Assembly: GCA_031459615.1 (NCBI GenBank)
Contig: JAVKIE010000013.1
Location: 226-64,225, forward strand
Reading direction: 5' to 3'
Length of the DNA stretch: 64,000 nucleotides
From: Candidatus Calidihabitans tengchongensis
Lineage (GTDB): Bacteria > Sysuimicrobiota > Sysuimicrobiia > Sysuimicrobiales > Kaftiobacteriaceae
Below are positions 1-64,000 of this stretch, piece after piece (the stretch's first letter is position 1; the number at the start of each line of letters is the position of its first letter). The notes under the pieces were generated by a model. That model did no database searches. It saw nothing but the letters and a program-made list of their open reading frames with translations, and had not been told where the DNA came from. The translations under genes and the position numbers were made by a program.

Positions 1-110
1 GTCCGGTCCGACCGGGCGGACTCCGCCTCCTTCTGGAGCCGGCGCCGCTCCAGCTCCCGCTCACGGTCCCGAACGATGTACCAGGCCAGCCACTCTTCCC
101 ACAGCGACAT
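1..110 (-). CDS. small hypothetical protein, runs off the window edge (MSLWEEWLAWYIVRDRERELERRRLQKEAES...)
   Basis: ATG at 110 preceded by a GGAGGG Shine-Dalgarno; frame open to the window edge. Confidence 0.5.
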   Translation of the reverse strand, partial: MSLWEEWLAWYIVRDRERELERRRLQKEAESARSDR

Positions 111-202
111 CGTCGCACCCTCCGCCTTCAGCCTACCCGGACACTGCGGGCGCGCCATCGGGCGGCGGGCCGAGTGTCCCCCGCCCGAACGAGCCAGGGG
201 TC

Positions 203-865
203 TCAGATCAGGCCGCGCTGCAGGGCCTTGACCACGGCTTCCAGGCGGCTGTGGGCCCGCAGCGTCATCATGATCTGCTGGATGTGGTTGCGGACGGTGG
301 CGGGGCTGATGGCCAGGGTTTCGGCAATGGCCCGCGTGCCGTAGCCGGAGGCCAGCAGGCGCAGGATCTGCGTCTCACGAGGCGACAGCAGCGGCGGGGG
401 AGGGTCGGGGCGGGGTGGGGAGGAAGGTGGCGATGCGACCAGGGCGGCGGCCCCCTCCATCACCTGGCGGAGGAATGCTTCCTGGTTGCGTTCGGCGGTG
501 ATGTCCCGCAGGATGTGGACCACAACCGGGACCTCGGTGGGGAGGACCAGAGAGGTCATGGCCACCCACAGGGGAACGCCGTCCCGGCGGCGGACCTGGA
601 GGCGCATTTCGCGGACGCGCTCTCCCGAGCGCAGCGCCCGCTGCAGCGGGCACAGGGAGGTGCAGACGATGTAGCCCTGTCCGTTGCGACCGCAGATCAC
701 CTGGGCGCAGGAACGGCCGAGGACCTCCTCGGCACGGTAGCCCAGCAGGTCCTCGGCCGCTGAATTCCACGCCACGATGAGACGGGCGGTGTCGACCGCG
801 AAGGCCGGGTCGCCGGTGCCGTCCACCAGTTCGGTGACATCGGTCAGGATGACCGGACGGGCCAT
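203..865 (-). CDS. PAS domain + LuxR-type HTH transcriptional regulator
   Basis: N-terminal PAS (IVAWNSAAEDLLGY), C-terminal LSPRETQIL...ISPATVRNH LuxR HTH; four Cys in the PAS domain. Confidence 0.9.
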   Translation of the reverse strand: MARPVILTDVTELVDGTGDPAFAVDTARLIVAWNSAAEDLLGYRAEEVLGRSCAQVICGRNGQGYIVCTSLCPLQRALRSGERVREMRLQVRRRDGVPLWVAMTSLVLPTEVPVVVHILRDITAERNQEAFLRQVMEGAAALVASPPSSPPRPDPPPPLLSPRETQILRLLASGYGTRAIAETLAISPATVRNHIQQIMMTLRAHSRLEAVVKALQRGLI

Positions 866-871
866 CGTCCC

Positions 872-1210
872 TCACTTGGCCGGCCTGGACGTCGGGTCTC
901 CCGGCAGCGTGCCGGCCTGGATCTCGGCGATGTTGGTGAAGCCGTCCTTGTCGGAGTCCAGCTTTTCGATGGCCCGGAAGGCCGCCTCCGCCCGCGTCTT
1001 GCCCTGCTTGGCCAGGTCTGCCCCGTAGGGGTTGACCTCCTTGGTGGGCGGCGTCGCGGTGTGGCAGATCAGGCAGCCCGCCTTGCCCAGGGGCGAGTCC
1101 TCCCGGGGCTTGTACAGGTTCCGGAACGTGGTGAGATCGGCCGGCAGTGCGGCCGCGGCGGTGGCCAGCGTGAGGACCACCCCCGCCACCCACAGGCTCC
1201 TCCACGTCAT
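872..1210 (-). CDS. small exported monoheme c-type cytochrome
   Basis: Signal peptide, CLICH motif, C-terminal Ca-binding-like DSDKDGFTNIAE. Confidence 0.75.
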   Translation of the reverse strand: MTWRSLWVAGVVLTLATAAAALPADLTTFRNLYKPREDSPLGKAGCLICHTATPPTKEVNPYGADLAKQGKTRAEAAFRAIEKLDSDKDGFTNIAEIQAGTLPGDPTSRPAK

Positions 1211-2385
1211 CTCTGTTCCTCCTCTCGTCGGTCTGTCTGGGGGGCCGGCGTGCCCGTCGGTGGAACCGCGCCGCTCAGGCGCGCCAGTTCGGCCATCAGC
1301 CGGGCGCGCCGGCGGCGGTACTCGTCGGGCGGCACCTCGCCCACCTCAAACCTGTCGTCCAGATCCGCGACCAACATGATCAGCTCATCCCGGGACAGGC
1401 GAAGTTCCCGCGGCGTTTCGCGCTCCGGGGATCGGCGCCGCAGGAGCGGATAGGCCAGGCCGGCGGCCAGGATGCCCACGAAAGCCGCCAGAGCCAGCCG
1501 CCGGGTGGCCGGGGCGGGGCGCGGCAGTCCGGCCACGCCGATGGAGATCCGGGCTCCGGGTGTCATCTGCCCGCCCGAAAAGTGCACGTACGTTCCCTGG
1601 TCGGTCTGGACCGATGGCTGAGCCGTCAGCGGGTCCACCTCGAACCGGGCCGCCGCCGTGCCGAACACCTCGACCCGGTCCGTGGGATACTCCAGCGTCC
1701 GGACGAGCCGGGCTGTGCCGGTGGGGGCCGGCACGAGGTACCCATACCCGATCTGGCGCATCCCGGGTTTCACGTCCATGGTGTCCACCAGGATCCCGTC
1801 CGTGACGGAGGCGCAGCAGTCCATCAGGCCCTCCAGGAACTGCACCTGGGTCGCGCCAGCCGGCAGGCTCAGCCGCAGGGTCTCGCGCTTGCCGTCGGGA
1901 CGCTGGGTCGTCCCGATGAACGTCCGGTCGGTGGTGTTGGTGACCACCAGCAGTTCGGCCACCTGGACGGCTCCCGCCGCCGCCTCGACGATGATGTGGT
2001 GGACGCTGACGCGCAGCACGGCCGGGTCGGTGGTGGGGTCGTAGACCCGCAGGGTGACCTGCCGGCGGGTCTCGCCGGCGCGGAACGTGACGGGCTCGCT
2101 GTCGTAGTCCCCGCCCTGATACTTGACGTTGACCACATAGGTCCGCTCGGGGGCGGCGGGGACCGTAAAGGTGAATCGTCCGGCGGAGTCTGTGGTGGTC
2201 TGGAACCCTTCCACCTGAGCCCCGTTGACGTAGGCTGTCAGCGTGACCAGCTGGCCGGCCACCGGCCGCCGGCCTCCGGTCAGGTTGACAACCGTCCCGG
2301 TAACCGACCCCGAGGGCACGGCCGGTGCGGCTGCCGCCGCGGCCACGCCGATGACCACCATGGCAATGGCGGCTCCGACCCTCAT
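1207..2385 (-). CDS. exported beta-rich (carboxypeptidase-regulatory-like) protein with C-terminal TM, ccm-associated
   Basis: ATG 2385 with GGAGGAG RBS; signal peptide; TTTDSAGRFTF beta-sandwich motif; C-terminal TM followed by a CcmI-like DLDDRFEVGEV..EY helix. Confidence 0.7.
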   Translation of the reverse strand: MRVGAAIAMVVIGVAAAAAAPAVPSGSVTGTVVNLTGGRRPVAGQLVTLTAYVNGAQVEGFQTTTDSAGRFTFTVPAAPERTYVVNVKYQGGDYDSEPVTFRAGETRRQVTLRVYDPTTDPAVLRVSVHHIIVEAAAGAVQVAELLVVTNTTDRTFIGTTQRPDGKRETLRLSLPAGATQVQFLEGLMDCCASVTDGILVDTMDVKPGMRQIGYGYLVPAPTGTARLVRTLEYPTDRVEVFGTAAARFEVDPLTAQPSVQTDQGTYVHFSGGQMTPGARISIGVAGLPRPAPATRRLALAAFVGILAAGLAYPLLRRRSPERETPRELRLSRDELIMLVADLDDRFEVGEVPPDEYRRRRARLMAELARLSGAVPPTGTPAPQTDRREEEQR

Positions 2386-2777
2386 CCGGCTCCTCCTTCC
2401 ACCGGGCGCCCGCACGCCGGGCAGAACCGGGCTCCCGGCGGACGGCGCTGGCCGCAGGCCGGGCACCGCCGCCGCGCCCGGGCGGCCCGGATCTCCTCAT
2501 CCAGGCTCGGGCTGGGGCGGGCGGGGACCAGGCCCAGGGCCTGAGCCGCCCGGGCCTCGTACCGCTCCCGCAGGCGCGCGTAGTCCTCGGCCGACAGTTT
2601 GCCGGTGGCGAACTCCATCTCCAGCTCCCGCAGGGCGTACAGCGCCATCCGCTTCGCCCTCTCCGCCTCGGCGGACGACGGGCCCTGCGGGACGGATTCC
2701 TGCGGCGGCCGCAGCAGCGGCCACAGGATCAGCCCGGCGGAGACCAGGATGAGAATCAGCATACCCGCCAGCTCCAC
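2382..2777 (-). CDS. CcmI-like membrane protein with C-terminal zinc ribbon
   Basis: N-terminal TM, LRELEMEFATGKLSAEDY, CPACG...CPACG. Confidence 0.75.
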   Translation of the reverse strand: MELAGMLILILVSAGLILWPLLRPPQESVPQGPSSAEAERAKRMALYALRELEMEFATGKLSAEDYARLRERYEARAAQALGLVPARPSPSLDEEIRAARARRRCPACGQRRPPGARFCPACGRPVEGGAG

Positions 2778-2783
2778 GGCCCC

Positions 2784-3248
2784 TCAGTCCTCCAGCCGCT
2801 CCAGTTCCCGCCGCACGGCCTCCCGCTGCTCCGGGGTCAGCGAGGAGGAGGGAATGGACACGAGCCGTTCGGCCCGGCGGGTCCACAGCGCCGCCAGCGT
2901 CAGCAGGACGGCTGCCCCCGCGGCCAGTGCCGCGTAAGGTCCCCACCAGGCCACCAGGTTGAATCCCCGGCGAGGGGGAGCGGCCAGCACGGCCTCGCCA
3001 TAGGAGGCCACGAAGGCGGCGCGGATCTCGGAAGCCGTCTTCCCCTCGGCCAGCAGCCGGCCCAGCGTAGCCAACATCTGGTCCCGGGGCCCGCAGACGG
3101 GGTGGTTGCAGGTGGCCAGGGTGAGCCCGCAGCCGCACTGGCAGACGAACTCCCCGGCCAGGGCGGGAGGCGGGGGCGCGGCGGCCGCCGGCAGAGCTCC
3201 CCATGCGGCCAGGGCGACCCCCACCAGCAGGAGGCGCAGCGCCGTCAT
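2784..3248 (-). CDS. ccmH: cytochrome c biogenesis protein CcmH
   Basis: Signal peptide, CQCGC...C...C variant motif, FVASYGEAVLAAP, TM; start overlaps the ccmF stop. Confidence 0.85.
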   Translation of the reverse strand: MTALRLLLVGVALAAWGALPAAAAPPPPALAGEFVCQCGCGLTLATCNHPVCGPRDQMLATLGRLLAEGKTASEIRAAFVASYGEAVLAAPPRRGFNLVAWWGPYAALAAGAAVLLTLAALWTRRAERLVSIPSSSLTPEQREAVRRELERLED

Positions 3249-5215
3249 GCGGCCTCCTCCAGGAGGTAGCGGGCCCGACCCCGCACAGCCTCGGCCCGCT
3301 CGGGCCAGAAGGCGATCACGGTGCCGACGGTGAGGACGGCGCCCCCCACCCACATCCACATCATCAGGGGGTTGATGAGCACCTGCAGGTGTGCCGTGCC
3401 GTCCTCGTCCACGCCCGCCAGGATCACGTACAGGTCGTCCAGCCAGGTGGAGCGGATGGCCACCTCGGTGAGGGGCTGGTCTTCGTGGCCCCGGTGGATG
3501 TTGCGCTGGGGCGTCAGCACGCCGGCCGGTCGGCCGGCGTTGAAGACCGTCAGGGTCGCCGCCGTGACCAGGGCCGACGGGGTGGGGTAGGTGTCCGCCC
3601 CTTCGTAGCGCAGCGTGTACCGGCCCACCGCGACCGACTGGCCCGGATGCAGGACGGCATCGGTGCTGGTGGCGAAGGCGGCGCCGGCCATCCCGGCAAA
3701 CAGCAGCACCATCCCCAGGTGCACCACGTAGCCCCCGTAGCGCCGGTGATTGCGGGCCACCAGCCGCCCCAGGGCGACCGGGTATGACTCGCCACGCCGG
3801 CGGCGGACCATCGCCGCCCGGTGCACGTCGAGCGCAATGGCCCCGGTGACGAAGGCGCACAGGGCAAAGGTCAGGACCGCCACCGGGTGGCGCACGCCCC
3901 CCGCGGCCAGGGCGGCCGCCGTCCCGGCGCCGAGGACGGCGGGGAGCAGGAAAGCCCGACGGAGGCTGGCCACGGTCGTCTTCCGCCACGCCAGCAGGGG
4001 ACACACACCCATCAGCAGCAGCAGGGCCAGCCCGATGGGGACGTTGACCCGGGTGAAGAAGGGGGCCCCCACGCTGACCTTCACGCCCCGCACCGCCTCC
4101 GACAGCAGGGGAAACGTGGTGCCCAGGAAGACCGAGAAGGCGGCTCCCACCAGGATCAGGTTGTTGAACAGGAAACTGCTTTCGCGGGACACGACCGAGT
4201 CCAGCTCGCCCGCCCCCCGCAGTGCGGGCCACCGCCAGGCCAGCAGGCCCAGGGACACCGTCAGAACCACCGCCAGGAATGCGGTGAACGGCACGCCCAA
4301 CCCGCTGGGGCCGAAGGAATGCACCGAGGACAGCACCCCGCTGCGCGTCAGGAACGTGCCGAAGATGGAGAGGGCGAAGGTGAGGATGATCAGGACCAGG
4401 TTCCAGACCTTGAGCATGTCGCGCTTTTCCTGCACCATCACCGAGTGCAGGAAGGCCGTGGCCGTCAGCCAGGGCATCAGGCCCGCATTCTCCACCGGAT
4501 CCCACGCCCAGTACCCGCCCCACCCCAGCTCCACGTACGCCCACTGCATGCCGAACAGCAGGCCCCAGGACAGGAAAAACCAGGCCAGCAGCGTCCACCG
4601 CCGCGTGGCCCGAATCCACTCGTCGTCCAGGCGCCCGGTGGCCATGGCGGCGATGGCGAAGGCGAAGGGGACGGTGAAGCCGACATAGCCCAGATACTGG
4701 GTCGGTGGGTGGAAGAACATCCCCGGGTTCTGCAGCAGAGGGTTCAGGCCGGCGCCGTCGGGCGGGGCGGCCGGCAGCCGCTGGAAGGGGCTGCTCACGG
4801 CGGCCAGCAGCAGGGTGAAGAAGGCCGACGTGCCCAGGACGGTGGCCACCACGTAAGGGAGCAGCTCGCGCCGGGCGGCGTGCCTCCAGACCACCAGCGA
4901 GCCGAACAGGGTGAGGATCCACGCCCAGAACAGCAGGCTGCCGGCCTGGCCCGCCCACCACGCCGACACCGTGTACCAGACCCCCAGATCCCGGCTGGTG
5001 TAGCTGGCGACGTAGGCGTTGCCGAAGTCTCGGGTCAGCAGGGCGTACAGCAGCACCGCCGACGCCACCGACAGCAGCAGGAAGGTGGCGTACACGGCGT
5101 GGCGGGCGCTGGCCACCAGCTGGGGCCGCCGCCGCGCCCCCAGCAGGGCCGCCGCGACCCCGTACACGGAGGTGGCGACGGCCATGTCCACGGCCAGAGA
5201 ACCGATCTCGCTCAT
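3245..5215 (-). CDS. ccmF: heme lyase CcmF
   Basis: WAGQAGSLL, HPP, WGGYWAWDPVEN, SVHSF motifs; start at MSEIGS. Confidence 0.97.
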   Translation of the reverse strand: MSEIGSLAVDMAVATSVYGVAAALLGARRRPQLVASARHAVYATFLLLSVASAVLLYALLTRDFGNAYVASYTSRDLGVWYTVSAWWAGQAGSLLFWAWILTLFGSLVVWRHAARRELLPYVVATVLGTSAFFTLLLAAVSSPFQRLPAAPPDGAGLNPLLQNPGMFFHPPTQYLGYVGFTVPFAFAIAAMATGRLDDEWIRATRRWTLLAWFFLSWGLLFGMQWAYVELGWGGYWAWDPVENAGLMPWLTATAFLHSVMVQEKRDMLKVWNLVLIILTFALSIFGTFLTRSGVLSSVHSFGPSGLGVPFTAFLAVVLTVSLGLLAWRWPALRGAGELDSVVSRESSFLFNNLILVGAAFSVFLGTTFPLLSEAVRGVKVSVGAPFFTRVNVPIGLALLLLMGVCPLLAWRKTTVASLRRAFLLPAVLGAGTAAALAAGGVRHPVAVLTFALCAFVTGAIALDVHRAAMVRRRRGESYPVALGRLVARNHRRYGGYVVHLGMVLLFAGMAGAAFATSTDAVLHPGQSVAVGRYTLRYEGADTYPTPSALVTAATLTVFNAGRPAGVLTPQRNIHRGHEDQPLTEVAIRSTWLDDLYVILAGVDEDGTAHLQVLINPLMMWMWVGGAVLTVGTVIAFWPERAEAVRGRARYLLEEAA

Positions 5216-5625
5216 GGGACCCCCTGAGTTCCTCCGGACCCGGTGGCGTCGAACTTGGAGGGGCACTTGGCGAACAGGCGCTCGGCGACGAAGCGGCCGC
5301 CGTCATAGCTGCCCTCCACGACCACCTCCCCGCCGGGCCGGAAGGTGTCCGGGACCACGCCGCGGTAGGTAACCGGGATGCGTCGGACACCGTCGGTGAC
5401 GTGGAACTCCAGGCGGCCCCCCGTCCGGTCCCACCGCACGCTTCCCGGGGCCACCGTTCCCCCCAGGCGGAGGGGGGCTCCGCTGAGCGTGGACGCCCGG
5501 TCCAGCAGTTCGCTCACCGTGACGTAATAGGTCAGGCTGCTGCGGGCCCCACTGAAGGCCAGGTATCCCCCGACGGCCGCGAAGACGACCACGGCCAGGA
5601 GGATCTTGCGATGCGGCCGGCTCAC
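5212..5625 (-). CDS. ccmE: heme chaperone CcmE (Cys-type variant)
   Basis: N-terminal TM, YYVTVSE, PDTFRPG..VVVEG, AKCPSKF. Confidence 0.93.
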   Translation of the reverse strand: MSRPHRKILLAVVVFAAVGGYLAFSGARSSLTYYVTVSELLDRASTLSGAPLRLGGTVAPGSVRWDRTGGRLEFHVTDGVRRIPVTYRGVVPDTFRPGGEVVVEGSYDGGRFVAERLFAKCPSKFDATGSGGTQGVP

Positions 5626-5753
5626 CGCCGACCCTCCCGGGCTTCCAGCTGCGCCTGCAGGGCGCGGCCCAGCCGGTGCAACCGCACCAGGTAGAGGCAC
5701 AGGCCCACCCACACGACGGCGTAGCCGATGAACAGGGCCACCAGCGGTGTCAT
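5622..5753 (-). CDS. ccmD: heme exporter CcmD
   Basis: 43-aa single-TM protein (GYAVVW..L..Y) located between ccmC and ccmE. Confidence 0.8.
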   Translation of the reverse strand: MTPLVALFIGYAVVWVGLCLYLVRLHRLGRALQAQLEAREGRR

Positions 5754-6499
5754 CGGTCCTCCCCCCTCACCCCTGGCCGGAGCGTGTTCGCCGTGGTATC
5801 GCCCGCCGCCAGCCGGTCGGCGATCGCCATCTGCTCCCGGCGCAGGCTGAACAGAATGGCGTACAGAACCGTGAAGGCCGCGACGTTGACCAGCAGCGCC
5901 TGGAGCATGGCCGGATGCAGACCCGACCCGAAGCCCTCGGCCCGCATCACCACCGGCAGCGGGTGGAGGGACCGCCACCACACCACCGAGAGGTGGATGA
6001 GGGGGATGTCGAGAAAGCCGACGATCCCCAGCACGGCGGCGAACCGGGCCGGCTGGCTGCCCGCTCCCCCGTAGGCCCGCACCATGAGGGACACCACATA
6101 GATCAACCAGAGCATGAAGGTCGTCGTCAGGCGCGGGTCCCAGCTCCACCACGTTCCCCACGCGTACCGGCCCCACACCATGCCGGTGGCGATGGCCAGG
6201 GTGGTGAAGACCACGCCCACCTCGGTGCTGGCGTGGGCGGTCAGATCATAGGCCCTGCGGCGGGTCCACAGGAATCCCACGCTGGCCACGAACACGACGC
6301 CAAACGCCAGAAACCCCACCCACGCCGACGGAACGTGGACGTAGAAGATCCGCTGGGCCGCCCGCATGGTGCGCTCCTCGGGCGCGTAGAGCAGGGCCAT
6401 GAACTGGCCGGCCACCAGAAGGGCGGCTGTCGCGGCGATGGCCGCCGCGCGCCAGTCTCTCGGCATGGCGGTGGGGCGCATCGGACTGTTCGCGCTCAC
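5750..6499 (-). CDS. ccmC: heme exporter CcmC
   Basis: RIFYVHVPSAW, WGTWWSWDPRLT WWD motif, WWRSLHP; start approximate. Confidence 0.95.
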   Translation of the reverse strand: MSANSPMRPTAMPRDWRAAAIAATAALLVAGQFMALLYAPEERTMRAAQRIFYVHVPSAWVGFLAFGVVFVASVGFLWTRRRAYDLTAHASTEVGVVFTTLAIATGMVWGRYAWGTWWSWDPRLTTTFMLWLIYVVSLMVRAYGGAGSQPARFAAVLGIVGFLDIPLIHLSVVWWRSLHPLPVVMRAEGFGSGLHPAMLQALLVNVAAFTVLYAILFSLRREQMAIADRLAAGDTTANTLRPGVRGEDR

Positions 6500-6501
6500 G
6501 G

Positions 6502-7179
6502 TCACTCCTCCAGGACGTACTCGAACACCAGGTATCCCACCACCGCGATGACCGCGTCGAACGCCACCAGCAGGCGGATCCCCGGCAGGGCGTCTGCGAG
6601 CGGCCGTCCGGCCAGGAGCCTGGCGGTGGCGCCGGCAGCGCTGATGAGCACCGGGGACGCCACCGGGAGCAGCAGGATCGGCAGCAGCACCTCCCGCATG
6701 CGGGTGTTGACCGACATGGCCGAGAACAGGACGCCGGCCACGACCAGCCCCACGCTGCCCAGGACCAGGATCAGAGCCAGGGGGCCTGCCGCCCGTCCCA
6801 GGGGGACCCCGCTGAAGACGATCATCGCCGGGATCACCAGCACCTCCACGGCCAGAAGAATCAACAGGGTGCTGATGGCCTTGGCCACATAGATCAGGGC
6901 CGGGTCGAATGGCAACAGGCGCAGCGCCTCCAGGCACCGGTCCTCCCGTTCCAGAACGAATGTCCGCGACAGCCCCAGGATGCTGGCGAAGGCCAGGGTC
7001 ACCCAGAGCATGCCGGGGGTGACGGCGACGGCCTGGGCGGGGGAGGGGGAGAAGGCGAAGGTGAACACCACGGCGGCCAGCAGGGCGAAGACGCCCATGG
7101 CGGCCGCCAGCTCGCGGGTGCGCAGCTCCAGTAGCAGATCCTTGCCCACCATCAGACCCACGGCCTGCAGACCGCTCAC
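6502..7179 (-). CDS. ccmB: heme exporter CcmB
   Basis: KDLLLELR, FVLEREDRCLEAL, LLPILLLPV; about six TMs. Confidence 0.95.
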   Translation of the reverse strand: MSGLQAVGLMVGKDLLLELRTRELAAAMGVFALLAAVVFTFAFSPSPAQAVAVTPGMLWVTLAFASILGLSRTFVLEREDRCLEALRLLPFDPALIYVAKAISTLLILLAVEVLVIPAMIVFSGVPLGRAAGPLALILVLGSVGLVVAGVLFSAMSVNTRMREVLLPILLLPVASPVLISAAGATARLLAGRPLADALPGIRLLVAFDAVIAVVGYLVFEYVLEE

Positions 7180-7880
7180 GTCTGCGCCCCCACCAGCTCG
7201 GCGTACAGCCGCTCGGCGGCCTGGCGGTCAGGAAAACCGTTGGGCGCCTGGTAGGCCACCCGGCCGTCCACCAGGATGACCACCCGGTCGGCCAGCGCCA
7301 GCCCCTGCTCGATGCTGTGGGTGGTCAGGACCACCGTCCTGCTGGACCGCATCCGGGTGAGCAGGCCGACCAGCAGATCGGCGGCCGCCCGGTCCAGTCC
7401 CACAAACGGCTCGTCCAGCAGCAGCAGCGGGGGGTCGTGCACCAGGGCCCGGGCGATGCTCAGGCGCCGGACCATGCCGTGGCTGTAGGTGCGGACGGGG
7501 TCGTGGCGGCGCCCCCACAGGCCGACTGCGTCCAGCAGCGCCTCCGCCCGCCCCCACGGGTCGGCCACCCCGTACCCCCGGGCTGCGAAGATGAGGTTTT
7601 CCAGTCCCGACAGGGCCCCGTACAGGTAGCTGTGGTGGGACACCAGCCCCAGGTGCCGGCGGAGGCGAGGGTTGTCAGCGGGGTCCTCCCCGAACAGGCG
7701 GACCCGCCCGGCGGTGGGACGCATGAGGGTGGCTGCGATCTTCAGGAAGGTGGTCTTGCCGGCCCCGTTGGGGCCAAAGATGACCACGGACTCTCCGTCG
7801 GCAACATCCAGGGTGACGCCGCGCAGGGCGCTCACGGCCCCAAAGACCTTGTGGACGTCCCGGGCCTCGACCACGCGCAC
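7176..7880 (-). CDS. ccmA: heme ABC exporter ATPase CcmA
   Basis: Walker A GPNGAGKT, YSHGM signature, LLLLDEP; GTG at 7880 with GAGGA RBS. Confidence 0.92.
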   Translation of the reverse strand: MRVVEARDVHKVFGAVSALRGVTLDVADGESVVIFGPNGAGKTTFLKIAATLMRPTAGRVRLFGEDPADNPRLRRHLGLVSHHSYLYGALSGLENLIFAARGYGVADPWGRAEALLDAVGLWGRRHDPVRTYSHGMVRRLSIARALVHDPPLLLLDEPFVGLDRAAADLLVGLLTRMRSSRTVVLTTHSIEQGLALADRVVILVDGRVAYQAPNGFPDRQAAERLYAELVGAQT

Positions 7881-8031
7881 GGAATCCTCTCCGCACGGAA
7901 TGCACGCTTTCCGGCATGCAGTGTAGGGCGGGGGGAAAACAGGTGCCATCGGGCACCTGCCCGATTCTCCCTCCCTCCGCAGCCGGAGAGCCCGATCCCC
8001 CCGGGGGCGCATGGTGCGCCTGGCGCGCGGT

Positions 8032-8047
8032 TGATGCAGTTGCATCA
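8032..8047. promoter_or_regulatory. palindromic operator candidate TGATGCA-GT-TGCATCA
   Basis: Perfect 7-2-7 inverted repeat in the divergent ccm/Rieske intergenic region; -10-like TATGTT at 8072. Confidence 0.55.
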
Positions 8048-8112
8048 TGGCGTCCGGAGCGCTCTGACGCGTATGTTTCCGATAGACACCTCATCCGGGG
8101 GGTCGGGCGGAC

Positions 8113-8565
8113 GTGTACAGCGGGACGGAGGATGTCGGCCGCATCAGGCGCCGGACGTTTCTTGACTGGCTGTTCGGCGCTGGACTGGCGATTCTGTCCG
8201 GAACGGTCCTGTACCCGGTGCTGCGCTACCTGATTCCGCCGCGGGTGAAGGAGGTGACTCACACCTCCGTGGTGGCGGGCAAGCTGTCCGAGATGCTCCC
8301 CAACTCGGGCAAGATCTTTGCTTTCGGGGGGCGCCCGGCAATCCTGCTCCGCACCCCCGAAGGGGAGGTGCGGGCGTTCAGCGCAGTGTGCACCCACCTG
8401 GCCTGCACGGTCCAGTACCGGCCGGACCTGCGGCACATCTGGTGCGCCTGCCACGACGGCCACTACGACCTCCACGGCCAGGTGCTGTCCGGTCCGCCGC
8501 CGCGGCCACTGGAACCCTACGTGGTGACCATCAAGGGAGACGACATCATCGTCTCCCGGGGGTAG
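8113..8565 (+). CDS. Rieske [2Fe-2S] subunit of a Rieske/cytochrome b complex
   Basis: Tat-like RRTFL + TM, CTHLAC and CACHDG boxes, GPPPRPL. Confidence 0.95.
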   Translation: MYSGTEDVGRIRRRTFLDWLFGAGLAILSGTVLYPVLRYLIPPRVKEVTHTSVVAGKLSEMLPNSGKIFAFGGRPAILLRTPEGEVRAFSAVCTHLACTVQYRPDLRHIWCACHDGHYDLHGQVLSGPPPRPLEPYVVTIKGDDIIVSRG

Positions 8566-8570
8566 GCGCC

Positions 8571-9623
8571 ATGGGGGTGGGGGAGTGGCTCCAGGAGCGC
8601 ACCCGCGTCCGGGAGGCGGTGGCGTTCCTGCAGCGCAAGGAGGTGCCGGTCCACCGATTCTCCCTGGCGTACTACACCGGAGGCATCACCCTGTTCTTCT
8701 TCCTGCTTCAGGTTGCCACCGGGTTGTTGCTGCTCCTGTACTACCGCCCGGCCGCGGACTCGGCCTACGAAAGCGTGCGGCTCATCACCTCCCGGGTCCA
8801 GTTCGGCTGGCTGGTGCGCGGCATCCACGCCTGGTCGGCCAACCTGATGATCCTGGCGGCCTGGGTGCATCTGGCGGCGACCTTCTTCACCAGGGCGTAT
8901 CGCAGGCCGCGGGAGCTCACGTGGATCTCGGGGGTGCTCCTGCTGGTCATCACCCTGGCGTTCGCCTTCACCGGCTACCTGCTGCCGTGGAACACTCTGG
9001 CCTTCTTCGCCACCCGGGTGGGGACCGAGATCGTCGGGGACCTGCCGGGGGTGGGCCGGGCGCTGATGGTGCTGCTCCGGGGCGGTGAGGACGTGACCGA
9101 GGCCACCCTCAGCCGGTTCTTCGGCATTCACGTGGCGATCCTCCCGGCGCTGACCACCATCCTCCTGGGGATCCACCTGACACTGGTCCAGATTCACGGA
9201 ATGAGCCGGCCCATTTCCGTTTCACCCCGGGGGGCGGAGCCCTTCTACCCGCACTTCCTCCTGCGGGATCTGATGGTATGGGTGGTCCTGCTGGGAGTGG
9301 TCGCCGCGCTGGCCACGCTGGCGCCCTGGCCGCTGGGCGAGAAGGCTGACCCCCTCGCGCCGGCGCCGGCAGGCATCCGGCCGGAGTGGTACTTCCTGTT
9401 CATGTACCAGACCCTGCGCATCCTGCCGAGCCGCATCCTTGGCGTGGAGGGCGAAACCGCAGGCGTGCTGGCGTTTGCCGCGGGCGCGGTGATAGTGCTG
9501 CTGGTGCCGTTCCTGGACGTGTGGGCCCAGCGGGAGCGCACGCATCCGGCGATGACGTGGGTGGGCGCGGCAACCCTGGCTTTTGTGGTGCTCATGACGC
9601 TCCTGGCGTGGTGGGAACGCTGA
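8571..9623 (+). CDS. petB: cytochrome b (b6 + subunit IV-like, fused)
   Basis: LQVATG, GIHAWSAN...VH, TGYLLPW, second His pair in GIHVAIL...GIH, RPEWY Qo motif. Confidence 0.93.
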   Translation: MGVGEWLQERTRVREAVAFLQRKEVPVHRFSLAYYTGGITLFFFLLQVATGLLLLLYYRPAADSAYESVRLITSRVQFGWLVRGIHAWSANLMILAAWVHLAATFFTRAYRRPRELTWISGVLLLVITLAFAFTGYLLPWNTLAFFATRVGTEIVGDLPGVGRALMVLLRGGEDVTEATLSRFFGIHVAILPALTTILLGIHLTLVQIHGMSRPISVSPRGAEPFYPHFLLRDLMVWVVLLGVVAALATLAPWPLGEKADPLAPAPAGIRPEWYFLFMYQTLRILPSRILGVEGETAGVLAFAAGAVIVLLVPFLDVWAQRERTHPAMTWVGAATLAFVVLMTLLAWWER

Positions 9624-10888
9624 TGCGGTGGGCGGCGGCGCTGGCCGTGATCGTCGTCGCCGGGGCCGGTCGGCCGGTCCAGGCCGCCCCCGCGTCCAGC
9701 TGTCCGGCGTGCCACGAGAACCTGGGTGGCCGGCTGGCTTCGCCGGTGGCCGGGATGGCCGATGACGTCCACGCCCGGCGCGGGATGTCGTGCGACGCCT
9801 GCCACGGCGGTGCCCCCACCCGAATCGGCATGGACGCGCACGATCGCCGGGCAGGGTACCGGGGAGCCCCCTCCCCGCAACAGGTGCCGGCCTTCTGCGC
9901 CCGGTGCCACTCCCGCCCCGACATCATACGCCGATACAATCCGCGGCTGCCCACCGACCAGCTGGACCGATACTGGACCAGCGTCCACGGGCAACGCCTG
10001 CGCCGGGGCGACACGCAGGTGGCCACCTGTACTTCTTGCCACGGCGTGCATCCGGTGCGCGGCGTGGACGACACCCGATCGCCGGTGTTCCCGACGAATG
10101 TGCCGGCGACGTGCGCCATCTGCCACGCCGATGCCGCCCGCATGAAGCCCTACGGCATCCCCACCACTCAGTACGAGGAGTACCGGGCCAGCGTCCACGG
10201 CCAGGCGCTGCTGGAGCGGGGCAACCGCCGGGCTCCGGCGTGCAACGACTGCCACGACAACCACGGCGCGGTGCCTCCGGGCGCGACCTCGGTGGCCAAC
10301 GTATGCGCCCAGTGTCACAGCGCCACCCGCGACCTGTTCGTCCGCAGTCCCCACAAATCCGCCTTTGACGCCCTGGGACTGGCCGAATGTACCGTATGCC
10401 ACGGGACCCACAACATCGCCTTTCCCACCGATGAGATGCTGGGCACAGGCCCCGGATCGGTGTGCGCCCCATGCCATCCCCCCGGCTCCCCGGAGGGTGC
10501 GGTGGCCGACAGCATCCGCGCCTCCCTGGAGCAGCTCAAGGCCCTCATCGCCCAGTCCGAGGCCATGCTGGCCCGGGCGTCGCGCGCCGGACTGGATGTC
10601 ACCGATGCCCAGCTGGACATCAGCGAGGCTGAGACCCAGGTCATCCGGGCGCGGGCCGTCACCCACACATCCAGCCCGGAGCAACTCCGGTCGCCCATCG
10701 ACGCCGGGACGGCGGCGGCCGAGAGGGCCCGCCGGGCGGGAGAGGCCGCGCTGGCCGAACTGGCATTTCGCCGCCGCGGTCTGGCCGTCTCGCTGGGGGT
10801 GATGGCCGTTGTGGTGGTGTCCCTGTGGTTGAAGCTACGACAGTTGGAGCGCGCCTCGGGGCGCTCCGGGAAAGGAGCTCCGCGATGA
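9623..10888 (+). CDS. membrane-anchored nonaheme c-type cytochrome
   Basis: Signal peptide; nine CxxCH (CPACH, CDACH, CARCH, CTSCH, CAICH, CNDCH, CAQCH, CTVCH, CAPCH); helical stalk and C-terminal TM. Confidence 0.92.
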   Translation: MRWAAALAVIVVAGAGRPVQAAPASSCPACHENLGGRLASPVAGMADDVHARRGMSCDACHGGAPTRIGMDAHDRRAGYRGAPSPQQVPAFCARCHSRPDIIRRYNPRLPTDQLDRYWTSVHGQRLRRGDTQVATCTSCHGVHPVRGVDDTRSPVFPTNVPATCAICHADAARMKPYGIPTTQYEEYRASVHGQALLERGNRRAPACNDCHDNHGAVPPGATSVANVCAQCHSATRDLFVRSPHKSAFDALGLAECTVCHGTHNIAFPTDEMLGTGPGSVCAPCHPPGSPEGAVADSIRASLEQLKALIAQSEAMLARASRAGLDVTDAQLDISEAETQVIRARAVTHTSSPEQLRSPIDAGTAAAERARRAGEAALAELAFRRRGLAVSLGVMAVVVVSLWLKLRQLERASGRSGKGAPR

Positions 10889-11247
10889 GAGTCGTGTTGG
10901 TCATTGTCACGCTCCTGGCGGCGGCCGCAGGCATGTGGGTGTCCGTCCCGACGTCGGCTACGCCCGCGGTCCAGGGATGTCCGGCGTGCCACGGCGCGCC
11001 GGGCCGCGAGCCGTCGCTGGAGGCCATCGCCCGGAAGATCAAGAACCACCCGACCACGGCGGCCAAGACCGTGGCCCAGTGTGCGTTCTGCCACAGCAAG
11101 GGACCCCTGCCCAAGCCCTTCCGCACCGAGGCGCACCGGATTCACCTCAACAGCGCCAAGTTCGCCTCTTATAAAGGAACGTGCACCTCGTGCCACAGTG
11201 TGGACCTGGGCACGGGAACCGTGACCGTCTACGGACTGGAACGGTAG
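10885..11247 (+). CDS. small triheme c-type cytochrome
   Basis: Signal peptide; CPACH, CAFCH, CTSCH. Confidence 0.88.
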   Translation: MRVVLVIVTLLAAAAGMWVSVPTSATPAVQGCPACHGAPGREPSLEAIARKIKNHPTTAAKTVAQCAFCHSKGPLPKPFRTEAHRIHLNSAKFASYKGTCTSCHSVDLGTGTVTVYGLER

Positions 11248-11472
11248 CGGTGCGGATCTGCCCGCCATCGTGAGGACGGTATTCCCTACCCTGGGGCGGG
11301 AGACGAGGCCGGCGTGTCGCCACAGTCGGGGGTGCGGGTCCCCCGGGGCCCGGTCCGGCCCCCGCCTGCCCGGCGCATCCGTCGGCGGACTGAGTCGGAA
11401 TCAGGCACTGGCCTGATACTCGTCTCACCCGTTCGTGCCTTAGGGTAGGGGCACGATGACGCCGTCGACCGC

Positions 11473-14067
11473 ATGGGGCGCCCCGCTGTGCGCATCCGCC
11501 GACGCACCTTCCTGACGACGACCGCCGCCGCCGGCGGCGTGCTGGCCGTCAGCCACCTCGTCCCCCGCGGGGTGACCGCGCTGGTGGCCCGGTCTCCGGA
11601 GGCGCCCGACCGGCCGGTGGAGGACTGGGTGCCCACCACCTGCTGGATCGGCAAGCAGGACTGCGGGATCCTGGCCCGGCGGATCGGTGGTCGTGTCGTG
11701 AAGCTCGAAGGCCACCCGGGGCACCCCCTCAACGTGGGCACCCTCTGCCCCAAGGGTGTCGCCCAGATCATCGCGCTGTATGACCCTCACCGGGTGAAGA
11801 CACCGCTCATCCGGACCAACGGCAAGGGCCAGCCCGGCCAGTGGCGTCAGGCCTCCTGGGATGAGGCCCTGGATCTGGTGGCCCGGCGGATCCGGGAGGC
11901 GCGGGCGAAGGATCCGCGGCTGGTGGTCTGGCAGAAGGGACGCAGCAAGGGTAAGGCCTTCTACGACGAGGCCTTTGTCAAGGCCTGCGGCGCCACCAAG
12001 CTGCACCACGGCGCCTTCTGTTCCGACGCTGGCTACCGGGCCGGCGAGTACACCGTGGGCATCTCAGGGGTGCTGCACCCCGACTTCCGCTACACCCGCT
12101 ACCTGCTGGCTTGGGGGTGGAACGGCACCAACGCCGGCGGAAACCAGCTGTGCTGGATTACCTGGCCGCAGCAAATGGTCGCCGCGCGGGAACGGGGCAT
12201 GAAGATCGTGGTCATCGACCCGCGCCTGCGGGGGATGGGGCCGTTCGCCGACGAGTGGCTGCCCATCCGCCCCGGCACCGATCTGGCCCTGGCCCTGGCC
12301 CTGTGTCACGAACTCGTCCGCCAGGGTACCGTGGACCGGGAGTACCTGGCCCGCTACACCAACGCCCCCTTCCTGGTGGGGCCGGACGGCTTCTTCGTGC
12401 GCGTGGGCGGGAAGGAGCAGATCTGGGACCGCCGCCACGGCCGGCCCCGCCCCGCCGACAGCCCCGATGCCGACCCGGCCCTGGACGGCGAATTCACGGT
12501 GGGCGGGGTTCGCGCGCGGCCAGCGTTTGCGGTGTTCGCCGAGCACCTCAGCCGCTACACCCCCGAGTGGGCCGCCCAGGTCTGCGGCGTTCCGGCCGAG
12601 GCCATCCGGCGGGTGGCCCGGGAGCTGGGAGAGGAAGCCCGCATCGGCAGCACCGCCGTGGTGGACGGCGTGACCTTGCCGTACCGGCCGGTGGCCATCA
12701 TGGCCTACCACGTGGCCCAGCAGGAGCTGGGGTTTCAGGCGGTGCGGGCCATGATCACCCTGATGATGCTGCTGGGCGCGGTCGGCGCTGTGGGCGGGCA
12801 GCGGTTTGACGTGGGCGGGTGGAAGATCCACGAGAACTTTGACAAGCTCGAGCACATCGAAATCGCAGACCCTCCCTACAACATCTGGCTGAAGGACAGC
12901 CCGTACTTTCCCATCAACAGCAACAACTCAGCGGTGGTGGCGAAGGTCCTGCAGGACCCCGACCGCTACGGCGTGCGGGAACGGCCCGAGGTCCTCCTGG
13001 TGCATATGTCCAATCCTCTGGTGGCCTTCGCCTCCCAGCCCGACATCCTGGAAGGATTCAAAAAGATCCCCTTCGTGGCGGTCATCGACCCCTGGCTGTC
13101 GGAGACGGCCGACTACCTGGCCGACGTGATCCTGCCGGCGGCCACCCTGGAGAAATATGAGGGGCCGAGTCAGGCCAACAACCAGTACCTGGACGGGGTG
13201 GCCATGCGGCTGCCCGTCATGGCTCCGCTGTTTCAGTCCCGGGGGGACATTGACATCTACCTGGACCTGTGCGAGCGGGCGGGCATTCTCTATGGACCAG
13301 GGGGGTACCTCGACCGTCTCAACGAGGCACTCCACCTCACCGATCCCTACCGCCTGCCCCTGGACCGCAAGCCGACGGTGCGGGAGATCGTTGACCGCTG
13401 GGCGCGGTCTCAGGGAATCGCGGAGGGCGTGGCCTTCTTCGAGAAAAACGGGGTGAAGGTGAAGGGACCCGTCCCGCCCGCGAAGGCATACGGGTATGCT
13501 GCCTCCCCGCCGTTCGGCGGGGTCCGCCACCGGCTGTACGGCGAAGGCCTGCTGCGCTACCGCGCGCAGATGCAGGCCCGGGGCGTCCCGGAACTGTACT
13601 GGCGGGATTACACCCCTCTGCCCACCTGGCGCGCGCCGACCATGGACGGATCGCCCGCCGCCTACGACCTGTACCTGATCAGCTACAAGATGATTGAGTT
13701 CAAGCAGTCCCGCAGCAGCTTCATCCCCCTCCTGGCCGAGCTGGCTCCCCGGCAGCGGCTGGACATCAACGCCCGGACGGCGCGGGAGCGGGGGATCCGG
13801 GACGGGGATGAGGTGTGGGTGGAGTCCCACAACGCCCTGACCGGTGAAACCCGGCGGGTCCGGGTGCGGGCCCACCTCACCGAGGCCATCCGACCCGACA
13901 CGGTGGGCATGCCCCACCACTACGGCCTGTGGACTCACCCGTGGGCGACAGGACAGGGTCCCACGCCCAACGCCCTGTTCTTTACCGGCGAGGGGTACGT
14001 GGCCAACACGGCCGACCAGTCCTTCCACGTGAAGGTGCGCGTCTGGCGGGCGGAGGAGGGCCGCTGA
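11473..14067 (+). CDS. Tat-exported Mo/W-bisPGD oxidoreductase catalytic subunit (Psr/Phs/Arr-like group)
   Basis: RRRTFL Tat motif, CWIGKQDC...CPKG, YDPHRVKTPL, VVIDPR, PIRPGTD, SETADYLADVILP. Confidence 0.93.
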   Translation: MGRPAVRIRRRTFLTTTAAAGGVLAVSHLVPRGVTALVARSPEAPDRPVEDWVPTTCWIGKQDCGILARRIGGRVVKLEGHPGHPLNVGTLCPKGVAQIIALYDPHRVKTPLIRTNGKGQPGQWRQASWDEALDLVARRIREARAKDPRLVVWQKGRSKGKAFYDEAFVKACGATKLHHGAFCSDAGYRAGEYTVGISGVLHPDFRYTRYLLAWGWNGTNAGGNQLCWITWPQQMVAARERGMKIVVIDPRLRGMGPFADEWLPIRPGTDLALALALCHELVRQGTVDREYLARYTNAPFLVGPDGFFVRVGGKEQIWDRRHGRPRPADSPDADPALDGEFTVGGVRARPAFAVFAEHLSRYTPEWAAQVCGVPAEAIRRVARELGEEARIGSTAVVDGVTLPYRPVAIMAYHVAQQELGFQAVRAMITLMMLLGAVGAVGGQRFDVGGWKIHENFDKLEHIEIADPPYNIWLKDSPYFPINSNNSAVVAKVLQDPDRYGVRERPEVLLVHMSNPLVAFASQPDILEGFKKIPFVAVIDPWLSETADYLADVILPAATLEKYEGPSQANNQYLDGVAMRLPVMAPLFQSRGDIDIYLDLCERAGILYGPGGYLDRLNEALHLTDPYRLPLDRKPTVREIVDRWARSQGIAEGVAFFEKNGVKVKGPVPPAKAYGYAASPPFGGVRHRLYGEGLLRYRAQMQARGVPELYWRDYTPLPTWRAPTMDGSPAAYDLYLISYKMIEFKQSRSSFIPLLAELAPRQRLDINARTARERGIRDGDEVWVESHNALTGETRRVRVRAHLTEAIRPDTVGMPHHYGLWTHPWATGQGPTPNALFFTGEGYVANTADQSFHVKVRVWRAEEGR

Positions 14068-14816
14068 TGCCGCGGTACGCCATGGTCATCGACCTGGACC
14101 GGTGCACCGGCTGCCGGGCGTGCATGGAGGCCTGCAAGGTCGAGAACAACACTCCCCAGGCCCACTTCTGGATGTACGTCTTCCGGTTTGAGGAAGGGGA
14201 GTTCCCCAACACCCGGGTGTGGTTTCTGCCGCGGCCGTGCATGCACTGCGACAACGCTCCCTGCGTGAAGGTGTGCCCCGTGGGCGCGCGCTACAAGCGG
14301 CCGGACGGCCTGGTGGCCACCGACTTCGACCGCTGCATCGGCTGCCGCTACTGCGAGGTGGCGTGCCCGTACGGGGTCAATTACTTCAACTGGAAGAAGC
14401 CCGACCGCAACCAGTACCTGGACTGGCTGGACCGAGAGGCGGCGGAGGTTCTGGCTCCCTACACCGGCGGGGCCGCGCCCCCCTACCGGAACCCCGACCT
14501 GGATCGTGCCTACGGACCGGAGCGGCGCCGCATTGCCGGCGGCGGCCACCTCAAGGGCGTCATCGAAAAGTGCACCTTCTGCGTGCACCGGATTGAGCGC
14601 GGCCAGCAGCCGGCCTGCGTCGCCAACTGCCCGCTGTTCGCCCTGCACTTCGGCGACCTGGACGATCCCCACAGCCGGGTCGCCCAGCTGCTGCGGCGGC
14701 GGCCCCACTTCCGGTTGCTGGAGGAGGCGGGTACGCAGCCGCGGGTGTACTACCTGGGGGGCAAGCCGCCGGGGGAGGAAACCCGGCAGATCGAGACCGT
14801 CCGGGCACGGGAGTAG
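14067..14816 (+). CDS. four-cluster [4Fe-4S] electron transfer subunit (PsrB/NrfC/DmsB-like)
   Basis: YAMVIDLDRCTGCRAC, CMHCDNAPCVKVCP, CIGCRYCEVACP, KCTFC. Confidence 0.95.
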   Translation: MPRYAMVIDLDRCTGCRACMEACKVENNTPQAHFWMYVFRFEEGEFPNTRVWFLPRPCMHCDNAPCVKVCPVGARYKRPDGLVATDFDRCIGCRYCEVACPYGVNYFNWKKPDRNQYLDWLDREAAEVLAPYTGGAAPPYRNPDLDRAYGPERRRIAGGGHLKGVIEKCTFCVHRIERGQQPACVANCPLFALHFGDLDDPHSRVAQLLRRRPHFRLLEEAGTQPRVYYLGGKPPGEETRQIETVRARE

Positions 14817-14819
14817 ACT

Positions 14820-16127
14820 ATGGAGGTGCGCGCGCGCCAGATCCAGGTCCCGTACGGGGTGGGGCGCTTCTCACCGGCCACCCTGGTCCTCGTCGCCCTC
14901 CTGCTGGCGGTGATCGCCAGAGGCCTGTACGCCCTCTACGTCCAGCTCACGGAAGGATTGGTGGTCACCGGCCTGCGCGACGTCGGAACCATGGGCGGGT
15001 CCACCTGGGGGCTGTACATTGCCTTTGACGTCTACTTCGTCGGCGTCAGCTTCGCCGGGATCAGCACCGCCGCCCTGGTGCGGCTGCTGAACCTGCAGCA
15101 CCTGCGGGCAGTCTCGCGGATGGCGGAGGTCCTGACCATCGTCTCTCTGGTCCTGGCGGCGTTCAGCGTGCTGCCGGACCTGGGCCAGCCCCTGCGGGGG
15201 ATTGTGCACCTGCTGAAGTACGCCCGGCCCCAGTCGCCCTTCTTCGGGACGTTCACCATGGTCATCGCCGGCTACCTCTTTGCCAGCCTGGTGTACTTCT
15301 TCCTGGACGGGCGCCGGGACGCCGCCCTGCTGGCCCGGATCCCCGGGCGGCTGCAGTGGTTCTACCGCCTGTGGGCGGCCGGCTACCGGGGGACGCCGGC
15401 AGAACGGGAGCGGCACCACCGGGTCAGCTTCTGGCTGTCGCTGGCCATCCTCCCCATGCTGGTGATCGCCCACTCCACCCTGGGGTTCGTCTTCGGCCTG
15501 CAGGTGGGTCGACCGGGGTGGTTCAGCGCCCTGCAGGCGCCGGCGTTCGTCATCCTGGCCGGGGTGTCGGGCGTGGGGCTGCTGATCGTGGTGGCGGCCG
15601 TGGCCCGCCGAACCCTCGGGGCGCAGGATCGGCTGACTCCGGACGTGTTCCGCTGGCTGGGAAACTTCCTGATGGTGCTCACGGCGGCCTATATGTACTT
15701 CATGCTGGTGGACTGGCTGACGGCCACCTACGCCGCCCCCAGCCACGAGCAGCGGGTCTCCCGGGCCATCTTCGTGGGCCCCTATGCGCGCGTCTACTGG
15801 GTGTCGGTGGCCTCCCTCCTGGCCGCGTTCTACCTGTTGCTGCGCCAGTTTTTGTCGGGCCAGAGCCGCATCGCGGTTCCGGTGGTCTCGGGAGTGCTGG
15901 TGAACATCGCCGCGGTGGGCAAGCGGTTCCTCATCGTGGTGCCCTCCCAGACTCACGGCGCCATGCTGCCGTATCCGCCCGGGGTATACGCGCCCTCGTG
16001 GGTCGAATACAGTATCCTGGGAGGCCTGGTGGCTCTGGGCGCGTTGATGTACGTCCTGTTCGCCAAGACGTTCCCCCTGATCGATCTGCCCGACGACTTT
16101 CGCGTGGAAGGGGTTCGACGACGGTGA
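14820..16127 (+). CDS. NrfD/PsrC-family quinol-interacting membrane subunit
   Basis: TWGLYIAFDVYFVG, DLGQPLR, QSP, YAPSWVE; about 10 TMs. Confidence 0.92.
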   Translation: MEVRARQIQVPYGVGRFSPATLVLVALLLAVIARGLYALYVQLTEGLVVTGLRDVGTMGGSTWGLYIAFDVYFVGVSFAGISTAALVRLLNLQHLRAVSRMAEVLTIVSLVLAAFSVLPDLGQPLRGIVHLLKYARPQSPFFGTFTMVIAGYLFASLVYFFLDGRRDAALLARIPGRLQWFYRLWAAGYRGTPAERERHHRVSFWLSLAILPMLVIAHSTLGFVFGLQVGRPGWFSALQAPAFVILAGVSGVGLLIVVAAVARRTLGAQDRLTPDVFRWLGNFLMVLTAAYMYFMLVDWLTATYAAPSHEQRVSRAIFVGPYARVYWVSVASLLAAFYLLLRQFLSGQSRIAVPVVSGVLVNIAAVGKRFLIVVPSQTHGAMLPYPPGVYAPSWVEYSILGGLVALGALMYVLFAKTFPLIDLPDDFRVEGVRRR

Positions 16128-16357
16128 GAACGGTCATCGCCCGGTTGTTCGTGGCGGCGGGCCTGGCCGTGGCGGGGCTGAGTTTTGCATTGGCCCTCCC
16201 GGTGCGCCTGCCCGGTGCGGCGGCGATTCCCGCCGTGGCCGCCCCGATTCCCTACCTGCCGGCGGTGTTCATCGCGGGGATCATGCTGGTGTTCCTGGCC
16301 GCGGTGGTCTACGAGCTGCTGCCCGACCGCGAGCCCGAAGACCCGTGGCGGCGGTAG
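16124..16357 (+). CDS. small two-TM membrane protein
   Basis: GTG overlaps the NrfD stop; 77 aa with two hydrophobic segments. Confidence 0.65.
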   Translation: MRTVIARLFVAAGLAVAGLSFALALPVRLPGAAAIPAVAAPIPYLPAVFIAGIMLVFLAAVVYELLPDREPEDPWRR

Positions 16358-16369
16358 GGAGGAAAACCC

Positions 16370-17059
16370 ATGGGGGTGCCGGCGGTGGCCCGGGCGCGGG
16401 CCCGGGTGTACCAGGCACTGGCGCAGGCTCTTCAGCCTCCTGACGACAGTCGGCTGGCATCGCTGGCCGGCGCCCCAACCCTCCTGCGGCGGCGGGTCGC
16501 CGCGCTGGCAGGCCTGGCGCAGGGCGATCCCGCCTCCCGGCTGGTGCGCCTGCTGGAGGTCCTGGCCGACACGGATCTCCTGACCCTCCAGACCGTGTAC
16601 GTCCGGGTGTTCGGACTGGACGGATCAGGCGGCCGTCCTGCCTGTGAGTCGTACTACCGGTCGCGCTCTCCCGAAGACATCCCGCGGGTGCTGGCCGCCG
16701 TTGAGCGCGCCTACGCGGCTATGGGGGTGGCGGTGGATCCCGCGGGAGGGCTGCCCCCGGACCACCTGACCGTCGAACTGGAGTGTGCGGCCCTCCTGTG
16801 TGCCCACGAGGCGGCCGCGTGGCGGTCCCCCTCCGGGGCGGCGGAGGTGCTGGCCCGGGAGCAGCGGTTTCTCCGCGACCACCTGGGGGGGTGGCTTCCC
16901 GCCCTCGGCACTGACATTGCCCGGAGGGATCCGGTGGGAGTGTATGCCGGGATCGTTTCCTGCGCCGCCGACCTGGTGCGGCACGACCTGGCGTGGCTAC
17001 AGGTGCTGGTGCGCGCCGGAGCCGGCGGCTCCAGGGGCGAGGAGGGTGGGGAATCATGA
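16370..17059 (+). CDS. TorD/DmsD-family maturation chaperone
   Basis: ESYY and PPDHLTVELE motifs, FLRDHLGGW. Confidence 0.9.
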   Translation: MGVPAVARARARVYQALAQALQPPDDSRLASLAGAPTLLRRRVAALAGLAQGDPASRLVRLLEVLADTDLLTLQTVYVRVFGLDGSGGRPACESYYRSRSPEDIPRVLAAVERAYAAMGVAVDPAGGLPPDHLTVELECAALLCAHEAAAWRSPSGAAEVLAREQRFLRDHLGGWLPALGTDIARRDPVGVYAGIVSCAADLVRHDLAWLQVLVRAGAGGSRGEEGGES

Positions 17060-18642
17060 GCGGGGCCCGCACGGGCGCTGCGACCGTGGCGGTCTTTCTG
17101 TGCGACCACCTGCAGACCCGCTGGGCCCTGCCCGTCGAGGAGATCCGCCGGTGGGCTGCCACGGCGGCGCCGCCTGTCACACTCCAGGTGGTCAGGGGGC
17201 TGTGTGAGGCGCCGCGGGGCTTGCAGGAACATCTGGCCCGGAGCGGCGCCTCTCGGGCGGTGGTGGGGCTGTGCCGGCGGCCCGCCTCCCGGGCGGACCT
17301 GCAGGCCGCGGTCCGACGGGCCGGGCTGGACCCCGCCGGGGTGGAGGTGGTGGACCTGGGTACCTACGCCGCACGGGCCCACCGCCCTCCGGATGCCGCC
17401 CGCAAGGCCGTGGTCCTGCTGGCCGGCGCGGCCGCGCGGGCCCGCGCATTCGCCGGGAGCCTCGCCCAGCAGCACGTGCCCGTCCCTCCCCGCACCCTCA
17501 GTCGCAGGTCCCTGCTGACCCTGTCGGTGCTGGAGTACCGGTACGTGCCGGCGGTCCGGGAGGATCTGTGTCGGGCGGAGGAGGGCTGCACCCTGTGCGA
17601 GTGGGCCTGCCCGCACCGGGCGCTGCAGGTGCAGGACGGGTCGGTTGCCCTGGACGCACTTCGCTGCACCGGCTGCGGGATCTGCGTGACCGCGTGTCCC
17701 CACGATGCCGTGCACCTGCCGGGGTGGATGGCCCACGAGGTGCACGCGCTGGCCGACGCACTGGCAGATGCCTCCGCCTCGTCCAGGCCGGCGGTCCTTG
17801 TCCTGTGCGCCCACGCAGACTCCCCCCTGCACGACCTGGTGCACCGCCGGGGTGGGTATCCCGCGCCGTGGATCCCCCTGGAGGTCCCCTGCGTCGAGAT
17901 GGTCTCCGGCGGATGGCTGTTGGCCCTGGTGAGCCGCGGCGTGGCGGTGGGGGTGCTGCCCTGTCCGGACAGGGCCGTCCCGGGCGAGCGCAGCCTGGTG
18001 CGGGGGAGGGTGGAGTTCTGCCGCGCGCTGCTGGAGCAGACGGGCCACCACCCGGAAGCGGTGCGTCTGCTGCCCCAAGATCCGGCCGCGCTGGCCGAGG
18101 CGCTGGAGGTCCGGCCGGAGGTCCGCCCGCCCCGGTCCTCTCCCCGGGAACCATTCAGGCACCTGGCGACCGGGCAGACGATCCTGCACCTGGTCGGCGG
18201 TGCGGCTCCCGACGTGACCCACCCCTTCTCTCCCCTGGGCGTGGTGGAGGTGAAGGACGGCTGCACGCTGTGCGGAGCGTGTGCCACCGCCTGTCCGACC
18301 GACGCCCTTGCAGTGCACGCCGCCGAGGACCAGCTGTCCCTGACCTTTGATCCGGACCGGTGCGTGGCGTGCGGTCACTGCGTACCGGTCTGCCCCGAGC
18401 CGGGCGTGCTGCGGCTGCGGCAGACCACCAGCCCCGCAGCCCTGGCCGCCGGAAAGGTGCCGGTGGCCACCGACCGCGCTCCCCGGTGCGCACGCTGCCA
18501 CCGGCCGATCGCACCGGCGGGCATGCTGCGCCGGATCGCCGCAGCCCTGGCGTCGCATCCGGAGACCGTGCAGGTGATCTCGCGGTACTGCGCGGACTGC
18601 CGCGGGCTGCCCGGAGCCGTCGATGGCCCTGTGGAGGCGTGA
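17056..18642 (+). CDS. polyferredoxin with HdrA-N-like and MvhD-like segments
   Basis: Four ferredoxin-type Cys motifs, VFLC...LCE...VVGLC N-terminus, EVPC...VGVLPC middle region, CARC..CADC tail. Confidence 0.8.
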   Translation: MSGARTGAATVAVFLCDHLQTRWALPVEEIRRWAATAAPPVTLQVVRGLCEAPRGLQEHLARSGASRAVVGLCRRPASRADLQAAVRRAGLDPAGVEVVDLGTYAARAHRPPDAARKAVVLLAGAAARARAFAGSLAQQHVPVPPRTLSRRSLLTLSVLEYRYVPAVREDLCRAEEGCTLCEWACPHRALQVQDGSVALDALRCTGCGICVTACPHDAVHLPGWMAHEVHALADALADASASSRPAVLVLCAHADSPLHDLVHRRGGYPAPWIPLEVPCVEMVSGGWLLALVSRGVAVGVLPCPDRAVPGERSLVRGRVEFCRALLEQTGHHPEAVRLLPQDPAALAEALEVRPEVRPPRSSPREPFRHLATGQTILHLVGGAAPDVTHPFSPLGVVEVKDGCTLCGACATACPTDALAVHAAEDQLSLTFDPDRCVACGHCVPVCPEPGVLRLRQTTSPAALAAGKVPVATDRAPRCARCHRPIAPAGMLRRIAAALASHPETVQVISRYCADCRGLPGAVDGPVEA

Positions 18643-19291
18643 GCCGCCGACCGTTGGTGCGGGCAGAGATCCCCTGGTGGGGGTGGTTCTGGCCGGGGGG
18701 CGATCGGTCCGCATGGGGGCCGACAAGCGTGTCATGCGGATAGGCGGGCTGACGCTGCTGGAGCGGGCCCTGGGAGTGCTGCGGCCGCTGGTGGACGATC
18801 TGATGGTGGTCACCCGAAACGAGACCGCGCAAACGACCTCCGCCCGGGTGGTGGCCGACGAGGTTAAGGAACGCGGCCCCCTGGCCGGTCTGTATACGGG
18901 TCTGCGGGCCGCCGGCCGAGGGCGGGTGCTGGTGATCCCGGTGGACATGCCGCTGCTGACCCCGGAAGTCCTGGCGCTGCTGGTTGCCGCGAGCCCCGGA
19001 TGGCTGGTGACGGTCCCGCGCTGGCGCGGCCGCGTGGAGCCCCTGGTGGGCGTGTATGACGTCCGATGCGCGGGGGCCATGGAGCGCGCGCTGCGCCTGC
19101 CCGGGGGATCGGTGCAGGACTTCGTCAGGTCCATGGGCCCGGCGGTGCGCTTCGTGGAGGAGACCGAGGTGCGGGAGACCGGTGACCCGGAGGTCCTGTT
19201 CTTCAACGTCAACACCCCGGAGGACGCGCTGCGGGCCGAGCGCCTGCTGGCTTCGGCCCGGCGCGCTCCGGCGGGAGGGGAGGCGCCGTGA
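18623..19291 (+). CDS. mobA: molybdenum cofactor guanylyltransferase
   Basis: VLAGGRSVRMGADK, GPLAGL, PVDMP, FFNVNTPED. Confidence 0.93.
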   Translation: MALWRREPPTVGAGRDPLVGVVLAGGRSVRMGADKRVMRIGGLTLLERALGVLRPLVDDLMVVTRNETAQTTSARVVADEVKERGPLAGLYTGLRAAGRGRVLVIPVDMPLLTPEVLALLVAASPGWLVTVPRWRGRVEPLVGVYDVRCAGAMERALRLPGGSVQDFVRSMGPAVRFVEETEVRETGDPEVLFFNVNTPEDALRAERLLASARRAPAGGEAP

Positions 19292-21030
19292 TCCTGCCCC
19301 CCCAGGCGGCGTCCGTGGAGGAGGCCTGGTCGGCGATCTGCCGGCGCGTCAGCCGGCTGCCGGCCGAGGAGGTGGACCTGCTTGATGCGGCCGGGCGGGT
19401 GCTGGCCGAGGACATCACAGCGCCGACGGACCTGTGGCCGTTTCCCCGGGCTGCCATGGACGGCGTCGCCGTCCGGGCGGCCGACGTGGCCGCGGCCTCA
19501 CCTGAGCGGCCCGTCACGCTGCCGGTGATCGGCTCCATCTTTGCCGGGCAGATCCCGGGACCCCTCCTTCCGGGGGGTGCGGTGCGCATTGCCACCGGCG
19601 CCGTCCTGCCTCCGCAGGCCGATGCGGTGATCCCCCTGGAGCAGGTAACGCTCACCGATCAGGAAGTGATCGTCACCGCGCCCGCCGCAACAGGAGCGCA
19701 CGTCTTCCCAGCCGGAGAAGATGCCCGCCGGGGGGAGGTCGTCGTGCGGGCCGGGACGGTGCTGCGGGCGGGCCAGGTGGGCCTGCTGGCTGCTCTGGGC
19801 ATCGCGCGCGTTCCGGTGGTCCGGCGGGCCCGGGTGGCCGTCCTGGCGGTCGGCGACGAGCTTGTCGAGCCCGGCCGGTCGCCGGATGCCGGCCAGGTGC
19901 GGGACAGCAACACGTTCGCCCTGGCGGCAGCCGTGGCCGAAGCCGGTGCGCTCCCTCGACGGGTGGGCGTGATCCCCGACGACCCCCTGCGGGTGGCCGC
20001 AGTCCTGAAGGCTGTTGCTGCGGCCGACGCCGTCATCGTGTGCGGGGGGATGTCGGTGGGCGAGCGGGACGTCGTCAAGGAGGCGATGCGCCTCGCCGGG
20101 GTGGAGGTGGTGTTCTGGCGGGTGCCCATGAAGCCGGGTGCTCCCGCTGCCTTCGGGATGTCCGGCGCCACACCCGTGTTCGGCCTGCCGGGTACCCCGG
20201 GAGCCGCCATGGTGGCGTTCGAGGAACTGGTGCGGCCGGCCCTGCGCCGGATGATGGGCTGCCGGGACGTCCACCGGCCGGTCCTGGTCGGGCGGCTGGC
20301 GCAACCGGTGCGGGGGCGTCCGGGCCGCCGGCGCTTCCTGTGGGCGCGGGCAGAGGAGCGAGGCGGGCGCCTGGTGGTGTACCCGCTGCGGGGACAGGGC
20401 ACGGCGGCCCTGCGCTCGGTCAGCGACGCCAACGCCCTCCTGTTGGTGGACGAGGGCTGCGCCGGCCTGGAGCGGGGCGAACGGGTTCGCCTCCAGCTGC
20501 TGGGCGCGCCCACGACTGGCTCCGACGCTCCGGCACCGTCCGTGGTTGCTGTGGTGGGCGCGAAGGGGGCGGGCAAGACGGCCCTGATCGAGCGGCTGGC
20601 GGTCGAGCTGCGCCGCCGCGGCCTGCGTGTGGCGGCTGTCAAGCACGACGCCCACGGCTTTCAGATCGACCGGCCCGGCACCGACACCTGGCGGTTCTGG
20701 CAGGCCGGGGTCGAGGTGGCCGCCATCGCCGGTCCGGGCAAGGCGGCGGTAGTGATTCGGTCTGGCGGCGAGCCCGCCCTGGAGGCGCTGCTGGACCTGG
20801 TGGCCGACGCCGACGTGGTGCTGGTGGAAGGCTACAGCCAGTCTGCCCTCCCCAAGATCGAGGTCCGCCGGGCGGGTGTGGCCTCTGACCGTCCGCCCCC
20901 GGCCGGGCCGGTGGTGGCCCGCGTGGGCGACGAGCGGGCCGAGGGAACGCTGACCCTTGATGATGTGGCCGCCCTGGCCGATCACCTCCTGTCGTCCGTG
21001 ATCCACCTGCGCGGCCCGTCCGCCCCGTAG
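19288..21030 (+). CDS. moeA: MoeA-MobB fusion (molybdopterin molybdotransferase + MobB domain)
   Basis: GRVLAED, AMDG, GDEL, DSN, MKPG, GLPG, then GAKGAGKT..VKHDAHGFQID.PGTDT. Confidence 0.92.
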   Translation: MILPPQAASVEEAWSAICRRVSRLPAEEVDLLDAAGRVLAEDITAPTDLWPFPRAAMDGVAVRAADVAAASPERPVTLPVIGSIFAGQIPGPLLPGGAVRIATGAVLPPQADAVIPLEQVTLTDQEVIVTAPAATGAHVFPAGEDARRGEVVVRAGTVLRAGQVGLLAALGIARVPVVRRARVAVLAVGDELVEPGRSPDAGQVRDSNTFALAAAVAEAGALPRRVGVIPDDPLRVAAVLKAVAAADAVIVCGGMSVGERDVVKEAMRLAGVEVVFWRVPMKPGAPAAFGMSGATPVFGLPGTPGAAMVAFEELVRPALRRMMGCRDVHRPVLVGRLAQPVRGRPGRRRFLWARAEERGGRLVVYPLRGQGTAALRSVSDANALLLVDEGCAGLERGERVRLQLLGAPTTGSDAPAPSVVAVVGAKGAGKTALIERLAVELRRRGLRVAAVKHDAHGFQIDRPGTDTWRFWQAGVEVAAIAGPGKAAVVIRSGGEPALEALLDLVADADVVLVEGYSQSALPKIEVRRAGVASDRPPPAGPVVARVGDERAEGTLTLDDVAALADHLLSSVIHLRGPSAP

Positions 21031-21082
21031 GCTCTCGATCCCATGGTCCCTGCCCATCGGCAGAGATAGGCGGAAAGGGGTG

Positions 21083-21136
21083 TTCACACATTCTTCATGC
21101 ACGCTTCACGGCCGTTTCGCGGCGGGAGGCTAGCGT
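21083..21136 (+). promoter_or_regulatory. three TTCA(C/T) direct repeats at 11-bp period plus -10-like TAGCGT
   Basis: TTCAC at 21083, TTCAT at 21094, TTCAC at 21105, TAGCGT at 21131; OmpR-family regulator downstream. Confidence 0.55.
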
Positions 21137-21181
21137 AAGGTCCGGAGGGCGGCGCGCCCAAGCACGCGGAGAAGGAGGAGG

Positions 21182-21877
21182 GTGATGAACATGTCTGGGA
21201 GACACCTGTACATTGCTGCCGGCGTGGTCTTGCTGGCCGCCGGGCTGGCCCTGCCGGCCCTCAGCCAGCCCCGGTGGGGCGGGGGATGGGGATGCTGGGG
21301 AGCCGGAACTCCGGCCGCAACCGGGCCCGTGGACCTGGATGGGGCGGCGGAGCGGGTCCGCCAGGTGCTGGCAGCCTGGGGGTATCCCGACCTGGCGGTC
21401 AGGGAGGTCATGGAGTTCAGCAACCACTTCTACGTGCAGGTGGTGGAGCGCAGCACGGGGCGGGGCGCCATGGAGCTGATCGTGGAGCGCAACGGCGTCG
21501 TGCGTCCCGAGCCCGGTCCCAACATGATGTGGAACCTCAAGTACGGCCACATGGGCGGAGCCGGCTGGGGCATGATGGGCGGCTGGGGTATGATGGGTCC
21601 GGGATGGCGCGGCGGGTGGGGCGCTCCGGGTGGAGTGCCGCCGCAGGCCGGGGAGCCTCTGACCATGGAACGGGCCCGGGAGATCGCCGCCCGGTTCCTG
21701 CAGGCCGCCTACCCGGGGCTGACTCCCGACGAGCACGGAGCGGCGTTTTACGGGTACTTCACCTTCGACGTGGAGCGCGCCGGCCGGACCGTCGGCATGC
21801 TCAGCGTCAACGCCTTCACCGGCCAGGTCTGGTATCACACCTGGCACGGGACGTTCGTCCGGGAGAAGGAGTTCTGA
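21182..21877 (+). CDS. exported Gly/Met/Trp-rich protein with two PepSY-like segments
   Basis: Signal peptide, EPGPNMMWNLKYGHM, GMMG repeats, SVNAFTGQVWYHTWHG. Confidence 0.8.
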   Translation: MMNMSGRHLYIAAGVVLLAAGLALPALSQPRWGGGWGCWGAGTPAATGPVDLDGAAERVRQVLAAWGYPDLAVREVMEFSNHFYVQVVERSTGRGAMELIVERNGVVRPEPGPNMMWNLKYGHMGGAGWGMMGGWGMMGPGWRGGWGAPGGVPPQAGEPLTMERAREIAARFLQAAYPGLTPDEHGAAFYGYFTFDVERAGRTVGMLSVNAFTGQVWYHTWHGTFVREKEF

Positions 21878-21892
21878 GGAGGGACATGGGCG

Positions 21893-22216
21893 ATGAGCGG
21901 ACGGGATCTGGCGCTGGTCGTGCTGGCCGTCCTGGGCGGCCTGGCCCTGCTCTCCGTGGTGGGGATGGGGATGTGGGGAGGCTGCTGCGGGTGGATGGGT
22001 CCGGGCATGATGGGCCGCTGGGGATGGGGCCCCTGGGGAGGGGGGTGGGGACTGATGGGTATGCTGCTGGTGCTGGCCGGCATTGTGCTGGTGGTCCTGG
22101 CGCTGACGCGCCGGGAGAGCCGGTCCGACGAGGCGCTGGAAATCCTGCGGCGCCGTCTGGCCAGTGGGGAGATCACCCGCGAGCAGTACGAGGAACTGCG
22201 CAAGACGCTGCAGTAG
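21893..22216 (+). CDS. SHOCT-domain membrane protein
   Basis: Two TMs, GMMG loop, ALEILRRRLASGEITREQYEE. Confidence 0.85.
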   Translation: MSGRDLALVVLAVLGGLALLSVVGMGMWGGCCGWMGPGMMGRWGWGPWGGGWGLMGMLLVLAGIVLVVLALTRRESRSDEALEILRRRLASGEITREQYEELRKTLQ

Positions 22217-22222
22217 GCCCTC

Positions 22223-22267
22223 CGGCCTCCGGGAGACCGGCGTGACGGCCGCGTCTCCCGGAGGCCG
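22223..22267. repeat. GC-rich stem-loop (15-bp inverted repeat)
   Basis: CGGCCTCCGGGAGAC ... GTCTCCCGGAGGCCG; no U tail. Confidence 0.6.
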
Positions 22268-22284
22268 CAGGAGCGTGGTGGACC

Positions 22285-23025
22285 ATGGGCCGGCGGGTGG
22301 TGCTTGTGGTGGAAGATGAGCCCGAGATCGCCGATGCCCTCCGCCAGTACCTGGAAAAGGACGGGTACACGGTGGCGGTGGCCGGCGACGGGCATCGGGC
22401 GCTGGCCGAGTATGCCCGCCTGCGCCCCGACCTGGTGCTGCTGGACCTGATGCTGCCGGGTCTGGACGGGTGGGAGATCACCCGCCGCATCCGCCAGCAG
22501 GGCACCACCCCCATCATCATGCTCACCGCCCGCAGCGCCGAGGTGGACAAGCTCGTGGGCCTGGAGCTGGGCGCCGACGACTACATCACCAAGCCCTTCT
22601 CTCCCCGGGAGGTGGTGGCCCGGGTACGGGCGGTCCTGCGCCGCGCCCGGGGCGGTGAGCCGGCGGCAGAGCCGGTGCGGGTCCACGACCTGGAGATCGA
22701 CCCGACCCGCATGGAGGTGCGCCGGAGCGGGATTCCGGTGACGCTTACGCCCACCGAGTTCCGGCTCCTGCACGTGCTGGCGAGCCACCCCGGACGGGTG
22801 TTCACCCGCATGCAGCTCATCGACCAGGTGCAGGGCTACGCCTTCGAAGGCTACGAGCGCACTGTGGACGCCCACATCAAGAACCTGAGACGCAAGCTGG
22901 AGCCCGACCCGCGCCGGCCCCGCTACATCCTGACGGTGCACGGGGTGGGGTACCGGTTCGCCGACGAGGTAGCCTCCGCAGCCGCCAGGCCTCCCGAGCG
23001 CGGCCGGGAGGAGTCCGATGCGTAG
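22285..23025 (+). CDS. OmpR-family response regulator
   Basis: VEDE, LDLMLP, GADDYITKPF, winged-helix RTVDAHIKNLRRKL. Confidence 0.96.
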   Translation: MGRRVVLVVEDEPEIADALRQYLEKDGYTVAVAGDGHRALAEYARLRPDLVLLDLMLPGLDGWEITRRIRQQGTTPIIMLTARSAEVDKLVGLELGADDYITKPFSPREVVARVRAVLRRARGGEPAAEPVRVHDLEIDPTRMEVRRSGIPVTLTPTEFRLLHVLASHPGRVFTRMQLIDQVQGYAFEGYERTVDAHIKNLRRKLEPDPRRPRYILTVHGVGYRFADEVASAAARPPERGREESDA

Positions 23026-24175
23026 TCTCCGGGGGCGGCTCATCCTGGTCCTGGTCCTGGTGGCCTGGCTGTCGGTGGCGGTGGTGGGGGTGGTGACCGC
23101 CCGCCTGACGGCCCAGCGGTTCGCCCTCTACCTGCGGCACAGCCCGATGATGCGCACGATGCCCGGCATGGAGGCGATGATGCGGGCCATGATGGGCGCG
23201 CCCGAGCAGGAGTTTCTCCGGGGGGTGCGCCGGGCCATCTGGACCGCTGCCATCCTGGGGCTGGTGGTGGCGGTGGCCGTGGGCACCCTGACCGCGCGCC
23301 AGCTGACCCGGCCCCTGGGGCGCCTGGCCGAAGCCGCCCGGCGGGTGGCGCGGGGGGACCTGACGGCCCACGTGGAGGTGGAGTCCGACGACGAGCTGGG
23401 CGAGGTGGCGCGGACCTTCAACGCCATGGTGGCCGAGATCCACCGCAGCGAGGAGGACCGCCGCCGGCTGCTGGCCGACATCGCCCACGAGCTGGGAACG
23501 CCCCTGGCCGCGCTTCAGGCCAACGTGGAAGGCATGCTGGACGGCGTGGTGCAGCCCACGCCCGCCAAGCTGGCCGCCCTGCACACCCAGATCCAGCTGC
23601 TGGCCCGCCTGGTCCGGGACCTGCGGGATCTCACCCTGGCCCAGCAGGGACGGCTGCCGCTGGACCGGCAGTTGGTGGATCTCGCCGAGGTGATCCGACA
23701 GGTGGTGGACGTGACCCGGCCCGCGGCCGAGGAAAAAGGCGTCGTTCTGACGTCCGCCGCCGACGGACCCCTGACGGTGCCCGCCGACCGTGAGCGCATC
23801 TCCCAGGTGCTGCACAACCTGCTGGCCAACGCCGTCCGCTACACCGAGGCGGGCGGGCGCATCGCGGTGGCGGCCCGCCGCCAGGGCTCCGAGGTGTGGG
23901 TCGAGGTCGCCGACACCGGCGTGGGCATCCCGGCCTCCGAGTTGCCCTACGTCTTCGACCGCTTCCACCGGGTGGATCGCTCGCGCTCGCGCAGCAGCGG
24001 GGGGGCGGGGCTGGGACTGGCCATCGTCAAGCACCTGGTGGAGGCCCACGGCGGGCGGGTGTGGGTCCGCAGCCAGGTGGGTCGCGGCAGCACGTTCGGG
24101 TTTGCGCTGCCCGCCGCCGAGGCCCCGACCGCTCCCGCGTCGCCGACGGGGGCCGAGGGGAGGGAGGAGAGATGA
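23018..24175 (+). CDS. BaeS-like sensor histidine kinase with Met-rich extracytoplasmic loop
   Basis: Two TMs, HAMP, IAHELGTPL, NLLANAVRY, GAGLGL. Confidence 0.95.
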   Translation: MRSLRGRLILVLVLVAWLSVAVVGVVTARLTAQRFALYLRHSPMMRTMPGMEAMMRAMMGAPEQEFLRGVRRAIWTAAILGLVVAVAVGTLTARQLTRPLGRLAEAARRVARGDLTAHVEVESDDELGEVARTFNAMVAEIHRSEEDRRRLLADIAHELGTPLAALQANVEGMLDGVVQPTPAKLAALHTQIQLLARLVRDLRDLTLAQQGRLPLDRQLVDLAEVIRQVVDVTRPAAEEKGVVLTSAADGPLTVPADRERISQVLHNLLANAVRYTEAGGRIAVAARRQGSEVWVEVADTGVGIPASELPYVFDRFHRVDRSRSRSSGGAGLGLAIVKHLVEAHGGRVWVRSQVGRGSTFGFALPAAEAPTAPASPTGAEGREER

Positions 24176-24669
24176 ACCGCCGATCTGTCGTGCGCCTGTG
24201 CGGGAGCGCCGCGGTGGCCGCGGCGGTTGTGCTGGCCGGCCTGCCGGCGTGGGGGGCGGGACCGGCCGGACCGGACCGGTCACACATGGTGGAACGGCGG
24301 GTGGGCGATGGCCACGCGCTGCGGGATGCGGGGTGGGGGGGAGTGCAGATCCAGGTCGTCCACCTGAGCCCGGACGCCGTCCCGTCCGCCGCCCGGACTC
24401 TTCTCGGTCGCTATCCCCTGGACCGTTACACGATCTTCCTGGTGTCCCTGGACACCCACGCCGGGGATCTGAGCGGCTACGACATGGCCGCCCTCTCCGA
24501 GCTCGTCGCCGCCGGGAAGACGTACGCGCCGGTGCGGTGGGAGGGGATTGCCGAGAGCAGTCACCACCGCCTGGGCGCGTTGATCTTTCCTCGGGTGGAC
24601 CTTCCGGCCGACCTGGTGATCCGGGCCGTCGGCGGCGTAGCGGCTCGGACCTTCCGGTGGCTGCCGTGA
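24172..24669 (+). CDS. exported hypothetical protein
   Basis: ATG overlaps the kinase stop; signal peptide; LDTHAGDL...SHHRLG motifs. Confidence 0.7.
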   Translation: MNRRSVVRLCGSAAVAAAVVLAGLPAWGAGPAGPDRSHMVERRVGDGHALRDAGWGGVQIQVVHLSPDAVPSAARTLLGRYPLDRYTIFLVSLDTHAGDLSGYDMAALSELVAAGKTYAPVRWEGIAESSHHRLGALIFPRVDLPADLVIRAVGGVAARTFRWLP

Positions 24670-25142
24670 CGGCCGCCATTCCGATCCGGACGGGGCGGCA
24701 GGCTCACCGGCCGCTGGTGGCCGGCGCGGCGGCGGCGGTCGGGCTGGCGACCGCGTACAGCCTGATCATCGCGCTGGCGTCCCGGTCCTGGTCGCACCTG
24801 GTGGCCCAGTGGCGCGCCGACGCCGTCTTCCTGGTGCTGGTGGCCACGGGGTTCGGAATCCAGGTGGGCCTGTACCGGCACGTCCGGCAGGTCGCGCACG
24901 GGGGCGGGGGGGTCGCCGCCGTGTCCGCGGGGGGTACGGCGTCGTCCACTGCGGCCATGGTCGCCTGCTGCCTGCACCACCTGTCCGACGTGGTGCCGTT
25001 TGTGGGGCTGGCGGGCGCGGCGGCGTTCCTGACGGCCTACAGGGTCCCGGTGATCGTGGTCAGTCTCGGAGCCAACGCGGCCGGGATCACCCTCATGGTG
25101 CGGGCGCTGCGGCACGCCCGGAAGGCAGCGACCTGCCACTGA
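24666..25142 (+). CDS. four-TM membrane protein with MVACCLHH motif
   Basis: GTG overlap; hydrophobic segments; Cys-Cys-His-His cluster. Confidence 0.75.
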   Translation: MTAAIPIRTGRQAHRPLVAGAAAAVGLATAYSLIIALASRSWSHLVAQWRADAVFLVLVATGFGIQVGLYRHVRQVAHGGGGVAAVSAGGTASSTAAMVACCLHHLSDVVPFVGLAGAAAFLTAYRVPVIVVSLGANAAGITLMVRALRHARKAATCH

Positions 25143-25157
25143 GCGCGGGACGGACGC

Positions 25158-25559
25158 CTACGTCTTCTGCACCTGCAGGGTGCGCAGGGGACAGTAGGCG
25201 TCCCGCCACATCCTCTGCTGGCGGGCCCACGCGGCCCACACCTCGTCCCCGAGTTCGGCCCGCCGGGCGGCGGAGAAGATCCGGATGTCGTCGCCCCGGC
25301 TCTGGGCGGCGAAGTGCACCAGGAGCAGGCAGGGGAACTCCGGGCACAGCCCGCAGTGCTCCACCCGGTGCTCCTTGGCGCAGGAGTAGACGGGGCAGAT
25401 CTTCTCCAGCCCGGCCTCACCCTGGGTCCCGCAGGTGGCGGCCAGGGCCTCGTACCAGGCGCTGCCCTCCCAGTACAGGCCGCAGATGGCGGCGAAGTCC
25501 TGCGGAGCCTGCTTGGGGGGGACGTCGCTCACGGAACTTTCGGCGTGGGTCATCGGCAC
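25158..25559 (-). CDS. Cys-rich DUF3795-like protein
   Basis: CGL...CPVYSCAKEHRVEHCGLCPEFPC. Confidence 0.7.
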   Translation of the reverse strand: MPMTHAESSVSDVPPKQAPQDFAAICGLYWEGSAWYEALAATCGTQGEAGLEKICPVYSCAKEHRVEHCGLCPEFPCLLLVHFAAQSRGDDIRIFSAARRAELGDEVWAAWARQQRMWRDAYCPLRTLQVQKT

Positions 25560-25622
25560 TCGCCTCCGACATCCAACCTAGCCGACGTGGGTGAGGGTGG
25601 CCATCCGGCGTGCACCGTATAT

Positions 25623-25656
25623 CCCTCACCCGGCCCTCTCCCCGACGGGGAGAGGG
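25623..25656. repeat. BoxC/REP-like intergenic element
   Basis: CCCTCACCCGGCCCTCTCCCCGACGGGGAGAGGG, hairpin CCCTCTCCCCG/CGGGGAGAGGG. Confidence 0.6.
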
Positions 25657-25670
25657 GGATGCGGTTGGGC

Positions 25671-26510
25671 CTACCGGCCCCTCTCCTGCGGGTAGCCGCT
25701 GAGGGCGGCCAGGTCCTCAAGCGACAGGACGCCTTCATAGCGCCGCCCGCCGATGTCCCAGGTGGGATACGCCCGAATGCCGGCCGCGGCGCAGAGGTCG
25801 GGCCGGCCCTGAGGGGAGCGAGGGTCGCACTCGATGTAGGGCAGCAGGGCGGCGGCCTCCCCGAACATCCTCTTCTGGTCCTCGCAGTGCGGGCACCAGT
25901 ATGCTCCATAGAACTTCGCCCCCGTGGCCGCCAGGTGGCGCGCCAGGCCGGCGGCATAGGACTGGTCGGCGGACACAGGTGCGGAAGCCGCATACCCGGC
26001 CACCAGGAAGACGGCCGCGGCCAGCGCCGTCCCGCCGGCCCAGGCCCAGCTGCGGCTGGGGGCTGCGGCCGGTTGACGGATGACGAGGTAGGCGAGCAGG
26101 GCCAGCGTCAGCAGGGCGGACAGCAGGCACAGACTGCAGGTCACCCGGAGGACCGTCTGCTGGACGACCACAAAGACCGCCGAGGCCCCCACTCCCACCC
26201 CCGCCAGGGGCACCGCCAGGGACCACCGCCGCTTCGGCGGCGCCGGGCGCGCTCCCAGAACGAAGAGCGCGGCATAATAGACAAGTCCCAGCAAGGCCAC
26301 CGGCAAGCCGAAGACGGCGGCGTACCGGCTGGACTGCACCACGTCGCACCCGCCGCCCAGAGGGCAGTACACCGGCGCGTGGGCCGCGCGGGCGTACAGC
26401 AGGTAGCCGCTGAGGAGGACTCCCAGGCCCGCGAGGGCTGTCAGCCACACGTCGGGCGACGGACCCGGAGGCCGCGCCGCGCGCCGCTGGTGAGGGGACT
26501 GCCTGCTCAT
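25671..26510 (-). CDS. VKOR-thioredoxin fusion (disulfide bond formation)
   Basis: CPLGGGCDVVQSSRYA, TM CSLC, C-terminal YGAYWCPHC...YPTW. Confidence 0.9.
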   Translation of the reverse strand: MSRQSPHQRRAARPPGPSPDVWLTALAGLGVLLSGYLLYARAAHAPVYCPLGGGCDVVQSSRYAAVFGLPVALLGLVYYAALFVLGARPAPPKRRWSLAVPLAGVGVGASAVFVVVQQTVLRVTCSLCLLSALLTLALLAYLVIRQPAAAPSRSWAWAGGTALAAAVFLVAGYAASAPVSADQSYAAGLARHLAATGAKFYGAYWCPHCEDQKRMFGEAAALLPYIECDPRSPQGRPDLCAAAGIRAYPTWDIGGRRYEGVLSLEDLAALSGYPQERGR

Positions 26511-26580
26511 CAGTTGTTATGGTGGCCGCCGACCTCCGGCAGGTCGATCAGACGGCCGCCCGATTCTTGCCGGGGTTCCG

Positions 26581-27156
26581 TCAGTCCGCGGGTCTGCCAA
26601 ACAGCCTCCCGGGCCTCCAGGGGGTGCCCAGCAGGGGCAGCAGCCAGCGGTCCAGGCCGTAGGAGCCGGCCACCTTCCACGCCAGGATCAGCAGGACGGC
26701 GGCGGTGAACAGCAGCGGGTTGGTGCTGGCCGTGCCCGCCATCATGAAGTTCCAGTTCATGAAGCCGCCCACGAAGGCGGCGATCCCCACGAACGCGCCC
26801 AGGACCAGGGCCACCCCCACCAGCAGCTCGCCGTAGGCCACCAGCTTGGCGAACCAGGTGTAGGCCTGGATGTCCAGCAGCCACTGGAGGAAGGCGCGGT
26901 ACCAGGGGAAGGCCACCGGCGGGCGGGCCGGGGGCGGGGGCACCTGGATGGCGCGCTCCCAGAAGGCCTTCAGGGCCGCCCCGGTGCCGGTCCAGGCCTC
27001 GACGCCGATCTTGTGGCGGGCGGCGTCGATCCACTGCCAGCCCAGCCACACCCGGACCAGCGCCCACAGCCAGGCGTACCGGGTGGTGTTGAACATCACC
27101 TGCACGAACGGGGGATCCTCCACGATCCGTCGCTCCGGCACCTCGCGGGCTGCCAT
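26581..27156 (-). CDS. DoxX/DoxD-family membrane protein (TQO small-subunit-like)
   Basis: RVWLGWQW, WYRAFL, YGELLVG, MNWNFMMAGTASTNP, GLDRW; ATG at 27156 with RBS. Confidence 0.88.
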   Translation of the reverse strand: MAAREVPERRIVEDPPFVQVMFNTTRYAWLWALVRVWLGWQWIDAARHKIGVEAWTGTGAALKAFWERAIQVPPPPARPPVAFPWYRAFLQWLLDIQAYTWFAKLVAYGELLVGVALVLGAFVGIAAFVGGFMNWNFMMAGTASTNPLLFTAAVLLILAWKVAGSYGLDRWLLPLLGTPWRPGRLFGRPAD

Positions 27157-27326
27157 CGTCCTCACCCCCTGCGGGCGGAATACCCGCGCTTTTGGAATTT
27201 CGGCCCCGGGGGGGCCCCGCGCCTGCCGGCGGGCTCGGGCGCTCAGCCGTCGCCGTATCGGTTCTCTGCCCGATGACAGGCGGCACAGCGCGCACATAGA
27301 GTGGAGAATGCAGGCCTGGTGAGGCG

Positions 27327-29069
27327 ATGCCCATGGGGCTGCGGGGCAGGATCATGGTGTTGGTGGCCGTGGGAGTTCTGGCGGCCACCGCCCCCCTGGG
27401 CGTGATGGGCCTGGTCATGGTGCAGGCGGCCACCGACCGGGTCCTGGAGGAGAGGCTGGCCATGGCCCGGACTGTGGCTGCCCACCTCGGCGCGCGGATC
27501 GCCCAGGGCTGGAGCCAGCTGGATCAGATCGCCGCCCGCGCCGCCTCCCGGGAGACGCCGGACCTCCGGCGGGACCTGCCGATGCTGTCCGCCGCGGACC
27601 TGTTCTCCGGAGGCGTGGGGGTCCTCGACGCCCGGGGCGGGCTCCGGGCCGGCGCGGTGATCCCGCGCATGCTGGAGGCCGGCGCACCCCGGATCCTGGA
27701 GGTCGCCCGCACGGGCCGGCGGGGGGTCACCTCCGTGGTGCGGGCGGGCGATGCGGCGGCGGTCTTCCTGGTCGTGCCCGTGGTCTCCTCGGAGGGGACC
27801 GTCACCGGCGCGGTGGTCGGGGGCATCGATCTGGGCGGCCCGGTGTTGCGGGCCTTCGTGGATGGCCTCGCCCAGGGGCTGACCGGCCACGCAGTGGTGG
27901 TGGACAGAGATGGCACCGTCCTGGCCAGCACGCGTCAGGCGGATCTGTTCACCCGGGAGGAGCATCCGGAGTTCTTCGCGCGCCTGATCTCCGCCGGTCG
28001 TCCCCTCGTGGCCCCGGCCGAGAAGGTCGTCACCTCCCGGGGCGGCCGGGAACTGCACGTGATGGCCTTCGCGCCGGTGCCGGGCGTCCCGTGGGGCATC
28101 GGGGTCGGGCAGGATGACCGCGAGACGTTCGGACCTCTGCGGCGCCTGCGGGACCGCATCATCGTCTTCGAGGTGCTGGTCCTGGCGGCCGCCCTGATCT
28201 TTGCGTGGCTCGATACCGGCGCCGTCAGCGCGCCGCTGCGGGCCCTGACCCGCGCCGCCGAGCGGATCGCGGCGGGGGATCTGGCCAGTCCCGTGGACAT
28301 TCACCGCAGCGATGAGATCGGCCAGCTGGGGGCCAGCTTCGAGACGATGCGCACCCGGCTGCTGCGCTCCCTGGAGGAGAACGCCCGACTGCAGGAACGG
28401 CTGCTGTCGGTGGCGGTGCTGGAGGAGCGCGAGCGGATCGCCCGGGAGATGCACGACCACGTGGGCCAGGTCCTGGGCTACGTCAACACCAAGGCGCAGG
28501 CGGTGCGGGCGCTGGTGGAGGCCGGGCGGCTGGACGATGCCCGCCGCCACCTGTCCCAGCTGGAGGAGGCGGCGCGCCAGGTGTACGCGGACCTGCGGGA
28601 GGCCATTCTCAGCCTGCGGATCGCCCCCGCTCCCGACCGCGGGCTGCGCCAGGCGCTGGAGGAATACGTCCGGCGCTTTGGAGAGATGAGCGGCCTTCCC
28701 GTCCACCTCGCCCTCGACGCGGCCGATGCCCTCGACGGCCTGCCCGCCGCCGCCCAGCTCCACCTGATCCGCATCGTCCAGGAAGCCCTCACCAACGTCC
28801 GCAAGCACGCCCGCGCCGGGCGGGCGTGGGTGCACTGCGCCCGGGATGGCGACGACCTGGTGGTCCGCGTGTCCGACGACGGGGTGGGGTTCGATCCCGG
28901 GGCGGGCGCCGCCGGCGGCGTGAGCATGGGGCTCGAGTCGATGCGGGAGAGGGCGTCGGCCATCGGCGGCGCCCTGCGCGTCTGGTCGGTGCCCGGCGGC
29001 GGCACCACGGTGGAGGTCCGCCTCCCGGCCCCGGGGAGGGATGGCCGTGCGCGTCCTGCTGGCGGATGA
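27327..29069 (+). CDS. NarX-type (HisKA_3) sensor kinase with Cache-like sensor and HAMP
   Basis: EERERIAREMHD, QEALTNVRKHA, DDGVGF. Confidence 0.93.
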   Translation: MPMGLRGRIMVLVAVGVLAATAPLGVMGLVMVQAATDRVLEERLAMARTVAAHLGARIAQGWSQLDQIAARAASRETPDLRRDLPMLSAADLFSGGVGVLDARGGLRAGAVIPRMLEAGAPRILEVARTGRRGVTSVVRAGDAAAVFLVVPVVSSEGTVTGAVVGGIDLGGPVLRAFVDGLAQGLTGHAVVVDRDGTVLASTRQADLFTREEHPEFFARLISAGRPLVAPAEKVVTSRGGRELHVMAFAPVPGVPWGIGVGQDDRETFGPLRRLRDRIIVFEVLVLAAALIFAWLDTGAVSAPLRALTRAAERIAAGDLASPVDIHRSDEIGQLGASFETMRTRLLRSLEENARLQERLLSVAVLEERERIAREMHDHVGQVLGYVNTKAQAVRALVEAGRLDDARRHLSQLEEAARQVYADLREAILSLRIAPAPDRGLRQALEEYVRRFGEMSGLPVHLALDAADALDGLPAAAQLHLIRIVQEALTNVRKHARAGRAWVHCARDGDDLVVRVSDDGVGFDPGAGAAGGVSMGLESMRERASAIGGALRVWSVPGGGTTVEVRLPAPGRDGRARPAGG

Positions 29070-29694
29070 CCATGCGCTGTTCCGGGACGGAATCCGCAGC
29101 CTGCTGGAGGCGCGGGGCGTAGAGGTGGTGGGGGAGGCCGCCGACGGGCGGGAGGCCGTGGAGGCCGCCCTCCGCCTGCGGCCCGACGTGGTCCTCATGG
29201 ACGTCGCCATGCCCGGCGTGGACGGACTGGAAGCCACGCGGGCCATCAAGGCGCACCTGCCCGACACCAAGGTGGTGATGCTCACCGTCTCCGACGACGA
29301 CCGCACCCTGTTCGAGGCCCTCCGCAGCGGTGCCCACGGGTACCTGCTGAAGAACCTGCAGGCCGAGGAGTTCTTCGACCTGCTGGCGGGCATCGACCGC
29401 GGTGAGGCGCCGCTGTCGCCGAGCCTGGCGGGCCGCATTCTGGACGAGTTCCGCCGCGGGAAGAGACCGGCCGAGCGGCCGGGACCCGACGAACTGACCG
29501 ACAAGGAGATGGAGGTCCTGCGGGCCGTCAGCCTGGGCGCCAGCAACAGGGAGATCGCGGCACGGCTGCGCATCTCCGAAAACACCGTCAAGTACCACAT
29601 CAAGAACATCCTGGATAAGCTCCACCTGCGCAACCGGGCGGAGGTGGTGGCCTACGCCGCCCGCCGCGGGTGGATCCGCCCGGACGGGACCTAG
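29041..29694 (+). CDS. NarL-family response regulator
   Basis: LADDHALFRDG, LuxR HTH ISENTVKYH. Confidence 0.96.
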   Translation: MAVRVLLADDHALFRDGIRSLLEARGVEVVGEAADGREAVEAALRLRPDVVLMDVAMPGVDGLEATRAIKAHLPDTKVVMLTVSDDDRTLFEALRSGAHGYLLKNLQAEEFFDLLAGIDRGEAPLSPSLAGRILDEFRRGKRPAERPGPDELTDKEMEVLRAVSLGASNREIAARLRISENTVKYHIKNILDKLHLRNRAEVVAYAARRGWIRPDGT

Positions 29695-29717
29695 TCCCCC
29701 CCCCGCCGATGTGGGGT

Positions 29718-29825
29718 TTGTGAATCAAGACTCTCAACAACTGAAAAATACAGCCTTCGCCCGATTGGCCCCGGGCCTGACAGCCGGCTAACGTTTTTGG
29801 CAGTATTCGTTGAAACCGTTGAAAC
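29718..29825 (+). promoter_or_regulatory. AT-rich promoter/operator region of the oxidase operon
   Basis: Imperfect palindrome TTGTGAATC-AA-GACTCTCAA at 29718; tandem CGTTGAAAC x2 at 29808-29825. Confidence 0.5.
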
Positions 29826-29828
29826 GAT

Positions 29829-30515
29829 ATGACGGCTGTCCCGTCCGCCAACCGCCCGCGACCCCGCGCCCGTGTTCTCCGGGCGGTGGCTGCCAAAGAC
29901 GACATCCTCCGGCGCCTGCCGTCCGCCGGCGGCCGTACCGTCCGCGAACTGGCCACGGCGGTCGGGCTGTCGCCGTCCGCCCTGCGCCAGCACCTGGCGT
30001 CCCTGGAACGGGAGGGCCTGGTCGAGAAGATGGCCGTCCGGGGCCGCCCCGGACGGCCGGCGTTCGCCTACCGCCGCGCCGAACCCTCCGCGGGCCCGGC
30101 CGATCCGTCCAGATTTCTGGGCGTGCTGTTGCGCGTGGTGGAGTCCCTGGGGCCGGACCGCGCCGCGGAGGTCGTGGACGGCGTGGTGGGGGCGCTGGAG
30201 AGCGAGTACCGGGCCATCGAGCAGATCCCCGACCCCGGCGCCCGCATCCGCGCGGCCGTTTCCGTGCTCTTCGACGGCGAGGGGCGCTCGCAGGTCCGCA
30301 TCGCCACCGACGGCTACGAGGTGAGCCTGCGGCGCTGTCCGTTGCTGCCGGCGGCCCGGGAGTCCCCGGCGTGCTGTGAGATCGCCCGGCGCCTGCTGGC
30401 CCGGCTGTCCCGCGCCGAGGTGGAACAGCGGGAGTCCCTGCTGCGGGGCGATCCCCGCTGCCTGTTCCTCCTGCGGGTGCCGGCCGCGGGCGGCCGGATG
30501 GCGAAGGCGGGGTGA
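29829..30515 (+). CDS. SufR-like HTH regulator with C-terminal Cys cluster
   Basis: TVRELA..LSPSALRQHLASLE, GRP, RCPL..CCE..GDPRC. Confidence 0.8.
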   Translation: MTAVPSANRPRPRARVLRAVAAKDDILRRLPSAGGRTVRELATAVGLSPSALRQHLASLEREGLVEKMAVRGRPGRPAFAYRRAEPSAGPADPSRFLGVLLRVVESLGPDRAAEVVDGVVGALESEYRAIEQIPDPGARIRAAVSVLFDGEGRSQVRIATDGYEVSLRRCPLLPAARESPACCEIARRLLARLSRAEVEQRESLLRGDPRCLFLLRVPAAGGRMAKAG

Positions 30516-31246
30516 GGCCGGTGGCGCGGCACGCGGGCGCGGTGGCCGTGCTGTGGGGCGTCCTGACCGTCCTGGGCCTGCTGGCGGCGGGACGCGCCCA
30601 CCTGCTGCCGGTGGCGGCCGCCCGGGAGGCCCGCATCATCGACGACGCCTTCCGCTTTCTCCTCCTGCTGGCGGTCCCGGTGTTCACGTTCGTGCTGGCC
30701 GCCCTCGCGTACTCGGTGGTGGCGTTCCGCGGCCGCGGGGAACCTCCCGACGACGGCCCCCCGCTGCGGGGGCGCTCGGCGGTGCCGTGGATCTGGCTGG
30801 CGGTCACGGGCGGCCTGGCCGTCTACGTCATCTTCAACCCCGGCCTGCGGGGTCTGGCCGAGCTGCGCGCCGATCGCCATGCGGACCTGGTGGTGCGGGT
30901 GGAGGGTTCCCGGTGGGTGTGGCGGTTCGTCTATCCCGACGCGGGCGTCACCAGCCGGGAGCTGGTCCTGCCGGTGGGCCGGCGAGTGCGGTTCGAGGTG
31001 ACTGCCGCCGACGTGGTCCACTCGTTCTGGATCCCGGCGTTCCGGGTGAAGGTGGACGCGGTGCCCGGCATGGTGACGACGGTGTACGTGACGCCCACCC
31101 GGGTCGGCGACCGGGCCGCCGACGTGAACTTCCGGGTCCAGTGCGCCGAGCTGTGCGGCCTGGGCCACCACCTGATGGCCTCGCCGGTCCGGGTGGTGGA
31201 CCCGGAGGCGTTTCGCGAGTGGGCGGAGAGCGCCCGGTCCCCGTAG
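30512..31246 (+). CDS. coxB: cytochrome c oxidase subunit II (CuA, no fused cytochrome c)
   Basis: DVVHSFWIP, QCAELCGLGHHLM. Confidence 0.95.
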   Translation: MRPVARHAGAVAVLWGVLTVLGLLAAGRAHLLPVAAAREARIIDDAFRFLLLLAVPVFTFVLAALAYSVVAFRGRGEPPDDGPPLRGRSAVPWIWLAVTGGLAVYVIFNPGLRGLAELRADRHADLVVRVEGSRWVWRFVYPDAGVTSRELVLPVGRRVRFEVTAADVVHSFWIPAFRVKVDAVPGMVTTVYVTPTRVGDRAADVNFRVQCAELCGLGHHLMASPVRVVDPEAFREWAESARSP

Positions 31247-31292
31247 GCGGCGGAGGCGGGGGCAGGGGGCACGAGGTGAGCGGGCTGTGCGC

Positions 31293-33122
31293 ATGATCGC
31301 GCGCGGGATCGGGTGGGGGCTGGTCGGTTTCGCGCTGGGCGCCGGGGCGACGCTGGCGGCCGGGTGGGCCGTGGGGCGCCCCCCGCGGGCCGAGGTCTGG
31401 GTGACCGTCGGCTACGTGATCGGGCTGGCCGGCTGGCTGCTGGGCGTCGGTCTGTGGGAGGCCTGGGCCCGGGGGTGGGTGGGGCTGCCGGTGCGCCACG
31501 AGCCCGACCACACGTGGCGGCGCTACGTCCGGTTCACCACCGACCACAAGGTGATCGGGGTGCAGTACCTGGTCACCTTCGTGGCGCTGTTCGTGGTGGC
31601 GGGCGCGATGGCGCTGGTGATGCGGGTGGAGCTGGCCGCCCCCGGGCCGACGGTGATGGGAGCCGCCGCCTACACCCACCTGATGAGCCTGCACGGCATC
31701 ATCATGATCGCCGTGGCGGTGGCCACCCTCCTGGGCGGCTTCGGCAACTACCTGGTGCCGCTGATGATCGGCGCCGAGGACATGGCCTTCCCCCGGCTCA
31801 ACGCCCTCAGTTACTGGCTGGTGCCGCCGGTGGCGGTGCTGCTGGTGGCCACGCCCTTGGCCGGCGGATTCGACACCGGGTGGACGGCCTACCCGCCCCT
31901 CAGCGTGGTCAACGCCAGCGGCCAGGTCCTGTTCAACCTGGCGGTGATCACCTTCGGGCTGTCCTCCATCCTGGGCGGGATCAATTTCCTGGCCACCATC
32001 GTGGGGCTGCGGGCTCCCGGCATGTCCTGGCGGCGGCTGCCGATCTTCGTGTGGTCGGTGTTCGCCGCGTCGCTGATCAGCGTCACCGCCACCCAGTACC
32101 TGGCGGCGGCGCTGCTGATGGTCCTGCTGGACCGGGAGGCGGGGATGGCGTTCTTCGCCCCGGCCCGGGGAGGCATGCCCCTCCTGTACCAGCACATCTT
32201 CTGGTTCTACTCCCACCCGGCGGTCTACATCATGATCCTGCCCGCCTTCGGCGTCGCCCTGGAGGTGCTGACCCACTTCTCCCGCAAGCCCCTGTACGCC
32301 TACCCCTGGGTGGTGGGAGGGTTCCTGGGCATCGTGGGGCTGAGCTTCGTGGTGTGGGCGCACCACCTCTACACCAGCGGCATGCGGGAGTCGCTGCTGG
32401 GCCCCTTCATGGCCACCACCGAGCTCATCTCCATCCCCACGGGGCTCGTGTTCCTGGCCGCCCTGGGGACCCTGTGGATGGGCCGGCTGTGGCTGCGCAC
32501 CCCGATGCTCTTCGCCCTGGGGTTCCTGTTCAACTTCCTGATCGGGGGCGTGACCGGCATCTTCAACGCCGACGTCCCCACCGATCTGCACCTGCAGGAC
32601 ACCTACTTCGTGGTCGGCCACTTCCACTACACCATCGTGGGCGGGATGATCTTCGCCCTCTTCAGCGGCCTGTACTACTGGTTCCCCAAGGTGACCGGGC
32701 GGATGTATGACGAGCGGCTGGGCCGGGTGCACTTCGGGTGGATGTTCCTGGCCTACAACGCCACGTTCCTGCCCATGTTCTGGGCGGGCGTGCACGGGAT
32801 GAACCGGCGCATCGCCGACTACCCGGCGTCCCTGGCCGGGGTGAACCTGTGGATTTCGGTCATGGCGGGCCTGCTGGGGGCCAGCATCCTGGTGTTCCTG
32901 TTCAACGTGGTGCGCAGCTGGCTTCGCGGGCCTCGGGCCGCGGCCAACCCCTGGGGGGCGCGGACGCTGGAGTGGCAGGTGCCGTCGCCTCCCCCCGAAG
33001 GCAACTTCCCCCACCCGCCCCAGGTGGTGGGGGATCCCTACGGCTACGGGGTGCCGGGGGCCGTGCACGCTGTGATGGCCGCCGCCGGCGGATCCGGGGA
33101 GGGGAGGGCCCATGGACTCTGA
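31293..33122 (+). CDS. coxA: heme-copper oxidase subunit I, A2-type
   Basis: TTDHKVIG, DMAFPRLN, WFYSHPAVY, VWAHH, VVGHFHY, GMNRR. Confidence 0.97.
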   Translation: MIARGIGWGLVGFALGAGATLAAGWAVGRPPRAEVWVTVGYVIGLAGWLLGVGLWEAWARGWVGLPVRHEPDHTWRRYVRFTTDHKVIGVQYLVTFVALFVVAGAMALVMRVELAAPGPTVMGAAAYTHLMSLHGIIMIAVAVATLLGGFGNYLVPLMIGAEDMAFPRLNALSYWLVPPVAVLLVATPLAGGFDTGWTAYPPLSVVNASGQVLFNLAVITFGLSSILGGINFLATIVGLRAPGMSWRRLPIFVWSVFAASLISVTATQYLAAALLMVLLDREAGMAFFAPARGGMPLLYQHIFWFYSHPAVYIMILPAFGVALEVLTHFSRKPLYAYPWVVGGFLGIVGLSFVVWAHHLYTSGMRESLLGPFMATTELISIPTGLVFLAALGTLWMGRLWLRTPMLFALGFLFNFLIGGVTGIFNADVPTDLHLQDTYFVVGHFHYTIVGGMIFALFSGLYYWFPKVTGRMYDERLGRVHFGWMFLAYNATFLPMFWAGVHGMNRRIADYPASLAGVNLWISVMAGLLGASILVFLFNVVRSWLRGPRAAANPWGARTLEWQVPSPPPEGNFPHPPQVVGDPYGYGVPGAVHAVMAAAGGSGEGRAHGL

Positions 33123-33315
33123 ACTGGCCGCGCGCCTGCGGGTGGGCACGCGGGTGCTGGGCGCCCTGCTGGCGCTCACCGTCCTGGAGGTGCCCGTGGC
33201 GTTCCGGGTGCCGCATCCGCTGCCGTGGCTGGTGCTGCTGAACCTGGCCGACGCCGCGCTCATCGTGTGGTACTTCATGCACGTCGCCGATCTGTGGCGC
33301 CCCGGGGAGGAGTGA
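33112..33315 (+). CDS. oxidase subunit IV-like small membrane protein
   Basis: LLALTVLEV...LIVWYFMHV. Confidence 0.8.
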   Translation: MDSELAARLRVGTRVLGALLALTVLEVPVAFRVPHPLPWLVLLNLADAALIVWYFMHVADLWRPGEE

Positions 33316-33317
33316 CC

Positions 33318-33884
33318 GTGGCCACCCGCGTCGCCGCCCGCCCCCGCTACAGCCGGCTGTATCTCCGGCGGCTGGGCCTGTGGCTGTTCCTGCTGTCCGA
33401 GGGGTTCCTGTTTTCCGCCCTGCTGGCCGCCCGCTACTACCTGCTGGGCCTGGAGCGGCCCGAGGGCCTCAACCAGCCCCTGGGGCTGGCCATCACCGCC
33501 GTGCTGCTGGCCAGCAGCCTCACCGCCTACCGCGCCGAAGCGGCCATCGCCCGGGGGCACCGGTCCCTGTTCGCGCGCAACACCCTGGCCACGGTCGGCC
33601 TGGGCCTGCTGTTCCTGGCAGGGGTGGGGGTGGAGTGGGCGCAGGCCTTTGCCCACTTTCCCCCCGGCCGGCGGGTGGGGACCATCTTCTTCACCCTGAC
33701 GGGCATGCACGCCCTGCACGTCGCCAGCGGGGTCGCGTTGCTGGCTGGCGTGTACCTGCACGGGCGCCGGGGTCGGTACGGCCCCCACGACTACTGGCCG
33801 GTGGAGGGGGCCGTCAAGTACTGGCACTTCGTGGACGTGGTGTGGGTGTTCATCTACCCCACTTTGTACCTGGTCACCGGCTGA
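33318..33884 (+). CDS. coxC: cytochrome c oxidase subunit III (short form)
   Basis: GLWLFLLSE, TLTGMHALHV, YWHFVDVVW. Confidence 0.93.
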   Translation: MATRVAARPRYSRLYLRRLGLWLFLLSEGFLFSALLAARYYLLGLERPEGLNQPLGLAITAVLLASSLTAYRAEAAIARGHRSLFARNTLATVGLGLLFLAGVGVEWAQAFAHFPPGRRVGTIFFTLTGMHALHVASGVALLAGVYLHGRRGRYGPHDYWPVEGAVKYWHFVDVVWVFIYPTLYLVTG

Positions 33885-33957
33885 GCTCCCCCCGCCCGCG
33901 CGCGCGCGTCCCGGCCACCCCGTCCGCCGTCCCGCCGCCCCTTCCGCCCGAGCGTGA

Positions 33958-33998
33958 CCTGCCCGAACGGGTAGGGGTGCTGACTACCCGGACGGGCG
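33958..33998. promoter_or_regulatory. tandem inverted boxes, NarL/LuxR-like candidate operator
   Basis: CCTGCCCG-AA-CGGGTAGG and CTACCCG-GA-CGGGCG upstream of the cupredoxin genes. Confidence 0.5.
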
Positions 33999-34057
33999 TT
34001 GTGCCGTCCTCCGCCGCGAGCGTACCCTGACGGTGGGTTGGGGTGCGGAGGTGGCAT

Positions 34058-34513
34058 ATGGCGGGTCGCACCGACGGGATCGCCTACTTCGCCCTCGTGG
34101 TGGCAGTCGTCGCCCTGGCCACCAGCCTGCTGGCCTACGGCCGGAGTCCCCGGCTGGAGGGGGCTGCGGCGCCGCGTCCGGCCGCCACCCTGCCGCTGTC
34201 CATGGTGGTGGCCACGTTCACCGGCCAGGGCATGGTGGCCCACCGCTGGTACCCCACCATGCTGGTGGCGCGGGTGGGAGACACCGTCGACCTGGCCGTG
34301 GCGAACCCCGACGCCTTTGCCCACCAGCTGGAGATCACCGGCTACGGTCTGCGGACCCGGCGGCTGGCTCCCGGCGCCAGCGACGACCTGCGGTTCGTGG
34401 CCGACCGGCCCGGGGTGTTCGTGTACCGGTGCGCCCTGCCCCACAATCCCGCGACCCGGGACTGCACGCCCGACCACGAGCAGATGCGCGGCTACCTGAT
34501 CGTCACCGAGTGA
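34058..34513 (+). CDS. membrane-anchored cupredoxin 1
   Basis: N-terminal TM, GDTV.L, AHQL, PGVFVYRCALPHNPATRDCTPDHEQM. Confidence 0.85.
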   Translation: MAGRTDGIAYFALVVAVVALATSLLAYGRSPRLEGAAAPRPAATLPLSMVVATFTGQGMVAHRWYPTMLVARVGDTVDLAVANPDAFAHQLEITGYGLRTRRLAPGASDDLRFVADRPGVFVYRCALPHNPATRDCTPDHEQMRGYLIVTE

Positions 34514-34518
34514 CGGAT

Positions 34519-34977
34519 ATGGAGGGGGCGCGGTCGGTGGTGGCGGGGGTCTCCCTGGCGATCTCCCTGGTCGCCCTGGGAATCAGCGCCCTGACCCTGC
34601 TGGCGTCCCCGCCGGCGGGCGGCTCCCCGCCGGCGCGCGTGGACCTGGAGCTGCTGATCACCGGGCGGGGGGCCATCGGCGGGCCGGCCGAAAGCCACCT
34701 GTTCGATCCCCAGCTGCTGGTCGTGCGGCGGGGCGACACGGTGCGGCTGCGGGTCCTCAACCTGTCCCACTTCCGCCACGGCCTGGAGTTTGCCGGGCTG
34801 GGCGTGCGCACCGGCGCCCTGCACGGGGGGGCGGCCGAGGTCGTGGAGTTCGCGGCCGACCGGCCCGGCATCTTCGAGTATCGCTGTTACCTGCCCCACG
34901 ATCCGGCCACCGGGACCTGCGCCCCGGATCACGACCGGATGGTGGGGCACCTGGTGGTGGTGGAAGGGCGACGCTGA
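34519..34977 (+). CDS. membrane-anchored cupredoxin 2
   Basis: N-terminal TM, GDTVRL, RHGL, PGIFEYRCYLPHDPATGTCAPDHDRM. Confidence 0.85.
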   Translation: MEGARSVVAGVSLAISLVALGISALTLLASPPAGGSPPARVDLELLITGRGAIGGPAESHLFDPQLLVVRRGDTVRLRVLNLSHFRHGLEFAGLGVRTGALHGGAAEVVEFAADRPGIFEYRCYLPHDPATGTCAPDHDRMVGHLVVVEGRR

Positions 34978-35019
34978 CGCGATCGCAGTCCACGACGAGA
35001 CCGATGGAGGTGAGGAGGG

Positions 35020-35484
35020 ATGCGGATGAGGACGGTCGTGATCCTGGGGATCGCTCTGGCCCTGGCGGCCATCGGCCCCGCGGCGGGAGCCCCCAAGGCC
35101 CAGAAGGTCACCGTCGTGCTCAACGAGATGAGCTTCACGCCCTCTCGGGTGACGGTGACCGCGGGCACGCCGGTGGAGCTGGTCCTGGTGAACCGCGGCA
35201 AGCAGAAGCACGAGTTCATGGTGTACAGCCTGCCCCGGGCGGGGCTGGCCGGTGAAGAGCTGGAGGAGTGGGCCAAGGAGAACACCTACTTCAAGGGCGT
35301 CGAGGTGACCGTGGAGACTGCAGGGGTGGAAATTGAGGCGGAGGCCCTGATGGAGGTGGAGCTGGCGCCGGGGCGGTCGGTGACGCTGGAGTTCACCCCG
35401 CAGCGCAAGGGGACGTTCGAGATCGGGTGCCACGTGGAAGGCCACTACGAGGCCGGCATGAAGGGCACCTTTGTCGTCCGATAG
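35020..35484 (+). CDS. exported type-1 cupredoxin 3
   Basis: Signal peptide, KHEF, GCHVEGHYEAGM. Confidence 0.9.
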   Translation: MRMRTVVILGIALALAAIGPAAGAPKAQKVTVVLNEMSFTPSRVTVTAGTPVELVLVNRGKQKHEFMVYSLPRAGLAGEELEEWAKENTYFKGVEVTVETAGVEIEAEALMEVELAPGRSVTLEFTPQRKGTFEIGCHVEGHYEAGMKGTFVVR

Positions 35485-35494
35485 GAGGCGCGCC

Positions 35495-35938
35495 GTGAAC
35501 GGCCGGGGGCTGGCGCTGTCGGCGGTGATCGTCGCGGCCGTCGTGGCCGGGGCGTCCGGGTACGTGGTGCTGCGGTCCGCGCGCCCTCCTGTCTCGGCGG
35601 CACCCCCGGTCGTGCCCGAAGTGCGCCAGTTCGACCTGTGGCTGCACGTCCTGGAGGCGGGGGAGACCGCCGTGCGGCACTGGGTCCCGCCGGTTGTGGT
35701 GGTGAATGCGGGGGACACGGTCATCCTGCGGCTCCACAACGGGGATCCGGAGGCCGCCCACGGCTTTGTGGTGGCGGCCCTGAACGTGGTGGTCCCCCCG
35801 ATCCCTCCGGGGGAAACGGCGACGGTGCGGTTTGTGGCGCAGCGGCCCGGCATCTACCACTACGGCTGCGCCGCCGCCGGGTGCGCGCCGGACCACGCCG
35901 GCCAGATCGGTCAGCTGGTGGTGCTGGGAGGCCGGTAG
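35495..35938 (+). CDS. membrane-anchored cupredoxin 4
   Basis: N-terminal TM, GDTVILRL, AHGF, YGCAAAGCAPDHAGQ. Confidence 0.82.
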   Translation: MNGRGLALSAVIVAAVVAGASGYVVLRSARPPVSAAPPVVPEVRQFDLWLHVLEAGETAVRHWVPPVVVVNAGDTVILRLHNGDPEAAHGFVVAALNVVVPPIPPGETATVRFVAQRPGIYHYGCAAAGCAPDHAGQIGQLVVLGGR

Positions 35939-36871
35939 GTGCGCCTGACGCGACGCTCGTTCCTCACGTCCCTCGCGGCGGTGGCGGCCGCCCTGTCGGG
36001 CTCCCGGGCGGTGGCCCCGCTGGCCCGGTGGCGCCGCGGCGTGAAGGGCGCGGTGCCCGCGCTGGTGGCCCGGCCGGAGGGGGTCCACAGCCTGGCACAC
36101 CTGGAGGCTGTGCCCGCAGGCGGAGGCGTGGCCCTGGCCTTCGCCGCGGAGCCACCGCGGGCGGAGCCGGCGGCGGCCTCGGGACGCCGGTGGGTGATGG
36201 TGATCGACCTGGCGCGCTGCGACGGGTGCCGGGAGTGCACCCGCGCCTGCCAGGCGATGCACTTCCTCCCCGGCGGCCAGGAGTGGATCCGGGTGTACGA
36301 GATGCGCGATCACGAGCTGGGCGCGCCCTACTGGCTGCCCCGCCCGTGCATGCAGTGCGACAATCCGCCGTGCGTGAAGGTGTGCCCCGTGTCGGCCACC
36401 TGGAAGCGGGAGGACGGGATCGTCATGCAGGACACCTCCCGCTGCATCGGCTGCCGGTTCTGCATGGCCGCCTGCCCGTACCAGGCCCGCAGCTTCAACT
36501 GGGTGGACCCGGAGGTCCCCGGCATGCCCGACGAGCCCTACGCGATGGAGTGGAACCGGGTGCACCGCCGCGGGACCACGGAAAAGTGCATCTTCTGCCC
36601 GGCCCTGCTCGCCGAGGGCCGGCTGCCGGCGTGCGCGGCCGCGTGCCCCATGGGCGCCATCTACTTCGGCGACCAGGGAGAGGACGCCGTCACCAACTCC
36701 CAGGGGGAGACCGTGCGCCTGTCGGAGCTGGTGGCCGCCAACGCCGGCTACCGCCTGCTGGAGGAGCTGGGGACCGAGCCCCGGGTCTACTACCTGCCGC
36801 CCCGGCGCCCCCTGTATCCGCCTCCGCCCCCCGCCACCGAGCCGGCCTCGGCCGGGGAGGCCCGACGATGA
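35939..36871 (+). CDS. Tat-exported four-cluster [4Fe-4S] protein (NrfC/DsrO-like)
   Basis: LTRRSFL, WVMVIDLARCDGC, CMQCDNPPC, CIGCRFC, KCIFC. Confidence 0.93.
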   Translation: MRLTRRSFLTSLAAVAAALSGSRAVAPLARWRRGVKGAVPALVARPEGVHSLAHLEAVPAGGGVALAFAAEPPRAEPAAASGRRWVMVIDLARCDGCRECTRACQAMHFLPGGQEWIRVYEMRDHELGAPYWLPRPCMQCDNPPCVKVCPVSATWKREDGIVMQDTSRCIGCRFCMAACPYQARSFNWVDPEVPGMPDEPYAMEWNRVHRRGTTEKCIFCPALLAEGRLPACAAACPMGAIYFGDQGEDAVTNSQGETVRLSELVAANAGYRLLEELGTEPRVYYLPPRRPLYPPPPPATEPASAGEARR

Positions 36872-38418
36872 TGCGCCGCCGGGATCTCTTCTCGCCCCGG
36901 GAGCTCCGCGTGCTGGCCTCCCTGCACGGGGGCGGGCCGGGCTTTTACGCCCTCATGGGCGTTCTGGTCGGGGTGGCGCTCTGGGGGCTCATCGCCTACG
37001 GCGTCCAGCTGCGCTACGGCCTGGGCGTGACCGGGCTGCGGGACAACGTCATGTGGGGCGTCTACATCACCAACTTCGTGTTCTTCATCGGGGTCAGCCA
37101 CGTCGGCGCGCTGATGTCGGCCATCCTGCGCCTCACCGGAGCCGAGTGGCGGCGGCCGATCACCCGCATGGCCGAGGCCATCACCTTCGCGTCGCTGCTC
37201 ATGGGGGGCCTGATGCCCCTGGTGGATATGGGCCGGCCGGACCGGCTCCTCAACCTGGTGCTGCACGGGCGGCTGCAGTCGCCCATCCTGTGGGACATCC
37301 TGTCCATCACCACCTACCTCACCGGCAGCACGCTGTTCCTGTACGTGCCCATGATCCCCGACATCGCCCTGCTCCGGGACCGGTTCGCGGCGGGGCCGGC
37401 GTGGCGGCGGAGGCTGTACACCGCCCTGGCCCTGGGGTGGCGCGGCACCGAGGTCCAGCGCCGCCACCTGGAGGCGGCCATGGGCATCCTGGCCGTCCTC
37501 ATCATCCCCATCGCGGTGTCGGTCCACACGGTGGTGTCCTGGATCATGGCCATGACCCTGCGGGCGGGGTGGAACAGCACCATCTTCGGTCCGTACTTCG
37601 TCTCCGGGGCGCTGTTCAGCGGGGCGGCGGCCGTGGTCACCGCCATGGCCGCCTTCCGGTGGGCCTACCGCCTGGAGGAGTACATCACCGAAGACCACTT
37701 CCGCCGGATGGGCTACCTGGTGATCGCCCTGGGCCTGATCTACGCCTACTTCACCTTCAACGAGTACTGGGTCCCGGCGTTCAAGATGGCCTCCCATGAG
37801 CGCGGCTACCTGGCGGCGGTGCTGAGCGGGCCGTTTGCCCGGCTGTTCTGGTTCACCCAGGTGGGCGGGCTGCTGCTCCCGGTGCTGCTGCTGACCCTGC
37901 CCCGGGCGTCCCTGGTCCCCCGCCTGGCCCGGGTTCCCCTGCTTCAGCCCCGGCCGGCCCTGGCGGCGGCGGCGGCGTCGGGGGTGCTGGCGATCGCGGC
38001 CTACGCTCCGCCGTCGCCGGTGGCGGCGACGCTGGACGCCGGTGTGCTGCGGGCGGTTGCCGCCGGGACGCTCGCGGTGGCATCGCTGTGGGTGCTGGTG
38101 GCCCTGCTGCCCCTCTGCCGCGCCCGCCCGATCGCCACGGCGACTGTGGCGTCCGTGCTGGTCAACGTGGGCGCGTGGTGGAAGCGGTACGTGATCATCG
38201 TCCCCACGCTCCAGTCGCCGTTCCTGCCGATCCAGCGGGCGCCCCAGGGGTGGGGGGTGTACACGCCCACCTGGGTGGAGTGGTCGATTACCTTCGGAGC
38301 CGTGGCCGGCTTCCTGCTGATCTACATCGTGTTCAGCAAGCTGTTCCCCATCGTCTCCCTGTGGGAGACCCGGGAGACCGAGCAGGGCGGGGAGGTGGCC
38401 CATGCGCTGGCCCGTTAG
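36868..38418 (+). CDS. NrfD-family membrane subunit (ActC/DsrP-like)
   Basis: WGVYITNFVFFIG, RMAE, DMGRPDR, QSPILWD, SVHTVVSW, YTPTWVE. Confidence 0.93.
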   Translation: MMRRRDLFSPRELRVLASLHGGGPGFYALMGVLVGVALWGLIAYGVQLRYGLGVTGLRDNVMWGVYITNFVFFIGVSHVGALMSAILRLTGAEWRRPITRMAEAITFASLLMGGLMPLVDMGRPDRLLNLVLHGRLQSPILWDILSITTYLTGSTLFLYVPMIPDIALLRDRFAAGPAWRRRLYTALALGWRGTEVQRRHLEAAMGILAVLIIPIAVSVHTVVSWIMAMTLRAGWNSTIFGPYFVSGALFSGAAAVVTAMAAFRWAYRLEEYITEDHFRRMGYLVIALGLIYAYFTFNEYWVPAFKMASHERGYLAAVLSGPFARLFWFTQVGGLLLPVLLLTLPRASLVPRLARVPLLQPRPALAAAAASGVLAIAAYAPPSPVAATLDAGVLRAVAAGTLAVASLWVLVALLPLCRARPIATATVASVLVNVGAWWKRYVIIVPTLQSPFLPIQRAPQGWGVYTPTWVEWSITFGAVAGFLLIYIVFSKLFPIVSLWETRETEQGGEVAHALAR

Positions 38419-38917
38419 TGCGGCGGCCGCGGTGGTGGGGATCCTCCTCCTGTCCTCGGGGGCGGCCGCCGGCGTCGCCCTCTCCCTGGAGTCGGGGCCC
38501 GGAGGGCGGCCGCAGGTCGCGGCGGTGGTGACGGACGATTCCGGGGAGCCCGTGGAAGGCGCCACCGTGGCCTTCCGGGCCCGCACCGCCTTCGGCTGGC
38601 TTCCCCTGGGAGAGGTGACCACCGACGCGTCCGGGAGAGCGGTCCTGGCGCTGCCGTCCGGGCGCCCGTACCCGGAGATCGAGGCGGAGGTGTCCGAGCC
38701 TCCGCAGCGGGCGGCCCTGACCCTCGCGGAGCGCCCCGCGTGGCGCCCCGCGGTCCGGCCCGGCCGGCAGGTCCTGCAGGCCCTCAGCCCCCAGCCGGGC
38801 CTCATCAGCCCGTACCCCGTCCCGCCCCTGGCCCTGCTGGGGGCCCTCCTGGGCGGCATCTGGGCGACGTACGGCTACATCGTCTTTCTGCTCACCCGGA
38901 TCGCCACCGGCCGCTGA
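38402..38917 (+). CDS. Ig-like exported domain with C-terminal TM anchor
   Basis: Signal peptide, GEPVEGATVAF...TTDASG, C-terminal TM. Confidence 0.7.
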   Translation: MRWPVSAAAAVVGILLLSSGAAAGVALSLESGPGGRPQVAAVVTDDSGEPVEGATVAFRARTAFGWLPLGEVTTDASGRAVLALPSGRPYPEIEAEVSEPPQRAALTLAERPAWRPAVRPGRQVLQALSPQPGLISPYPVPPLALLGALLGGIWATYGYIVFLLTRIATGR

Positions 38918-38970
38918 CCCGCGGAGGCTCCCCGCCCCTGGCGGGGATGACGGGCCCCGCGCGAGGGGCC

Positions 38971-39621
38971 TCAGGGTTCAATGAGGCCCTTGCGGATGGC
39001 GTAGCGGACCAGTTCGGTGCGGTCGTGCAGGCCCAGCTTCTCCAGGATGTGGGCCCGGTGCGTCTGCACCGTCTTGATGCTGATGAACAGGCGCTCGGCG
39101 ATCTGCTGGTTGGACAGCCCCTGGGCGATGAGGGTGAGGATCTCCTTCTCCCGCTCGGTCAGTCCGTCGTAGCGGTCCCGCTCCTCCCCGGCCTCGACCC
39201 GCTTGAGGTAGTCCTCCACCACCTTGCGGGCGACCGAGGGATACAGGAACGCTTCTCCCCGGGCGGCCGAGCGGACCGCCTGGACCAGGTCGGAGGCGGC
39301 CGCGCGCTTGAGCACGTAGCCCGAGGCCCCCGCCCGCAGCAGCTGGAAGACGTAGGACTCGTCCTCGTGCATGGTCAGGGCCAGCACCGCGACGCCCGGA
39401 TGGCGCTCTTTGACTTTGTGGGTGGCCTCGATGCCGCCCATGCCCGGCATGCTGATGTCCATGATCACCACGTCGGGCCGCAGGCGCTCCACCAGCTCCA
39501 GGGCCTGCTGGCCGTCCCCCGCCTCGCCCACCACCTCGATGTCCTGTTCCCGCTCGAGGATCATGCGGACGCCCTCGCGGACGATGGCGTGGTCGTCGGC
39601 GATCAGAACCTTAATGGCCAT
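38971..39621 (-). CDS. NarL/NreC-family response regulator
   Basis: IADDHAIVREG, ISIKTVQTHRAHI. Confidence 0.96.
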   Translation of the reverse strand: MAIKVLIADDHAIVREGVRMILEREQDIEVVGEAGDGQQALELVERLRPDVVIMDISMPGMGGIEATHKVKERHPGVAVLALTMHEDESYVFQLLRAGASGYVLKRAAASDLVQAVRSAARGEAFLYPSVARKVVEDYLKRVEAGEERDRYDGLTEREKEILTLIAQGLSNQQIAERLFISIKTVQTHRAHILEKLGLHDRTELVRYAIRKGLIEP

Positions 39622-41344
39622 CGGATGGGACCTCCACGGGGATGACGGCCTCGATGCGGGTGCCCGCCTGAGGCCGGGACGTGATCTTCCACGTCCCCCC
39701 CAGCAGTTCCGTCCGCTCCTGCATGCCCATCAGCCCCAGCCCCCGGCCGTCCCGCGCCCGGGGCAGAGCCTGGGGGTCAAACCCGCGGCCGTCGTCGGTC
39801 ACCGACAGGCGCACCTGGCCGTCGGCCAGCGCCACGGTGACCCAGGCCCGGCGGGCGTCGGCGTGCTTGAGCACGTTGGTCAGGGCTTCCTGGACGATGC
39901 GGAAGACGGCCGTCTCGATGTGGTGGGGCATGCGCTCGTCCAACCCGGCCAGGGTCAGGTCCACCTGCAGCCCCTGGGGCTCCACGTGCTCCTTCACGTA
40001 CCACCGGATGGCCGCCGCCAGCCCCAGGTCGTCCAGGATGGTGGGGCGCAGGTCGTAGATCATCTTCCGCAGCTCCCGCAGGGTATCCTCGGCGATGCCC
40101 CGCAGGCGGCTCAGCCGCTGCTGCTCCGGCGGCGCGGCCGAGCGCTCGGCCACCTCCAGGTTGAGGATGAGGGCGGTCAGGGCCTGGCCCGCCTCATCGT
40201 GGAGCTCCCGGGCGATGCGGCGCCGCTCCTCCTCCTGGGCGGTGATGAGTTTCTGCAGCAGCTCGCCCCGCATCGCCTCCTTGGCCCGCACTTCCTCGTA
40301 CAGCCGGGCGCGTTCCGCCGCCAGCCCGATCTGGTCGCCGATGGCCGACAGGGTGGCCAGCTCCCGGCTGGTCAGGGCGCGCCGCCGGGGCAGGAGCAGG
40401 TTCATCACGCCCATGGTGCCTCCGGCGGTGCGCAGGGGAACCGTGACGTGGCGGGGCGCGTCCCACCCCGCCTGCTCCAGCCTCTCGCAGTGCACGATGG
40501 TGACCGCGTCGGCCAGCTGTTCGTTGCGGAGCATCTCCAGGCAGCGGCAGTCCCCCTCCATGGCGGCCATGTCGGAGGCGGCCAGTTCCAGGGGGAGGTT
40601 CTTGGTGGCGGCGATGGCAAACCCGCCATCGCGGCGCAGGTAGATCCACCCGCTGCTCAGCCGCATCAGGTCCACCAGCAGGTCCAGCGCCCGGCTCACG
40701 GCGCTGTGGACGTCCAGGGAGCGGTTCAGGGACTCGGCGATGGCGCTCATGGTCACCAGGTCCCGGGTGCGCTGGAGGGCCAGCAGGACGATGCCGATGC
40801 TGAACAGCAGGGTGAACAGCCCCGAAAAACCCGCCCCCACGCCGGCCAGGACCGGGTGCGGTCGCAGCAGGGGGTAGACCAGCGCCAGCATCCCGGTCAG
40901 CAGCAGCCCCCAGAACAGCAGCCGGGCGCTGGTGGTCTGCAGGCCCCGCTCCTGGCCGTACAGCAGGCCGGCGCTGCCCGCAAACGCGGCCCCGCCCAGC
41001 ACCGACGCCACCACCGCGGCGGCGGTCCAGGACGCCTCCGCCAGAACCGCGGAGGCAGCGATGCCCACCACGGCCAGGATCGTGACCCGCCGGTCGGGGC
41101 GGAAGCTCTGCACCATGGCCCACGCCGACGCCAGGAACAGAGCGTGCCGGATGGCGACCAGAGTGCTGGAGGGGGTGAGGGTGAGAAGGGTTTCGGCCAC
41201 CACGTGGGAGGCGAACAGGGCATAGGCGACGGCCCACCACCCGATCTGCCGCTCACGGCCCTCCAGATAGCGCAGGAGCAGAAAGAGGGTCAGGGCCAGG
41301 TGGATGCCGACGCCGACCGCCAGCGCACCCGTCAAAACCGTCAC
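39611..41344 (-). CDS. multi-TM + GAF + HisKA_3 sensor kinase
   Basis: About seven N-terminal TMs, GAF with CRC..C, EEERRRIARELHD, QEALTN. Confidence 0.93.
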   Translation of the reverse strand: MTVLTGALAVGVGIHLALTLFLLLRYLEGRERQIGWWAVAYALFASHVVAETLLTLTPSSTLVAIRHALFLASAWAMVQSFRPDRRVTILAVVGIAASAVLAEASWTAAAVVASVLGGAAFAGSAGLLYGQERGLQTTSARLLFWGLLLTGMLALVYPLLRPHPVLAGVGAGFSGLFTLLFSIGIVLLALQRTRDLVTMSAIAESLNRSLDVHSAVSRALDLLVDLMRLSSGWIYLRRDGGFAIAATKNLPLELAASDMAAMEGDCRCLEMLRNEQLADAVTIVHCERLEQAGWDAPRHVTVPLRTAGGTMGVMNLLLPRRRALTSRELATLSAIGDQIGLAAERARLYEEVRAKEAMRGELLQKLITAQEEERRRIARELHDEAGQALTALILNLEVAERSAAPPEQQRLSRLRGIAEDTLRELRKMIYDLRPTILDDLGLAAAIRWYVKEHVEPQGLQVDLTLAGLDERMPHHIETAVFRIVQEALTNVLKHADARRAWVTVALADGQVRLSVTDDGRGFDPQALPRARDGRGLGLMGMQERTELLGGTWKITSRPQAGTRIEAVIPVEVPSDGH

Positions 41345-41419
41345 ATCTCCTATCGTACACAGCCCGCGGGGGGTTGTCTTCGGGCGCCCGGGCAGGGGCA
41401 GAGGGGAGCGGAAGGCCGC

Positions 41420-41632
41420 TCAGCCGGCCCGCCGCAGCGGGGGGTGGATGTCGGGCAGTGGAGGCGTGCGCGGAAGGGCCCGGCGGTCCAGGACGGCGGT
41501 GAGGGGATACCCGCACCGGGGGCAGGCGCCTCCCGGAGAGGGGACAAAGATGGCCCCGCAGTGGGGACAGATGGCCAGGTCCGGAGACGGAGAGTGCCGC
41601 ACGCGACTGCCGGAGACGCCCATGGGCACCAC
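41420..41632 (-). CDS. small zinc-ribbon protein
   Basis: CPHCG...CPRCG. Confidence 0.5.
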   Translation of the reverse strand: MVPMGVSGSRVRHSPSPDLAICPHCGAIFVPSPGGACPRCGYPLTAVLDRRALPRTPPLPDIHPPLRRAG

Positions 41633-41807
41633 CCTTCATATTGTACTGTAGGGCGCCCGGGCTGGGCCCATCGGTCGGCCGCCCGAGGGGCCTCTCGGGC
41701 ACCGATGCCATAATCCGGCCGGCACCTGATGGCCCCGGACCGGATCCCGCCATATGTTGCAGGTACGGGCAGTCACCCTGCGGGACACGGCCGGCGAGGT
41801 GAGGAAG

Positions 41808-42482
41808 ATGGCCAAGGCGGCGCAGTCGGTGTCCACCATCCGGATCCTGATCGCCGACGACCACGCCATCGTCCGCGAAGGAATCCGCATGATCCTGGAG
41901 GCCGAACCGGACTTTGAGGTGGTGGGCGAGGCCACCACCGGCCGGGAAGCGGTGGAGCTGGTGCGGCGGGTGCGTCCCCACGTGGTGGTCATGGACATCA
42001 GCATGCCCCAGATGAACGGCGTGGAGGCCACCCGGGAGATCCGCCGGATCAGCCCCGACACCGCCGTGCTCATCCTGACCATGCACGAGGACGAGTCCTA
42101 CGTCTTCCAGCTGCTGCAGCTGGGGGCGTCGGGGTACGTGCTCAAGCGTGCGGCCGCCTCCGATCTGGTGGAGGCGGTGCGGGCCGCCGCCCGGGGGGAG
42201 GCGTTCCTGTATCCCTCGGTGGCCCGGAGCGTGGTGCAGGACTACCTGGAGCGGGTGCGCTCCGGGGAAGGGCGGGACCGCTACGACGGCCTGACCGAGC
42301 GGGAGCGGGAGATCCTGGTCCTGCTGGCGGAGGGCCTGACCAACCAGCAGATCGCCGAGCGCCTGTTCATCAGCGTCAAGACCGTGCAGACCCACCGGGC
42401 CCACATCATGGAGAAGCTCGACCTCCACGACCGGGCCCTCCTGGTCCGCTACGCCATCCGCAAAGGGCTGATCCAACCCTGA
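41808..42482 (+). CDS. NarL/NreC-family response regulator (paralog of 38971-39621)
   Basis: Long identical peptide blocks such as LTMHEDESYVFQLL and GASGYVLKRAAASDLV. Confidence 0.95.
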   Translation: MAKAAQSVSTIRILIADDHAIVREGIRMILEAEPDFEVVGEATTGREAVELVRRVRPHVVVMDISMPQMNGVEATREIRRISPDTAVLILTMHEDESYVFQLLQLGASGYVLKRAAASDLVEAVRAAARGEAFLYPSVARSVVQDYLERVRSGEGRDRYDGLTEREREILVLLAEGLTNQQIAERLFISVKTVQTHRAHIMEKLDLHDRALLVRYAIRKGLIQP

Positions 42483-42486
42483 CCCA

Positions 42487-42566
42487 CGCGGTCCCCGCGA
42501 TCTGCGCGATCCCCGCGGAAGGAGCCGAAATGCAGGAGTGCGGAGATCGCGCAGATTGCGCAGATC
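42487..42566. repeat. 9-bp-unit palindromic intergenic repeat, copy 1
   Basis: GATCTGCGC-type units inverted against GCGCAGAT(C/T) units. Confidence 0.75.
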
Positions 42567-42587
42567 CCCTGGTATGATGGAAACGCG

Positions 42588-43559
42588 ATGCCGCGGGTGG
42601 GCGTGCTGACCAGCGGGGGAGACGCGCCGGGCATGAACGCCGCCATCCGGGCCGTGGTGCGGACGGCGGTGGTGGCCGGGTGGGAGGTCGTGGGCATCCG
42701 CCACGGCTACGCCGGCCTCATCGCGGGCGAGGTGGTGCCCCTCACCGCCCGCGATGTGGGGGGGATCATCCAGCTGGGCGGCACCATCCTGCACTCGGCG
42801 CGTTGCCCCGAGTTCCAGACCCCCGAGGGACGACGGCGGGCCCTGGCGACCCTGGAGGAACACCGGATCGACGCCCTGGTGGTCATCGGCGGCAGCGGCT
42901 CCCAGTGCGGCGCCTGTGAGCTGTCGCGGGCCGGAGTGCGGGTCGTGGGCGTGGCATCCACCATCGACAATGACGTCTACGGCGCCGACATCACCATCGG
43001 CGTGGATACCGCGCTGAACATCGCCCTGGAGGCGGTGGACCGGCTCAAGACCACCGCGTCCGCCCTGCAGCGGGCCTTCCTGGTGGAGGTGATGGGCCGG
43101 CAGTGCGGGTACCTGGCCCTGATGACGGCTCTGGCCGGGGGCGCCGAGTCGGTGGTGATCCCCGAAGTCGAGATCCACCCTGAGCAGATTGTGGAGGACC
43201 TCCGCCTGGCGGCGCAGCGGGGCAAGGCTCACGCGCTGGTGGTGGTGGCCGAGGGGGCCGCCTACAACGCCGAGCGCCTGATCCGGTATTTCCACGAGCA
43301 CCGGGAGCGGCTGGGATACGAGTTGCGGGCCACCATCCTGGGCCACGTGCAGCGGGGCGGGGCGCCCACCGCCTTTGACCGCCTGCTGGCGACCCGCACC
43401 GGGGCAGCCGCCGTGGACCTGCTGGTGGAGGGGACAGACGGGGTCATGGTCGGTCTCCGCCGGGGAGAAATCGACACGACGCCCCTGGCGGAGGTGGCGG
43501 CCAACAAGAAGACGCTGGACCTGCGGTTGCTGAGCCTGATCCGGACTCTGGCCACGTAG
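42588..43559 (+). CDS. pfkA: 6-phosphofructokinase
   Basis: LTSGGDAPGMNA, TIDND, EVMGR, LGHVQRGG. Confidence 0.95.
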   Translation: MPRVGVLTSGGDAPGMNAAIRAVVRTAVVAGWEVVGIRHGYAGLIAGEVVPLTARDVGGIIQLGGTILHSARCPEFQTPEGRRRALATLEEHRIDALVVIGGSGSQCGACELSRAGVRVVGVASTIDNDVYGADITIGVDTALNIALEAVDRLKTTASALQRAFLVEVMGRQCGYLALMTALAGGAESVVIPEVEIHPEQIVEDLRLAAQRGKAHALVVVAEGAAYNAERLIRYFHEHRERLGYELRATILGHVQRGGAPTAFDRLLATRTGAAAVDLLVEGTDGVMVGLRRGEIDTTPLAEVAANKKTLDLRLLSLIRTLAT

Positions 43560-43567
43560 GAGGTCCC

Positions 43568-44572
43568 GTGGAACCGCTGACCGTCGGCAAGGTGCGCGGC
43601 CTCCAGCAGATCTCCGATCCGGGCGGCATCTTCGCCATCTGCGCCATGGATCACCGGGGGTCCCTGCAGAGGCTGCTGAACCCGCAGTCCCCCGACCGGG
43701 TGGAGGCTCGGGCCCTGGTGGAGGTCAAGCTGGACCTGGCGGAAGCCCTGGCGCCGGTGTCCACCGCAGTGCTGCTGGACCCGCTGTACGGCGCGGCCCA
43801 GGCCATCGCCGGCGGCGTTCTGCCGGGCCGGACGGGGTTGCTGGTGAGCCTGGAGGAGACCGGGTACGAAGAGCTCCCCCAGGGCAGGATGACCCGGCTG
43901 CTGGAGGGGTGGAGCGTCGAGAAGATCCGGCGCATGGGCGCTGCGGGGGCGAAGCTCCTGCTGTACTACCGGCCGGACCTGACCGACGCCGCCGCCCACC
44001 AGCGGGACGTGGTCCTCCGGGTTGCCGAGGACTGCCGCCGGTGGGACCTGCCGTTCGTCCTGGAACCGATCGTGTACCCCGCTGCCGGCGAGGACCCCGA
44101 GACGTTCGCCGCGCACCGGGCGGACCTGGTGGCGCGCACCGCGCGTGAGCTGGGCGGGCTGGGAGTGGATGTGCTGAAGGTCCAGTTCCCGGGCGACCTC
44201 CGGCGCGCGCGGGATGCGGGGGCGCTGCTGGAGGCGTGCCGTCGGCTGGACGCCGCCTCGCCGGTGCCCTGGGTCCTGCTCAGCGGCGGGGTCGGGTACG
44301 ACGAGTTCGTCACCCAGGTGGAGGTGGCGTGCCGCGCGGGGGCGTCGGGTTTCCTGGGGGGCCGGGCGGTGTGGGAGGAAGCCCTGCGGATCGCCGACCG
44401 CGCCGAGCGCCGCCGGTGGCTGCACACGGCGGGGGCGGAGCGCATGCGGCGGCTGCACGAGATCGCGGGCGAGCACGGCCAGCCCTGGTGGCGCAAGCGA
44501 GGGCTGGCGCCGACGGGCCTGGCGGCAGTCTCGGAATCGTGGTACCGGGAGTACGGGGGAGGCGCGTCATGA
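43568..44572 (+). CDS. lacD: LacD-family class I aldolase (tagatose-1,6-bisphosphate aldolase-like)
   Basis: AMDHRGSL, KLLLYYRPD, DVLKV, WVLLSGGV, GFLGGRAVW. Confidence 0.85.
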   Translation: MEPLTVGKVRGLQQISDPGGIFAICAMDHRGSLQRLLNPQSPDRVEARALVEVKLDLAEALAPVSTAVLLDPLYGAAQAIAGGVLPGRTGLLVSLEETGYEELPQGRMTRLLEGWSVEKIRRMGAAGAKLLLYYRPDLTDAAAHQRDVVLRVAEDCRRWDLPFVLEPIVYPAAGEDPETFAAHRADLVARTARELGGLGVDVLKVQFPGDLRRARDAGALLEACRRLDAASPVPWVLLSGGVGYDEFVTQVEVACRAGASGFLGGRAVWEEALRIADRAERRRWLHTAGAERMRRLHEIAGEHGQPWWRKRGLAPTGLAAVSESWYREYGGGAS

Positions 44573-44712
44573 TGCGGTGGGTGCGGTACGCGGTGGCGGT
44601 GGTGCTGGCGGCGGTCGGGACCGCGGCGATCGTCCTGGTGGCATATGTCGCCTACCTGGTCGGCCTGTGGTCGAGGTCCGCCCGCCGCGACCACGCGCCG
44701 TCGGTGAGATAA
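44569..44712 (+). CDS. small single-TM protein
   Basis: ATG overlaps the lacD stop, GGAGG RBS, hydrophobic 47 aa. Confidence 0.45.
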   Translation: MMRWVRYAVAVVLAAVGTAAIVLVAYVAYLVGLWSRSARRDHAPSVR

Positions 44713-44738
44713 AGGGAAAAGGGAAAAAGGCAAAGGGG
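44711..44738. repeat. purine-rich 7-mer tandem repeat
   Basis: AAAGGGA AAAGGGA AAAAGGC AAAGGGG. Confidence 0.6.
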
Positions 44739-44780
44739 AGGACAACCGGGCGCCGGCGGGCGGCGCGGAGGGGGACGGCC

Positions 44781-45944
44781 ATGGCGACGGCGGACGCGGT
44801 GGTTGTGGGCGGGGGCGTGACCGGGACGAGCGCAGCTTTCCAGCTGGCCCGGCGGGGGCGGCGGGTGATCCTGGTGGAGCGCGGCACCGTGGGCAGCGGC
44901 CCCACCGGCCGAACCGCCGGCATCATCCGCCTGCACTACTCCTACGAACCCCTGATCCTCCTGGCCGCCCGCAGCCGGGAGGTCTTCGCCCGCTTCGAGG
45001 ATGTCACCGGCGCGACGTGCGACTTCACGCGCTGCGGATTTCTGCTGCTGGCCCCCGACCGGGAGATGGACGGGTTGCGGGAGATCGTCGCCATGCAGCG
45101 CCGCCTGGGCATCGAGGCCGAGGTCCTCTCCCCGGACGAGGTGGCGGCCCGGTTCCCGCAGCTGGCCACCGACGATGTGGCCGGCGCGGCCTGGGAGCCG
45201 GGCTCCGGGTTCGCCGACGGCTATGCCACCGCGGCCGGGTTCGCGGCGGCGGCGCGCCGGTCGGGAGCGGACGTGTGGGAAGGGGTGACGGTCCGGGCGC
45301 TGCGGATCGAGGGCGGGCGGGTGCGCGGGGTGGAGACCACCCGGGGCCCGGTGGATGCCGCGGCGGTCCTCGTGGCCGCCGGGCCGTGGACGCCGGATCT
45401 GCTGCGCGCCGCCGGGGTGGACATCCCCATCCAGAGCTCCCGCCAGCAGGTGGTCCACTTGGCGCCGCCCCCCGGATGGCGGCTCCCGGTGGTGGTGGAG
45501 GATATGGTCCTGGGCCTGTACGCCCGTCCGGAGGCCGGGGACACCGTGCTGGCGGGCGTCCTGGAGGAGGAAGCCGAGCAGATCGTGCAGCCGGACGCTT
45601 TCGCTCCGGGCGTGGACTTCGAGTTCGTCGAGCGCATCGGGCGGCTGTGGGCCCGCCGCTTTCCCACCGCCCGGTCGGCCCAGGTGCGGGGGGGCTTCGC
45701 CAGCCTCTACGACATCACCCCGGACTGGCAGCCGGTGCTGGGGCCCGTGCCGGGAGTGGAGGGTCTGTTCGTCGCGGCGGGGTTCTCCGGCCACGGGTTC
45801 AAGCTGAGCCCGGCCGTGGGCGAGGCGCTGGCCGCGGTGATGGTGGGGGAGCAGCCGCCGGTGGATGTCTCCGTGTTCCGCCTCAGCCGGTTCGCCGAGG
45901 GGCGGCTCATCCGCGGCCGCCACGCCCAGGGAATACTGGGATAA
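44781..45944 (+). CDS. FAD-dependent oxidoreductase (DAO/sarcosine oxidase beta-like)
   Basis: VVGGGVTG, YDITPDWQP, GFSGHGFK. Confidence 0.9.
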   Translation: MATADAVVVGGGVTGTSAAFQLARRGRRVILVERGTVGSGPTGRTAGIIRLHYSYEPLILLAARSREVFARFEDVTGATCDFTRCGFLLLAPDREMDGLREIVAMQRRLGIEAEVLSPDEVAARFPQLATDDVAGAAWEPGSGFADGYATAAGFAAAARRSGADVWEGVTVRALRIEGGRVRGVETTRGPVDAAAVLVAAGPWTPDLLRAAGVDIPIQSSRQQVVHLAPPPGWRLPVVVEDMVLGLYARPEAGDTVLAGVLEEEAEQIVQPDAFAPGVDFEFVERIGRLWARRFPTARSAQVRGGFASLYDITPDWQPVLGPVPGVEGLFVAAGFSGHGFKLSPAVGEALAAVMVGEQPPVDVSVFRLSRFAEGRLIRGRHAQGILG

Positions 45945-46033
45945 TCTGCGCGATCTGCCCAATCTGCGCGATCTGCGCCATGTCTCCCCTTCGGATTGCG
46001 GAGATCGCGCAGATTGCGTAGATCGGGCAGGTC
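45943..46033. repeat. 9-bp-unit palindromic intergenic repeat, copy 2
   Basis: Four (A/G)ATCTGCGC-like units, a loop, then four inverted units; 22 nt identical to copy 1. Confidence 0.8.
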
Positions 46034-46077
46034 TGGGCCGGCAGGTTTCCCCGTCGGGCGGGGGAATCGAGTAAGAC

Positions 46078-47259
46078 GTGGGCTGGCGCCGCATCCGCTT
46101 CGACCGCAACGAGGTCGCCGGTGCCTTCGGCGACATCGGGACCGATTTCCCGCTGCTGGCGGGGATGATCCTGTCGGCCGGGCTGGACCCTGCCTCCGTC
46201 CTCGCCATGTTCGGCCTCATGCAGGTCGCCACCGGCCTGCTGTACGGCCTGCCCATGCCGGTCCAGCCCCTGAAGGCCATGGCCGTGATCGTCATCACCC
46301 AGAAGCTGGCTCCGGCGGTCCTCTACGGCGGGGGGCTGGCGGTGGGTCTGGCGATGCTGGTCCTGGCCGCCACCGGCGCCGTGGAGTGGGTGGCCCGGCT
46401 GGTTCCCCGGGCCGTGGTGCGGGGCATCCAGTTCGGGCTGGGGCTGCAGCTGGCGTCGCTGGCCCTGGGCCGCTACGTCGCCGCCGACGGCCCGGCGGGG
46501 TACGTACTGGCCGCGGTGGCGTTCGCGCTGACCGTGGCCCTGCTCGGCCACCGGCGCTGGCCCCCGGCATTGCTGGTCATCGGCCTGGGGGTGGGATACG
46601 CGCTGATCAGGGGCGCCGACGCCTGGCAGATCCTGTCCGGCGTCTCCGTCCGCCTGCCCGCGCCGGTGGTGCCCTCGGCCCGGGACATCGCCACCGGCTT
46701 TGTGGTCCTGGCTCTGCCGCAGCTGCCGTTGTCCCTGGCCAACTCGGTCCTGGCCACCCGCCAGGTGGTGGCCGACTTCTTCCCCGACCACCCCCTGACC
46801 GTCCGTCGGATCGCGCTCACCTACGCCGCCATGAACCTGATCAACCCGTGGGGAGGCGGGGTGCCCACCTGCCATGGCTCGGGCGGCCTGGCCGGCCACT
46901 ACGCCTTCGGTGCCCGCACCGGCGGCTCGGTCGTCATCTATGGGGCCCTGTACCTGGCGCTGGGCGTGTTCTGGAGCCGGGGATTTGCCGACGTCCTCCG
47001 GCTGTTCCCGCTTCCGGTGCTGGGGGTGATCCTGACCTTCGAGGCGCTGGCCCTGATGCGCCTGCTGCGGGACCTGCGCGATCCGCTCGACTTGTCGACG
47101 GCCCTGCTGGTCAGCCTGGCGGTCCTGGGTCTGCCCTACGGCTACGTGATCGGGCTGGTGGTCGGCACCGTGCTGGTCCGGCTGCGGCGGCCGCGGTGGG
47201 AGGGAGGAGAAGTCGGCTCCGAACCCGGGAGGAGCGCGGGCCCGGAGGTGGGTATCTAA
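46078..47259 (+). CDS. MOT-family molybdate/sulfate transporter
   Basis: GAFGDIGT, PMPVQPLKA, PQLPLSLAN, PTCHGSGGLAGHYAFGARTG. Confidence 0.85.
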   Translation: MGWRRIRFDRNEVAGAFGDIGTDFPLLAGMILSAGLDPASVLAMFGLMQVATGLLYGLPMPVQPLKAMAVIVITQKLAPAVLYGGGLAVGLAMLVLAATGAVEWVARLVPRAVVRGIQFGLGLQLASLALGRYVAADGPAGYVLAAVAFALTVALLGHRRWPPALLVIGLGVGYALIRGADAWQILSGVSVRLPAPVVPSARDIATGFVVLALPQLPLSLANSVLATRQVVADFFPDHPLTVRRIALTYAAMNLINPWGGGVPTCHGSGGLAGHYAFGARTGGSVVIYGALYLALGVFWSRGFADVLRLFPLPVLGVILTFEALALMRLLRDLRDPLDLSTALLVSLAVLGLPYGYVIGLVVGTVLVRLRRPRWEGGEVGSEPGRSAGPEVGI

Positions 47260-47266
47260 TACCCTG

Positions 47267-48349
47267 ATGCTGTTCACCTGTGTGGGCGACTACGGCGATC
47301 CGGCGCTGGCGCGGATGGCGGCGGGGTTGCGCGCCGCCTTCGAGCGCCGGGGGCACGTCTACACCGACGACCCCGAGGCGGCGGACCTGCGGCTGGTCTT
47401 CAACTTCATCGCCGTGGACCGGCCGCGGCCCTACCGGCGCCGCGCCAAGGCCATCTTCGTGGTGTCGGTGGCGGTCACCGACCAGCGGCCGGACAACGTG
47501 CTGCGCCAGGCGTACCCGCTGCTGGTGCGGTCGCTGGCCAACTTGTGCATCTACCTGGTGCGGGATCGGGAGGCGCTGCACACCTACTTCGTCACCCTGG
47601 AACAGGGCTACTACCCCATCCCCGATCTGGCCGGGGACGACTACTTCGACTACATCTACGAGCGCCTGCACCCGCTGGCGTCGTCCCAGCTGGTGATCGA
47701 CAACGAGTTCCACCCGGACCTGGAGCCCGGGCTGTGGGAGGGCGATGACCTGACCCGCCAGCTCAGCGAGGCCGGGCGGCGGCTGGACGCCCTCAACCTG
47801 CTGCCCGCCCCCTTCCCCATCCACGAGCTGCTGGACGAGCGCGACCTGCGCCACATCGAGCGCCTGTACGGCATCGGCGGGCTGTCGTACGGCAACCTGA
47901 GCGTGCGCAAGGACGCCCGGCGTTTCTGGATGAGCGCCAGCGGGGTGGACAAGGCCAACATGAAGGTCATCGGCCGGGACATCCTGCTGGTCAAAGGCTA
48001 CGACCCCCAGCGGCATGTGATGCTGCTGTCGGTCCCGCCCCACGTGAAGCCCCGGCGGGTGTCGGTGGACGCCATCGAGCACTGGATGATCTACACCGAG
48101 CACCCCTCGGTGGGCGCCATCGTCCACGTGCACGCCTGGATGGAAGACGTCACCTCCACCACCATCAACTACCCGTGCGGGACCCTCCAGCTCGCCCGCG
48201 CGGTGGCCGAGGTGGTCCGCCAGGCGCCGGACCCGGCGCGGGCGGTGGTGGGCCTGAAAAACCACGGCCTCACCATCACCGGGCCCACCCTGGACGACAT
48301 CTTCACCCGCCTGGAGCGCGGCTTCATCCGCCAGGTCCCCATGTCGTAG
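47267..48349 (+). CDS. class II aldolase/adducin-family protein with N-terminal extension
   Basis: GNLSVR, HWMIY, IVHVH, LKNHG. Confidence 0.85.
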   Translation: MLFTCVGDYGDPALARMAAGLRAAFERRGHVYTDDPEAADLRLVFNFIAVDRPRPYRRRAKAIFVVSVAVTDQRPDNVLRQAYPLLVRSLANLCIYLVRDREALHTYFVTLEQGYYPIPDLAGDDYFDYIYERLHPLASSQLVIDNEFHPDLEPGLWEGDDLTRQLSEAGRRLDALNLLPAPFPIHELLDERDLRHIERLYGIGGLSYGNLSVRKDARRFWMSASGVDKANMKVIGRDILLVKGYDPQRHVMLLSVPPHVKPRRVSVDAIEHWMIYTEHPSVGAIVHVHAWMEDVTSTTINYPCGTLQLARAVAEVVRQAPDPARAVVGLKNHGLTITGPTLDDIFTRLERGFIRQVPMS

Positions 48350-48423
48350 ATGAGCGGCCGCGGCCTGCGCCCCGCGCCCGACCCCCCGGCGCCTCCCGCC
48401 GGACCCGCTCACCGCACCCCCTG

Positions 48424-49647
48424 ATGCGCGCCCTGGTGTTCCATCCCACCATCGCCCGGTTTGTCCTCACCCGCGCCCTCTGCGCCATCCGCCGCTCGGC
48501 CGCGTGGGGGCCATGGGCGCCCCTGCGCTACCGGGAGGTGCCCGAACCTCGGCTGCCGGGGGAGGAGTGGGTGCGGGTGCGGGTGCGCCTGGGCGGCATC
48601 TGCGGCAGCGACCTGCACACCATCCACCTGGACAGCAGCCCCGCCCTGTCGGCCGTCACGTCGTTTCCGTTCGTCCTGGGCCACGAGAACGTGGGCACGG
48701 TGGCGGAGGTGGGCCGGCGGGTTGAGGGCCTGGCGGTCGGGCAGCGGGTGACGGTGGAGCCGGCGCTGCCGTGCGCCGCCCGGGACCTCCCGCCCTGCCC
48801 GTACTGCGCCGCCGGCCGCTACAACCTGTGCGTACGGGTAGCCGACGGCCACCTCAGCCCGGGGCTGATGATCGGCGCCTGCCGGGACACCGGCGGCAGC
48901 TGGAGCGCGGGATTTGTGGCCCACCGATCGCAGGTCTTTCCCGTCCCCGACGGGCTGACCGATGAAGACGCGCTGATGGCGGAGCCGGCGGCGTGCGCGG
49001 TTCACCCCCTGCTGGCCTCCCCTCCGTCAGACCGCGACACGGTGCTGGTCATCGGCGGGGGGATCATCGGCCAGTGCGCCATCGCCGCCCTCCGCGCCCT
49101 GGGCAGCGCGGCCCGGATCGTGGCCCTGGTCAAGCATGCCTACCAGGGGGAGGCCGCCCGCCGTCTGGGCGCTGATCGGGTGGTGCGCCTGGGCCCCGGC
49201 GACGCCCACTATCCGGAGGTGGCCGACCTGGTGGGCGGCGTGCTGCGGCGTCCCATGCTGGGCAAGCGGGTCCTGCTGGGCGGCGCCGACCTGACCGTGG
49301 AGTGTGTGGGCAGCGCCCGCAGCCTCGACGACGCCTTCCGGCTGACCCGGCCCGGCGGCACGGTGGTCCTGCTGGGCCTGGCCGCAGTCCCGGCGGGGGT
49401 GGACTGGACGCCTGTGTGGTGGAAGGAACTGCGCGTGACCGGCAGCTACATCTACGGCGTGGAAACGTGGCAGGGGCGGCGGGTGCGCACCCTCCCGCTG
49501 GTTCTGGAGTGGATGGCGGCGGGCCGGATGCGGCTGGGCCACCTGGTGACCCACCACTTTCCCCTGGAGGAGTACCGGGCGGCCCTGCGGGCGGCGTCGG
49601 GCAAGGCCCGATCCCGGGCGTTCAAGGTGGCGTTCGCGCCCCGGTAG
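48424..49647 (+). CDS. zinc-binding alcohol dehydrogenase family protein
   Basis: GICGSD, GHE, structural Zn cysteines, GGGIIG. Confidence 0.9.
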   Translation: MRALVFHPTIARFVLTRALCAIRRSAAWGPWAPLRYREVPEPRLPGEEWVRVRVRLGGICGSDLHTIHLDSSPALSAVTSFPFVLGHENVGTVAEVGRRVEGLAVGQRVTVEPALPCAARDLPPCPYCAAGRYNLCVRVADGHLSPGLMIGACRDTGGSWSAGFVAHRSQVFPVPDGLTDEDALMAEPAACAVHPLLASPPSDRDTVLVIGGGIIGQCAIAALRALGSAARIVALVKHAYQGEAARRLGADRVVRLGPGDAHYPEVADLVGGVLRRPMLGKRVLLGGADLTVECVGSARSLDDAFRLTRPGGTVVLLGLAAVPAGVDWTPVWWKELRVTGSYIYGVETWQGRRVRTLPLVLEWMAAGRMRLGHLVTHHFPLEEYRAALRAASGKARSRAFKVAFAPR

Positions 49648-49696
49648 CCTGGGCACGTGCGGGCGCAGCCGACGGCGCCGGGCCGCGCGGGAGGGG

Positions 49697-50980
49697 TTAC
49701 GGGTAGAGGCCGCGGGCCAGCAGGGCGTCGGCGACCCGCCCGATGGCGTAGATCAGGGCGGCGGTGCGCAGGTCCACGCCCCGTTCCCGGGCCAGCAGTT
49801 CGACTCCGTGGAACGCCTGGACCATGACCTGCTCCAGCCGCCGGGTGATCTCGTCTGCGCTCCAGAAGAACGACTGCAGATCCTGGACCCACTCGAAGTA
49901 GGAGACCGTCACCCCGCCGGCATTGGCCAGGATGTCGGGGACCACCAGCACGCCCCGGTCGTCCAGGATCTGGTCGGCCTCGGGGGTGGTGGGGCCGTTG
50001 GCGGCCTCCACGATCATCCGGGCCTGGACCCGGGCGGCATTGCGGGCGGTGATCTGGCCCTCGACCGCGGCCGGCACCAGGATCTCGCAGGGCAGTTCCA
50101 GCAGCTGCTCGTTGGTGACGGTCCGGGCGCGGGGAAACCCCTGGACGCGGCCCGTGCGGCGCACGTGCTCGGCGACCTCCCACGGGTTCAGCCCGGCCGG
50201 GTTGTAGATGCCCCCGAACACGTCGCTCACGGCCACCACCCGGCACCCCAGGTCGTGGAGCAGGCAGGCGGCCACCGAGCCCACGTTGCCGAACCCCTGC
50301 ACTACCACCCGGCTGCCGGCCAGGGGCAGGCCCGCCAGCGCGGCCGCCTCCCGCGCAACGATGGCGACGCCCCGGCCGGTGGCGTCCCGCCGCCCGGCGG
50401 AGCCGCCGATGCTCAGCGGCTTGCCGGTCACCACCGCCGGCACCGAGTGCCCCCGGTGCATGCTGAAGGTGTCCATGATCCAGGCCATGACCTGCTCGTT
50501 GGTGCCCACGTCGGGGGCGGGGATGTCGGCGTCAGGACCCATCAGGACGCTGATCTCGGTGGCGTAGCGCCGGGTCAGGCGTTCGAGCTCGCTCCGGGAC
50601 AGGGCCGCCGGGTCGCAGGCCACGCCTCCCTTGGCCCCTCCGTAGGGCAGGTGCATCAGGGCGCACTTCCAGGTCATCAGCATGGCCAGCGCCCGCACCT
50701 CGGCCAGGTCCACCTGGGGGCTGTAGCGGATGCCGCCCTTGGTGGGCCCCAGGACCGTGCTGTGGTGCACCCGGTAGCCGGTGAAGACCTGTACCGAGCC
50801 GTCGTCCATGCGCACGGGAAAGGCGACAGCCAGTTCGCGGTTGGGCGTGACCAGGTAGTCGCGGATGCCCCGGGGCAGGGCCAGGTGATCGGCGGCGCGG
50901 TGGAACTGGCGCAGGGCGGCGTCCCAGGGGTCCTCGGTCCGGGTCGCGGGCGGAGCGGACGGTTGGGGGGCGGACGCCAC
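49697..50980 (-). CDS. gdhA: Glu/Leu/Phe/Val dehydrogenase
   Basis: KGGIRY, MTWK, GGAKGG, DIPAPD, QGFGNVG, VSYFEW. Confidence 0.93.
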   Translation of the reverse strand: MASAPQPSAPPATRTEDPWDAALRQFHRAADHLALPRGIRDYLVTPNRELAVAFPVRMDDGSVQVFTGYRVHHSTVLGPTKGGIRYSPQVDLAEVRALAMLMTWKCALMHLPYGGAKGGVACDPAALSRSELERLTRRYATEISVLMGPDADIPAPDVGTNEQVMAWIMDTFSMHRGHSVPAVVTGKPLSIGGSAGRRDATGRGVAIVAREAAALAGLPLAGSRVVVQGFGNVGSVAACLLHDLGCRVVAVSDVFGGIYNPAGLNPWEVAEHVRRTGRVQGFPRARTVTNEQLLELPCEILVPAAVEGQITARNAARVQARMIVEAANGPTTPEADQILDDRGVLVVPDILANAGGVTVSYFEWVQDLQSFFWSADEITRRLEQVMVQAFHGVELLARERGVDLRTAALIYAIGRVADALLARGLYP

Positions 50981-50982
50981 GG

Positions 50983-51939
50983 TCAGTCCTCCCGGCGCTC
51001 GAAGGTGATCCACGCCGGCTGGCGCACGAATCCCAGCAGGGTGTTGACGCGCAGCATGGGCGCGTTCAGCGAGTCGTTCCAGGTGCGGATCTCCCGGTAT
51101 CCCTGCCGCCGCGCGTAGTCAATCACCCGCAGCTTCAGGGCCAGCGCGATCCCCCGGCCCCGGTACGCCCGGCGGACGCCGGTGAGCCCCTGGTAGAGCA
51201 CGTCGGGCAGCCGCTGGCTGCGGAGGACGACGCTTTCCCCCACGCACCGCTCTCCGTCCAGGGCCAGGATGTGGCCGTCGGGCAGGTAGTCGGGATTGTC
51301 CAGCAGGCGCTGGCGGTACTCCTCCCGCGTCGGCGGGGTGTAGGGCTCGGGCTGGGGGATGTCGGCGGCGACGGTGGTGTGCAGGTCGTACAGGGTGGCC
51401 AGCCAGTCCGGGTCGCGCTCCCGCAGCTCGGCGGCGGTGATCAGCCTGATCCCCCCGGTGCGGGCCGCCCGTGACGAGAGCGGCGCCGGGTCAAAGGACG
51501 CCACCAGGAGGCGCGACTCCCATGCCCGACGGATCTCGCGGAAGCCCCGGTCCTGCACGAACCGCAGGCTGCGGGCGAAGGTCTCCCGCACGCCGGCCCA
51601 TAGCACGGCCGGCCGCAGGGGCTGCATCGCCTCCACCAGTGCTCCGTACAGTCTCTTGCCGATGCCCAGCCCCTGGCGGTCCGGGCGGACGACGATCTCC
51701 ACCCACAGCTTCCGGGGGTGGTACATGCTGCTGACGTGGTGGTACTCGGCCATGCCGACTATCCCGCTGCCGTCCTCCGCCACCAGGCGGTGCAGGCGCA
51801 GGCGGACCCCGTCGTATCGGGCGTCTTCGTGGCGCCACTCGGCCTCCGACCACGGATAGTCGGCGTACACGGCGGAGGCGACGGCCACGGCCGCCGGATA
51901 GTCCCGGTCCTCGAAGGGTCGGATCGCCGGGGAGGTCAC
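50983..51939 (-). CDS. tandem GNAT acetyltransferase
   Basis: QGLGIG and TGVRRAYRGRGIA..LK..N.PML..N..LGF. Confidence 0.88.
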   Translation of the reverse strand: MTSPAIRPFEDRDYPAAVAVASAVYADYPWSEAEWRHEDARYDGVRLRLHRLVAEDGSGIVGMAEYHHVSSMYHPRKLWVEIVVRPDRQGLGIGKRLYGALVEAMQPLRPAVLWAGVRETFARSLRFVQDRGFREIRRAWESRLLVASFDPAPLSSRAARTGGIRLITAAELRERDPDWLATLYDLHTTVAADIPQPEPYTPPTREEYRQRLLDNPDYLPDGHILALDGERCVGESVVLRSQRLPDVLYQGLTGVRRAYRGRGIALALKLRVIDYARRQGYREIRTWNDSLNAPMLRVNTLLGFVRQPAWITFERRED

Positions 51940-51983
51940 GGATGATACCTTCGCACACCCGCCGGGGGAGGCGCAACCCCCAC

Positions 51984-53117
51984 TTACAGCAGTCGGGCCA
52001 CCTGCTCGCCCGCCACGAAGCCTACGGCGGCGATCCCCAGCCCCACGAGGAACATGTCCAGACCGCTGCGCAAGGCGCTGCGGCCCGTGAAGACGCTGCG
52101 GGCCGCGCCCACCAGGAAGTGGGACAGCATGCTGACGGCAAAGGACGTCCAGGTGGCCGCCGCGCCGTCCAGGACCAGGAACGGGATCACGGGGATGAGG
52201 GCCCCCACGGCGGTGGCCATGCCCGTGATCCCTCCTTCCCGCAGGGGGGAGAAGGCCGTCTGCCCGATGCCCAGCTCCATCTGGACCTGTTCCTGCAGGG
52301 CCCGGTCGGGATGGCGCATGACCTCCCGGGCCGCCAGCGCCGCCGCTTCGGGGGTCATCCCCCGGGCCTGGTACAGGATGGCCAGTTCGGCCTCTTCGAG
52401 GTCCGGCATCACCCGCAGTTCTTCCCGTTCCATGGCGATCTCGTGGGCGTAGACCTCGCGCTCGCTCGTGGCGGCCAGGTAGCTGCTGCTTCCCATGGAA
52501 AGGGCGTCGGCGATGAGCCCGGCCACCCCGGAGACGATGATCAGGTGGGCCGGGGCGTTCGCCCCCAGGACGCCCATCACCAGGCCGAAGTTCGCCGTCA
52601 GCCCGTCGTTGAAGCCGTAAACGGCGTTGCGCAGGAAGCCCCCGGAGGCGATGCGATGCCAGGGCTCTCCCGGTGCGCCGCCCGCCATCCCCGCCAGGCG
52701 GGCGGCGTGCTCCGCCGACTCCCGGGCCAGGCGGGCGGCGGCGGCGGCCGCGTCCGGGTGCCGGTAGCGGGCGGCACCCCGGAGGTACCCGCGGGTCTCT
52801 CGGCCCTCTTCGGCCAGCAGCAGGCCCGCCAGGGCCGCCCACCCCGCGGCGCGACCCAGCAGGGCCGTCAGGCGCGCCCGCAGGCTGGGGCGGTGAGCCG
52901 GCAGGGAGACCCCGGCGGCCCGCAGGAGGTCCGCCCACCGCGCTGCGTGCTGCTCCTCCACCTCCGCCAGTTCCGCGAACAGGCGAGCCTGCCGGGGATC
53001 GCGCGCGGCGGCGGCCAGGCGCCGGTACAGGAAGGCGGCGTCGCCTTCATCCTGCCAGTGGTCTCGCCACGCGGCGACCTCGGACCGAGAAGGAGAGGGC
53101 GGATGGGACGTGCTCAC
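51984..53117 (-). CDS. ferritin/rubrerythrin-like domain + VIT1/CCC1 transporter
   Basis: DEGDAAFLY..EEQH..ESAEH; RNAVYGFNDGL, ALSMGSSSYL; start approximate. Confidence 0.9.
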   Translation of the reverse strand: MSTSHPPSPSRSEVAAWRDHWQDEGDAAFLYRRLAAAARDPRQARLFAELAEVEEQHAARWADLLRAAGVSLPAHRPSLRARLTALLGRAAGWAALAGLLLAEEGRETRGYLRGAARYRHPDAAAAAARLARESAEHAARLAGMAGGAPGEPWHRIASGGFLRNAVYGFNDGLTANFGLVMGVLGANAPAHLIIVSGVAGLIADALSMGSSSYLAATSEREVYAHEIAMEREELRVMPDLEEAELAILYQARGMTPEAAALAAREVMRHPDRALQEQVQMELGIGQTAFSPLREGGITGMATAVGALIPVIPFLVLDGAAATWTSFAVSMLSHFLVGAARSVFTGRSALRSGLDMFLVGLGIAAVGFVAGEQVARLL

Positions 53118-53159
53118 ACGTATGAGTGTTCTCCGGACTAGGCCGGGCGCCTGCGCGTC

Positions 53160-53189
53160 TTGTGGGAGGGCGGAGAGCCGCCATATAAT
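53160..53189 (+). promoter_or_regulatory. sigma70-like promoter of the tRNA operon
   Basis: TTGTGG-18-TATAAT directly upstream of tRNA-Tyr. Confidence 0.6.
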
Positions 53190-53200
53190 GCTAGTCGGTC

Positions 53201-53287
53201 GGGCGGGTACCGAAGCGGCCAAACGGGGCTGACTGTAGATCAGCTGGCGGAATGCCTTCGGAGGTTCGAATCCTTCCCCGCCCACCA
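53201..53287 (+). tRNA. tRNA-Tyr(GTA)
   Basis: GGGCGGG/CCCGCCC acceptor stem, GCTGA-CTGTAGA-TCAGC anticodon arm, long variable arm, GGTTCGAATCC, CCA end. Confidence 0.97.
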
Positions 53288-53412
53288 CGGTGGAGGGAAA
53301 AGGGAAACGGTGGAGGGAAAAGGGAAGAAGGACGAGGGAAGAAGGAAGAGGGAAAGTGCCAGCCAGGAGAGTGGTTGTCCCCTTTTCCCTCTTCCCTTTT
53401 CCTTCTTCCCTC
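53288..53412. repeat. purine/pyrimidine 7-mer inverted repeat element in the tRNA spacer
   Basis: GGGAAAA-like units, an exact 20-nt tandem duplication, then TTTTCCC-like units. Confidence 0.7.
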
Positions 53413-53416
53413 GAGC

Positions 53417-53490
53417 GCGGGGATAGCTCAATGGTAGAGCTCCGGCCTTCCAAGCCGGTGATGCGGGTTCGATTCCCGTTCCCCGCTCCA
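53417..53490 (+). tRNA. tRNA-Gly(TCC)
   Basis: GCGGGGA/TCCCCGC acceptor stem, CCGGC-CTTCCAA-GCCGG anticodon arm, GGTTCGATTCC, CCA end. Confidence 0.97.
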
Positions 53491-53567
53491 CGGTCCGCTG
53501 CCGCGGCCGCTCCCGTCACCTGTTCGTGACCACGCGGCGGTACGGATCTGTCGTGGGTGACCTTCTC

Positions 53568-54122
53568 GTGAGGCGGGTCATCGCAGCCCTCCTGGTCGGC
53601 GGTGTCCTGCTGGGGCCGGGGCCGCTGTCGGCCCAGGAGCCCATCCGGGTGGCGGTGGTCGAGTTTGCCGACGACAGCGTGGACGGCTTCCGCATCGGCG
53701 CCTCCCGCATGCACGCCGAGTTTGCCGAGCTGCTGGCCCGCTCCGGGGGCGGCCGACTGCAGGTGGTGCCCGTGGCCCAGGTCGAGTCGGCGCTGCGGGC
53801 GCGGGGGGTGGGGCCGGAGGATCTCTCCCGGCCGTTTGGGGGATCCGCGCTGGCCGCTGCGGTGGGAGCCCGGTGGCTGGTGAGGGGACGGTGGACGGTC
53901 CTGGAGGTGGACCGCCCCGAGGTGCCGCCGGTCCCCGACGACCTGATCCGTCCCGTGCTGGTGCACGCCGCCCTGGAAGTCCAGGTTCTGGACGTGACCG
54001 AGCGGCGCCTGGTGATGCGGGACCTGGTGTCCACCACCACCGTGGCGACAGGGATCCACAGCCTGCGGGACGCGGCGCGCGAAGTGCTACGCCGGGCCGC
54101 GGCCCGGGTCGCCGGCCTGTAG
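53568..54122 (+). CDS. exported hypothetical protein (CsgG/TolB-N-like pattern)
   Basis: Signal peptide, RVAVVEF; start uncertain. Confidence 0.6.
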   Translation: MRRVIAALLVGGVLLGPGPLSAQEPIRVAVVEFADDSVDGFRIGASRMHAEFAELLARSGGGRLQVVPVAQVESALRARGVGPEDLSRPFGGSALAAAVGARWLVRGRWTVLEVDRPEVPPVPDDLIRPVLVHAALEVQVLDVTERRLVMRDLVSTTTVATGIHSLRDAAREVLRRAAARVAGL

Positions 54123-54229
54123 GCGGGCACCCGCGGGAGCGCAGTCCTGGCCGCGAGGGGAGCGCCGGCCGCATCCGCCGGCGCGCCGATCCCAGGAGTC
54201 CGGTGGCCGAGGTGAGAAGCCTACTTCCC

Positions 54230-55096
54230 GTGGCGGCGACCATCCTCGACGGCAGGGCTCTGGCCGCGCAGATCGAAGCCGAGGTGGCCGCCCAGGCGCA
54301 GGCGCTGACCTCCCGCTACGGGGTGTCTCCGGCCTTGGCGGCCATCCTGGTGGGCGACGACCCGGCCTCCCACCTGTACGTGCGGCGCAAGGCCGAAGCC
54401 TGCGGCCGCGCGGGGATGCGGTCGGAGACGTTCCACCTGCCGGCCGACGCCTCCCAGGAAGAGGTCCTGGCCCTCATCGACCAGCTCAACGCCCGGGCCG
54501 ACATCCATGGCATCCTCCCCCAGCAGCCGATGCCCGCCCACATCGACCCCCGGGCGGTGTTCGACCGGATCCACCCCGCCAAGGACGTGGACGGGTTGGG
54601 ACCGGCGAACATGGCGGCGCTGCTGGTGGGCCGGCCGCACCTGGTGCCCTGTACCCCGGCGGGGGTGATGCGGCTGCTGGCCCACGCGGGGATCGACCCG
54701 GCCGGCCGCGAGGCGGTGGTGGTGGGCCGCAGCATCATCGTGGGGCGCCCCATGGCCCTGCTGCTCCTCAACGCCCACGCCACCGTCACCTGGTGCCACA
54801 CCCGGACCCGGGACCTGGCCGCTCACACCCGGCGGGCCGACATCCTGGTGGTGGCCGCCGGCCGCCCCGGCCTGATCACGGGCCCCATGATCAAGCCGGG
54901 GGCGGTAGTGATCGACGTCGGGATTTCCCGGAAAGACGGCAAGCTGGTAGGGGATGTGGAGTTTGCCTCGGCCGTTGAGGTGGCCGGGTGGATCACCCCG
55001 GTGCCGGGCGGTGTCGGCCCCATGACCATCGCCATGCTGCTGCACAACACCGTGCGGGCGGCCGAGCAGCAGCTCCGGGCGGGCCGCATCGTCTGA
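54230..55096 (+). CDS. folD: methylenetetrahydrofolate dehydrogenase/cyclohydrolase
   Basis: KDVDG, PCTP, GRSIIVGRP, TPVPGGVGPMT. Confidence 0.97.
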   Translation: MAATILDGRALAAQIEAEVAAQAQALTSRYGVSPALAAILVGDDPASHLYVRRKAEACGRAGMRSETFHLPADASQEEVLALIDQLNARADIHGILPQQPMPAHIDPRAVFDRIHPAKDVDGLGPANMAALLVGRPHLVPCTPAGVMRLLAHAGIDPAGREAVVVGRSIIVGRPMALLLLNAHATVTWCHTRTRDLAAHTRRADILVVAAGRPGLITGPMIKPGAVVIDVGISRKDGKLVGDVEFASAVEVAGWITPVPGGVGPMTIAMLLHNTVRAAEQQLRAGRIV

Positions 55097-55200
55097 GAAC
55101 CCGGGCGCGGGATCGCCCGCCGCGCGGCGTCGGGGCGCTCCCGAGAGCCCGGCGCCGACCGCGCGGGTGGGCGTCACCCGGCGGAAGAGCACCGCCGGAA

Positions 55201-55290
55201 AATTTGGGGTCAGACCCCCACGATCGCAGGTTCCCGCAGAGGCGTGTCGCATGAATGGGGGACATCGCGGAATTTTGGGGTCAGACCCCT
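55201..55290. repeat. two direct copies of an AATTT(T)GGGGTCAGACCCC REP-like motif
   Basis: Copies at about 55201-55218 and 55271-55289; each core GGGGTC-A-GACCCC is palindromic. Confidence 0.7.
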
Positions 55291-55344
55291 TCCTGTCGCA
55301 GAAGCGGGGGTAGGTCGCATCCGCACCGAAGATGGAGAGGCGCG

Positions 55345-56688
55345 GTGACATACGCTGAGGCTGTGGCGTACATCGACGGGCTGCTGGGCCGGCCGCGGCC
55401 GGCGGGCGGGCCCCCGACCGCCAAGATCCTCCGGACGGCGGACCTGCTCTCCCGCCTGGGGGATCCGCACCACCGCGTCCCGACGGTCCTGGTGGCCGGC
55501 ACCAAAGGCAAGGGTTCCACGGCGGCCATGCTGGCTGCGATGATGCGCGCCTGCGGATCGCGGGTGGGCCTGTACACCAAGCCGCACCTGGTGGATTACC
55601 GGGAGAGGATCCAGGTGGACGGCGAGATGATCGCCCCGGACGCGCTGGCCGCCCTGGTGGAGCGGGTGCGCCCCCACGTGGAGGCGATGGCCGCCCATCC
55701 GCTGGGCCTGCCCACCTACTTTGAGGTCTCCGTGGCTCTGGCCTTCCTTCACTTCGCGGATGCGGGGGTGGACCTGGCGGTGGTGGAGGTCGGGCTGGGA
55801 GGGCGCCTGGACGCCACCAACGTCAGCGACCCCGTCCTGGCGGTCCTCACGCCGGTCAGCTACGACCACATGGAGGTGCTGGGGAGCACCCTGGACGCCA
55901 TCGCCCGGGAGAAGGCCGGCATCGTCCGCCGCAACGGGGTGGTGGTGAGCGCTCCCCAGGCCCCCGAGCCTCTGGCCGCCATCATCGACGTGTGCACCCG
56001 CCACCGGGCCCGGCTGCGGCTGGTAGCCGAGGAGATGCGCTGGCAGGTCCTGGACAGCACCCCCTACCGCCAGACCGTCGCCCTGGCGGGTCCGGCCGCC
56101 GACTATGGCGCGATCCAGCTCCCCCTGGTGGGCGCCCACCAGGCCGCCAATTTGGCCACCGCGGTGGCCTCCGCCGAGGTCCTGTCCTGCCGGGGATATC
56201 GGTTCGATCCGCAGGCGGCGGGCCCGGCCCTGGCGGCGCTGCGCTGGCCGGGACGGATCGAGGTCGTTGCCGAGCGTCCCTACGTGGTGGTGGACGTGGC
56301 CCACAACCCGGCGTCCCTCGCGGCGCTGCGGCAGACCCTGGAGGCCGTCTTTCCCGGCCGACGGGTCATCCTGGTCTACGGCATGGTGGCCACCCATGAC
56401 CACCGCATGTGCACCGGCCTGATCGCGCCCCTGGCGGCGGCCGCCGTGGTCACCGTCCCCCGGCATGTCCGGCCTCTGCCGGCGGAGGTCCTGGCCGCCG
56501 AGGTGGCCCGGTACGTCTCCCGGGTGGACGTGGTCCCCGACCGCCACGAGGCTGTCCGCCGGGCCCGGGACCTGGCCGGCCCGGAGGATGTGGTGGTGGT
56601 GACCGGGTCGTTCTTCCTGGTGGGAGACGCCCGCGCGGATCTGTTCCGGGAGGTCTCGCCTGCGGCGCGAAGTCCGGGACAGGCCTGA
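55345..56688 (+). CDS. folC: folylpolyglutamate/dihydrofolate synthase
   Basis: VAGTKGKGS, ERI, EVGLGGRLDATN, WPGR, DVAHN, TGS. Confidence 0.96.
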   Translation: MTYAEAVAYIDGLLGRPRPAGGPPTAKILRTADLLSRLGDPHHRVPTVLVAGTKGKGSTAAMLAAMMRACGSRVGLYTKPHLVDYRERIQVDGEMIAPDALAALVERVRPHVEAMAAHPLGLPTYFEVSVALAFLHFADAGVDLAVVEVGLGGRLDATNVSDPVLAVLTPVSYDHMEVLGSTLDAIAREKAGIVRRNGVVVSAPQAPEPLAAIIDVCTRHRARLRLVAEEMRWQVLDSTPYRQTVALAGPAADYGAIQLPLVGAHQAANLATAVASAEVLSCRGYRFDPQAAGPALAALRWPGRIEVVAERPYVVVDVAHNPASLAALRQTLEAVFPGRRVILVYGMVATHDHRMCTGLIAPLAAAAVVTVPRHVRPLPAEVLAAEVARYVSRVDVVPDRHEAVRRARDLAGPEDVVVVTGSFFLVGDARADLFREVSPAARSPGQA

Positions 56689-56741
56689 TCGGTCAGGCCG
56701 CGGACGGGTACCTGTACACTGGAGAGGGAACGGGACCGCCT

Positions 56742-58388
56742 GTGTGGGTGGACGCGATCGTCGACGACATCCTGCGCACCCGCCCGGCCGACGCCTACGT
56801 GGTTAACGACGCCAAGAGCCCGTCGGGGCCCATCCACGTCGGGTCGCTGCGGGGCGTGATCCTGCACGACTGCGTCGCCCGCGGCCTGCGGGACCGCGGC
56901 CGGTCGGTCCGCTTTCTGTACGGATTTGACGACTACGACCCCCTGGACGCGGTGCCCGCCGGCGCGCCTCCGGAGTGGGCCCGCCACCTGGGCCGGCCGC
57001 TGGCCGACGTGCCGTCTCCGGCCGGAGACGGCATCAGCTTCGCCCGCCACTACGGCCAGGCGTTTGCGGAGGTCTTCACCCGCCTGGGAGTCCATCCGGA
57101 GGTGTACTGGACCAGCGAGTGGTATCGCGCCGGGAAGTTCAACGACGCCATCCGGATCGCCCTGGACCGGGCCGACGACCTCATCCAGATCGACCGGGAG
57201 ATCAGCGGGAGCAGCCGGGCCGAGCGCCACCCGGTGCAGGTCCTGTGCGAGCGCTGCGGCCGCATCGGCACCACCGTCGTCATCGGGTGGGACGGGCGGG
57301 AGGTCGCCTACGAGTGCCGGCCCGACAAGGTGGCGTGGGCGCAGGGGTGTGGCCACCGGGGGCGGCGGTCGCCCTTCGACGGCGGCAGCAAGCTGCAGTA
57401 CAAGGTGGAGTGGGCCGCCAAGTGGTGGATCCTGCAGGTGTCCGTGGAGGGCGCCGGCAAGGACCACATGACCCGCGGCGGCAGCCACGACGTGGCCAGC
57501 GCCATCTGCGAGCGCATCTTCGGCTGCCGGCCCCCGTACCCGATCCCCTACGAGTGGTTCCTGGTGGGCGGCCGGAAGATGAGCAGCAGCAGGGGGGTGG
57601 GGATGCCCGCCCAGGAGCTGGTGAAGATCCTGCGCCCCGAGCTGGCGCGTTTCCTGATGGTGCGGCCCCACCACCGCCAGCAGATCAACTTCGACCCCGG
57701 CGGGGACACCATCCCGCGCCTGTACGACGAATACGACCGCGCCGCGGCCGCCTACTACCAGGAGGTGACGCCCCGCACTCCGGCGGAGGCGGACCTGCTG
57801 CGCGACCACGCCCGGACCTTCTACTACGCCCAGCCCGACCGCCCGCCCCCCCGGTGCTTCCGGATGCGGTTCAGCAAGGTGGCCTACCTGACCCAGATGC
57901 CCACCGTGGACCTGATGGCGGCCGCCGAGGCCGACAAAGGCGCGCCCCTGACCGAGGCCGACCGGGAGGAACTGCGCCGCAGGGTGGAGGACGCGCGCCG
58001 GTGGCTGCAGACCTATGCCCCCGACCACTACCGCTTCCAGGTCCAGCCCACGCTGCCGGCGGTGGACCTGGACGCCTCCCAGCGGGAGTTCCTGGCCCGG
58101 CTGGCGGCGGCCATCGCCGAGCGGCCCCGGTGGTCCGGCGAGGACCTGCACGCCCGCATCCACGCCCTCAAGCAGGACCTGGGCCTGCCCGCCCCGCGGG
58201 CGTTTTCCGCGATCTACCTGGCGTTTCTGGGCAAACCCTCCGGCCCTCAGGCCGGGTGGCTCCTGGCGTCCCTGGACCGGGAATTCGTCCTGCGGCGGCT
58301 GGCGGAGGCATCCCGGCCGTCCTCGGCGGCGGGCGCGCCGTCGGCCGCCCGCCCCGACCCGCCCGGGGGGAGGTCCGCTCCGCCATGA
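56742..58388 (+). CDS. lysS: class I lysyl-tRNA synthetase
   Basis: SPSGPIHVGS (HIGH-like), DDYD, EGAGKDH, KMSSSRG, GPQAGW. Confidence 0.94.
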   Translation: MWVDAIVDDILRTRPADAYVVNDAKSPSGPIHVGSLRGVILHDCVARGLRDRGRSVRFLYGFDDYDPLDAVPAGAPPEWARHLGRPLADVPSPAGDGISFARHYGQAFAEVFTRLGVHPEVYWTSEWYRAGKFNDAIRIALDRADDLIQIDREISGSSRAERHPVQVLCERCGRIGTTVVIGWDGREVAYECRPDKVAWAQGCGHRGRRSPFDGGSKLQYKVEWAAKWWILQVSVEGAGKDHMTRGGSHDVASAICERIFGCRPPYPIPYEWFLVGGRKMSSSRGVGMPAQELVKILRPELARFLMVRPHHRQQINFDPGGDTIPRLYDEYDRAAAAYYQEVTPRTPAEADLLRDHARTFYYAQPDRPPPRCFRMRFSKVAYLTQMPTVDLMAAAEADKGAPLTEADREELRRRVEDARRWLQTYAPDHYRFQVQPTLPAVDLDASQREFLARLAAAIAERPRWSGEDLHARIHALKQDLGLPAPRAFSAIYLAFLGKPSGPQAGWLLASLDREFVLRRLAEASRPSSAAGAPSAARPDPPGGRSAPP

Positions 58389-59341
58389 CCGAGCACCCCG
58401 TCCACGTGCTGGTCTTTGCCCGGCTGGAGGCGCATCACCTGGAGCAGATCCGTGCGGTGGACCCCCGGGTGCGCGTGTCCACCGTCACCGACCGCACCGC
58501 GGGCCTGGAGCTGGCCGCCGACGCCGACGTCATGGTGGGGTGGGACATCCCCCGGGAGGTGGTGCAGAGGGCGAGCCGGCTGCGGTGGATCCACTCCACC
58601 GCCGCCGGGGTGGACCAGCTGCTCCATCCGGAGGTGTGCGAGCGGGACATCGTCGTCACCAGCAGCAGCGGCATCCACCCGCCGCTGGTGGAGCACGTCT
58701 TCGCCTTCATGCTGGCCCTGTCCCGGCGGCTGCATGTGGCGGTCAGGCTGCAGCTGCAGAAGCGGTGGGACCGCCGGCGCATGGTGGGCGACGAGCTGGC
58801 GGGGCGGACGCTGGGCATCCTGGGCCTGGGCACCATCGGGCGGGAGATCGCCACCCGGGCGCGGGCATTCGACATGCGGGTGGTGGGAACCAAGCGCACG
58901 CCGGCGCCGGTGCCGGGGGTGGAGCGGGTCCTCCCCCCCGAGGGGCTGCCGGAGGTCCTGCGGGAGGCGGACGTGGTGGTCGTCACCCTGCCCCTGACCC
59001 CGCAGACCCGGGGCCTGCTGGGTGAGGCGGAGTTCCGCATGATGAAGCCCTCGGCCCTCTTCATCAACGTGGGCCGGGGCGCGGTGGTCCGCGAGGACGC
59101 CCTGGTGCGGGCCCTGCGGGAGGGGTGGATCGCCGCGGCCGCGCTGGACGTCTTCGAGCACGAGCCCCTGCCGGCCGACAGCCCGTTGTACGATCTGGAG
59201 AATGTCATTCTCACCCCCCATGTGTCGGGGACATCGCCCCGGTACATGGACCGGGCAGTGCCCCTGTTCTGCGAGAACCTGCGCCGCTTCTTGACGGGAC
59301 AGCCGCTGCTGAACCTGGTAGATAAGGAACGGGGCTACTGA
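58385..59341 (+). CDS. D-2-hydroxyacid dehydrogenase
   Basis: GLGTIG, NVGRG, LDVFEHEPL, TPHVSG. Confidence 0.93.
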   Translation: MTEHPVHVLVFARLEAHHLEQIRAVDPRVRVSTVTDRTAGLELAADADVMVGWDIPREVVQRASRLRWIHSTAAGVDQLLHPEVCERDIVVTSSSGIHPPLVEHVFAFMLALSRRLHVAVRLQLQKRWDRRRMVGDELAGRTLGILGLGTIGREIATRARAFDMRVVGTKRTPAPVPGVERVLPPEGLPEVLREADVVVVTLPLTPQTRGLLGEAEFRMMKPSALFINVGRGAVVREDALVRALREGWIAAAALDVFEHEPLPADSPLYDLENVILTPHVSGTSPRYMDRAVPLFCENLRRFLTGQPLLNLVDKERGY

Positions 59342-59437
59342 AAGGCGAATGACAGGGAGTGGGCCCCTCGCCTCCCTCCGGGACCGACCGAGCCCGGCGG
59401 GCGCGGGGGACCGCAGGACGCCAGGGAGGGGTGGCGC

Positions 59438-61519
59438 GTGAAGCCGTATCCGCCGGACCGCATCCGCAACGTGGCCGTGGTCGGCCATGGGGGCACCGGA
59501 AAGACGTCGCTGGTGGAGGCCATGCTCTTCGTGGCCCGGGCCATCGACCGCCTGGGCCGGGTGGACGACGGCACCGCCACCACGGACTTCGACCCCGAAG
59601 AGCAGCGCCGCCGCCACACCATCAACGCCGCCCTGGCGCCGCTGGAGTGGCAGCAGTGCAAGGTCAACCTCATCGACGCTCCCGGCTACCCGGACTTCGT
59701 GGGCGAGGTGGTGGCCGCCCTGCGCGTGGCCGACGGCGCCCTGGTGGTGGTGGACGCCGTGGCGGGGGTGCAGGTGCAGACCGAGGTGGCCTGGCTGTAC
59801 GCCGACCGGGCGGGGGTCAGCCGGCTGGTGGTGGTCAACCGGCTGGACCGGGAGAACGCCAGCTTCGATCGGGCCGTGGACTCCCTGCGCCGGCGCTTTG
59901 GCTCCCGGGTGGCGCCGGTGCAGATTCCCATCGGCGCGGAGAGCGCGCTGTCGGGCGTGGTGGACCTGGTGGAGATGAAGGCATACACCTTCGCCACGGG
60001 GGCGGTGAGCGCGGGCGAGGTGCCTGCGGAACTGGCCGAAGCCGCCCGGGCGGCCCGGGAGAAGCTGATGGAGGCGGCCGCCGACGCCGACGACGCCCTG
60101 ATGGAGCGCTACCTGGAGGCCGGCGAGCTCACCCAGGAGGAGCTGGTCCGGGGCCTGCACGCCGGCGTGCGGGCCGGCCGCGTGGTCCCGGTCCTGTGCG
60201 CGGCGGGGACGAAGCTGGTGGGCGTGCAGCCCCTGCTGGACGCGGTGGTGGCGCTGCTGCCGTCTCCCGCCGAGCGGGAGGTGGTCGGCACCGACCCCCG
60301 CACCCAGCAGCCGGTGCGCCTCGCGCCGGCCGCCGACGCGCCGCTGGCCGCGCTGGTGTTCAAGACGGTCGCCGACCCGTACGTGGGCCGGCTGTCTTAC
60401 TTCCGGGTGTACTCGGGGGTGCTGCGCTCGGACTCCCAGGTCTTCAACGCGACCCGCGGCAAGCCCGAGCGGGTCGGCCAGGTGTATTACCTGCGCGGCA
60501 AGCACCAGGAGTCTGCGGGGGAGGTGGGGCCGGGCGACCTGGGCGCGGTGGCCAAGCTGGCCGAGACGGCCACGGGCGACACCCTGTGCGGGCGCGACCA
60601 CCCGGTGGTGCTGCCGCCCGTCGAATTCCCCGAGCCGGCCATCGCCATGGCGGTGGAGCCCAAGAGCAAGGGCGACGAGGATAAACTGGGCACGGCGCTG
60701 GCGCGGCTGGCCGAGGAGGACCCGACGGTGCGCGTGCACCGGGACAGCGAGATGAAGCAGACGCTGATCATGGGGATGGGGGAGTCTCACCTGGAGATCC
60801 TCGCCGACCGCCTGCGCCGCAAGTTCGGGGTGGACGTGACCCTGCGGCTGCCCCGGGTGCCCTACCGGGAGACGATCCGGGGCCGGGCGCGGGCCCAGGG
60901 GCGGTATGTGAAGCAGACCGGGGGCCGCGGCCAGTACGGGGTGTGCTTCCTGGAGATCGAGCCCCTGCCCCGGGGCAGCGGGTTCGAGTTCGTGGACAAG
61001 ATCTTCGGCGGCGCCATCCCCAACCAGTTCATCCCGTCGGTGGAGAAGGGCGTGCGCAAGGCCCTGGAGGAGGGAGTGCTGGCCGGCTATCCCGTGGTGG
61101 ACGTGCGGGTGACCCTGGTGGACGGCAAGTACCACGAGGTGGACAGTTCGGACATCGCCTTCCAAATCGCCGGCTCTCTGGCGTTCAAGGATGCCGCCAC
61201 CCAGGCGGGCCTGGTCCTGCTGGAACCGATCATGACCCTGGAGGTCCGCGTGCCCGAGGAACAGATGGGTGACGTGATCGGCGACCTCAACGCCAAGCGC
61301 GGGCGCATCCTGGGCATGGAGCCCCAGGGTGACGGGACCACGGTGGTGCGGGCCCAGGTCCCCCAGGCGGAGGTCCTGCGGTACGCCTCGGACCTGCGGT
61401 CCATGACCGGCGGCCGGGGGACGTTCACCATGACGTTCTCCCACTACGAGGAGGTGCCGCCCCACGTGGCCGAGCGGGTGATCGCCGAGGCCAGGCAGCA
61501 GCGCGCCGAGGCGCGCTGA
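59438..61519 (+). CDS. fusA: elongation factor G paralog (EF-G2-like)
   Basis: GHGGTGKTS, DAPGYPDF, GMGESHL, KQTGGRGQYG; lies outside the str operon. Confidence 0.92.
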   Translation: MKPYPPDRIRNVAVVGHGGTGKTSLVEAMLFVARAIDRLGRVDDGTATTDFDPEEQRRRHTINAALAPLEWQQCKVNLIDAPGYPDFVGEVVAALRVADGALVVVDAVAGVQVQTEVAWLYADRAGVSRLVVVNRLDRENASFDRAVDSLRRRFGSRVAPVQIPIGAESALSGVVDLVEMKAYTFATGAVSAGEVPAELAEAARAAREKLMEAAADADDALMERYLEAGELTQEELVRGLHAGVRAGRVVPVLCAAGTKLVGVQPLLDAVVALLPSPAEREVVGTDPRTQQPVRLAPAADAPLAALVFKTVADPYVGRLSYFRVYSGVLRSDSQVFNATRGKPERVGQVYYLRGKHQESAGEVGPGDLGAVAKLAETATGDTLCGRDHPVVLPPVEFPEPAIAMAVEPKSKGDEDKLGTALARLAEEDPTVRVHRDSEMKQTLIMGMGESHLEILADRLRRKFGVDVTLRLPRVPYRETIRGRARAQGRYVKQTGGRGQYGVCFLEIEPLPRGSGFEFVDKIFGGAIPNQFIPSVEKGVRKALEEGVLAGYPVVDVRVTLVDGKYHEVDSSDIAFQIAGSLAFKDAATQAGLVLLEPIMTLEVRVPEEQMGDVIGDLNAKRGRILGMEPQGDGTTVVRAQVPQAEVLRYASDLRSMTGGRGTFTMTFSHYEEVPPHVAERVIAEARQQRAEAR

Positions 61520-61679
61520 GGGCGCGGCGCGAGGGGGCGGGGGAGCGGGGCAACGCTGGGGCAGTGACCGGGGACGCGCGAAGCCCTCACGTCGGGCGGG
61601 AAGAGGGGGAAGGTCGGGGGCGTTCGGCAGGAGAGGACGGCGGCGGCAGGGAAGGGTAATCCACAGGCGTACAGGGCGG

Positions 61680-61711
61680 AGGGCCTTATCTCCCGCGAGA
61701 TAGGCCCTTTT
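61680..61711 (+). terminator. intrinsic terminator-like hairpin before dnaG
   Basis: AGGGCCTTATCTC..GAGATAGGCCCT followed by TTT. Confidence 0.6.
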
Positions 61712-61732
61712 GCATTGTCGCCGCGGAGGCTC

Positions 61733-63541
61733 ATGCGCGGGTATCTGTCGGCCGATATACGGGACGAGATCCGTCGACGGGTGGATCTGGTGGAACTGGC
61801 CAGCGCCCACGTGTCGTTGAAGAAGGCGGGGCGCCACTACAAGGGCCTGTGCCCCTTCCACCAGGAGAAGACCCCGTCCTTCCACGTGGACCGTGAGCGG
61901 GGCCTGTGGCACTGTTTCGGCTGCTCCCGGGGCGGAGACATCTTCGATTTTGTCATGGAGATCGGCCACCTGTCCTTTGCGGAGGCGGTGGAGACCCTGG
62001 CCCGCCGCGCCGGGGTCCGCCTGGAGCGCACGCCCGAGGAGCGGCGGCAGGCCACCGAGCGGGACCGGCTGTTCCGGGCCCTGGAGGCAGCCGCGGGTTT
62101 CTTCACCGAACAGCTGCGCCACCCCGAGCGCGGCCGGGCCGCCCGGGAGTACCTGGGCCGCCGGGGAGTGGACGACGCCACCGCCGACCGGTTCCGGCTG
62201 GGCTACGCGCCCCCCGAGTGGGACGGCCTCCTGCGAGCGCTGGGGGCTCGCGGCTACGACGCGGCCCTGCTGGCTGCCGGCGGGCTGGTAGTCCCCCGGG
62301 AGAGGGGGGACGGGTACTTCGACATGTTCCGCCACCGGCTGATGTTCCCCATCCTGGACCTGCAGGACCGGCCGGTGGCATTCGGGGGGCGGGCCCTGGA
62401 CGACGCCCAGCCCAAGTATCTGAACTCGCGGGAGACCGCCGTCTTCAGCAAGGGGCGCACCGTCTACGCCCTGAACTGGGCGCGGGAGGACATCCGGCGG
62501 AAGGACGAGGTGCTGGTGGTGGAAGGCAACATGGACGTCCTGACCTGCCACCAGTTCGGCTTTCGGCACGCCGTGGCCACCCTGGGCACGGCGCTGACCG
62601 CCGACCAGGTCGCCGTGCTGCGCCGCTTCGCGTCCCGCGCGGTGCTGGTGTACGACGCCGACGCCGCGGGGCGGGCGGCCATGGAGCGGGCCCACAGCGT
62701 GTTCGAGGAGGCCGACATGCCGGTGCGGGTGGTCGTCCTGCCCTCCGGCGACCCCGACGAGTTCCTGCGCACGGCGGGGCCGGAGAAGTTCGCGGCCCTG
62801 CTGGAGACGGCGGTGCCGATCTTTGACTACCAGGTGGCCCAGGCCGCCTCGCGGCACGACCTGCAGACCATCGAAGGGCGGGTGCGGCTGGTGGACGACC
62901 TGCTGCCGTCCCTGGCCGCCGTGCGCCACCCCATCCGCCAGGCCGAGTACATCCGCAGCCTGGCCCAGCGCTTCGGGCTGGCCGAAGACGCCATCCGCCA
63001 GCGCCTGAAGGTCCGGCGCGCAGGCGGGGCGACCGCGGGCGAGGTCCTGGAGGCCCCGCCGCCCGAGCGGGCGCGCCATCAGGCCGAGCGGCTGCTGGTG
63101 CACCTGATGGTGCACGACCCCCAGGTGCGGGAGCAGGTGGGGGCGGCGCTGGGACCCGGCGAGTTCCGGGATCCCGGCCACCGGGCCCTGGCGGAGGTCC
63201 TGCTGGCGGCCGGGGCCGCCGGCGCCGAGACCCTGATCGACCGGTTGGGCGATGGGGAGGCCCAGCGGCTGCTGGTGCAGCTGGTGTTCGAGCCGCCCCC
63301 GGTGGTGGAGCGGGAGGCGGCGCGGGTCGTGCGGGACGCCATCGACTACATCGTCCGCCGCGAGCCCGCCGCCCGGGCGCGCCAGGAGCTGGCCCGTCGG
63401 ATCCACCAGGCTCAGGCCGCCGGCGATGTGGAGCAGGTCCGGCGCCTGCAGCTGGAGTATGTTAAACTAGTTAGTCCGTCTCCATCCGGCCCCTCCGGTG
63501 GGGAGGACGCGGCGGGGAGGACTCTCCCGGAAAGGGGGTGA
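61733..63541 (+). CDS. dnaG: DNA primase
   Basis: [43 protein letters not shown]. Confidence 0.97.
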
Positions 63542-63546
63542 GGGAC

Positions 63547-64000
63547 GTGCCGAAAAAGAAGGCCGCCTCCGCGGCGCCGGCCGAGGAGGCCAAGGTGCCG
63601 CCGGAACTCAAGGCTCTGGTGGAGCTGGGCCGCAAGAAGGGCTATGTGACCCACGACGACATCCTCGAACAGCTGCCCGACGCCGACCAGAACGTGGAGC
63701 TCATCGACCGGGTCTACTCGGTCCTCAGCGAGCAGGGGATCGAGGTGGTGGAGGACGCCCGGGACGCCGAGCAACAGGCCAAAGCGCGCGCCGCCGAGGA
63801 GGAAGAGCGGGAGGCCGAGGGCGTCGCCATCGACGACCCGGTCCGCATGTACCTGAAGGAAATCGGCAAGGTCCCTCTGCTCACCCCCGAACAGGAGGTG
63901 GACCTGGCCCAGCGGATGGAGAAAGGCGACGAGGAGGCCAAGCGCCGGCTCATCGAGGCGAACCTGCGCCTGGTGGTCAGCATCGCCAAGAAGTACGTGG
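63547..64000 (+). CDS. rpoD: primary sigma factor RpoD, truncated by the window edge
   Basis: Translated by hand: GRKKGYVT region 1.1, [28 protein letters not shown]. Confidence 0.95.

Follow-up and report, generated by a model that had tools for sequence, protein, structure and literature searches.

The FS0 cluster of molybdoenzymes acts as the gate between the Mo site and the electron-transfer chain. In PsrABC of Thermus thermophilus (PDB IDs 2VPW to 2VPZ), a Tat-exported subunit with Cys-ligated Mo-bisPGD is combined with a four-cluster B subunit and a heme-less NrfD-type anchor, and PsrA has four FS0 cysteines. AioA lacks the fourth FS0 ligand, has no protein ligand to Mo, and is paired with a Rieske small subunit. 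To our knowledge, a three-Cys FS0 has been studied well only in AioA/IdrA, where it goes along with a [3Fe-4S] cluster of high potential and with function as an oxidase. It is the superfamily precedent for [3Fe-4S] at this position in the relevant passages of Wells 2023. The active-site motifs of Arr and Arx, as quoted in PMC13685797, are R-G-R-Y and G-R-G-W-G, respectively.

We analyzed a 64,000-nucleotide stretch of “Candidatus Calidihabitans tengchongensis” DNA (contig JAVKIE010000013.1; hereafter, the window), in which the genes at 11473-16127 clearly specify a molybdoenzyme of the PsrABC/ArrABC architecture, with three subunits, Tat export, and an orientation toward the periplasm. The Mo-bisPGD catalytic A subunit (11473..14067, + strand; 864 aa; P0001) was recognized from its translation and its Pfam, PDB, and Foldseek matches. 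It belongs to the DMSO reductase (MopB) superfamily by both domains and fold (TM 0.6 to 0.7); the domains are Molybdopterin, Molydop_binding, and an N-terminal Molybdop_Fe4S4, and the Pfam scores are 102, 55, and 30 bits against respective cut-offs of 24, 27, and 23. A twin-arginine motif, R-R-R-T-F-L, can be read off the translation at residues 9 to 14 (11497..11514, +); by regular expression, a Tat motif is present in 27 loci that carry the Gly motif described below and in few canonical relatives. The closest PDB sequence matches are PsrA (2vpw; 6.9e-40) and ArrA of Shewanella ANA-3 (6cz7), and a Foldseek search with the AF2 model (pLDDT 92) likewise has PsrA (9.5e-44) and ArrA (1.1e-43) as best hits. 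Identity to PsrA in the fold alignment is only 22%. The B subunit (14067..14816, +), whose ATG shares one base with the stop codon of the A subunit (TGATG), is a four-cluster ferredoxin with 16 Cys residues in four groups (Pfam Fer4_11; NCBIfam scores of 206 bits for ArrB and 203 bits for DsrO). It is followed by a C subunit of 435 aa (14820..16127, +), a heme-less membrane anchor of the NrfD/PsrC type (Pfam NrfD, 8e-23); an NrfD-type C subunit comes after B in 20 of the 28 clade loci defined below. Thus, all four elements of the PsrA/PhsA architecture, namely Tat export, a Cys ligand to Mo, a four-cluster B subunit, and an NrfD anchor, can be recognized here.

The A subunit departs from the canonical C-x2-C-x3-C-x27-C arrangement of FS0 in that its second Cys is replaced by Gly60. 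The motif C57-W-I-G60-K-Q-D-C64-x27-C92-P-K-G occupies 11641..11757 (+) in the translation and the HMMER alignment, exactly where the initial annotation had described such a replacement. Its codons are TGC for Cys57 (11641-11643), GGC for Gly60 (11650-11652), and TGC for Cys64 (11662-11664); C64 and C92 are separated by 27 residues, and the C92-Pro-Lys-Gly segment ends at 11757. In the HMMER alignments, Gly60 pairs with Cys number two of FS0 in both ArrA (6cz7, C-Q-G-C-T-S-W-C) and FdhA (9vap). The same annotation had assigned the Mo ligand to the Cys of HHGAFCSD, an assignment strengthened by the alignment of this residue, Cys183 (TGT, 12019..12021, +), with the Mo-ligand Cys of both PsrA and ArrA; Cys183 is therefore the probable Mo ligand. 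In this column, 50 of the 53 clade rows and 129 of the 132 canonical rows have Cys. The other three FS0 cysteines are kept in all clade rows (53/53, 53/53, and 53/53), as is Lys94, which follows Cys92, in 52 of 53. With Cys183, a ferredoxin-type four-cluster partner, and a score of 20 bits against the AioA cut-off of 359, the window enzyme differs clearly from AioAB.

Gly at the second FS0 Cys position is common to all 252 collected Gly-motif homologues, which share 30 to 100% identity and come from many bacterial phyla and from haloarchaea, so Gly60 is neither a private change nor an error. Among these 252, the motif reads CWIGKQDC in 210 sequences, CWIGKQEC in 18, CWIGKMDC in 8, CWVGKQDC in 7, and singleton variants in 9; the first of these is the search string proposed in the initial annotation. 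A regular expression for the Gly motif matches 117 of 120 close homologues of the A subunit (of the three misses, P0034 begins past the motif, and P0064 and P0092 read CWIG(KQDC) by eye), 13 of 150 representatives at 50% identity, and 28 of 80 genome loci, which we refer to as clade loci. Although GGC is a single base from TGC and there are weak matches to QrcB in NCBIfam and to ActB (8k9e) in PDB, a sequencing error is refuted as the origin of the Gly, and a private mutation, or a protein that serves in electron transfer without a cofactor, like the QrcB and ActB modules, is very improbable. All 252 homologues share the Gly, the Mo-ligand Cys, the three FS0 cysteines, and Lys94 are conserved, genes for a TorD chaperone, MobA, and MoeA-MobB are adjacent, and the QrcB score is 138 bits against a cut-off of 440. 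Literature searches exclusive of supplements, a possible home of alignments, found nothing for the motif string, and nothing on the Gly change with the terms FS0, 3Fe-4S, molybdoenzyme, and glycine.

In phylogenetic trees, which included PhsA from a plasmid only and no reference sequences of PsrA, SreA, SoeA, SrrA, ArrA, ArxA, or TtrA, the Gly-motif sequences form one clade (29 of 29 rows in FastTree, SH-like support of 99; 17 of 17 in IQ-TREE under LG+G4, SH-aLRT of 99). Of the enzymes that the initial annotation had named for comparison, PhsA is thus the one that could be placed, and it falls outside the clade in both trees. This PhsA, from a phsABC operon annotated on Escherichia coli plasmid pSE11-3, aligns with 60% of the query at ~25% identity, and the annotation of its PhsC partner is that of a cytochrome b subunit instead of an NrfD protein. 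A group from Thiocapsa and Thioalkalivibrio, with canonical CxxCxxxC and without the Tat motif, also lies outside in FastTree; we take these canonical relatives to be SoeA-like. With 27 to 31% identity, sequences of the SoeA-like type rank with the canonical relatives nearest to the clade. The A subunit scores below every NCBIfam equivalog cut-off: besides QrcB and AioA, it reaches 241 of 694 bits for PhsA, the top-scoring model, 143.5 of 1600 for ArrA, and 56.6 of 1750 for TtrA. A search with the PhsA model in 301 genomes of one class, with 3 candidates scored per genome, found no match at E 1e-180. The A subunit is therefore a member of a deep, monophyletic, and widespread clade without a curated equivalog, and the trees and sub-cut-off scores uphold the earlier proposal of a distinct clade that is biochemically uncharacterized.

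With Gly in place of the second FS0 Cys across the clade, FS0 is most likely held by three cysteines as a [3Fe-4S] cluster of raised potential. However, the clade also has a cysteine of its own, not mentioned in the initial annotation. Cys227 (codon 12151-12153, +) ends a clade-specific loop, G215-W-N-G-T-N-A-G-G-N-Q-L-C227 (12115..12153, +), which PsrA and ArrA lack in the alignments. It is found in 53 of 53 clade alignment rows and in 248 of 248 full-length clade sequences (232 by regular expression and 16 by eye), versus 0 of 139 canonical relatives. Since Gly60 and Cys227 were gained on the same branch, with both absent from the sister sequence P0133, Cys227 could be an alternative fourth ligand that completes a [4Fe-4S] cluster; it could also be an active-site thiol. 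An FS0 that is still [4Fe-4S], with the fourth ligand coming from the Cys227 loop (a “ligand swap”) or from Asp63 or solvent, is possible but rather unlikely. The invariant Gly60, as the smallest residue, would leave space for an outside ligand, an acidic residue occupies position 63 in 51 of the 53 clade rows, and the model confidence of the loop is lower (mean pLDDT of 78 for residues 221 to 230), as is often so for cofactor-dependent loops. Against this, the loop comes after strand 1 of the dinucleotide-fold domain, which begins at the Mo ligand; that domain presumably binds a pterin and forms part of the wall of the substrate funnel without contacting FS0. Asp63 is replaced by Gly in one clade locus (L024), individual sequences have Asn, Ser, or Gly there, and the co-occurrence of Gly60 and Cys227, being a single evolutionary event, is not independent evidence. 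The three-Cys [3Fe-4S] cluster thus remains our preferred reading of FS0.

Downstream of the C subunit, the cassette continues with a chaperone of the TorD/NarJ type (16370..17059, +; Pfam Nitrate_red_del; TIGR03482 at 71 bits, below cut-off), whose gene is present in 22 of 28 clade loci, and with a poly-FeS protein of uncertain start (16993..18642, +) that has three to four Pfam Fer4 matches, a weak FlpD match, and a stretch resembling the HdrA C terminus/MvhD. Its best NCBIfam scores, 72 bits for HdrA2 and 47 bits for NapF, are both below cut-off. The poly-FeS gene, the conserved fifth member of the cassette, was detected in 16 of the 28 clade loci, with several loci truncated by contig ends, and its counterpart in Natronorubrum bangense is annotated as “hydrogenase iron-sulfur subunit.” Cytoplasmic and encoded beside the TorD chaperone, this protein might serve specifically in the assembly of the FS0 cluster. 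Next come genes for Mo-bisPGD synthesis, MobA (18623-19291, +; Pfam NTP_transf_3) and a MoeA-MobB fusion (19288-21030, +; Pfam MoeA_N/MoCF_biosynth/MoeA_C and MobB). In the downstream flanks (55 open reading frames from 18 loci), there is nothing recurrent, and ArsP_1 occurs once.

In the upstream flanks, among 94 open reading frames from 20 loci, PF12974 occurs 6 times, HisKA_3 7 times, and GerE 6 times. In tblastn searches, a sensor of the ArrX/AioX type (X), a kinase (S), and a NarL-type regulator (R) adjoin the cassette in 6 of the 28 clade loci (L005, L007, L014, L020, L025, and L026), S and R are found in two more (L013 and L024), L010 and L011 have R at the edge of their contigs, and X is absent from all of the approximately 50 non-clade loci. 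The A subunits of the sensor-flanked cassettes, which are orthologous, show 60 to 72% identity. The X proteins best match Chrysiogenes arsenatis ArrX (6X6B; 2.3e-55 and 4.2e-61), followed by AioX (1e-39 and 1.3e-43), with only 1e-13 to 1e-9 for PtxB, HtxB, and PhnD. The AioX pocket, as given in the pertinent part of Badilla 2018 (PMC5908839), consists of Y88, C106, Y131, S161, S163, H192, and D210; it is kept 7/7 in X of L005, L025, and L026 and 6/7 (S163T) in L007, L014, and L020, which places the sensors of the relatives in the AioX/ArxX/ArrX subfamily. These sensors are nearest to the arsenate-binding ArrX.

A further link to arsenic comes from the megaplasmid of Natronorubrum bangense, where the annotated gene order is LMW-PTP, MFS, MobA, ArsR/SmtB, A, B, NrfD, TorD, and FeS protein; its A subunit carries CWIGKQDC and the loop Cys. 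As tblastn queries, the ArsR, LMW-PTP, and MFS proteins of this archaeon found no match in the other loci or the window. An ArrX-like gene is missing from the window, and PF12974 has no match on its contig; no acr3 gene was found in the organism's own genome (97% completeness). A strong PF12974 match on another contig of that genome, with 32% identity to X, is probably a binding protein of the transporter type, judging from its sequence.

In the A subunit itself, the equivalents of Arg165 and His189 of ArrA are kept as R157 and H179, and the rest of the ArrA pocket is kept in part, with K155-G-R-S158 for R-G-R-Y, Y188 for K198, and V200 for Y210; QKGRSK is present in 177 clade sequences. The enzyme thus lies outside ArrA by both score and motif and differs from Arr/Arx in its K-G-R-S, three-Cys FS0, extra loop Cys, and the NrfD anchor usual in the clade. 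Among the close published parallels, besides the bacterial SreA/SoeA lineage of Wells 2023, is the “SreABC” described for Methanoperedens, both in genomes and in jumbo elements (Leu 2020; Shi 2026, PMC13444090). It has an A-B-C operon, and Shi 2026 reports arrR/arrS/arrX-like genes upstream of the sreABC of an element, as in clade loci. We liken it to the clade by these descriptions, in which its function is assigned by phylogeny only, and the passages make no mention of a change in FS0.

The substrate of the window enzyme is probably arsenate or arsenite, as judged from the sensors of its relatives and the ArsR, and the location of relatives beside arsenic sensors suggests a possible role in arsenic respiration that has been overlooked. 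Of the S, As, Sb, and Se oxyanions listed in the initial annotation, those of As gain support from this context. A reductase acting on polysulfide, elemental sulfur, thiosulfate, or tetrathionate appears appreciably less likely, even though PsrA is the best match in sequence and fold, PhsA is the best NCBIfam model, and PsrC is likewise an anchor of the NrfD type. In the passages cited above, the probable Methanoperedens relatives are placed with Aquifex SreA by phylogeny, and the portion of Sorokin 2017 on Halodesulfurarchaeum ties an unaffiliated “Deep” CISM protein, HTSR_0627, to growth on thiosulfate; a Halodesulfurarchaeum metagenome-assembled genome carries a clade member (L028). However, ArrA ties with PsrA in the fold search, the PhsA score is far below its cut-off with PhsA outside the clade, and no H. 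formicicum-named protein that would equate HTSR_0627 with L028 is among the 120 matches listed. In contrast to PsrABC, the clade relatives are accompanied by arsenic-type sensors and not sulfurtransferases, with no rhodanese or sulfurtransferase among the 25 families listed in either flank tally. According to the same part of Badilla 2018, ArrX/AioX-type proteins bound neither thiosulfate nor tetrathionate. In L028, the A gene is third in a stretch of six open reading frames.

It is improbable that the substrate is an oxyanion of another metalloid (Sb, Se, or Te) and that the ArrX-like sensor has changed its specificity accordingly. Oxyanion selectivity is not fixed by the pocket residues alone, as stated in the binding-pocket passages of Badilla 2018, and the active-site residues of the A subunit differ from those of ArrA. 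New Sb enzymes of the DMSO reductase family are still emerging, e.g., the Sb(III) oxidase NaoABC in the relevant passages of PMC11521347. Yet neither antimonite nor selenate was bound by AioX and ArxX (Badilla 2018, same passages), and the ArsR adjoining the Natronorubrum bangense operon points to As. NaoABC itself was rejected as a counterpart by comparison with its description in PMC11521347, as it has a Rieske NaoC and an NaoA that groups with NapA, versus the A-B-NrfD architecture of the window.

We therefore give a slight preference overall to a PsrABC/ArrABC-type enzyme with a three-Cys FS0 that acts on an arsenic oxyanion. In this enzyme, the A subunit would carry Mo-bisPGD, with Cys183 as the ligand, and FS0; the B subunit has motifs for four [4Fe-4S] clusters; and electrons would pass between Mo and FS0, then through the four B clusters to the quinone site of the heme-less NrfD-type C subunit. 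A quinol:arsenate reductase is marginally favored over an arsenite:quinone oxidoreductase, and the oxidase role suggested in the initial annotation is nearly as probable. Among quinone-type markers, MqnC gave no match, and MenD (68 bits) and UbiG were below cut-off. More tentatively, the clade might represent a third respiratory arsenic oxidoreductase lineage apart from Arr/Arx and Aio, with a rebuilt point of electron entry or exit as its hallmark, FS0 being either [3Fe-4S] or completed by the remote Cys of the new loop.

The fixed second three-Cys solution of this clade, independent of AioA/IdrA, offers a natural experiment on how the FS0 potential tunes catalytic direction, and the sensor evidence gives concrete form to the hypothesis that a family now labeled as sulfur reductase acts on arsenic. 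Natronorubrum bangense JCM 10635 is a cultured carrier of the cassette. If the arsenic role is true, gene-marker surveys of arsenic respiration would need a new marker. If there is a third lineage, arrA/arxA/aioA surveys overlook the part played in arsenic cycling by Chloroflexota, Actinomycetota, Rokubacteria, Armatimonadota-like bacteria, and haloarchaea, whose proteins are now annotated as generic molybdopterin oxidoreductase or “sulfur reductase.”

Elsewhere in the window, NCBIfam matches identify a NarL-type regulator (38971-39729, -), a HisKA_3 kinase (39611-41419, -), and a second regulator (41730-42482, +), with no ArrX-like gene there; identity to the R protein in the X-S-R trio of L007 is 49 to 52%, and these genes possibly regulate the operon. 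Upstream of the A subunit, Pfam matches reveal a Rieske protein (8113-8565), a cytochrome b (to 9623), and a multiheme cytochrome c (to 10888), all on the + strand. It is doubtful that they belong to the molybdoenzyme system, and we treat the Rieske/cytochrome b genes as mere neighbors because they are adjacent only in the window and one clade locus (L017; 1/28). The operon of the window adjoins a Rieske/cytochrome b complex and an aa3 oxidase.

The reading frame at positions 11473 to 14067 (+) is the sole long frame in that region with a gene-like codon-position GC pattern (the window is 72% GC). It encodes an 864-aa protein, P0001, which has a twin-arginine motif (RRRTFL, residues 9 to 14) at the N terminus and in which Pfam recognizes all three domains of a catalytic (A) subunit carrying Mo-bisPGD. 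Its residues 57 to 95 read C-W-I-G-K-Q-D-C-x27-C-P-K-G and correspond exactly to DNA positions 11641 to 11757; in HMMER alignments with solved structures, G60 takes the place of the second Cys in the FS0 motifs of ArrA (6cz7) and FdhA (9vap). The translation and these alignments bear out, in every detail, the motif and coordinates described in the initial annotation. They also agree with its suggestion that the Cys of HHGAFCSD is the probable Mo ligand, as this residue, Cys183 (12019 to 12021), aligns with the Cys that binds Mo in PsrA and ArrA. The A gene is present in one copy in the genome. There is also a second gene of MopB type, a distant one on contig C21 (about 89450 to 91900), whose 813-aa open frame displays 37% identity over query residues 34 to 153.

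The Gly at position 60 is neither private to this protein nor a sequencing error, two of the possibilities that the initial annotation had named as fatal to its proposal: 252 of the collected homologue sequences have the same Gly, and all those placed in trees fall in a single clade. The motif regex matches 117 of the 120 closest database proteins (65 to 100% identity); of the three misses, P0034 is truncated at the N terminus and the other two display the motif in the printed sequence. These 120 proteins come from metagenome-assembled genomes (MAGs) named as Armatimonadota, Tectimicrobiota, Methylomirabilota, Chloroflexota, Nitrospinota, Bacillota, Actinomycetota, and several archaea. In a library of 50%-identity representatives, the Gly motif is found in 13 of the best 150 of 12,806 matches, down to 35% identity, the remainder of the 150 having C-x2-C-x3-C or other variants. 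It is also found in 28 of 80 genome loci, including one in a Halodesulfurarchaeum MAG (L028), and in a cultured haloarchaeon, Natronorubrum bangense JCM 10635, whose megaplasmid carries it (locus DV706_RS18675-18705).

Trees were built from subsets of the collected sequences (every sixth close homologue, every third canonical representative, and hand-picked spreads). All 29 Gly rows of the 85-row FastTree tree fall in one clade (SH-like support, 99), as do all 17 Gly rows of the 41-row IQ-TREE tree (LG+G4; SH-aLRT support, 99). The nearest rows outside the clade are P0133, which has the canonical motif, and P0134 (in FastTree; the branching is unresolved in IQ-TREE). PhsA from an Escherichia coli plasmid is likewise outside it, as is a group of Thiocapsa and Thioalkalivibrio sequences that we take to be SoeA-like. 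Other uncharacterized relatives (P0159, P0162, P0183, P0206, P0221, and locus L057) lack the third FS0 Cys instead, their reduced motif being C-x2-C-N-x-G-P-D-x-I. Three of these relatives form their own clade in FastTree, which indicates that loss of an FS0 Cys has occurred at least twice in this region of the superfamily.

While the Gly mark proved to be clade-wide, the initial annotation had missed an additional one, a loop with the pattern G-W-N-x-T-x-x-G-G-x-x-x-C that ends in Cys227. A regex recognized this loop in 232 of the 248 clade members of full length, and inspection by eye in the other 16; none of 139 canonical relatives has it. When 206 relatives of full length were aligned, position 227 was Cys in all 53 Gly-motif rows, and Cys was never among its five commonest residues in the 132 canonical rows. 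HMMER alignments place the loop as an insertion relative to PsrA and ArrA, and the AF2 model (pLDDT of 92 overall) has its lowest core value, 78, at residues 221 to 230. The sister protein P0133 lacks both Gly60 and Cys227 and the deepest clade member, P0129, has both; the two changes thus map to the same branch and represent one event rather than repeated covariation. Further clade-specific residues, around the Mo-ligand loop and elsewhere, are Y188 (canonical, His), H413 (canonical, Arg), and R807 (canonical, His).

The three invariant Cys residues and the conserved Lys after Cys92 show that an FS0 cluster is retained. In ferredoxin-type motifs, loss of one Cys usually yields a [3Fe-4S] cluster. 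By this analogy, the cluster could well be of the [3Fe-4S] type, an assignment to which we give an even chance or slightly better and for which AioA/IdrA provide a three-Cys FS0 precedent within the superfamily, according to Wells (2023). An alternative that we regard as possible but rather doubtful is a [4Fe-4S] cluster completed by a non-Cys ligand or by Cys227. Judged by the family fold, the Cys227 loop presumably sits in the domain that binds a pterin and starts at the Mo ligand, where the loop may border the substrate funnel; Cys227 would then serve as a thiol of the active site and not as a ligand of the cluster.

The A gene is followed by genes for a B subunit (14067 to 14816, +), with four Cys groups that correspond to four clusters, and an NrfD-type anchor, the C subunit (14820 to 16127, +). 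The B start codon ATG overlaps the A stop codon (TGATG at 14064 to 14069), suggesting translational coupling of A and B. Next come genes for a TorD/NarJ-type chaperone, a poly-FeS protein (16993 to 18642; 549 aa), MobA, and MoeA-MobB. The poly-FeS protein has an HdrA C-terminal/MvhD-like stretch and scores weakly as NapF-like. Its gene, the fifth of the cassette behind that of the TorD-type chaperone, is conserved and is also found at positions 12862 to 14967 of locus L093; the protein may act in the cytoplasm in maturing the unusual FS0, or it may be a module for electron input. Among the 28 clade loci, many of them on contigs that end early, A and B are adjacent in all; NrfD comes after them in 20, whereas 22 have TorD and 16 have the poly-FeS gene. 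Gene order in N. bangense is identical. In five loci (L006, L007, L010, L017, and L022), B directly precedes the TorD-type gene and NrfD was not detected, so that some members may be soluble periplasmic AB enzymes, like ArrAB. In L028, where NrfD was likewise not detected, a multihaem cytochrome c gene (6946 to 7713) lies after B, a TorD-like gene is present, and Pfam matches neither of two ORFs upstream. The Rieske, cytochrome b, and multihaem cytochrome genes just upstream of the cassette in the window recur only in L017 among the clade loci and were therefore treated as neighbors.

All scores of the A subunit against NCBIfam equivalogs are below the cut-offs (bits/cut-off: PhsA, 241/694; ArrA, 143.5/1600; QrcB, 138/440; TtrA, 57/1750; AioA, 20/359), and its best fold matches, PsrA (9.5e-44) and ArrA (1.1e-43), tie at 20 to 22% identity. 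With ArrA motifs named as in PMC13685797, R157 and H179 match Arg165 and His189 of the ArrA pocket, whereas K-G-R-S replaces R-G-R-Y, Y188 replaces K198, and V200 replaces Y210. The kind of system is known; the variant, undescribed in the literature searched, combines a fixed three-Cys FS0 lacking the second Cys, the loop Cys, the conserved poly-FeS accessory gene, and arsenic-type sensors. Searches of that literature for the motif string, and for FS0, 3Fe-4S, or a glycine change in molybdoenzymes, returned no match and nothing relevant, respectively; supplementary alignments may hold such cases. Wells (2023) mentions unnamed Cys-ligated lineages in a MAG tree.

Evidence on the substrate, which favors an arsenic oxyanion, comes from relatives, some of which have the sensor genes beside their cassettes. 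When 94 ORFs lying upstream in 20 clade loci were sorted by Pfam family, a trio recurred: X, a binding protein of the periplasm with PF12974 (6 instances), a kinase with HAMP/HisKA_3 (7), and a regulator of LuxR/NarL type (6). By tblastn, the full trio adjoins the cassette in L005, L007, L014, L020, L025, and L026, which cover four phyla and include two near relatives of the window protein (L005 and L026; 72% and 66% identity); L013 and L024 have the kinase and regulator, L010 and L011 the regulator alone at a contig edge, and none of about 50 non-clade loci has X. Arsenate-binding ArrX is the best match of X (2.3e-55 and 4.2e-61), ahead of AioX, which binds arsenite (1e-39 and 1.3e-43), with phosphite/phosphonate binders at only 1e-13 to 1e-9. 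The X proteins retain 7/7 or 6/7 of the pocket residues of the AioX/ArxX/ArrX subfamily, which include a Cys not found in PhnD; the study that defined these residues also reports that every X protein binds whatever its cognate enzyme uses as substrate and that the pocket residues alone do not fix selectivity (Badilla et al. 2018, PMC5908839). An independent line comes from the deposited annotation of N. bangense, in which ArsR/SmtB precedes the operon and a low-molecular-weight (LMW) phosphatase, which we read as having an ArsC-like fold, an MFS transporter, and MobA are encoded nearby. In addition, arrR/arrS/arrX-like genes are described upstream of a "sreABC" operon on a Methanoperedens element by Shi et al. 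(2026, PMC13444090); judged by description rather than sequence, that operon fits the same family.

Several observations count against action of the clade enzymes on arsenate or arsenite. The sensor is limited to 6 of 28 clade loci, X is absent from the window, PF12974 has no match on the window's contig, and the genome has no acr3. ArsR and LMW phosphatase homologues were found in no locus other than that of N. bangense, and nothing recurrent lies downstream of the clade cassettes. The ArrA pocket is only partial, and probable relatives have been published as "sulfur reductase" on the strength of a phylogeny that includes Aquifex SreA (Leu 2020); bacterial SreA grouped with SoeA in Wells (2023).

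As to direction, the sensor is nearer ArrX than AioX in a comparison set of solved structures that lacks ArxX. The window itself has a respiratory island (30380 to 33884 and 35014 to 38320) encoding an aa3-type oxidase (COX2, COX1, and COX3), two cupredoxins, and, with no adjoining molybdoenzyme A subunit, a four-cluster FeS protein and a second NrfD-type membrane protein that could form a quinol:cupredoxin module. Together with the Rieske/cytochrome b genes, this aerobic context would suit an electron-donating oxidase role. Markers of quinone pathways, read by a rule of thumb given in PMC13685797, favor neither direction: MqnC had no match, and MenD (68 bits) and UbiG scored below their cut-offs. 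An ArsR-family helix-turn-helix regulator (HTH_5, 3.6e-9) is encoded just upstream of the oxidase genes, at 29823 to 30515.

What the first reader, a model, noticed from the sequence alone, without database searches (positions are those of the whole stretch)
29829..38917. Candidate copper-wired, heme-c-free quinol-to-O2 module: oxidase + four cupredoxins + Tat-FeS/NrfD
Seen: coxB/coxA/IV/III, four tandem cupredoxin genes, a Tat-exported four-cluster FeS protein, an ActC/DsrP-like NrfD and an Ig-like anchored protein, all on one strand and mostly tightly coupled. No CxxCH protein and no Mo catalytic subunit occur in the block, and CoxB has no fused cytochrome c. Known: alternative complex III uses ActC, the FeS part of ActB and heme-c proteins (ActA/ActE) to pass quinol electrons to heme-copper oxidases. 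Inference: cupredoxins replace the cytochromes here, giving a minimal ACIII-like quinol:cupredoxin oxidoreductase feeding the oxidase. Alternatively it is an electron-uptake conduit of the rusticyanin type. I know of no described system with this composition.
Basis: partly seen in the sequence, partly recalled or inferred. Interest (0 to 1): 0.88.

Follow-up and report, generated by a model that had tools for sequence, protein, structure and literature searches.

The report
Haem-free copper-wired quinol oxidoreductase module
Next to a cytochrome oxidase operon, this hot-spring bacterium encodes an iron-sulfur protein, a quinol-binding membrane protein and copper proteins that look like a haem-free relative of alternative complex III; related modules occur in many bacterial and archaeal phyla and appear undescribed.

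Summary
The genes are real, with one correction. 29829-30512 is an ArsR-type regulator, not coxB, which starts at 30512. The + strand then carries coxB, coxA, coxIV, coxC, four cupredoxins, a Tat-exported four-cluster FeS protein, a 516-aa NrfD and an Ig-like anchored protein. None has CxxCH and there is no Mo subunit.

The NrfD matches only ACIII ActC chains among solved structures. Three cupredoxins (Cup1, Cup2, Cup4) are membrane-anchored and carry two-Cys, CuA-like ligand sets. Cup3 is a secreted classical blue-copper protein.

In relatives the conserved unit is kinase/regulator + cupredoxins + FeS + NrfD + Ig. Cox adjacency is seen in only 3 of 13 module-bearing genomes.

FeS + ActC-like NrfD + Ig-anchor modules occur across at least a dozen phyla. 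There the Ig subunit is often fused to a Cup4-like cupredoxin or, at the same position, to a cytochrome c.

Direction of electron flow, binding, copper content and the link to this oxidase remain inferred. The genome itself is not haem-c-free. Verdict: a new variant of a known kind, of high interest.

The parts
27327..29066 (+). Sensor histidine kinase (dCache, HAMP, HisKA_3, HATPase_c). Travels with the module in relatives.
   Evidence: Pfam. Orthologues of 50-73% identity lie next to the cupredoxin/FeS/NrfD genes in L013, L014, L015, L017, L022 and L023.
29041..29691 (+). NarL/LuxR-type response regulator paired with the kinase.
   Evidence: Pfam. NCBIfam best hit is NarL, 179 bits, below the cut-off of 250. 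Orthologues of 66-80% identity lie beside the module in relatives.
29829..30512 (+). ArsR-type HTH regulator with a Cys-bearing C-terminal domain.
   Evidence: Pfam HTH_5, E 3.6e-9. A paralogue lies upstream of the second A-type cox operon on C17.
30512..31243 (+). CoxB, oxidase subunit II with a CuA site and no cytochrome c domain.
   Evidence: PF00116, E 4.8e-17. CuA loop read directly. No CxxCH.
31287..33119 (+). CoxA, haem-copper oxidase subunit I. The motif YSHPAVY fits the A2 subtype; that subtype assignment rests on recall.
   Evidence: PF00115, E 3e-137. TIGR02891, 626 bits, below the cut-off of 670.75. Motif read.
33112..33312 (+). CoxIV, small oxidase subunit.
   Evidence: PF03626, 28.8 bits against a cut-off of 28.9. 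78% identical orthologue in G001.
33312..33881 (+). CoxC, short oxidase subunit III (190 aa).
   Evidence: PF00510, E 1e-20.
34058..34510 (+). Cup1, N-terminally anchored cupredoxin. Ligand set is H, then C-x10-C-x3-H-x2-M (two-Cys, CuA-like with an expanded loop).
   Evidence: Pfam Cupredoxin_1 below cut-off. The pattern is kept in 6 of 6 aligned orthologues.
34519..34974 (+). Cup2, a paralogue of Cup1 with the same anchor and ligand pattern.
   Evidence: The six close orthologues keep C-x10-C-x3-H-x2-M. Two distant paralogues in L016 have the canonical CuA spacing C-x3-C-x3-H-x2-M.
35020..35481 (+). Cup3, a secreted classical type-1 blue-copper protein (H, then C-x4-H-x4-M). Likely the mobile carrier.
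   Evidence: Cupredoxin_1, 60.5 bits (cut-off 27), and Copper-bind, 26.9 bits (cut-off 21.2). Signal peptide read directly. 13-sequence alignment.
35495..35935 (+). Cup4, an anchored two-Cys cupredoxin directly upstream of FeS. It is homologous to the cupredoxin domain that is fused to the Ig-anchor in other phyla.
   Evidence: H89, C125, C130, H134 and Q137 are invariant in 11 of 11 sequences. hhalign to CoxB puts these residues on the CuA ligands (89.9%, E 1.7e-6). hhalign to the fused family gives 96.5%, E 7.7e-10. AF2 model has pLDDT 68.5; its best fold hits are CuA domains at E 1e-4.
35939..36868 (+). Tat-exported NrfC/ActB2-like protein with four Cys motifs for four FeS clusters.
   Evidence: Pfam Fer4_11 and others. 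PDB hits are ArrB, PsrB and the ActB C-termini. NCBIfam DsrO scores 189.8 bits, below the cut-off of 200. All 16 Cys are invariant in 11 sequences.
36868..38415 (+). ActC-like NrfD membrane subunit. Presumed quinol site.
   Evidence: PF03916. Only ACIII ActC chains match in the PDB. The residues aligned to R. marinus ActC His139, Ser164 and Asp169 are D120, S138 and D143, all invariant. The residue aligned to Asp253 is I226.
38402..38914 (+). Ig-like beta-sandwich subunit with a C-terminal membrane helix. It has no conserved Cys or His. Equivalent to the C-terminal half of the cupredoxin/cytochrome-Ig subunit elsewhere, and fused to NrfD in 12 loci.

Best explanation
The block encodes a haem-free relative of alternative complex III.

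Proposed mechanism (inferred):
1. Menaquinol is oxidised at the ActC-like NrfD.
2. Electrons pass through the four FeS clusters of the Tat-exported NrfC-like protein on the outer face of the membrane.
3. They leave through a membrane-anchored two-Cys (CuA-like) cupredoxin, Cup4. Together with the Ig-anchor protein, Cup4 is the split form of a single cupredoxin-Ig-anchor subunit found in other phyla.
4. From there the anchored Cup1/Cup2 and the secreted type-1 Cup3 carry electrons to the CuA site of the co-encoded A-type oxidase. They probably also serve other copper enzymes of the cell, such as NosZ.

Shown: gene content, homologies, conserved ligand sets, the conserved cupredoxin-FeS-NrfD-Ig unit, and the fusion and domain-swap pattern across phyla.

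Inferred: complex formation, copper occupancy and nuclearity, the direction quinol to copper, proton coupling, and the oxidase as acceptor.
For: 1. ActC identity. Only 6lod_C, 6btm_C, 6f0k_C and 8k9e_C match, at E 1e-56 to 1e-60. In a FastTree of 103 NrfD rows the window's protein sits in a 96-row ActC-like clade (support 100). Canonical ACIII rows lie inside that clade, and PsrC-like rows, including the window's second NrfD, lie outside it.

2. Quinol site. Three of the four cited R. marinus ActC positions are compatible and invariant: D120, S138 and D143.

3. Conserved unit. Cup4 lies directly upstream of FeS-NrfD in 8 of 8 relatives' loci whose contig reaches that far. The Ig gene follows NrfD in 8 loci.

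4. Family pattern. Of 103 NrfD rows, 72 have the Ig subunit and 12 of those are NrfD-Ig fusions. There are 10 cupredoxin-Ig fusions, 9 cytochrome c-Ig fusions and 1 cytochrome c-cupredoxin-Ig fusion.

5. Cup4 aligns to the fused cupredoxin domain at 96.5% probability, E 7.7e-10. Its H/C/C/H/Q set falls on the CuA ligands of CoxB.

6. A profile of the fused subunit finds many relatives in 1.84 billion representatives. Among the best 150, 91 are 220-650 aa, and 87 of those 91 carry C-x3/4-C-x2-[H/M].

7. Cox linkage occurs in two independent arrangements. In G000 and G001 an A2-type cox operon with its own regulator sits between the module's kinase/regulator pair and Cup1. In G010 the paralogous module lies 1.9 kb from, and divergent to, the other A-type cox operon.

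8. Neither CoxB of the genome has a cytochrome c domain.

9. RNA-library contigs differing from the window by 0-1 letters cover parts of the block in three studies. They bridge HTH/coxB, Cup2/Cup3, Cup3/Cup4 and Cup4/FeS in run X7, and coxIV/coxC in X9.
Against: - Cox adjacency is absent in 10 of 13 module-bearing genomes. The window-type CoxA (at least 69% identity) is found in only 6 of those 13. The other 7 are 86-95% complete.
- None of the loci from other phyla had a CoxA match within about 10 kb.
- The genome has other quinol exits, namely two Rieske/cytochrome b sets, and it has c-type cytochromes.
- ActC Asp253 is not conserved; the window has I226.
- The Cys spacing of Cup1, Cup2 and Cup4 is not the canonical CuA spacing, and Cup4 has Gln where CuA has Met. 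A mononuclear or other site is therefore possible.
- The Cup4 model is only moderately confident, and its ligand loop has pLDDT below 50.
- RNA-library contigs cannot exclude DNA carry-over or prove a single transcript.
- Nothing shows the direction of electron flow.
Confidence: 0.5

Rival explanations
1. General cupredoxin reductase for denitrification enzymes. The module oxidises quinol and feeds a cupredoxin pool that mainly serves NosZ and/or copper nitrite reductase. It would be functionally like the NosGH quinol dehydrogenase module of clade II nos clusters (NosGH is recalled, not read here). On this reading the cox adjacency in this genus is incidental.
For: - NosZ is present in G000 at C17:66497-69022.
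- In G012 the module lies 14 kb from nosZ.
- Orthologues of the window-type CoxA lie about 6 kb from nosZ in G029 and G032.
- The PMC11604079 passage reports nirK and nosZ in this phylum.
- The associated regulators are NarL-type.
Against: - NosZ was found in only 5 of the 13 module-bearing genomes, and in 7 genomes without the module.
- nosZ is not adjacent to the module in G000; it is on a different contig.
- In G000 and G001 the cox operon is nested inside the module.
Confidence: 0.17
2. Reverse operation. The module is a cupredoxin:quinone oxidoreductase that pushes electrons uphill from a high-potential periplasmic or extracellular donor (Fe(II), Mn(II) or similar) into the quinone pool. 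The adjacent oxidase takes the downhill branch. This is the rusticyanin-type scheme and the first reader's alternative.
For: - Cox plus several cupredoxins plus a quinone-interacting complex in one cluster resembles the recalled layout of the Acidithiobacillus rus and pet operons.
- In Planctomycetota and Bacteroidota the module sits beside porin-like or beta-barrel proteins, an EB_dh haem-domain protein and monohaem cytochromes. This fits traffic with the outer membrane.
- The phylum is described as chemoautotrophic (abstract of PMC11604079).
Against: - No outer-membrane or donor-oxidising component lies in the window's block.
- The electron donors named for the phylum are hydrogen and sulfide (abstract). 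By established knowledge these enter at the quinone level and need no uphill branch.
- Characterised ActC-type complexes work as quinol oxidases (abstracts of PMC7439408 and PMC8552683, listings).
Confidence: 0.12
3. Copper-stress system. The cupredoxins sequester or redox-buffer periplasmic copper, as CopI does, and the FeS-NrfD pair supplies or removes electrons for that purpose.
For: - The best NCBIfam hit of Cup3 is the copper-resistance cuproprotein CopI (E 1e-16).
- The Cup3 orthologue in L018 carries a Met/Gln/Gly-rich insert.
- The CopI abstract describes a cupredoxin-like periplasmic protein with His/Met-rich regions (PMC13308877, listing).
Against: - The CopI score is 61 bits against a cut-off of 280.
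- Cup3 of the window has no His/Met-rich region (read directly).
- The kinases and regulators beside the module are NarL/HisKA_3-type in three phyla, not CopRS-type. The heavy-metal kinase model scores only 32-33 bits against a cut-off of 292.
- No copper efflux genes were seen in the block.
Confidence: 0.07
4. The FeS-NrfD pair is the membrane anchor of a catalytic Mo or multihaem subunit encoded elsewhere. The cupredoxins are then unrelated neighbours.
For: - A Mo subunit is encoded 22 kb upstream in the window.
- In L033 its orthologous Mo-FeS-NrfD cluster starts about 300 nt after the module.
Against: - That Mo enzyme has its own FeS and PsrC-like NrfD genes in both genomes.
- The third NrfCD pair, on C17, has its own pentahaem protein.
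- Cupredoxin and Ig fusions to the module's own subunits tie the copper domain to the complex.
Confidence: 0.05

Closest known systems
Alternative complex III (ActABCDEF), including its role as menaquinol:auracyanin oxidoreductase in Chloroflexus
   Same: - The ActC-type NrfD subunit is the only kind of solved relative.
- There is a Tat-exported FeS chain like the ActB C-terminal half.
- The FeS protein is periplasm-facing.
- A blue-copper protein is a likely downstream carrier, as for auracyanin (reference title seen).
   Different: - No ActA pentahaem and no ActE monohaem: 0 CxxCH in the block.
- No Mo-like ActB1 domain.
- Only one NrfD-like gene, so no ActF.
- Two extra parts: an Ig-anchor subunit, and two-Cys cupredoxins that would take the place of the haems inside the complex.
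NrfCD-type quinol dehydrogenase pairs without a catalytic Mo subunit (for example Melioribacter roseus Mros1571/1572; NosGH of clade II nos clusters, recalled)
   Same: - A two-subunit FeS plus NrfD core with no Mo subunit.
- Such pairs are proposed to pass quinol electrons to periplasmic carriers (PMC3534657 passage).
   Different: - The carriers described for those pairs are c-type cytochromes.
- Here the partner domains are cupredoxins, and a conserved Ig-anchor subunit is part of the unit.
- nosZ is not adjacent.
DsrOP and QrcCD modules
   Same: These are the best NCBIfam names for the FeS protein (DsrO, QrcC) and for NrfD (DsrP, QrcD).
   Different: - All scores are below the curated cut-offs: 189.8 vs 200, 154 vs 400, 98.6 vs 350 and 41.7 vs 570.
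- No haem subunits are adjacent.
- The PDB and tree results place the NrfD with ActC.
CuA domain of haem-copper oxidase subunit II and of N2O reductase
   Same: - Cupredoxin fold.
- The Cup4 residues H, C, C, H align to the CuA ligands of CoxB.
- The best NCBIfam hit of Cup4 is the NosZ C-terminal domain (E 2.4e-11).
- The best fold hits are soluble CuA domains.
   Different: - These are stand-alone proteins with a single membrane anchor, not part of an oxidase or of NosZ.
- The Cys spacing is x4 (Cup4) or x10 (Cup1/2) instead of x3.
- Cup4 has Gln instead of Met.
- Copper nuclearity is unknown.

Membership tests
Alternative complex III | ActC-type NrfD quinol subunit | tested here: met
   Only ACIII ActC chains match in the PDB. 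The protein falls in the ActC-like clade, support 100.
Alternative complex III | ActB with an N-terminal Mo-enzyme-like domain fused to or paired with the FeS domain | tested here: not met
   The FeS protein is 310 aa with Fer4 domains only. There is no Molybdopterin domain in the block.
Alternative complex III | Pentahaem ActA and monohaem ActE | tested here: not met
   No CxxCH in any coding-like ORF of the block.
Alternative complex III | Second NrfD-like subunit, ActF | tested here: not met
   There is one PF03916 match in the block. The other two matches in the genome belong to other clusters.
Alternative complex III | Quinol-site residues of R. marinus ActC (His139, Ser164, Asp169, Asp253; from PMC8076601 section 7) | tested here: inconclusive
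   The aligned residues are D120, S138, D143 and I226. Two are identical, one is a substitution tolerated elsewhere in the family, and one is lost.
NrfCD-type module of the complex iron-sulfur molybdoenzyme superfamily, without catalytic subunit | Tat-exported four-cluster NrfC-like protein next to an NrfD-like protein, with no Mo subunit beside them | tested here: met
A-type haem-copper oxidase | Subunit I (COX1), subunit II with a CuA loop, subunits III and IV | tested here: met
   CuA loop and HPxVY motif read. The A2 subtype by the YS motif rests on recall.
Type-1 blue-copper protein (Cup3) | Cupredoxin fold with H, then C-xn-H-xn-M ligands, and a secretion signal | tested here: met
   Pfam Cupredoxin_1 and Copper-bind are above their cut-offs. 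The C and both H positions are kept in 13 of 13 aligned sequences. The axial position is M or Q.
CuA-type binuclear cupredoxin (Cup1, Cup2, Cup4) | H, then C-x3-C-x3-H-x2-M ligand set | tested here: inconclusive
   The ligand positions align to CoxB for Cup4. The spacing is x4 or x10, and Cup4 has Q for M. Canonical spacing is seen only in two distant paralogues in L016.
CuA-type binuclear cupredoxin (Cup1, Cup2, Cup4) | Two copper ions per site (purple, mixed-valence) | not testable with these tools
   Needs metal analysis, UV-visible spectroscopy and EPR.
DsrMKJOP (DsrO/DsrP) | Scores over the NCBIfam equivalog cut-offs | tested here: not met
   DsrO 189.8 bits vs 200; DsrP 98.6 bits vs 350.
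CopI copper-resistance cuproprotein (Cup3) | Score over the NCBIfam cut-off, and His/Met-rich regions | tested here: not met
   61.3 bits vs 280. No His/Met-rich stretch in Cup3 of the window (read).
NosGH-type quinol dehydrogenase of nos clusters | Location within a nosZ cluster | tested here: not met
   nosZ is on contig C17 and the module on C5. NosZ is present in 5 of the 13 module-bearing genomes.

The most novel reading that the evidence does not exclude
FeS + ActC-like NrfD + (two-Cys cupredoxin)-Ig-anchor is a widespread, so far unrecognised class of haem-free, copper-wired quinol:acceptor oxidoreductase. It would be a 'copper complex III'. It occurs in bacteria and in archaea (Nitrososphaerota, Bathyarchaeia, Thermoplasmatota). 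A CuA-like centre would be the electron exit, and cytochrome c and cupredoxin domains would be interchangeable at that exit. Canonical ACIII would be one elaborated branch of the same lineage.
Probability: 0.4. Interest if true: 0.87.

Novelty: new variant of a known kind. Interest (0 to 1): 0.72.

Why it matters
If the module works as proposed, quinol oxidation can be linked to terminal copper enzymes with no haem at any step between the quinone pool and CuA. This bears on three questions:
- How organisms with few or no c-type cytochromes respire. These include ammonia-oxidising and other archaea, Chloroflexota and Gram-positive lineages.
- How ACIII evolved.
- Whether CuA-type centres act outside oxidases and N2O reductase.

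It also gives a compact three- or four-subunit complex that is suitable for cryo-EM and spectroscopy. Finally, it gives annotators a marker for a respiratory module now labelled only 'polysulfide reductase NrfD / 4Fe-4S protein / hypothetical protein'.

Tried and rejected
- Complex prediction. FeS (residues 40-310) + NrfD + Cup4 as partner, each as an alignment. Verdict 'no answer': ipSAE 0.00 and 0.00, and the controls were not run. This counts neither for nor against binding.

- Promoter and terminator scan of 29000-39600. 0 promoter-like and 4 terminator-like sites were found, against 0.3 and 2.3 expected by chance. Not informative in a 72% GC genome.

- The search for homologous proteins with the fused subunit of L080. 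Only 1 hit. The word-based search was uninformative, so it was replaced by the profile search.

- Foldseek on the Cup4 model and the Ig model. Matches are weak (best E 1e-4 and 8e-4). They are used only to say 'cupredoxin, CuA domains rank first' and 'beta-sandwich'.

- The greedy longest-ORF gene calls produced antisense artefacts in high-GC loci (clusters c4 and c8). The 'bigUp' flags are therefore rough. The Ig, cupredoxin and cytochrome c classes rest on HMM and motif hits instead.

- I first read the response regulators beside the module in other phyla as OmpR/CopR-like, from one cluster representative. NCBIfam on four kinases and three regulators from L046, L055, L074 and L084 showed NarL/HisKA_3 types, so that idea was dropped.

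- Co-occurrence of the module with the window-type CoxA (6 of 13) or with NosZ (5 of 13) gave no clear association. The genomes are kin and many are incomplete, so no statistics were attempted. These tallies over 41 genomes include the unpublished genome G033. It had no module NrfD and no NosZ match, and its only CoxA match was 48% identical. No other claim rests on it.

- Parts of the block without RNA-library contig cover are not evidence of silence.

- Literature searches:
  - NrfD + cupredoxin: 2 unrelated papers.
  - NrfD or blue-copper names.
  - NrfD-like, ACIII and NrfC.
  - Armatimonadota, cupredoxin, ACIII and Geohabitans.
  - Sysuimicrobiota and CSP1-3.
  - 'quinol cupredoxin', 'cupredoxin oxidoreductase' and similar phrases: only 'auracyanin oxidoreductase' was found.
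  - ACIII-like, NrfCD and NosGH.
  None of the listings or passages read describes an FeS-NrfD-cupredoxin-Ig complex. PMC8076601 has 0 occurrences of 'copper'. PMC11604079 has 0 occurrences of 'copper', 'complex III' or 'polysulfide'. Subscription-journal papers and supplementary files could not be searched. Supplementary gene tables of PMC11604079 and PMC8076601 may list these genes.

Full report
**What is in the sequence**

The window is 72% GC, so genes were called by third-position GC and open frames and named with Pfam. From 27327 to 38914 the + strand carries these genes:
- a dCache/HAMP/HisKA_3 kinase (27327-29066) and a LuxR/NarL-type regulator (29041-29691);
- an ArsR-type HTH protein (29829-30512);
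- CoxB (30512-31243), CoxA (31287-33119), CoxIV (33112-33312) and CoxC (33312-33881);
- four cupredoxins, Cup1 to Cup4 (34058-34510, 34519-34974, 35020-35481, 35495-35935);
- a twin-arginine FeS protein (35939-36868);
- an NrfD protein of 516 aa (36868-38415);
- a 171-aa protein with an N-terminal signal, a beta-sandwich and a C-terminal membrane helix (38402-38914).

No coding-like ORF of the block has CxxCH. No Molybdopterin domain occurs in it. CoxB has the CuA loop but no cytochrome c domain. Most junctions overlap or are under 45 nt.

**The organism**

The window lies on contig C5 of a 2.34 Mb, 23-contig genome that is 97% complete. Public records of the same genus are titled Armatimonadota. 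A relative is 'Candidatus Geohabitans tengchongensis', which NCBI places in Candidatus Sysuimicrobiota, also called CSP1-3. The abstract of PMC11604079 describes this phylum as facultative anaerobes, with autotrophy on hydrogen or sulfide encoded in 3 of 5 families. Near-identical DNA is held by hot-spring metagenomes.

**The genome is not free of haem c**

- The window itself holds cytochrome c maturation genes on the minus strand (3245-8090).
- It holds a Rieske protein, a cytochrome b and a multihaem cytochrome c at 8113-10885.
- It holds a complete Mo-FeS-NrfD enzyme with Moco synthesis genes at 11473-21027.
- Elsewhere there is a second Rieske/cytochrome b set with a dihaem cytochrome c and a type-1 cupredoxin on C1.
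- Four ORFs on C17 have 5-10 CxxCH, next to a third FeS-NrfD pair.
- NosZ is on C17.
- A second A-type cox operon on C17 has a CoxB that also lacks a cytochrome c domain.
- Two further divergent haem-copper oxidase genes are present.

**The core proteins**

The NrfD matches only four distinct PDB sequences, all ACIII ActC subunits, at E 1e-56 to 1e-60. PsrC was not matched at E 0.001. I mapped the alignment to R. marinus ActC onto the residues listed in PMC8076601 section 7:
- His139 corresponds to D120.
- Ser164 corresponds to S138.
- Asp169 corresponds to D143.
- Asp253 corresponds to I226.

The first three are invariant in 12 aligned family members. That paper lists Asp at the His139 position in many other NrfD-like subunits.

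The FeS protein has four complete Cys motifs, all invariant in 11 orthologues. It resembles ArrB, PsrB and the C-terminal halves of ActB. NCBIfam names DsrO and DsrP come first but stay below their cut-offs.

**The cupredoxins**

Cup3 is a secreted classical type-1 protein (H, then C-x4-H-x4-M). Its Pfam scores are above the cut-offs.

Cup1, Cup2 and Cup4 each have an N-terminal membrane helix and two Cys in the ligand loop:
- Cup1 and Cup2 have H, then C-x10-C-x3-H-x2-M.
- Cup4 has H89, C125-x4-C130-x3-H134-x2-Q137, invariant in 11 of 11 sequences.
- Two distant paralogues in a relative (L016) have the canonical CuA spacing C-x3-C-x3-H-x2-M.

A profile comparison puts the five Cup4 residues on the CuA ligands of CoxB (89.9%, E 1.7e-6). 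The best NCBIfam hit of Cup4 is the CuA domain of NosZ. A moderate AlphaFold2 model (pLDDT 68.5, ligand loop below 50) finds soluble CuA domains first, but only at E 1e-4 and among other cupredoxins.

The two-Cys, CuA-like character is thus shown at sequence level. Copper nuclearity is not shown.

**Synteny in relatives**

Among 41 genomes of the order (G000 included), 13 have an NrfD at least 53% identical.

Where contigs allow, the conserved unit is kinase/regulator, Cup1/Cup2, Cup3, Cup4, FeS, NrfD and Ig:
- Cup4 directly precedes FeS in 8 of 8 loci that reach that far.
- Ig follows NrfD in 8 loci.

Cox is next to the module only in three genomes:
- In G000 and G001, the regulator-cox unit sits between the module's kinase/regulator pair and Cup1.
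- In G010, a paralogous module lies 1.9 kb from the other A-type cox operon, on the opposite strand.

The window-type CoxA (at least 69% identity) is present in 10 of 41 genomes and in 6 of the 13 with the module. NosZ is present in 12 of 41 genomes and in 5 of the 13. The link to this oxidase is therefore suggestive, with two independent arrangements, but it is not conserved.

**The wider family**

The best 80 were kept.

I dropped seven rows: six loci that repeated a place already held or were near-identical to it, and one truncated copy. This left 103 NrfD rows from those loci and the relatives, classified by neighbours with HMMs built here:

| Class | Rows |
|---|---|
| Ig-anchor subunit after NrfD or fused to it | 72 |
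| of which NrfD-Ig fusions | 12 |
| of which cupredoxin-Ig fusions | 10 |
| of which cytochrome c-Ig fusions | 9 |
| of which cytochrome c-cupredoxin-Ig (L054) | 1 |
| of which with separate Cup genes | 12 |
| No Ig; large upstream ORF and/or multihaem proteins (canonical ACIII and Mo enzymes) | 21 |
| No Ig seen; nothing nearby or short contigs | 8 |
| Contig ends before the Ig position, Cup genes present | 2 |

The Ig-type rows come from Chloroflexota, Bacteroidota, Acidobacteriota, Planctomycetota, Actinomycetota, Bacillota, Verrucomicrobiota, Gemmatimonadota, Nitrososphaerota, Bathyarchaeota, Thermoplasmatota and the window's own lineage.

The fused cupredoxin domain has an invariant His and C-x3/4-C-x2-H/M, mostly followed by Gln. 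Cup4 aligns to it at 96.5% probability, E 7.7e-10. So Cup4 plus the Ig protein look like the split form of one subunit.

A profile of the fused subunit, searched against 1.84 billion representatives, gave 302 proteins at E 1e-30 or better. That count is inflated by giant Ig-repeat proteins. Of the best 150, 91 are 220-650 aa, and 87 of those 91 carry the two-Cys motif.

In a FastTree of the 103 rows, all ActC-like proteins form one clade (support 100), apart from PsrC-like ones. Canonical ACIII rows sit among the Ig-type groups. The order of the major groups has support of only 81-91 and no root was tested.

Kinase/regulator pairs tested beside the module in Bacteroidota and Chloroflexota are also HisKA_3/NarL-type.

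**Expression hints**

Contigs from three RNA libraries of three studies match the block with 0-1 differences:
- In X7 they bridge HTH/coxB, Cup2/Cup3, Cup3/Cup4 and Cup4/FeS.
- In X9 they cover coxB and coxA and bridge coxIV/coxC.
- In X10 they cover Cup3 and FeS.

Contigs cannot prove transcription, strand or a single transcript, and DNA carry-over is possible.

**Interpretation**

The most economical reading is an ACIII-like quinol:acceptor oxidoreductase in which a CuA-like cupredoxin subunit takes the place of the haem subunits. Anchored and soluble cupredoxins would then carry electrons on to the A-type oxidase nested in the cluster, and probably to other copper enzymes.

The strongest single argument is the interchange of cytochrome c and cupredoxin domains on the same Ig-anchor subunit of homologous modules. 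The fusions of Ig to NrfD add to it, because they tie these parts to one complex.

Rival readings are not excluded:
- a general supply line for denitrification enzymes;
- reverse operation for electron uptake;
- a copper-stress role, suggested by a sub-threshold CopI match of Cup3;
- a catalytic partner encoded elsewhere.

**Prior literature**

The literature searches listed under Tried and rejected found no description of this composition. The nearest statements were these:
- NrfCD pairs without Mo subunits as generic quinol:acceptor reductases (PMC3534657, passage).
- ACIII as a menaquinol:auracyanin oxidoreductase (reference title).

Supplementary files and subscription journals were not searchable.

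Noticed in passing
window 3245-8090 (minus strand): Cytochrome c maturation genes: two PF01578 matches, CcmF-like and CcmC-like, with ABC-type neighbours. A second set lies on contig C1.
   Followed up: partly
window 8113-10885: A Rieske protein, a cytochrome b (411 aa) and a multihaem cytochrome c (Cytochrome_C7/c3 domains) lie in a row. This is a bc-type quinol-oxidising complex 20 kb upstream of the copper module.
   Followed up: partly
window 11473-21027; L033 12425-17218: A Mo subunit (864 aa), an FeS protein and a PsrC-like NrfD, followed by MobA, MoeA and MobB genes. In relative L033 the orthologous Mo cluster starts about 300 nt after the module's Ig gene. The substrate is unknown.
   Followed up: partly
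window 29829-30512; G000 C17:72242-73360: An ArsR-type HTH regulator with a conserved Cys-bearing C-terminal domain (weak MetOD1 hit) precedes both A-type cox operons of the genome. It may be a redox or metal sensor for oxidase expression.
   Followed up: no
L054 7487-8812: A Chloroflexota protein joins a cytochrome c domain, the two-Cys cupredoxin domain, the Ig domain and the membrane anchor in one chain.
   Followed up: partly
L046 6966-11178; L041 11316-13943: In Bacteroidota the FeS-NrfD-Ig genes are followed by an EB_dh haem-domain protein, a DUF5777 membrane beta-barrel and a monohaem cytochrome c. In a Planctomycetota locus they are followed by a monohaem cytochrome, a porin-like protein and another monohaem cytochrome. 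This hints at traffic with the outer membrane.
   Followed up: partly
L018 3441-3971 (minus strand): The Cup3 orthologue of relative G026 carries a Met/Gln/Gly-rich insert that is absent from the window's Cup3. The insert is reminiscent of Cu(I)-binding Met-rich regions.
   Followed up: no
G000 C17:74570-75172; L014 10014-10703; L017 6967-7626; L022 9570-10442: A membrane protein of about 200 aa has no Pfam match (tested on the L014 copy). In G000 it lies just upstream of the second cox operon. In G012, G007 and G010 it lies next to the module.
   Followed up: partly
G029 C11:85687-93704; G032 C16:24368-32403: Orthologues of the window-type CoxA lie about 6 kb from nosZ in two genomes of a sister family.
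   Followed up: no
window 38971-42479: A second two-component set lies just downstream: a LuxR-type regulator and a GAF/HisKA_3 kinase on the minus strand, then another LuxR-type regulator on the plus strand. Homologues of the first regulator also lie near the module in L016 and L033.
   Followed up: no

Follow-up and report, generated by a model that had tools for sequence, protein, structure and literature searches.

Can a cupredoxin whose two cysteines lie ten residues apart hold a CuA-like copper center, and what would such a protein do? This question was raised by two adjacent plus-strand genes in a 64,000-nt stretch of DNA from Candidatus Calidihabitans tengchongensis, referred to below as the window. 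The first gene, cupA (34058..34513), codes for a protein of 151 aa in which a membrane helix at the N-terminus precedes a cupredoxin domain; a GGAGG lies six bases 5′ of its ATG at 34058, and its stop codon occupies positions 34511-34513. The second, cupB (34519..34977), starts with an ATG at 34519, 6 bases past the cupA stop, ends with a stop codon at 34975-34977, and codes for a 152-aa paralogue 46% identical to cupA. Translation gave the loops C-ALPHNPATRD-C-TPD-H-EQ-M for cupA and C-YLPHDPATGT-C-APD-H-DR-M for cupB, the same strings that the original prediction had quoted for two paralogous cupredoxins with a C-X10-C-X3-H-X2-M motif and an upstream His. In full, the cupA motif reads H89...C125-X10-C136-X3-H140-X2-M143, with the codons of these residues at 34322, 34430, 34463, 34475 and 34484, respectively, and the cupB motif reads H87...C123-X10-C134-X3-H138-X2-M141, with codons at 34777, 34885, 34918, 34930 and 34939. 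A loose regular expression for the motif, run on all 19,513 ORF segments from the six frames of the genome, returned 15 matches, comprising three paralogues, five canonical CuA sequences and seven junk segments. With 7 of 15 matches being junk, the bare motif is able to arise by chance; the cupA and cupB copies are not chance occurrences, as they lie within conserved cupredoxin genes.

The conservation of the motif was analyzed in homologues of both proteins. A search of 5.8 billion proteins returned 205 matches to cupA, and the motif was counted in the 120 homologues listed among these 205. The C-X10-C-X3-H-X2-x pattern was kept in 120/120 of the listed cupA-type homologues, with Met as the last residue in 119 and Thr in one; the upstream His at −36 was kept in all 120, and “TPD” preceded the loop His in 119/120 of the same listed set. 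Similarly, 113/113 cupB-type homologues kept the pattern, ending in Met (110), Ile (2) or Gln (1). Conservation of the second Cys, whose absence from homologues the original prediction had named as a refutation, held throughout, in 120/120 listed cupA-type homologues, 113/113 cupB-type homologues and 62/62 more distant expanded-loop relatives. The claim that the “LPH” His served as an extra ligand common to both paralogues fared worse: this position was His in 72, Tyr in 47 and Pro in one of the 120 listed cupA homologues (of 205), Tyr in 89 and His in 24 of the 113 cupB homologues, and His, Tyr, Phe, Trp or Pro in distant relatives. A position that varies in this way, mostly between His and Tyr, is therefore no general ligand.

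The C-X10-C cupredoxin family is widespread. Among 1.84 billion representatives, a profile search found 4,767 matches at E ≤ 1e-3, of which 275 reached E ≤ 1e-10. Within the best 150 of the 4,767 matches, the loop took the general form C-Xn-C-X3-H-X2-[M/Q/I/L/V] with n equal to 3, 4 or 9−16; the most frequent motif instances in this best-150 set had n = 10 (42), n = 3 (37), n = 4 (14) and n = 12 (10), with few at n = 9, 11, 13, 15 or 16. In the same set, the n = 3 instances frequently belonged to tandem two- or three-domain proteins, the n = 4 instances mostly carried Gln in the axial position, and 47 of the 150 matches lacked the Cys-pair motif, the majority of them being type-1-like. An alignment of 62 expanded-loop representatives (23−65% identical to cupA) revealed G74, H89, G119, C125, C136 and H140 as invariant columns and D139 as nearly invariant, leaving His, Cys, Cys and His as the sole invariant residues capable of serving as ligands. 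A quick maximum-likelihood tree of 120 domains (112 columns after removal of the insert), with many unresolved forks and an arbitrary root, placed 77 of the 78 rows with n of at least 4 on one side of a branch among the n = 3 rows (SH-aLRT 91), the exception being P0210 with n = 15. In this tree, cupA was sister to cupB (support 86), and a clade of 12 (support 95) united the n = 4/Gln group. The homologues came from Armatimonadetes-labelled and CSP1-3 MAGs, Caldarchaeales and Symbiobacteriaceae, under generic names such as “cupredoxin domain-containing protein”, “plastocyanin”, “oxidase subunit 2” and “hypothetical”.

An AlphaFold2 model of cupA built from the family alignment (pLDDT 92.1) consisted of a helix at residues 2−29, a linker and a beta sandwich, and DSSP assigned a small hairpin within the inter-Cys insert. 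Foldseek and VIA matched the model to cupredoxins, including the CuA domains of NosZ and of Thermus, and at the level of the model the cupredoxin fold of cupA is certain. The highest VIA Z-scores were obtained for nitrosocyanin (14.0) and the NirK extra domain (13.0), followed by the NosZ CuA domain 1fwx (12.3; rmsd 1.7 over 95 aligned residues), bo3 subunit II (12.3), auracyanin (11.9) and the Thermus CuA domain (11.6−11.9, with 11.6 for 2cua). The fold alone names no site type, because cupredoxins of all colors matched within about 2 Z units.

These comparisons leave some room for a mononuclear copper carrier, either type-1-like, with Cys125, His89, His140 and Met143 as ligands and Cys136 in a second-sphere or regulatory role, or with a one-copper Cys2His2 “red/other” site. 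The best structural match, nitrosocyanin, is a mononuclear red-copper protein, and the top PDB sequence matches of the family profile were the type-1 domains of NirK (E 1.5e-15). The cup proteins share with type-1 cupredoxins and nitrosocyanin the fold, the upstream ligand position and a strand-end Cys, C1, which occupies the exact position of the type-1 Cys. Their axial residue varies among M/Q/I/L/V as in type-1 families, such variation being more typical of type-1 sites. However, type-1 cupredoxins and nitrosocyanin have one Cys in a C-X2-4-H loop, whereas cupA and cupB have two invariant Cys and 14 residues from C1 to the loop His. The second Cys, invariant in all three homologue sets described above, stands at the CuA spacing C-X3-H-X2-M, and the n = 3 relatives of the family bear the canonical CuA motif. 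A pure type-1 site is disfavored because it leaves the invariant second Cys unexplained, and we consider a mononuclear site of either kind unlikely.

Sequence comparisons pointed to the CuA domains. The NosZ C-terminal model TIGR04246 matched cupA (E 3e-7), cupB (E 4.7e-5) and cupD, a third paralogue described below (E 2.7e-11), and the family profile matched NosZ in the PDB (1fwx, E 5.7e-7) over profile positions 69-149, reaching the C-terminus. In a MAFFT alignment of cupA, cupB and cupD with the four CuA subunits and the NosZ of the same genome, all five of which are C-X3-C, the columns of the upstream His, C1, C2, the loop His and the Met coincided, and the sole length difference fell between C1 and C2. 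An hhalign comparison with the CoxB of the window gave the same ligand register, with weak statistics (probability 3.5%, E 0.012). Among general domain models, Pfam COX2 (PF00116, cut-off 22 bits) did not match cupA or cupB and gave 15.2 bits for cupD, and Cupredoxin_1 (PF13473, cut-off 27 bits) gave 19.3 bits for cupA and 24.4 bits for cupB, with a precomputed PF13473 assignment on many close homologues. PF00127 matched neither protein and did match the product of the neighboring gene at 35020-35484. Judged by these alignments, cupA and cupB are homologous to the CuA domains of oxidase subunit II and NosZ. This homology, together with the coinciding ligand columns and a gap confined to the stretch between the cysteines, bore out part of the original prediction, a CuA-like ligand set with a 7-residue inter-Cys insertion.

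The likeness to known CuA domains (Thermus ba3 subunit II, 2cua/1ehk; NosZ, 1fwx) extends over the cupredoxin fold, the His, Cys, Cys, His, Met order with identical C2-X3-H-X2-M spacing, and an aligned aromatic H/R-x-W/F motif in the first strand; in addition, the architecture of a one-helix anchor followed by a ~110-aa domain recalls ba3 subunit II. The differences are equally clear. In place of C-X3-C, which to our knowledge is the spacing of every natural CuA site, cupA and cupB have C-X10-C and cupD has C-X4-C; unlike in CuA domains, a near-invariant Asp precedes the loop His and the axial residue varies; and the cup proteins stand alone rather than as oxidase or reductase subunits. Searches of the PDB found the C-X10-C loop in no solved structure. 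Given the CuA homology, the retention of C2-X3-H-X2-M and the invariance of His, Cys, Cys and His across loops of 4−16 residues, we infer that both Cys are copper ligands and that the residues His89, Cys125, Cys136, His140 and Met143 of cupA most likely hold a CuA-like copper-thiolate center, in a domain that would derive from the CuA type of oxidase subunit II or N2O reductase and with the extra inter-Cys residues forming a putative surface hairpin. The site could depart from classical CuA because of its insertion, the conserved Asp that precedes the His and the variable axial residue, and an insertion of 7−13 residues could disrupt the mixed-valence, two-copper Cu2S2 core.

The same loop might instead be stapled by a structural Cys125-Cys136 disulfide, with the two His and the Met binding non-thiolate copper or nothing. 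The proteins lie on the oxidizing side of the membrane, the Cys pair closes a loop of variable length (9−16), which is a classic disulfide arrangement, and the modeled insert contains the small hairpin assigned by DSSP. Nevertheless, C1 is homologous to the Cys that type-1 and CuA sites alike require as a ligand, and its loss from that role while both His stayed invariant would be unparsimonious, making this explanation very improbable.

The genes downstream of cupB, all on the plus strand, suggested a role for the predicted CuA-type center. Two further cupredoxins of the operon had gone unmentioned in the original prediction. One (35020..35484) is a type-1 cupredoxin with a signal peptide and a single Cys in a C-X4-H-X4-M loop (PF13473, 60.5 bits; PF00127, 26.9 bits). 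The other is cupD (35471..35938), the third membrane-anchored paralogue, with the motif C133-X4-C138-X3-H142-X2-Q145; aligned with Thermus CuA-domain chains, it paired C1 with C1, C2 with C2 and His with His, differing by one extra residue and by Gln in place of Met. Directly 3′ of cupD, an iron-sulfur (FeS) gene (35939..36871) codes for an NrfC/DsrO-type 4Fe-4S poly-ferredoxin with a twin-arginine leader (Fer4_11, PF13247, above the cut-off), followed by a gene (36868..38418) for a 516-aa NrfD-type integral membrane subunit (PF03916, 90.7 bits, above the cut-off), which is presumed to contain the quinol/quinone site. The neighborhood accordingly includes the combination that characterizes an NrfCD-type module, a Tat-leader poly-ferredoxin plus an NrfD-family membrane protein. 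A small Ig-like/CarboxypepD_reg-like protein (38402..38917) is encoded after the NrfD gene here and in related loci. Immediately upstream of cupA, the genes coxB, coxA, coxD and coxC (30512..33884, plus strand) code for an aa3-type oxidase whose CoxB has the canonical CuA motif C-X3-C-X3-H-X2-M. The Tat leader of the FeS protein and the signal peptide of the type-1 cupredoxin place these partners outside the cytoplasm, giving, together with CoxB, three extracytoplasmic partners.

The nearest NCBIfam models for the FeS/NrfD pair were DsrO and DsrP, both under their cut-offs (189.8 bits against a cut-off of 200 for DsrO and the FeS protein). NosGH has been likened to NapGH (PMC3475470). As NapH is not known to be of the NrfD type, a “NosGH-like” identity of the pair was dropped in favor of NrfC/NrfD (DsrO/DsrP-like).

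We then analyzed the gene context within the phylum, where matches at E ≤ 1e-10 were found in 28/94 genomes and 15/31 genera; the 94-genome tallies take in one unpublished genome (G017), on which no specific claim depends. At 25/25 cupA-type places in 21 phylum genomes, a cupB-type gene followed within 61 bases, and the pair is therefore old and has been held together. The order cupA-cupB, type-1 cupredoxin, cupD, FeS, NrfD, Ig-like protein was found whole or in part at 6 of the 12 phylum loci examined. Among these 12 loci, a histidine kinase and a response regulator usually adjoined the recurring cup/FeS/NrfD loci, and the oxidase operon was adjacent in the same genus only and nearby in one other locus. 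NrfD orthologues were present in 23/94 phylum genomes, 19 of which also had a cup match, and weak cupD-type matches directly adjoined the NrfD gene. No NrfD orthologue was seen in 8 of the 21 cupA-bearing phylum genomes, indicating that the cupA-cupB pair is independent of that module. In one of these eight genomes, which belongs to another genus, the pair sits between NarH/NarJ/EB_dh-type genes and a nosZ-nosL-nosD-nosF cluster.

For the contexts outside the phylum, a 9-sequence alignment of the archaeal sub-family was searched against a single genome of each species, which returned 10 loci from Caldarchaeales, Nitrososphaerota/Thaumarchaeota, Anaerolineaceae (Chloroflexota) and Thermoplasmata. 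At 9 of these 10 loci, the C-X10-C cupredoxin adjoined orthologues of the FeS protein (40−63% identical) and of NrfD (34−57% identical), accompanied at four of the nine by the Ig-like protein. At one archaeal locus, the cupredoxin, FeS and NrfD genes formed a self-contained set, and neither oxidase nor nos genes lay close by; one Anaerolineaceae locus added a cytochrome c gene and a TlpA-like thioredoxin. A TlpA-like thioredoxin gene directly followed the cupredoxin gene at two Anaerolineaceae loci, which weakly hints, in this one lineage, at reduced cysteines and so speaks against the structural disulfide. Confined as it is to these two loci, the TlpA-like neighbor was dropped as a general pattern.

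These distributions also bear on the proposal that cupA and cupB serve as chaperones for copper or as assembly factors, loading the CuA of the oxidase and of NosZ, a cupredoxin-fold counterpart of Sco and PCuAC. The genes adjoin those of CuA enzymes (coxB in the window, nosZ in another genus), the proteins are membrane-anchored, and a Cys2His ligand set resembles that of Sco. Moreover, neither Sco nor PCuAC turned up in this genome (97% complete), despite its four CuA subunits and NosZ. However, replacement of Sco would entail a complementary distribution, and none was observed, with Sco present in 16/21 cupA-bearing phylum genomes versus 46/73 others; this idea was accordingly rejected. The best-kept neighbors across the domains of life were those of the redox module (FeS and NrfD) rather than CuA enzymes, and the archaeal locus described above holds the module apart from any oxidase or nos gene. 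By family, cupA and cupB have the cupredoxin fold, and neither Sco nor PCuAC appeared among their Pfam and NCBIfam matches. We therefore regard a chaperone role as improbable.

On balance, we favor, with modest confidence, the interpretation that cupA and cupB carry electrons outside the cytoplasm, as CuA-type proteins of a respiratory module that is haem-free and linked to quinol. One N-terminal helix would tether each protein to the outer face of the cytoplasmic membrane, where cupA and cupB, acting as one-electron carriers together with cupD and the type-1 cupredoxin, would wire the quinol-oxidizing NrfC/NrfD-type FeS/membrane module to copper-entry terminal enzymes. From the gene neighborhoods, we infer the direction of electron flow and the partners, the terminal enzyme probably being the adjacent aa3 oxidase in this organism and a nos/nar-type cluster in other genera. 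Besides two more NrfD genes, the genome also has cytochrome b complexes and genes for cytochrome c maturation. The cup/NrfCD genes would thus represent one branch of a flexible chain, and a haem-c-free organism was ruled out by the cytochrome c maturation and cytochrome b genes.

Among known systems, the gene set may be compared with alternative complex III, NrfCD and DsrOP, with which it shares a periplasmic poly-ferredoxin and an NrfD-type subunit, accompanied by a cupredoxin acceptor and located next to an aa3 oxidase. Alternative complex III reduces auracyanin. Unlike alternative complex III, the window operon lacks haem subunits, whether multihaem or monohaem, as well as a molybdopterin-like domain, and unlike auracyanin, its partner cupredoxins have two Cys, are membrane-anchored and are encoded within the operon. 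The cup proteins may fill the role that c-type haems have in alternative complex III. A second comparison concerns PmoD, which reportedly has one Cys per monomer and forms an atypical CuA site across a dimer of cupredoxin monomers. The cup proteins differ from PmoD in having all ligands in one chain and resemble it in being stand-alone, membrane-anchored cupredoxins with a CuA-like site outside oxidases (PMC6189053). Prediction of a cupA-cupB complex gave a score of 0.05 against a mark of 0.32, which weighs neither way on a heterodimer.

The loops of CuA and type-1 sites are the object of active engineering work. With every CuA ligand retained but the inter-Cys loop (4, 9−16) and the axial residue (M/Q/I/L/V) variable, the cup family offers a natural series for the effects of loop length and axial ligand on nuclearity, color and potential. 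The conserved cupredoxin-FeS-NrfD set, found both in bacteria of hot springs and in archaea of the Caldarchaeales/Nitrososphaerota, points to a quinol-oxidizing respiratory complex wired by copper instead of haem c. The module may feed aa3 oxidases and N2O reductase and, in this way, bears on N2O consumption in hot-spring habitats. As a broader and more tentative proposal, the two-Cys cupredoxins could constitute a new natural variant of the CuA-like copper-thiolate site, in which the loop spans 4 to 16 residues and the axial residue is tunable. They would serve as wires built into a quinol:acceptor oxidoreductase that is free of haem and based on copper (cupredoxin, NrfC-like and NrfD-like subunits), that is common to Bacteria and Archaea and that supplies oxidases and N2O reductase. 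The cup proteins, CuA-type cupredoxins that stand alone and have an expanded loop between the Cys, thus lie in a conserved respiratory gene set that is apparently undescribed: the portion of the open full-text literature covered (including PMC8239418, PMC8076601, PMC11604079, PMC11962464 and PMC9038741) contained no description of the expanded inter-Cys loop or of the cupredoxin-NrfCD module.

Finally, contigs from two RNA libraries matched parts of the operon with 0-1 mismatch. The pieces listed covered 34777-35113, 35253-35638 and 35661-36148 in the first library, and 35216-35523 and 36634-36835 in the second; cupA itself (34058-34513) had no contig among the pieces listed, which carries no weight. 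Such contigs prove no transcription and give a weak hint of expression of the operon. The DNA of the region was also present in hot-spring metagenomes.

The third paralogue of the CuA-like cupredoxins cupA and cupB, cupD (35471-35938 in the window), encodes a membrane-anchored protein with the motif C-X4-C-X3-H-X2-Q and lies immediately 5′ of the FeS gene. Cupredoxins of this type, with four residues between the two motif Cys and mostly Gln at the last, axial position, formed a separate clade, and NrfD genes adjoined cupD-type genes in other genomes. The FeS/NrfD gene set of the window (35939-38917) encodes a DsrO/NrfC-like poly-ferredoxin with a Tat leader, an NrfD-family protein of 516 aa and a small protein with an Ig-like fold assignment, and no haem or molybdopterin subunit was found in this operon. 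Other parts of the window (about 4340-4957, 5963-6445, 8658-9191 and 15000-15953) hold genes for cytochrome c assembly, one gene for a cytochrome b and another, second member of the NrfD family; the window is therefore a respiratory gene island.

In a locus of another genus (L024 5724-18309), the cupA-cupB pair was flanked on one side by NarH-like, NarJ-like and EB_dh-type genes and on the other by a radical-SAM/Rrf2/nosZ-nosL-nosD-nosF cluster, the axial residue of cupB being Gln in loci of this type. In two Anaerolineaceae loci, a TlpA-like thioredoxin gene (AhpC/TSA, Redoxin; L037 7429-7971 and L038 7466-7996) directly followed the C-X10-C cupredoxin gene at its 3′ side; in L037, a cytochrome c gene precedes the FeS gene. 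The genome carrying the window (97% complete) encodes NosZ and four canonical CuA subunits, and a genome-wide search for the CuA assembly factors Sco (PF02630) and PCuAC (PF04314) returned no match.

Several distant relatives from the family profile search (best 150 of 4,767 matches), including P0133, P0152, P0176 and P0192, were 250-690 aa long and contained two or three cupredoxin domains in tandem, each with the canonical C-X3-C-X3-H-X2-M motif. These proteins, which seem to be uncharacterised, look like multi-CuA “wires”.

In the alignment of archaeal homologues, a collagen-like GPxGPxG linker joined the membrane helix to the cupredoxin domain of the Caldarchaeales-type proteins. An AsnC-type regulator with a metal-binding TRASH domain (L033 3351-4073) was encoded ~2.7 kb upstream of an archaeal cupredoxin-FeS-NrfD set, and may place this set under copper-responsive control.
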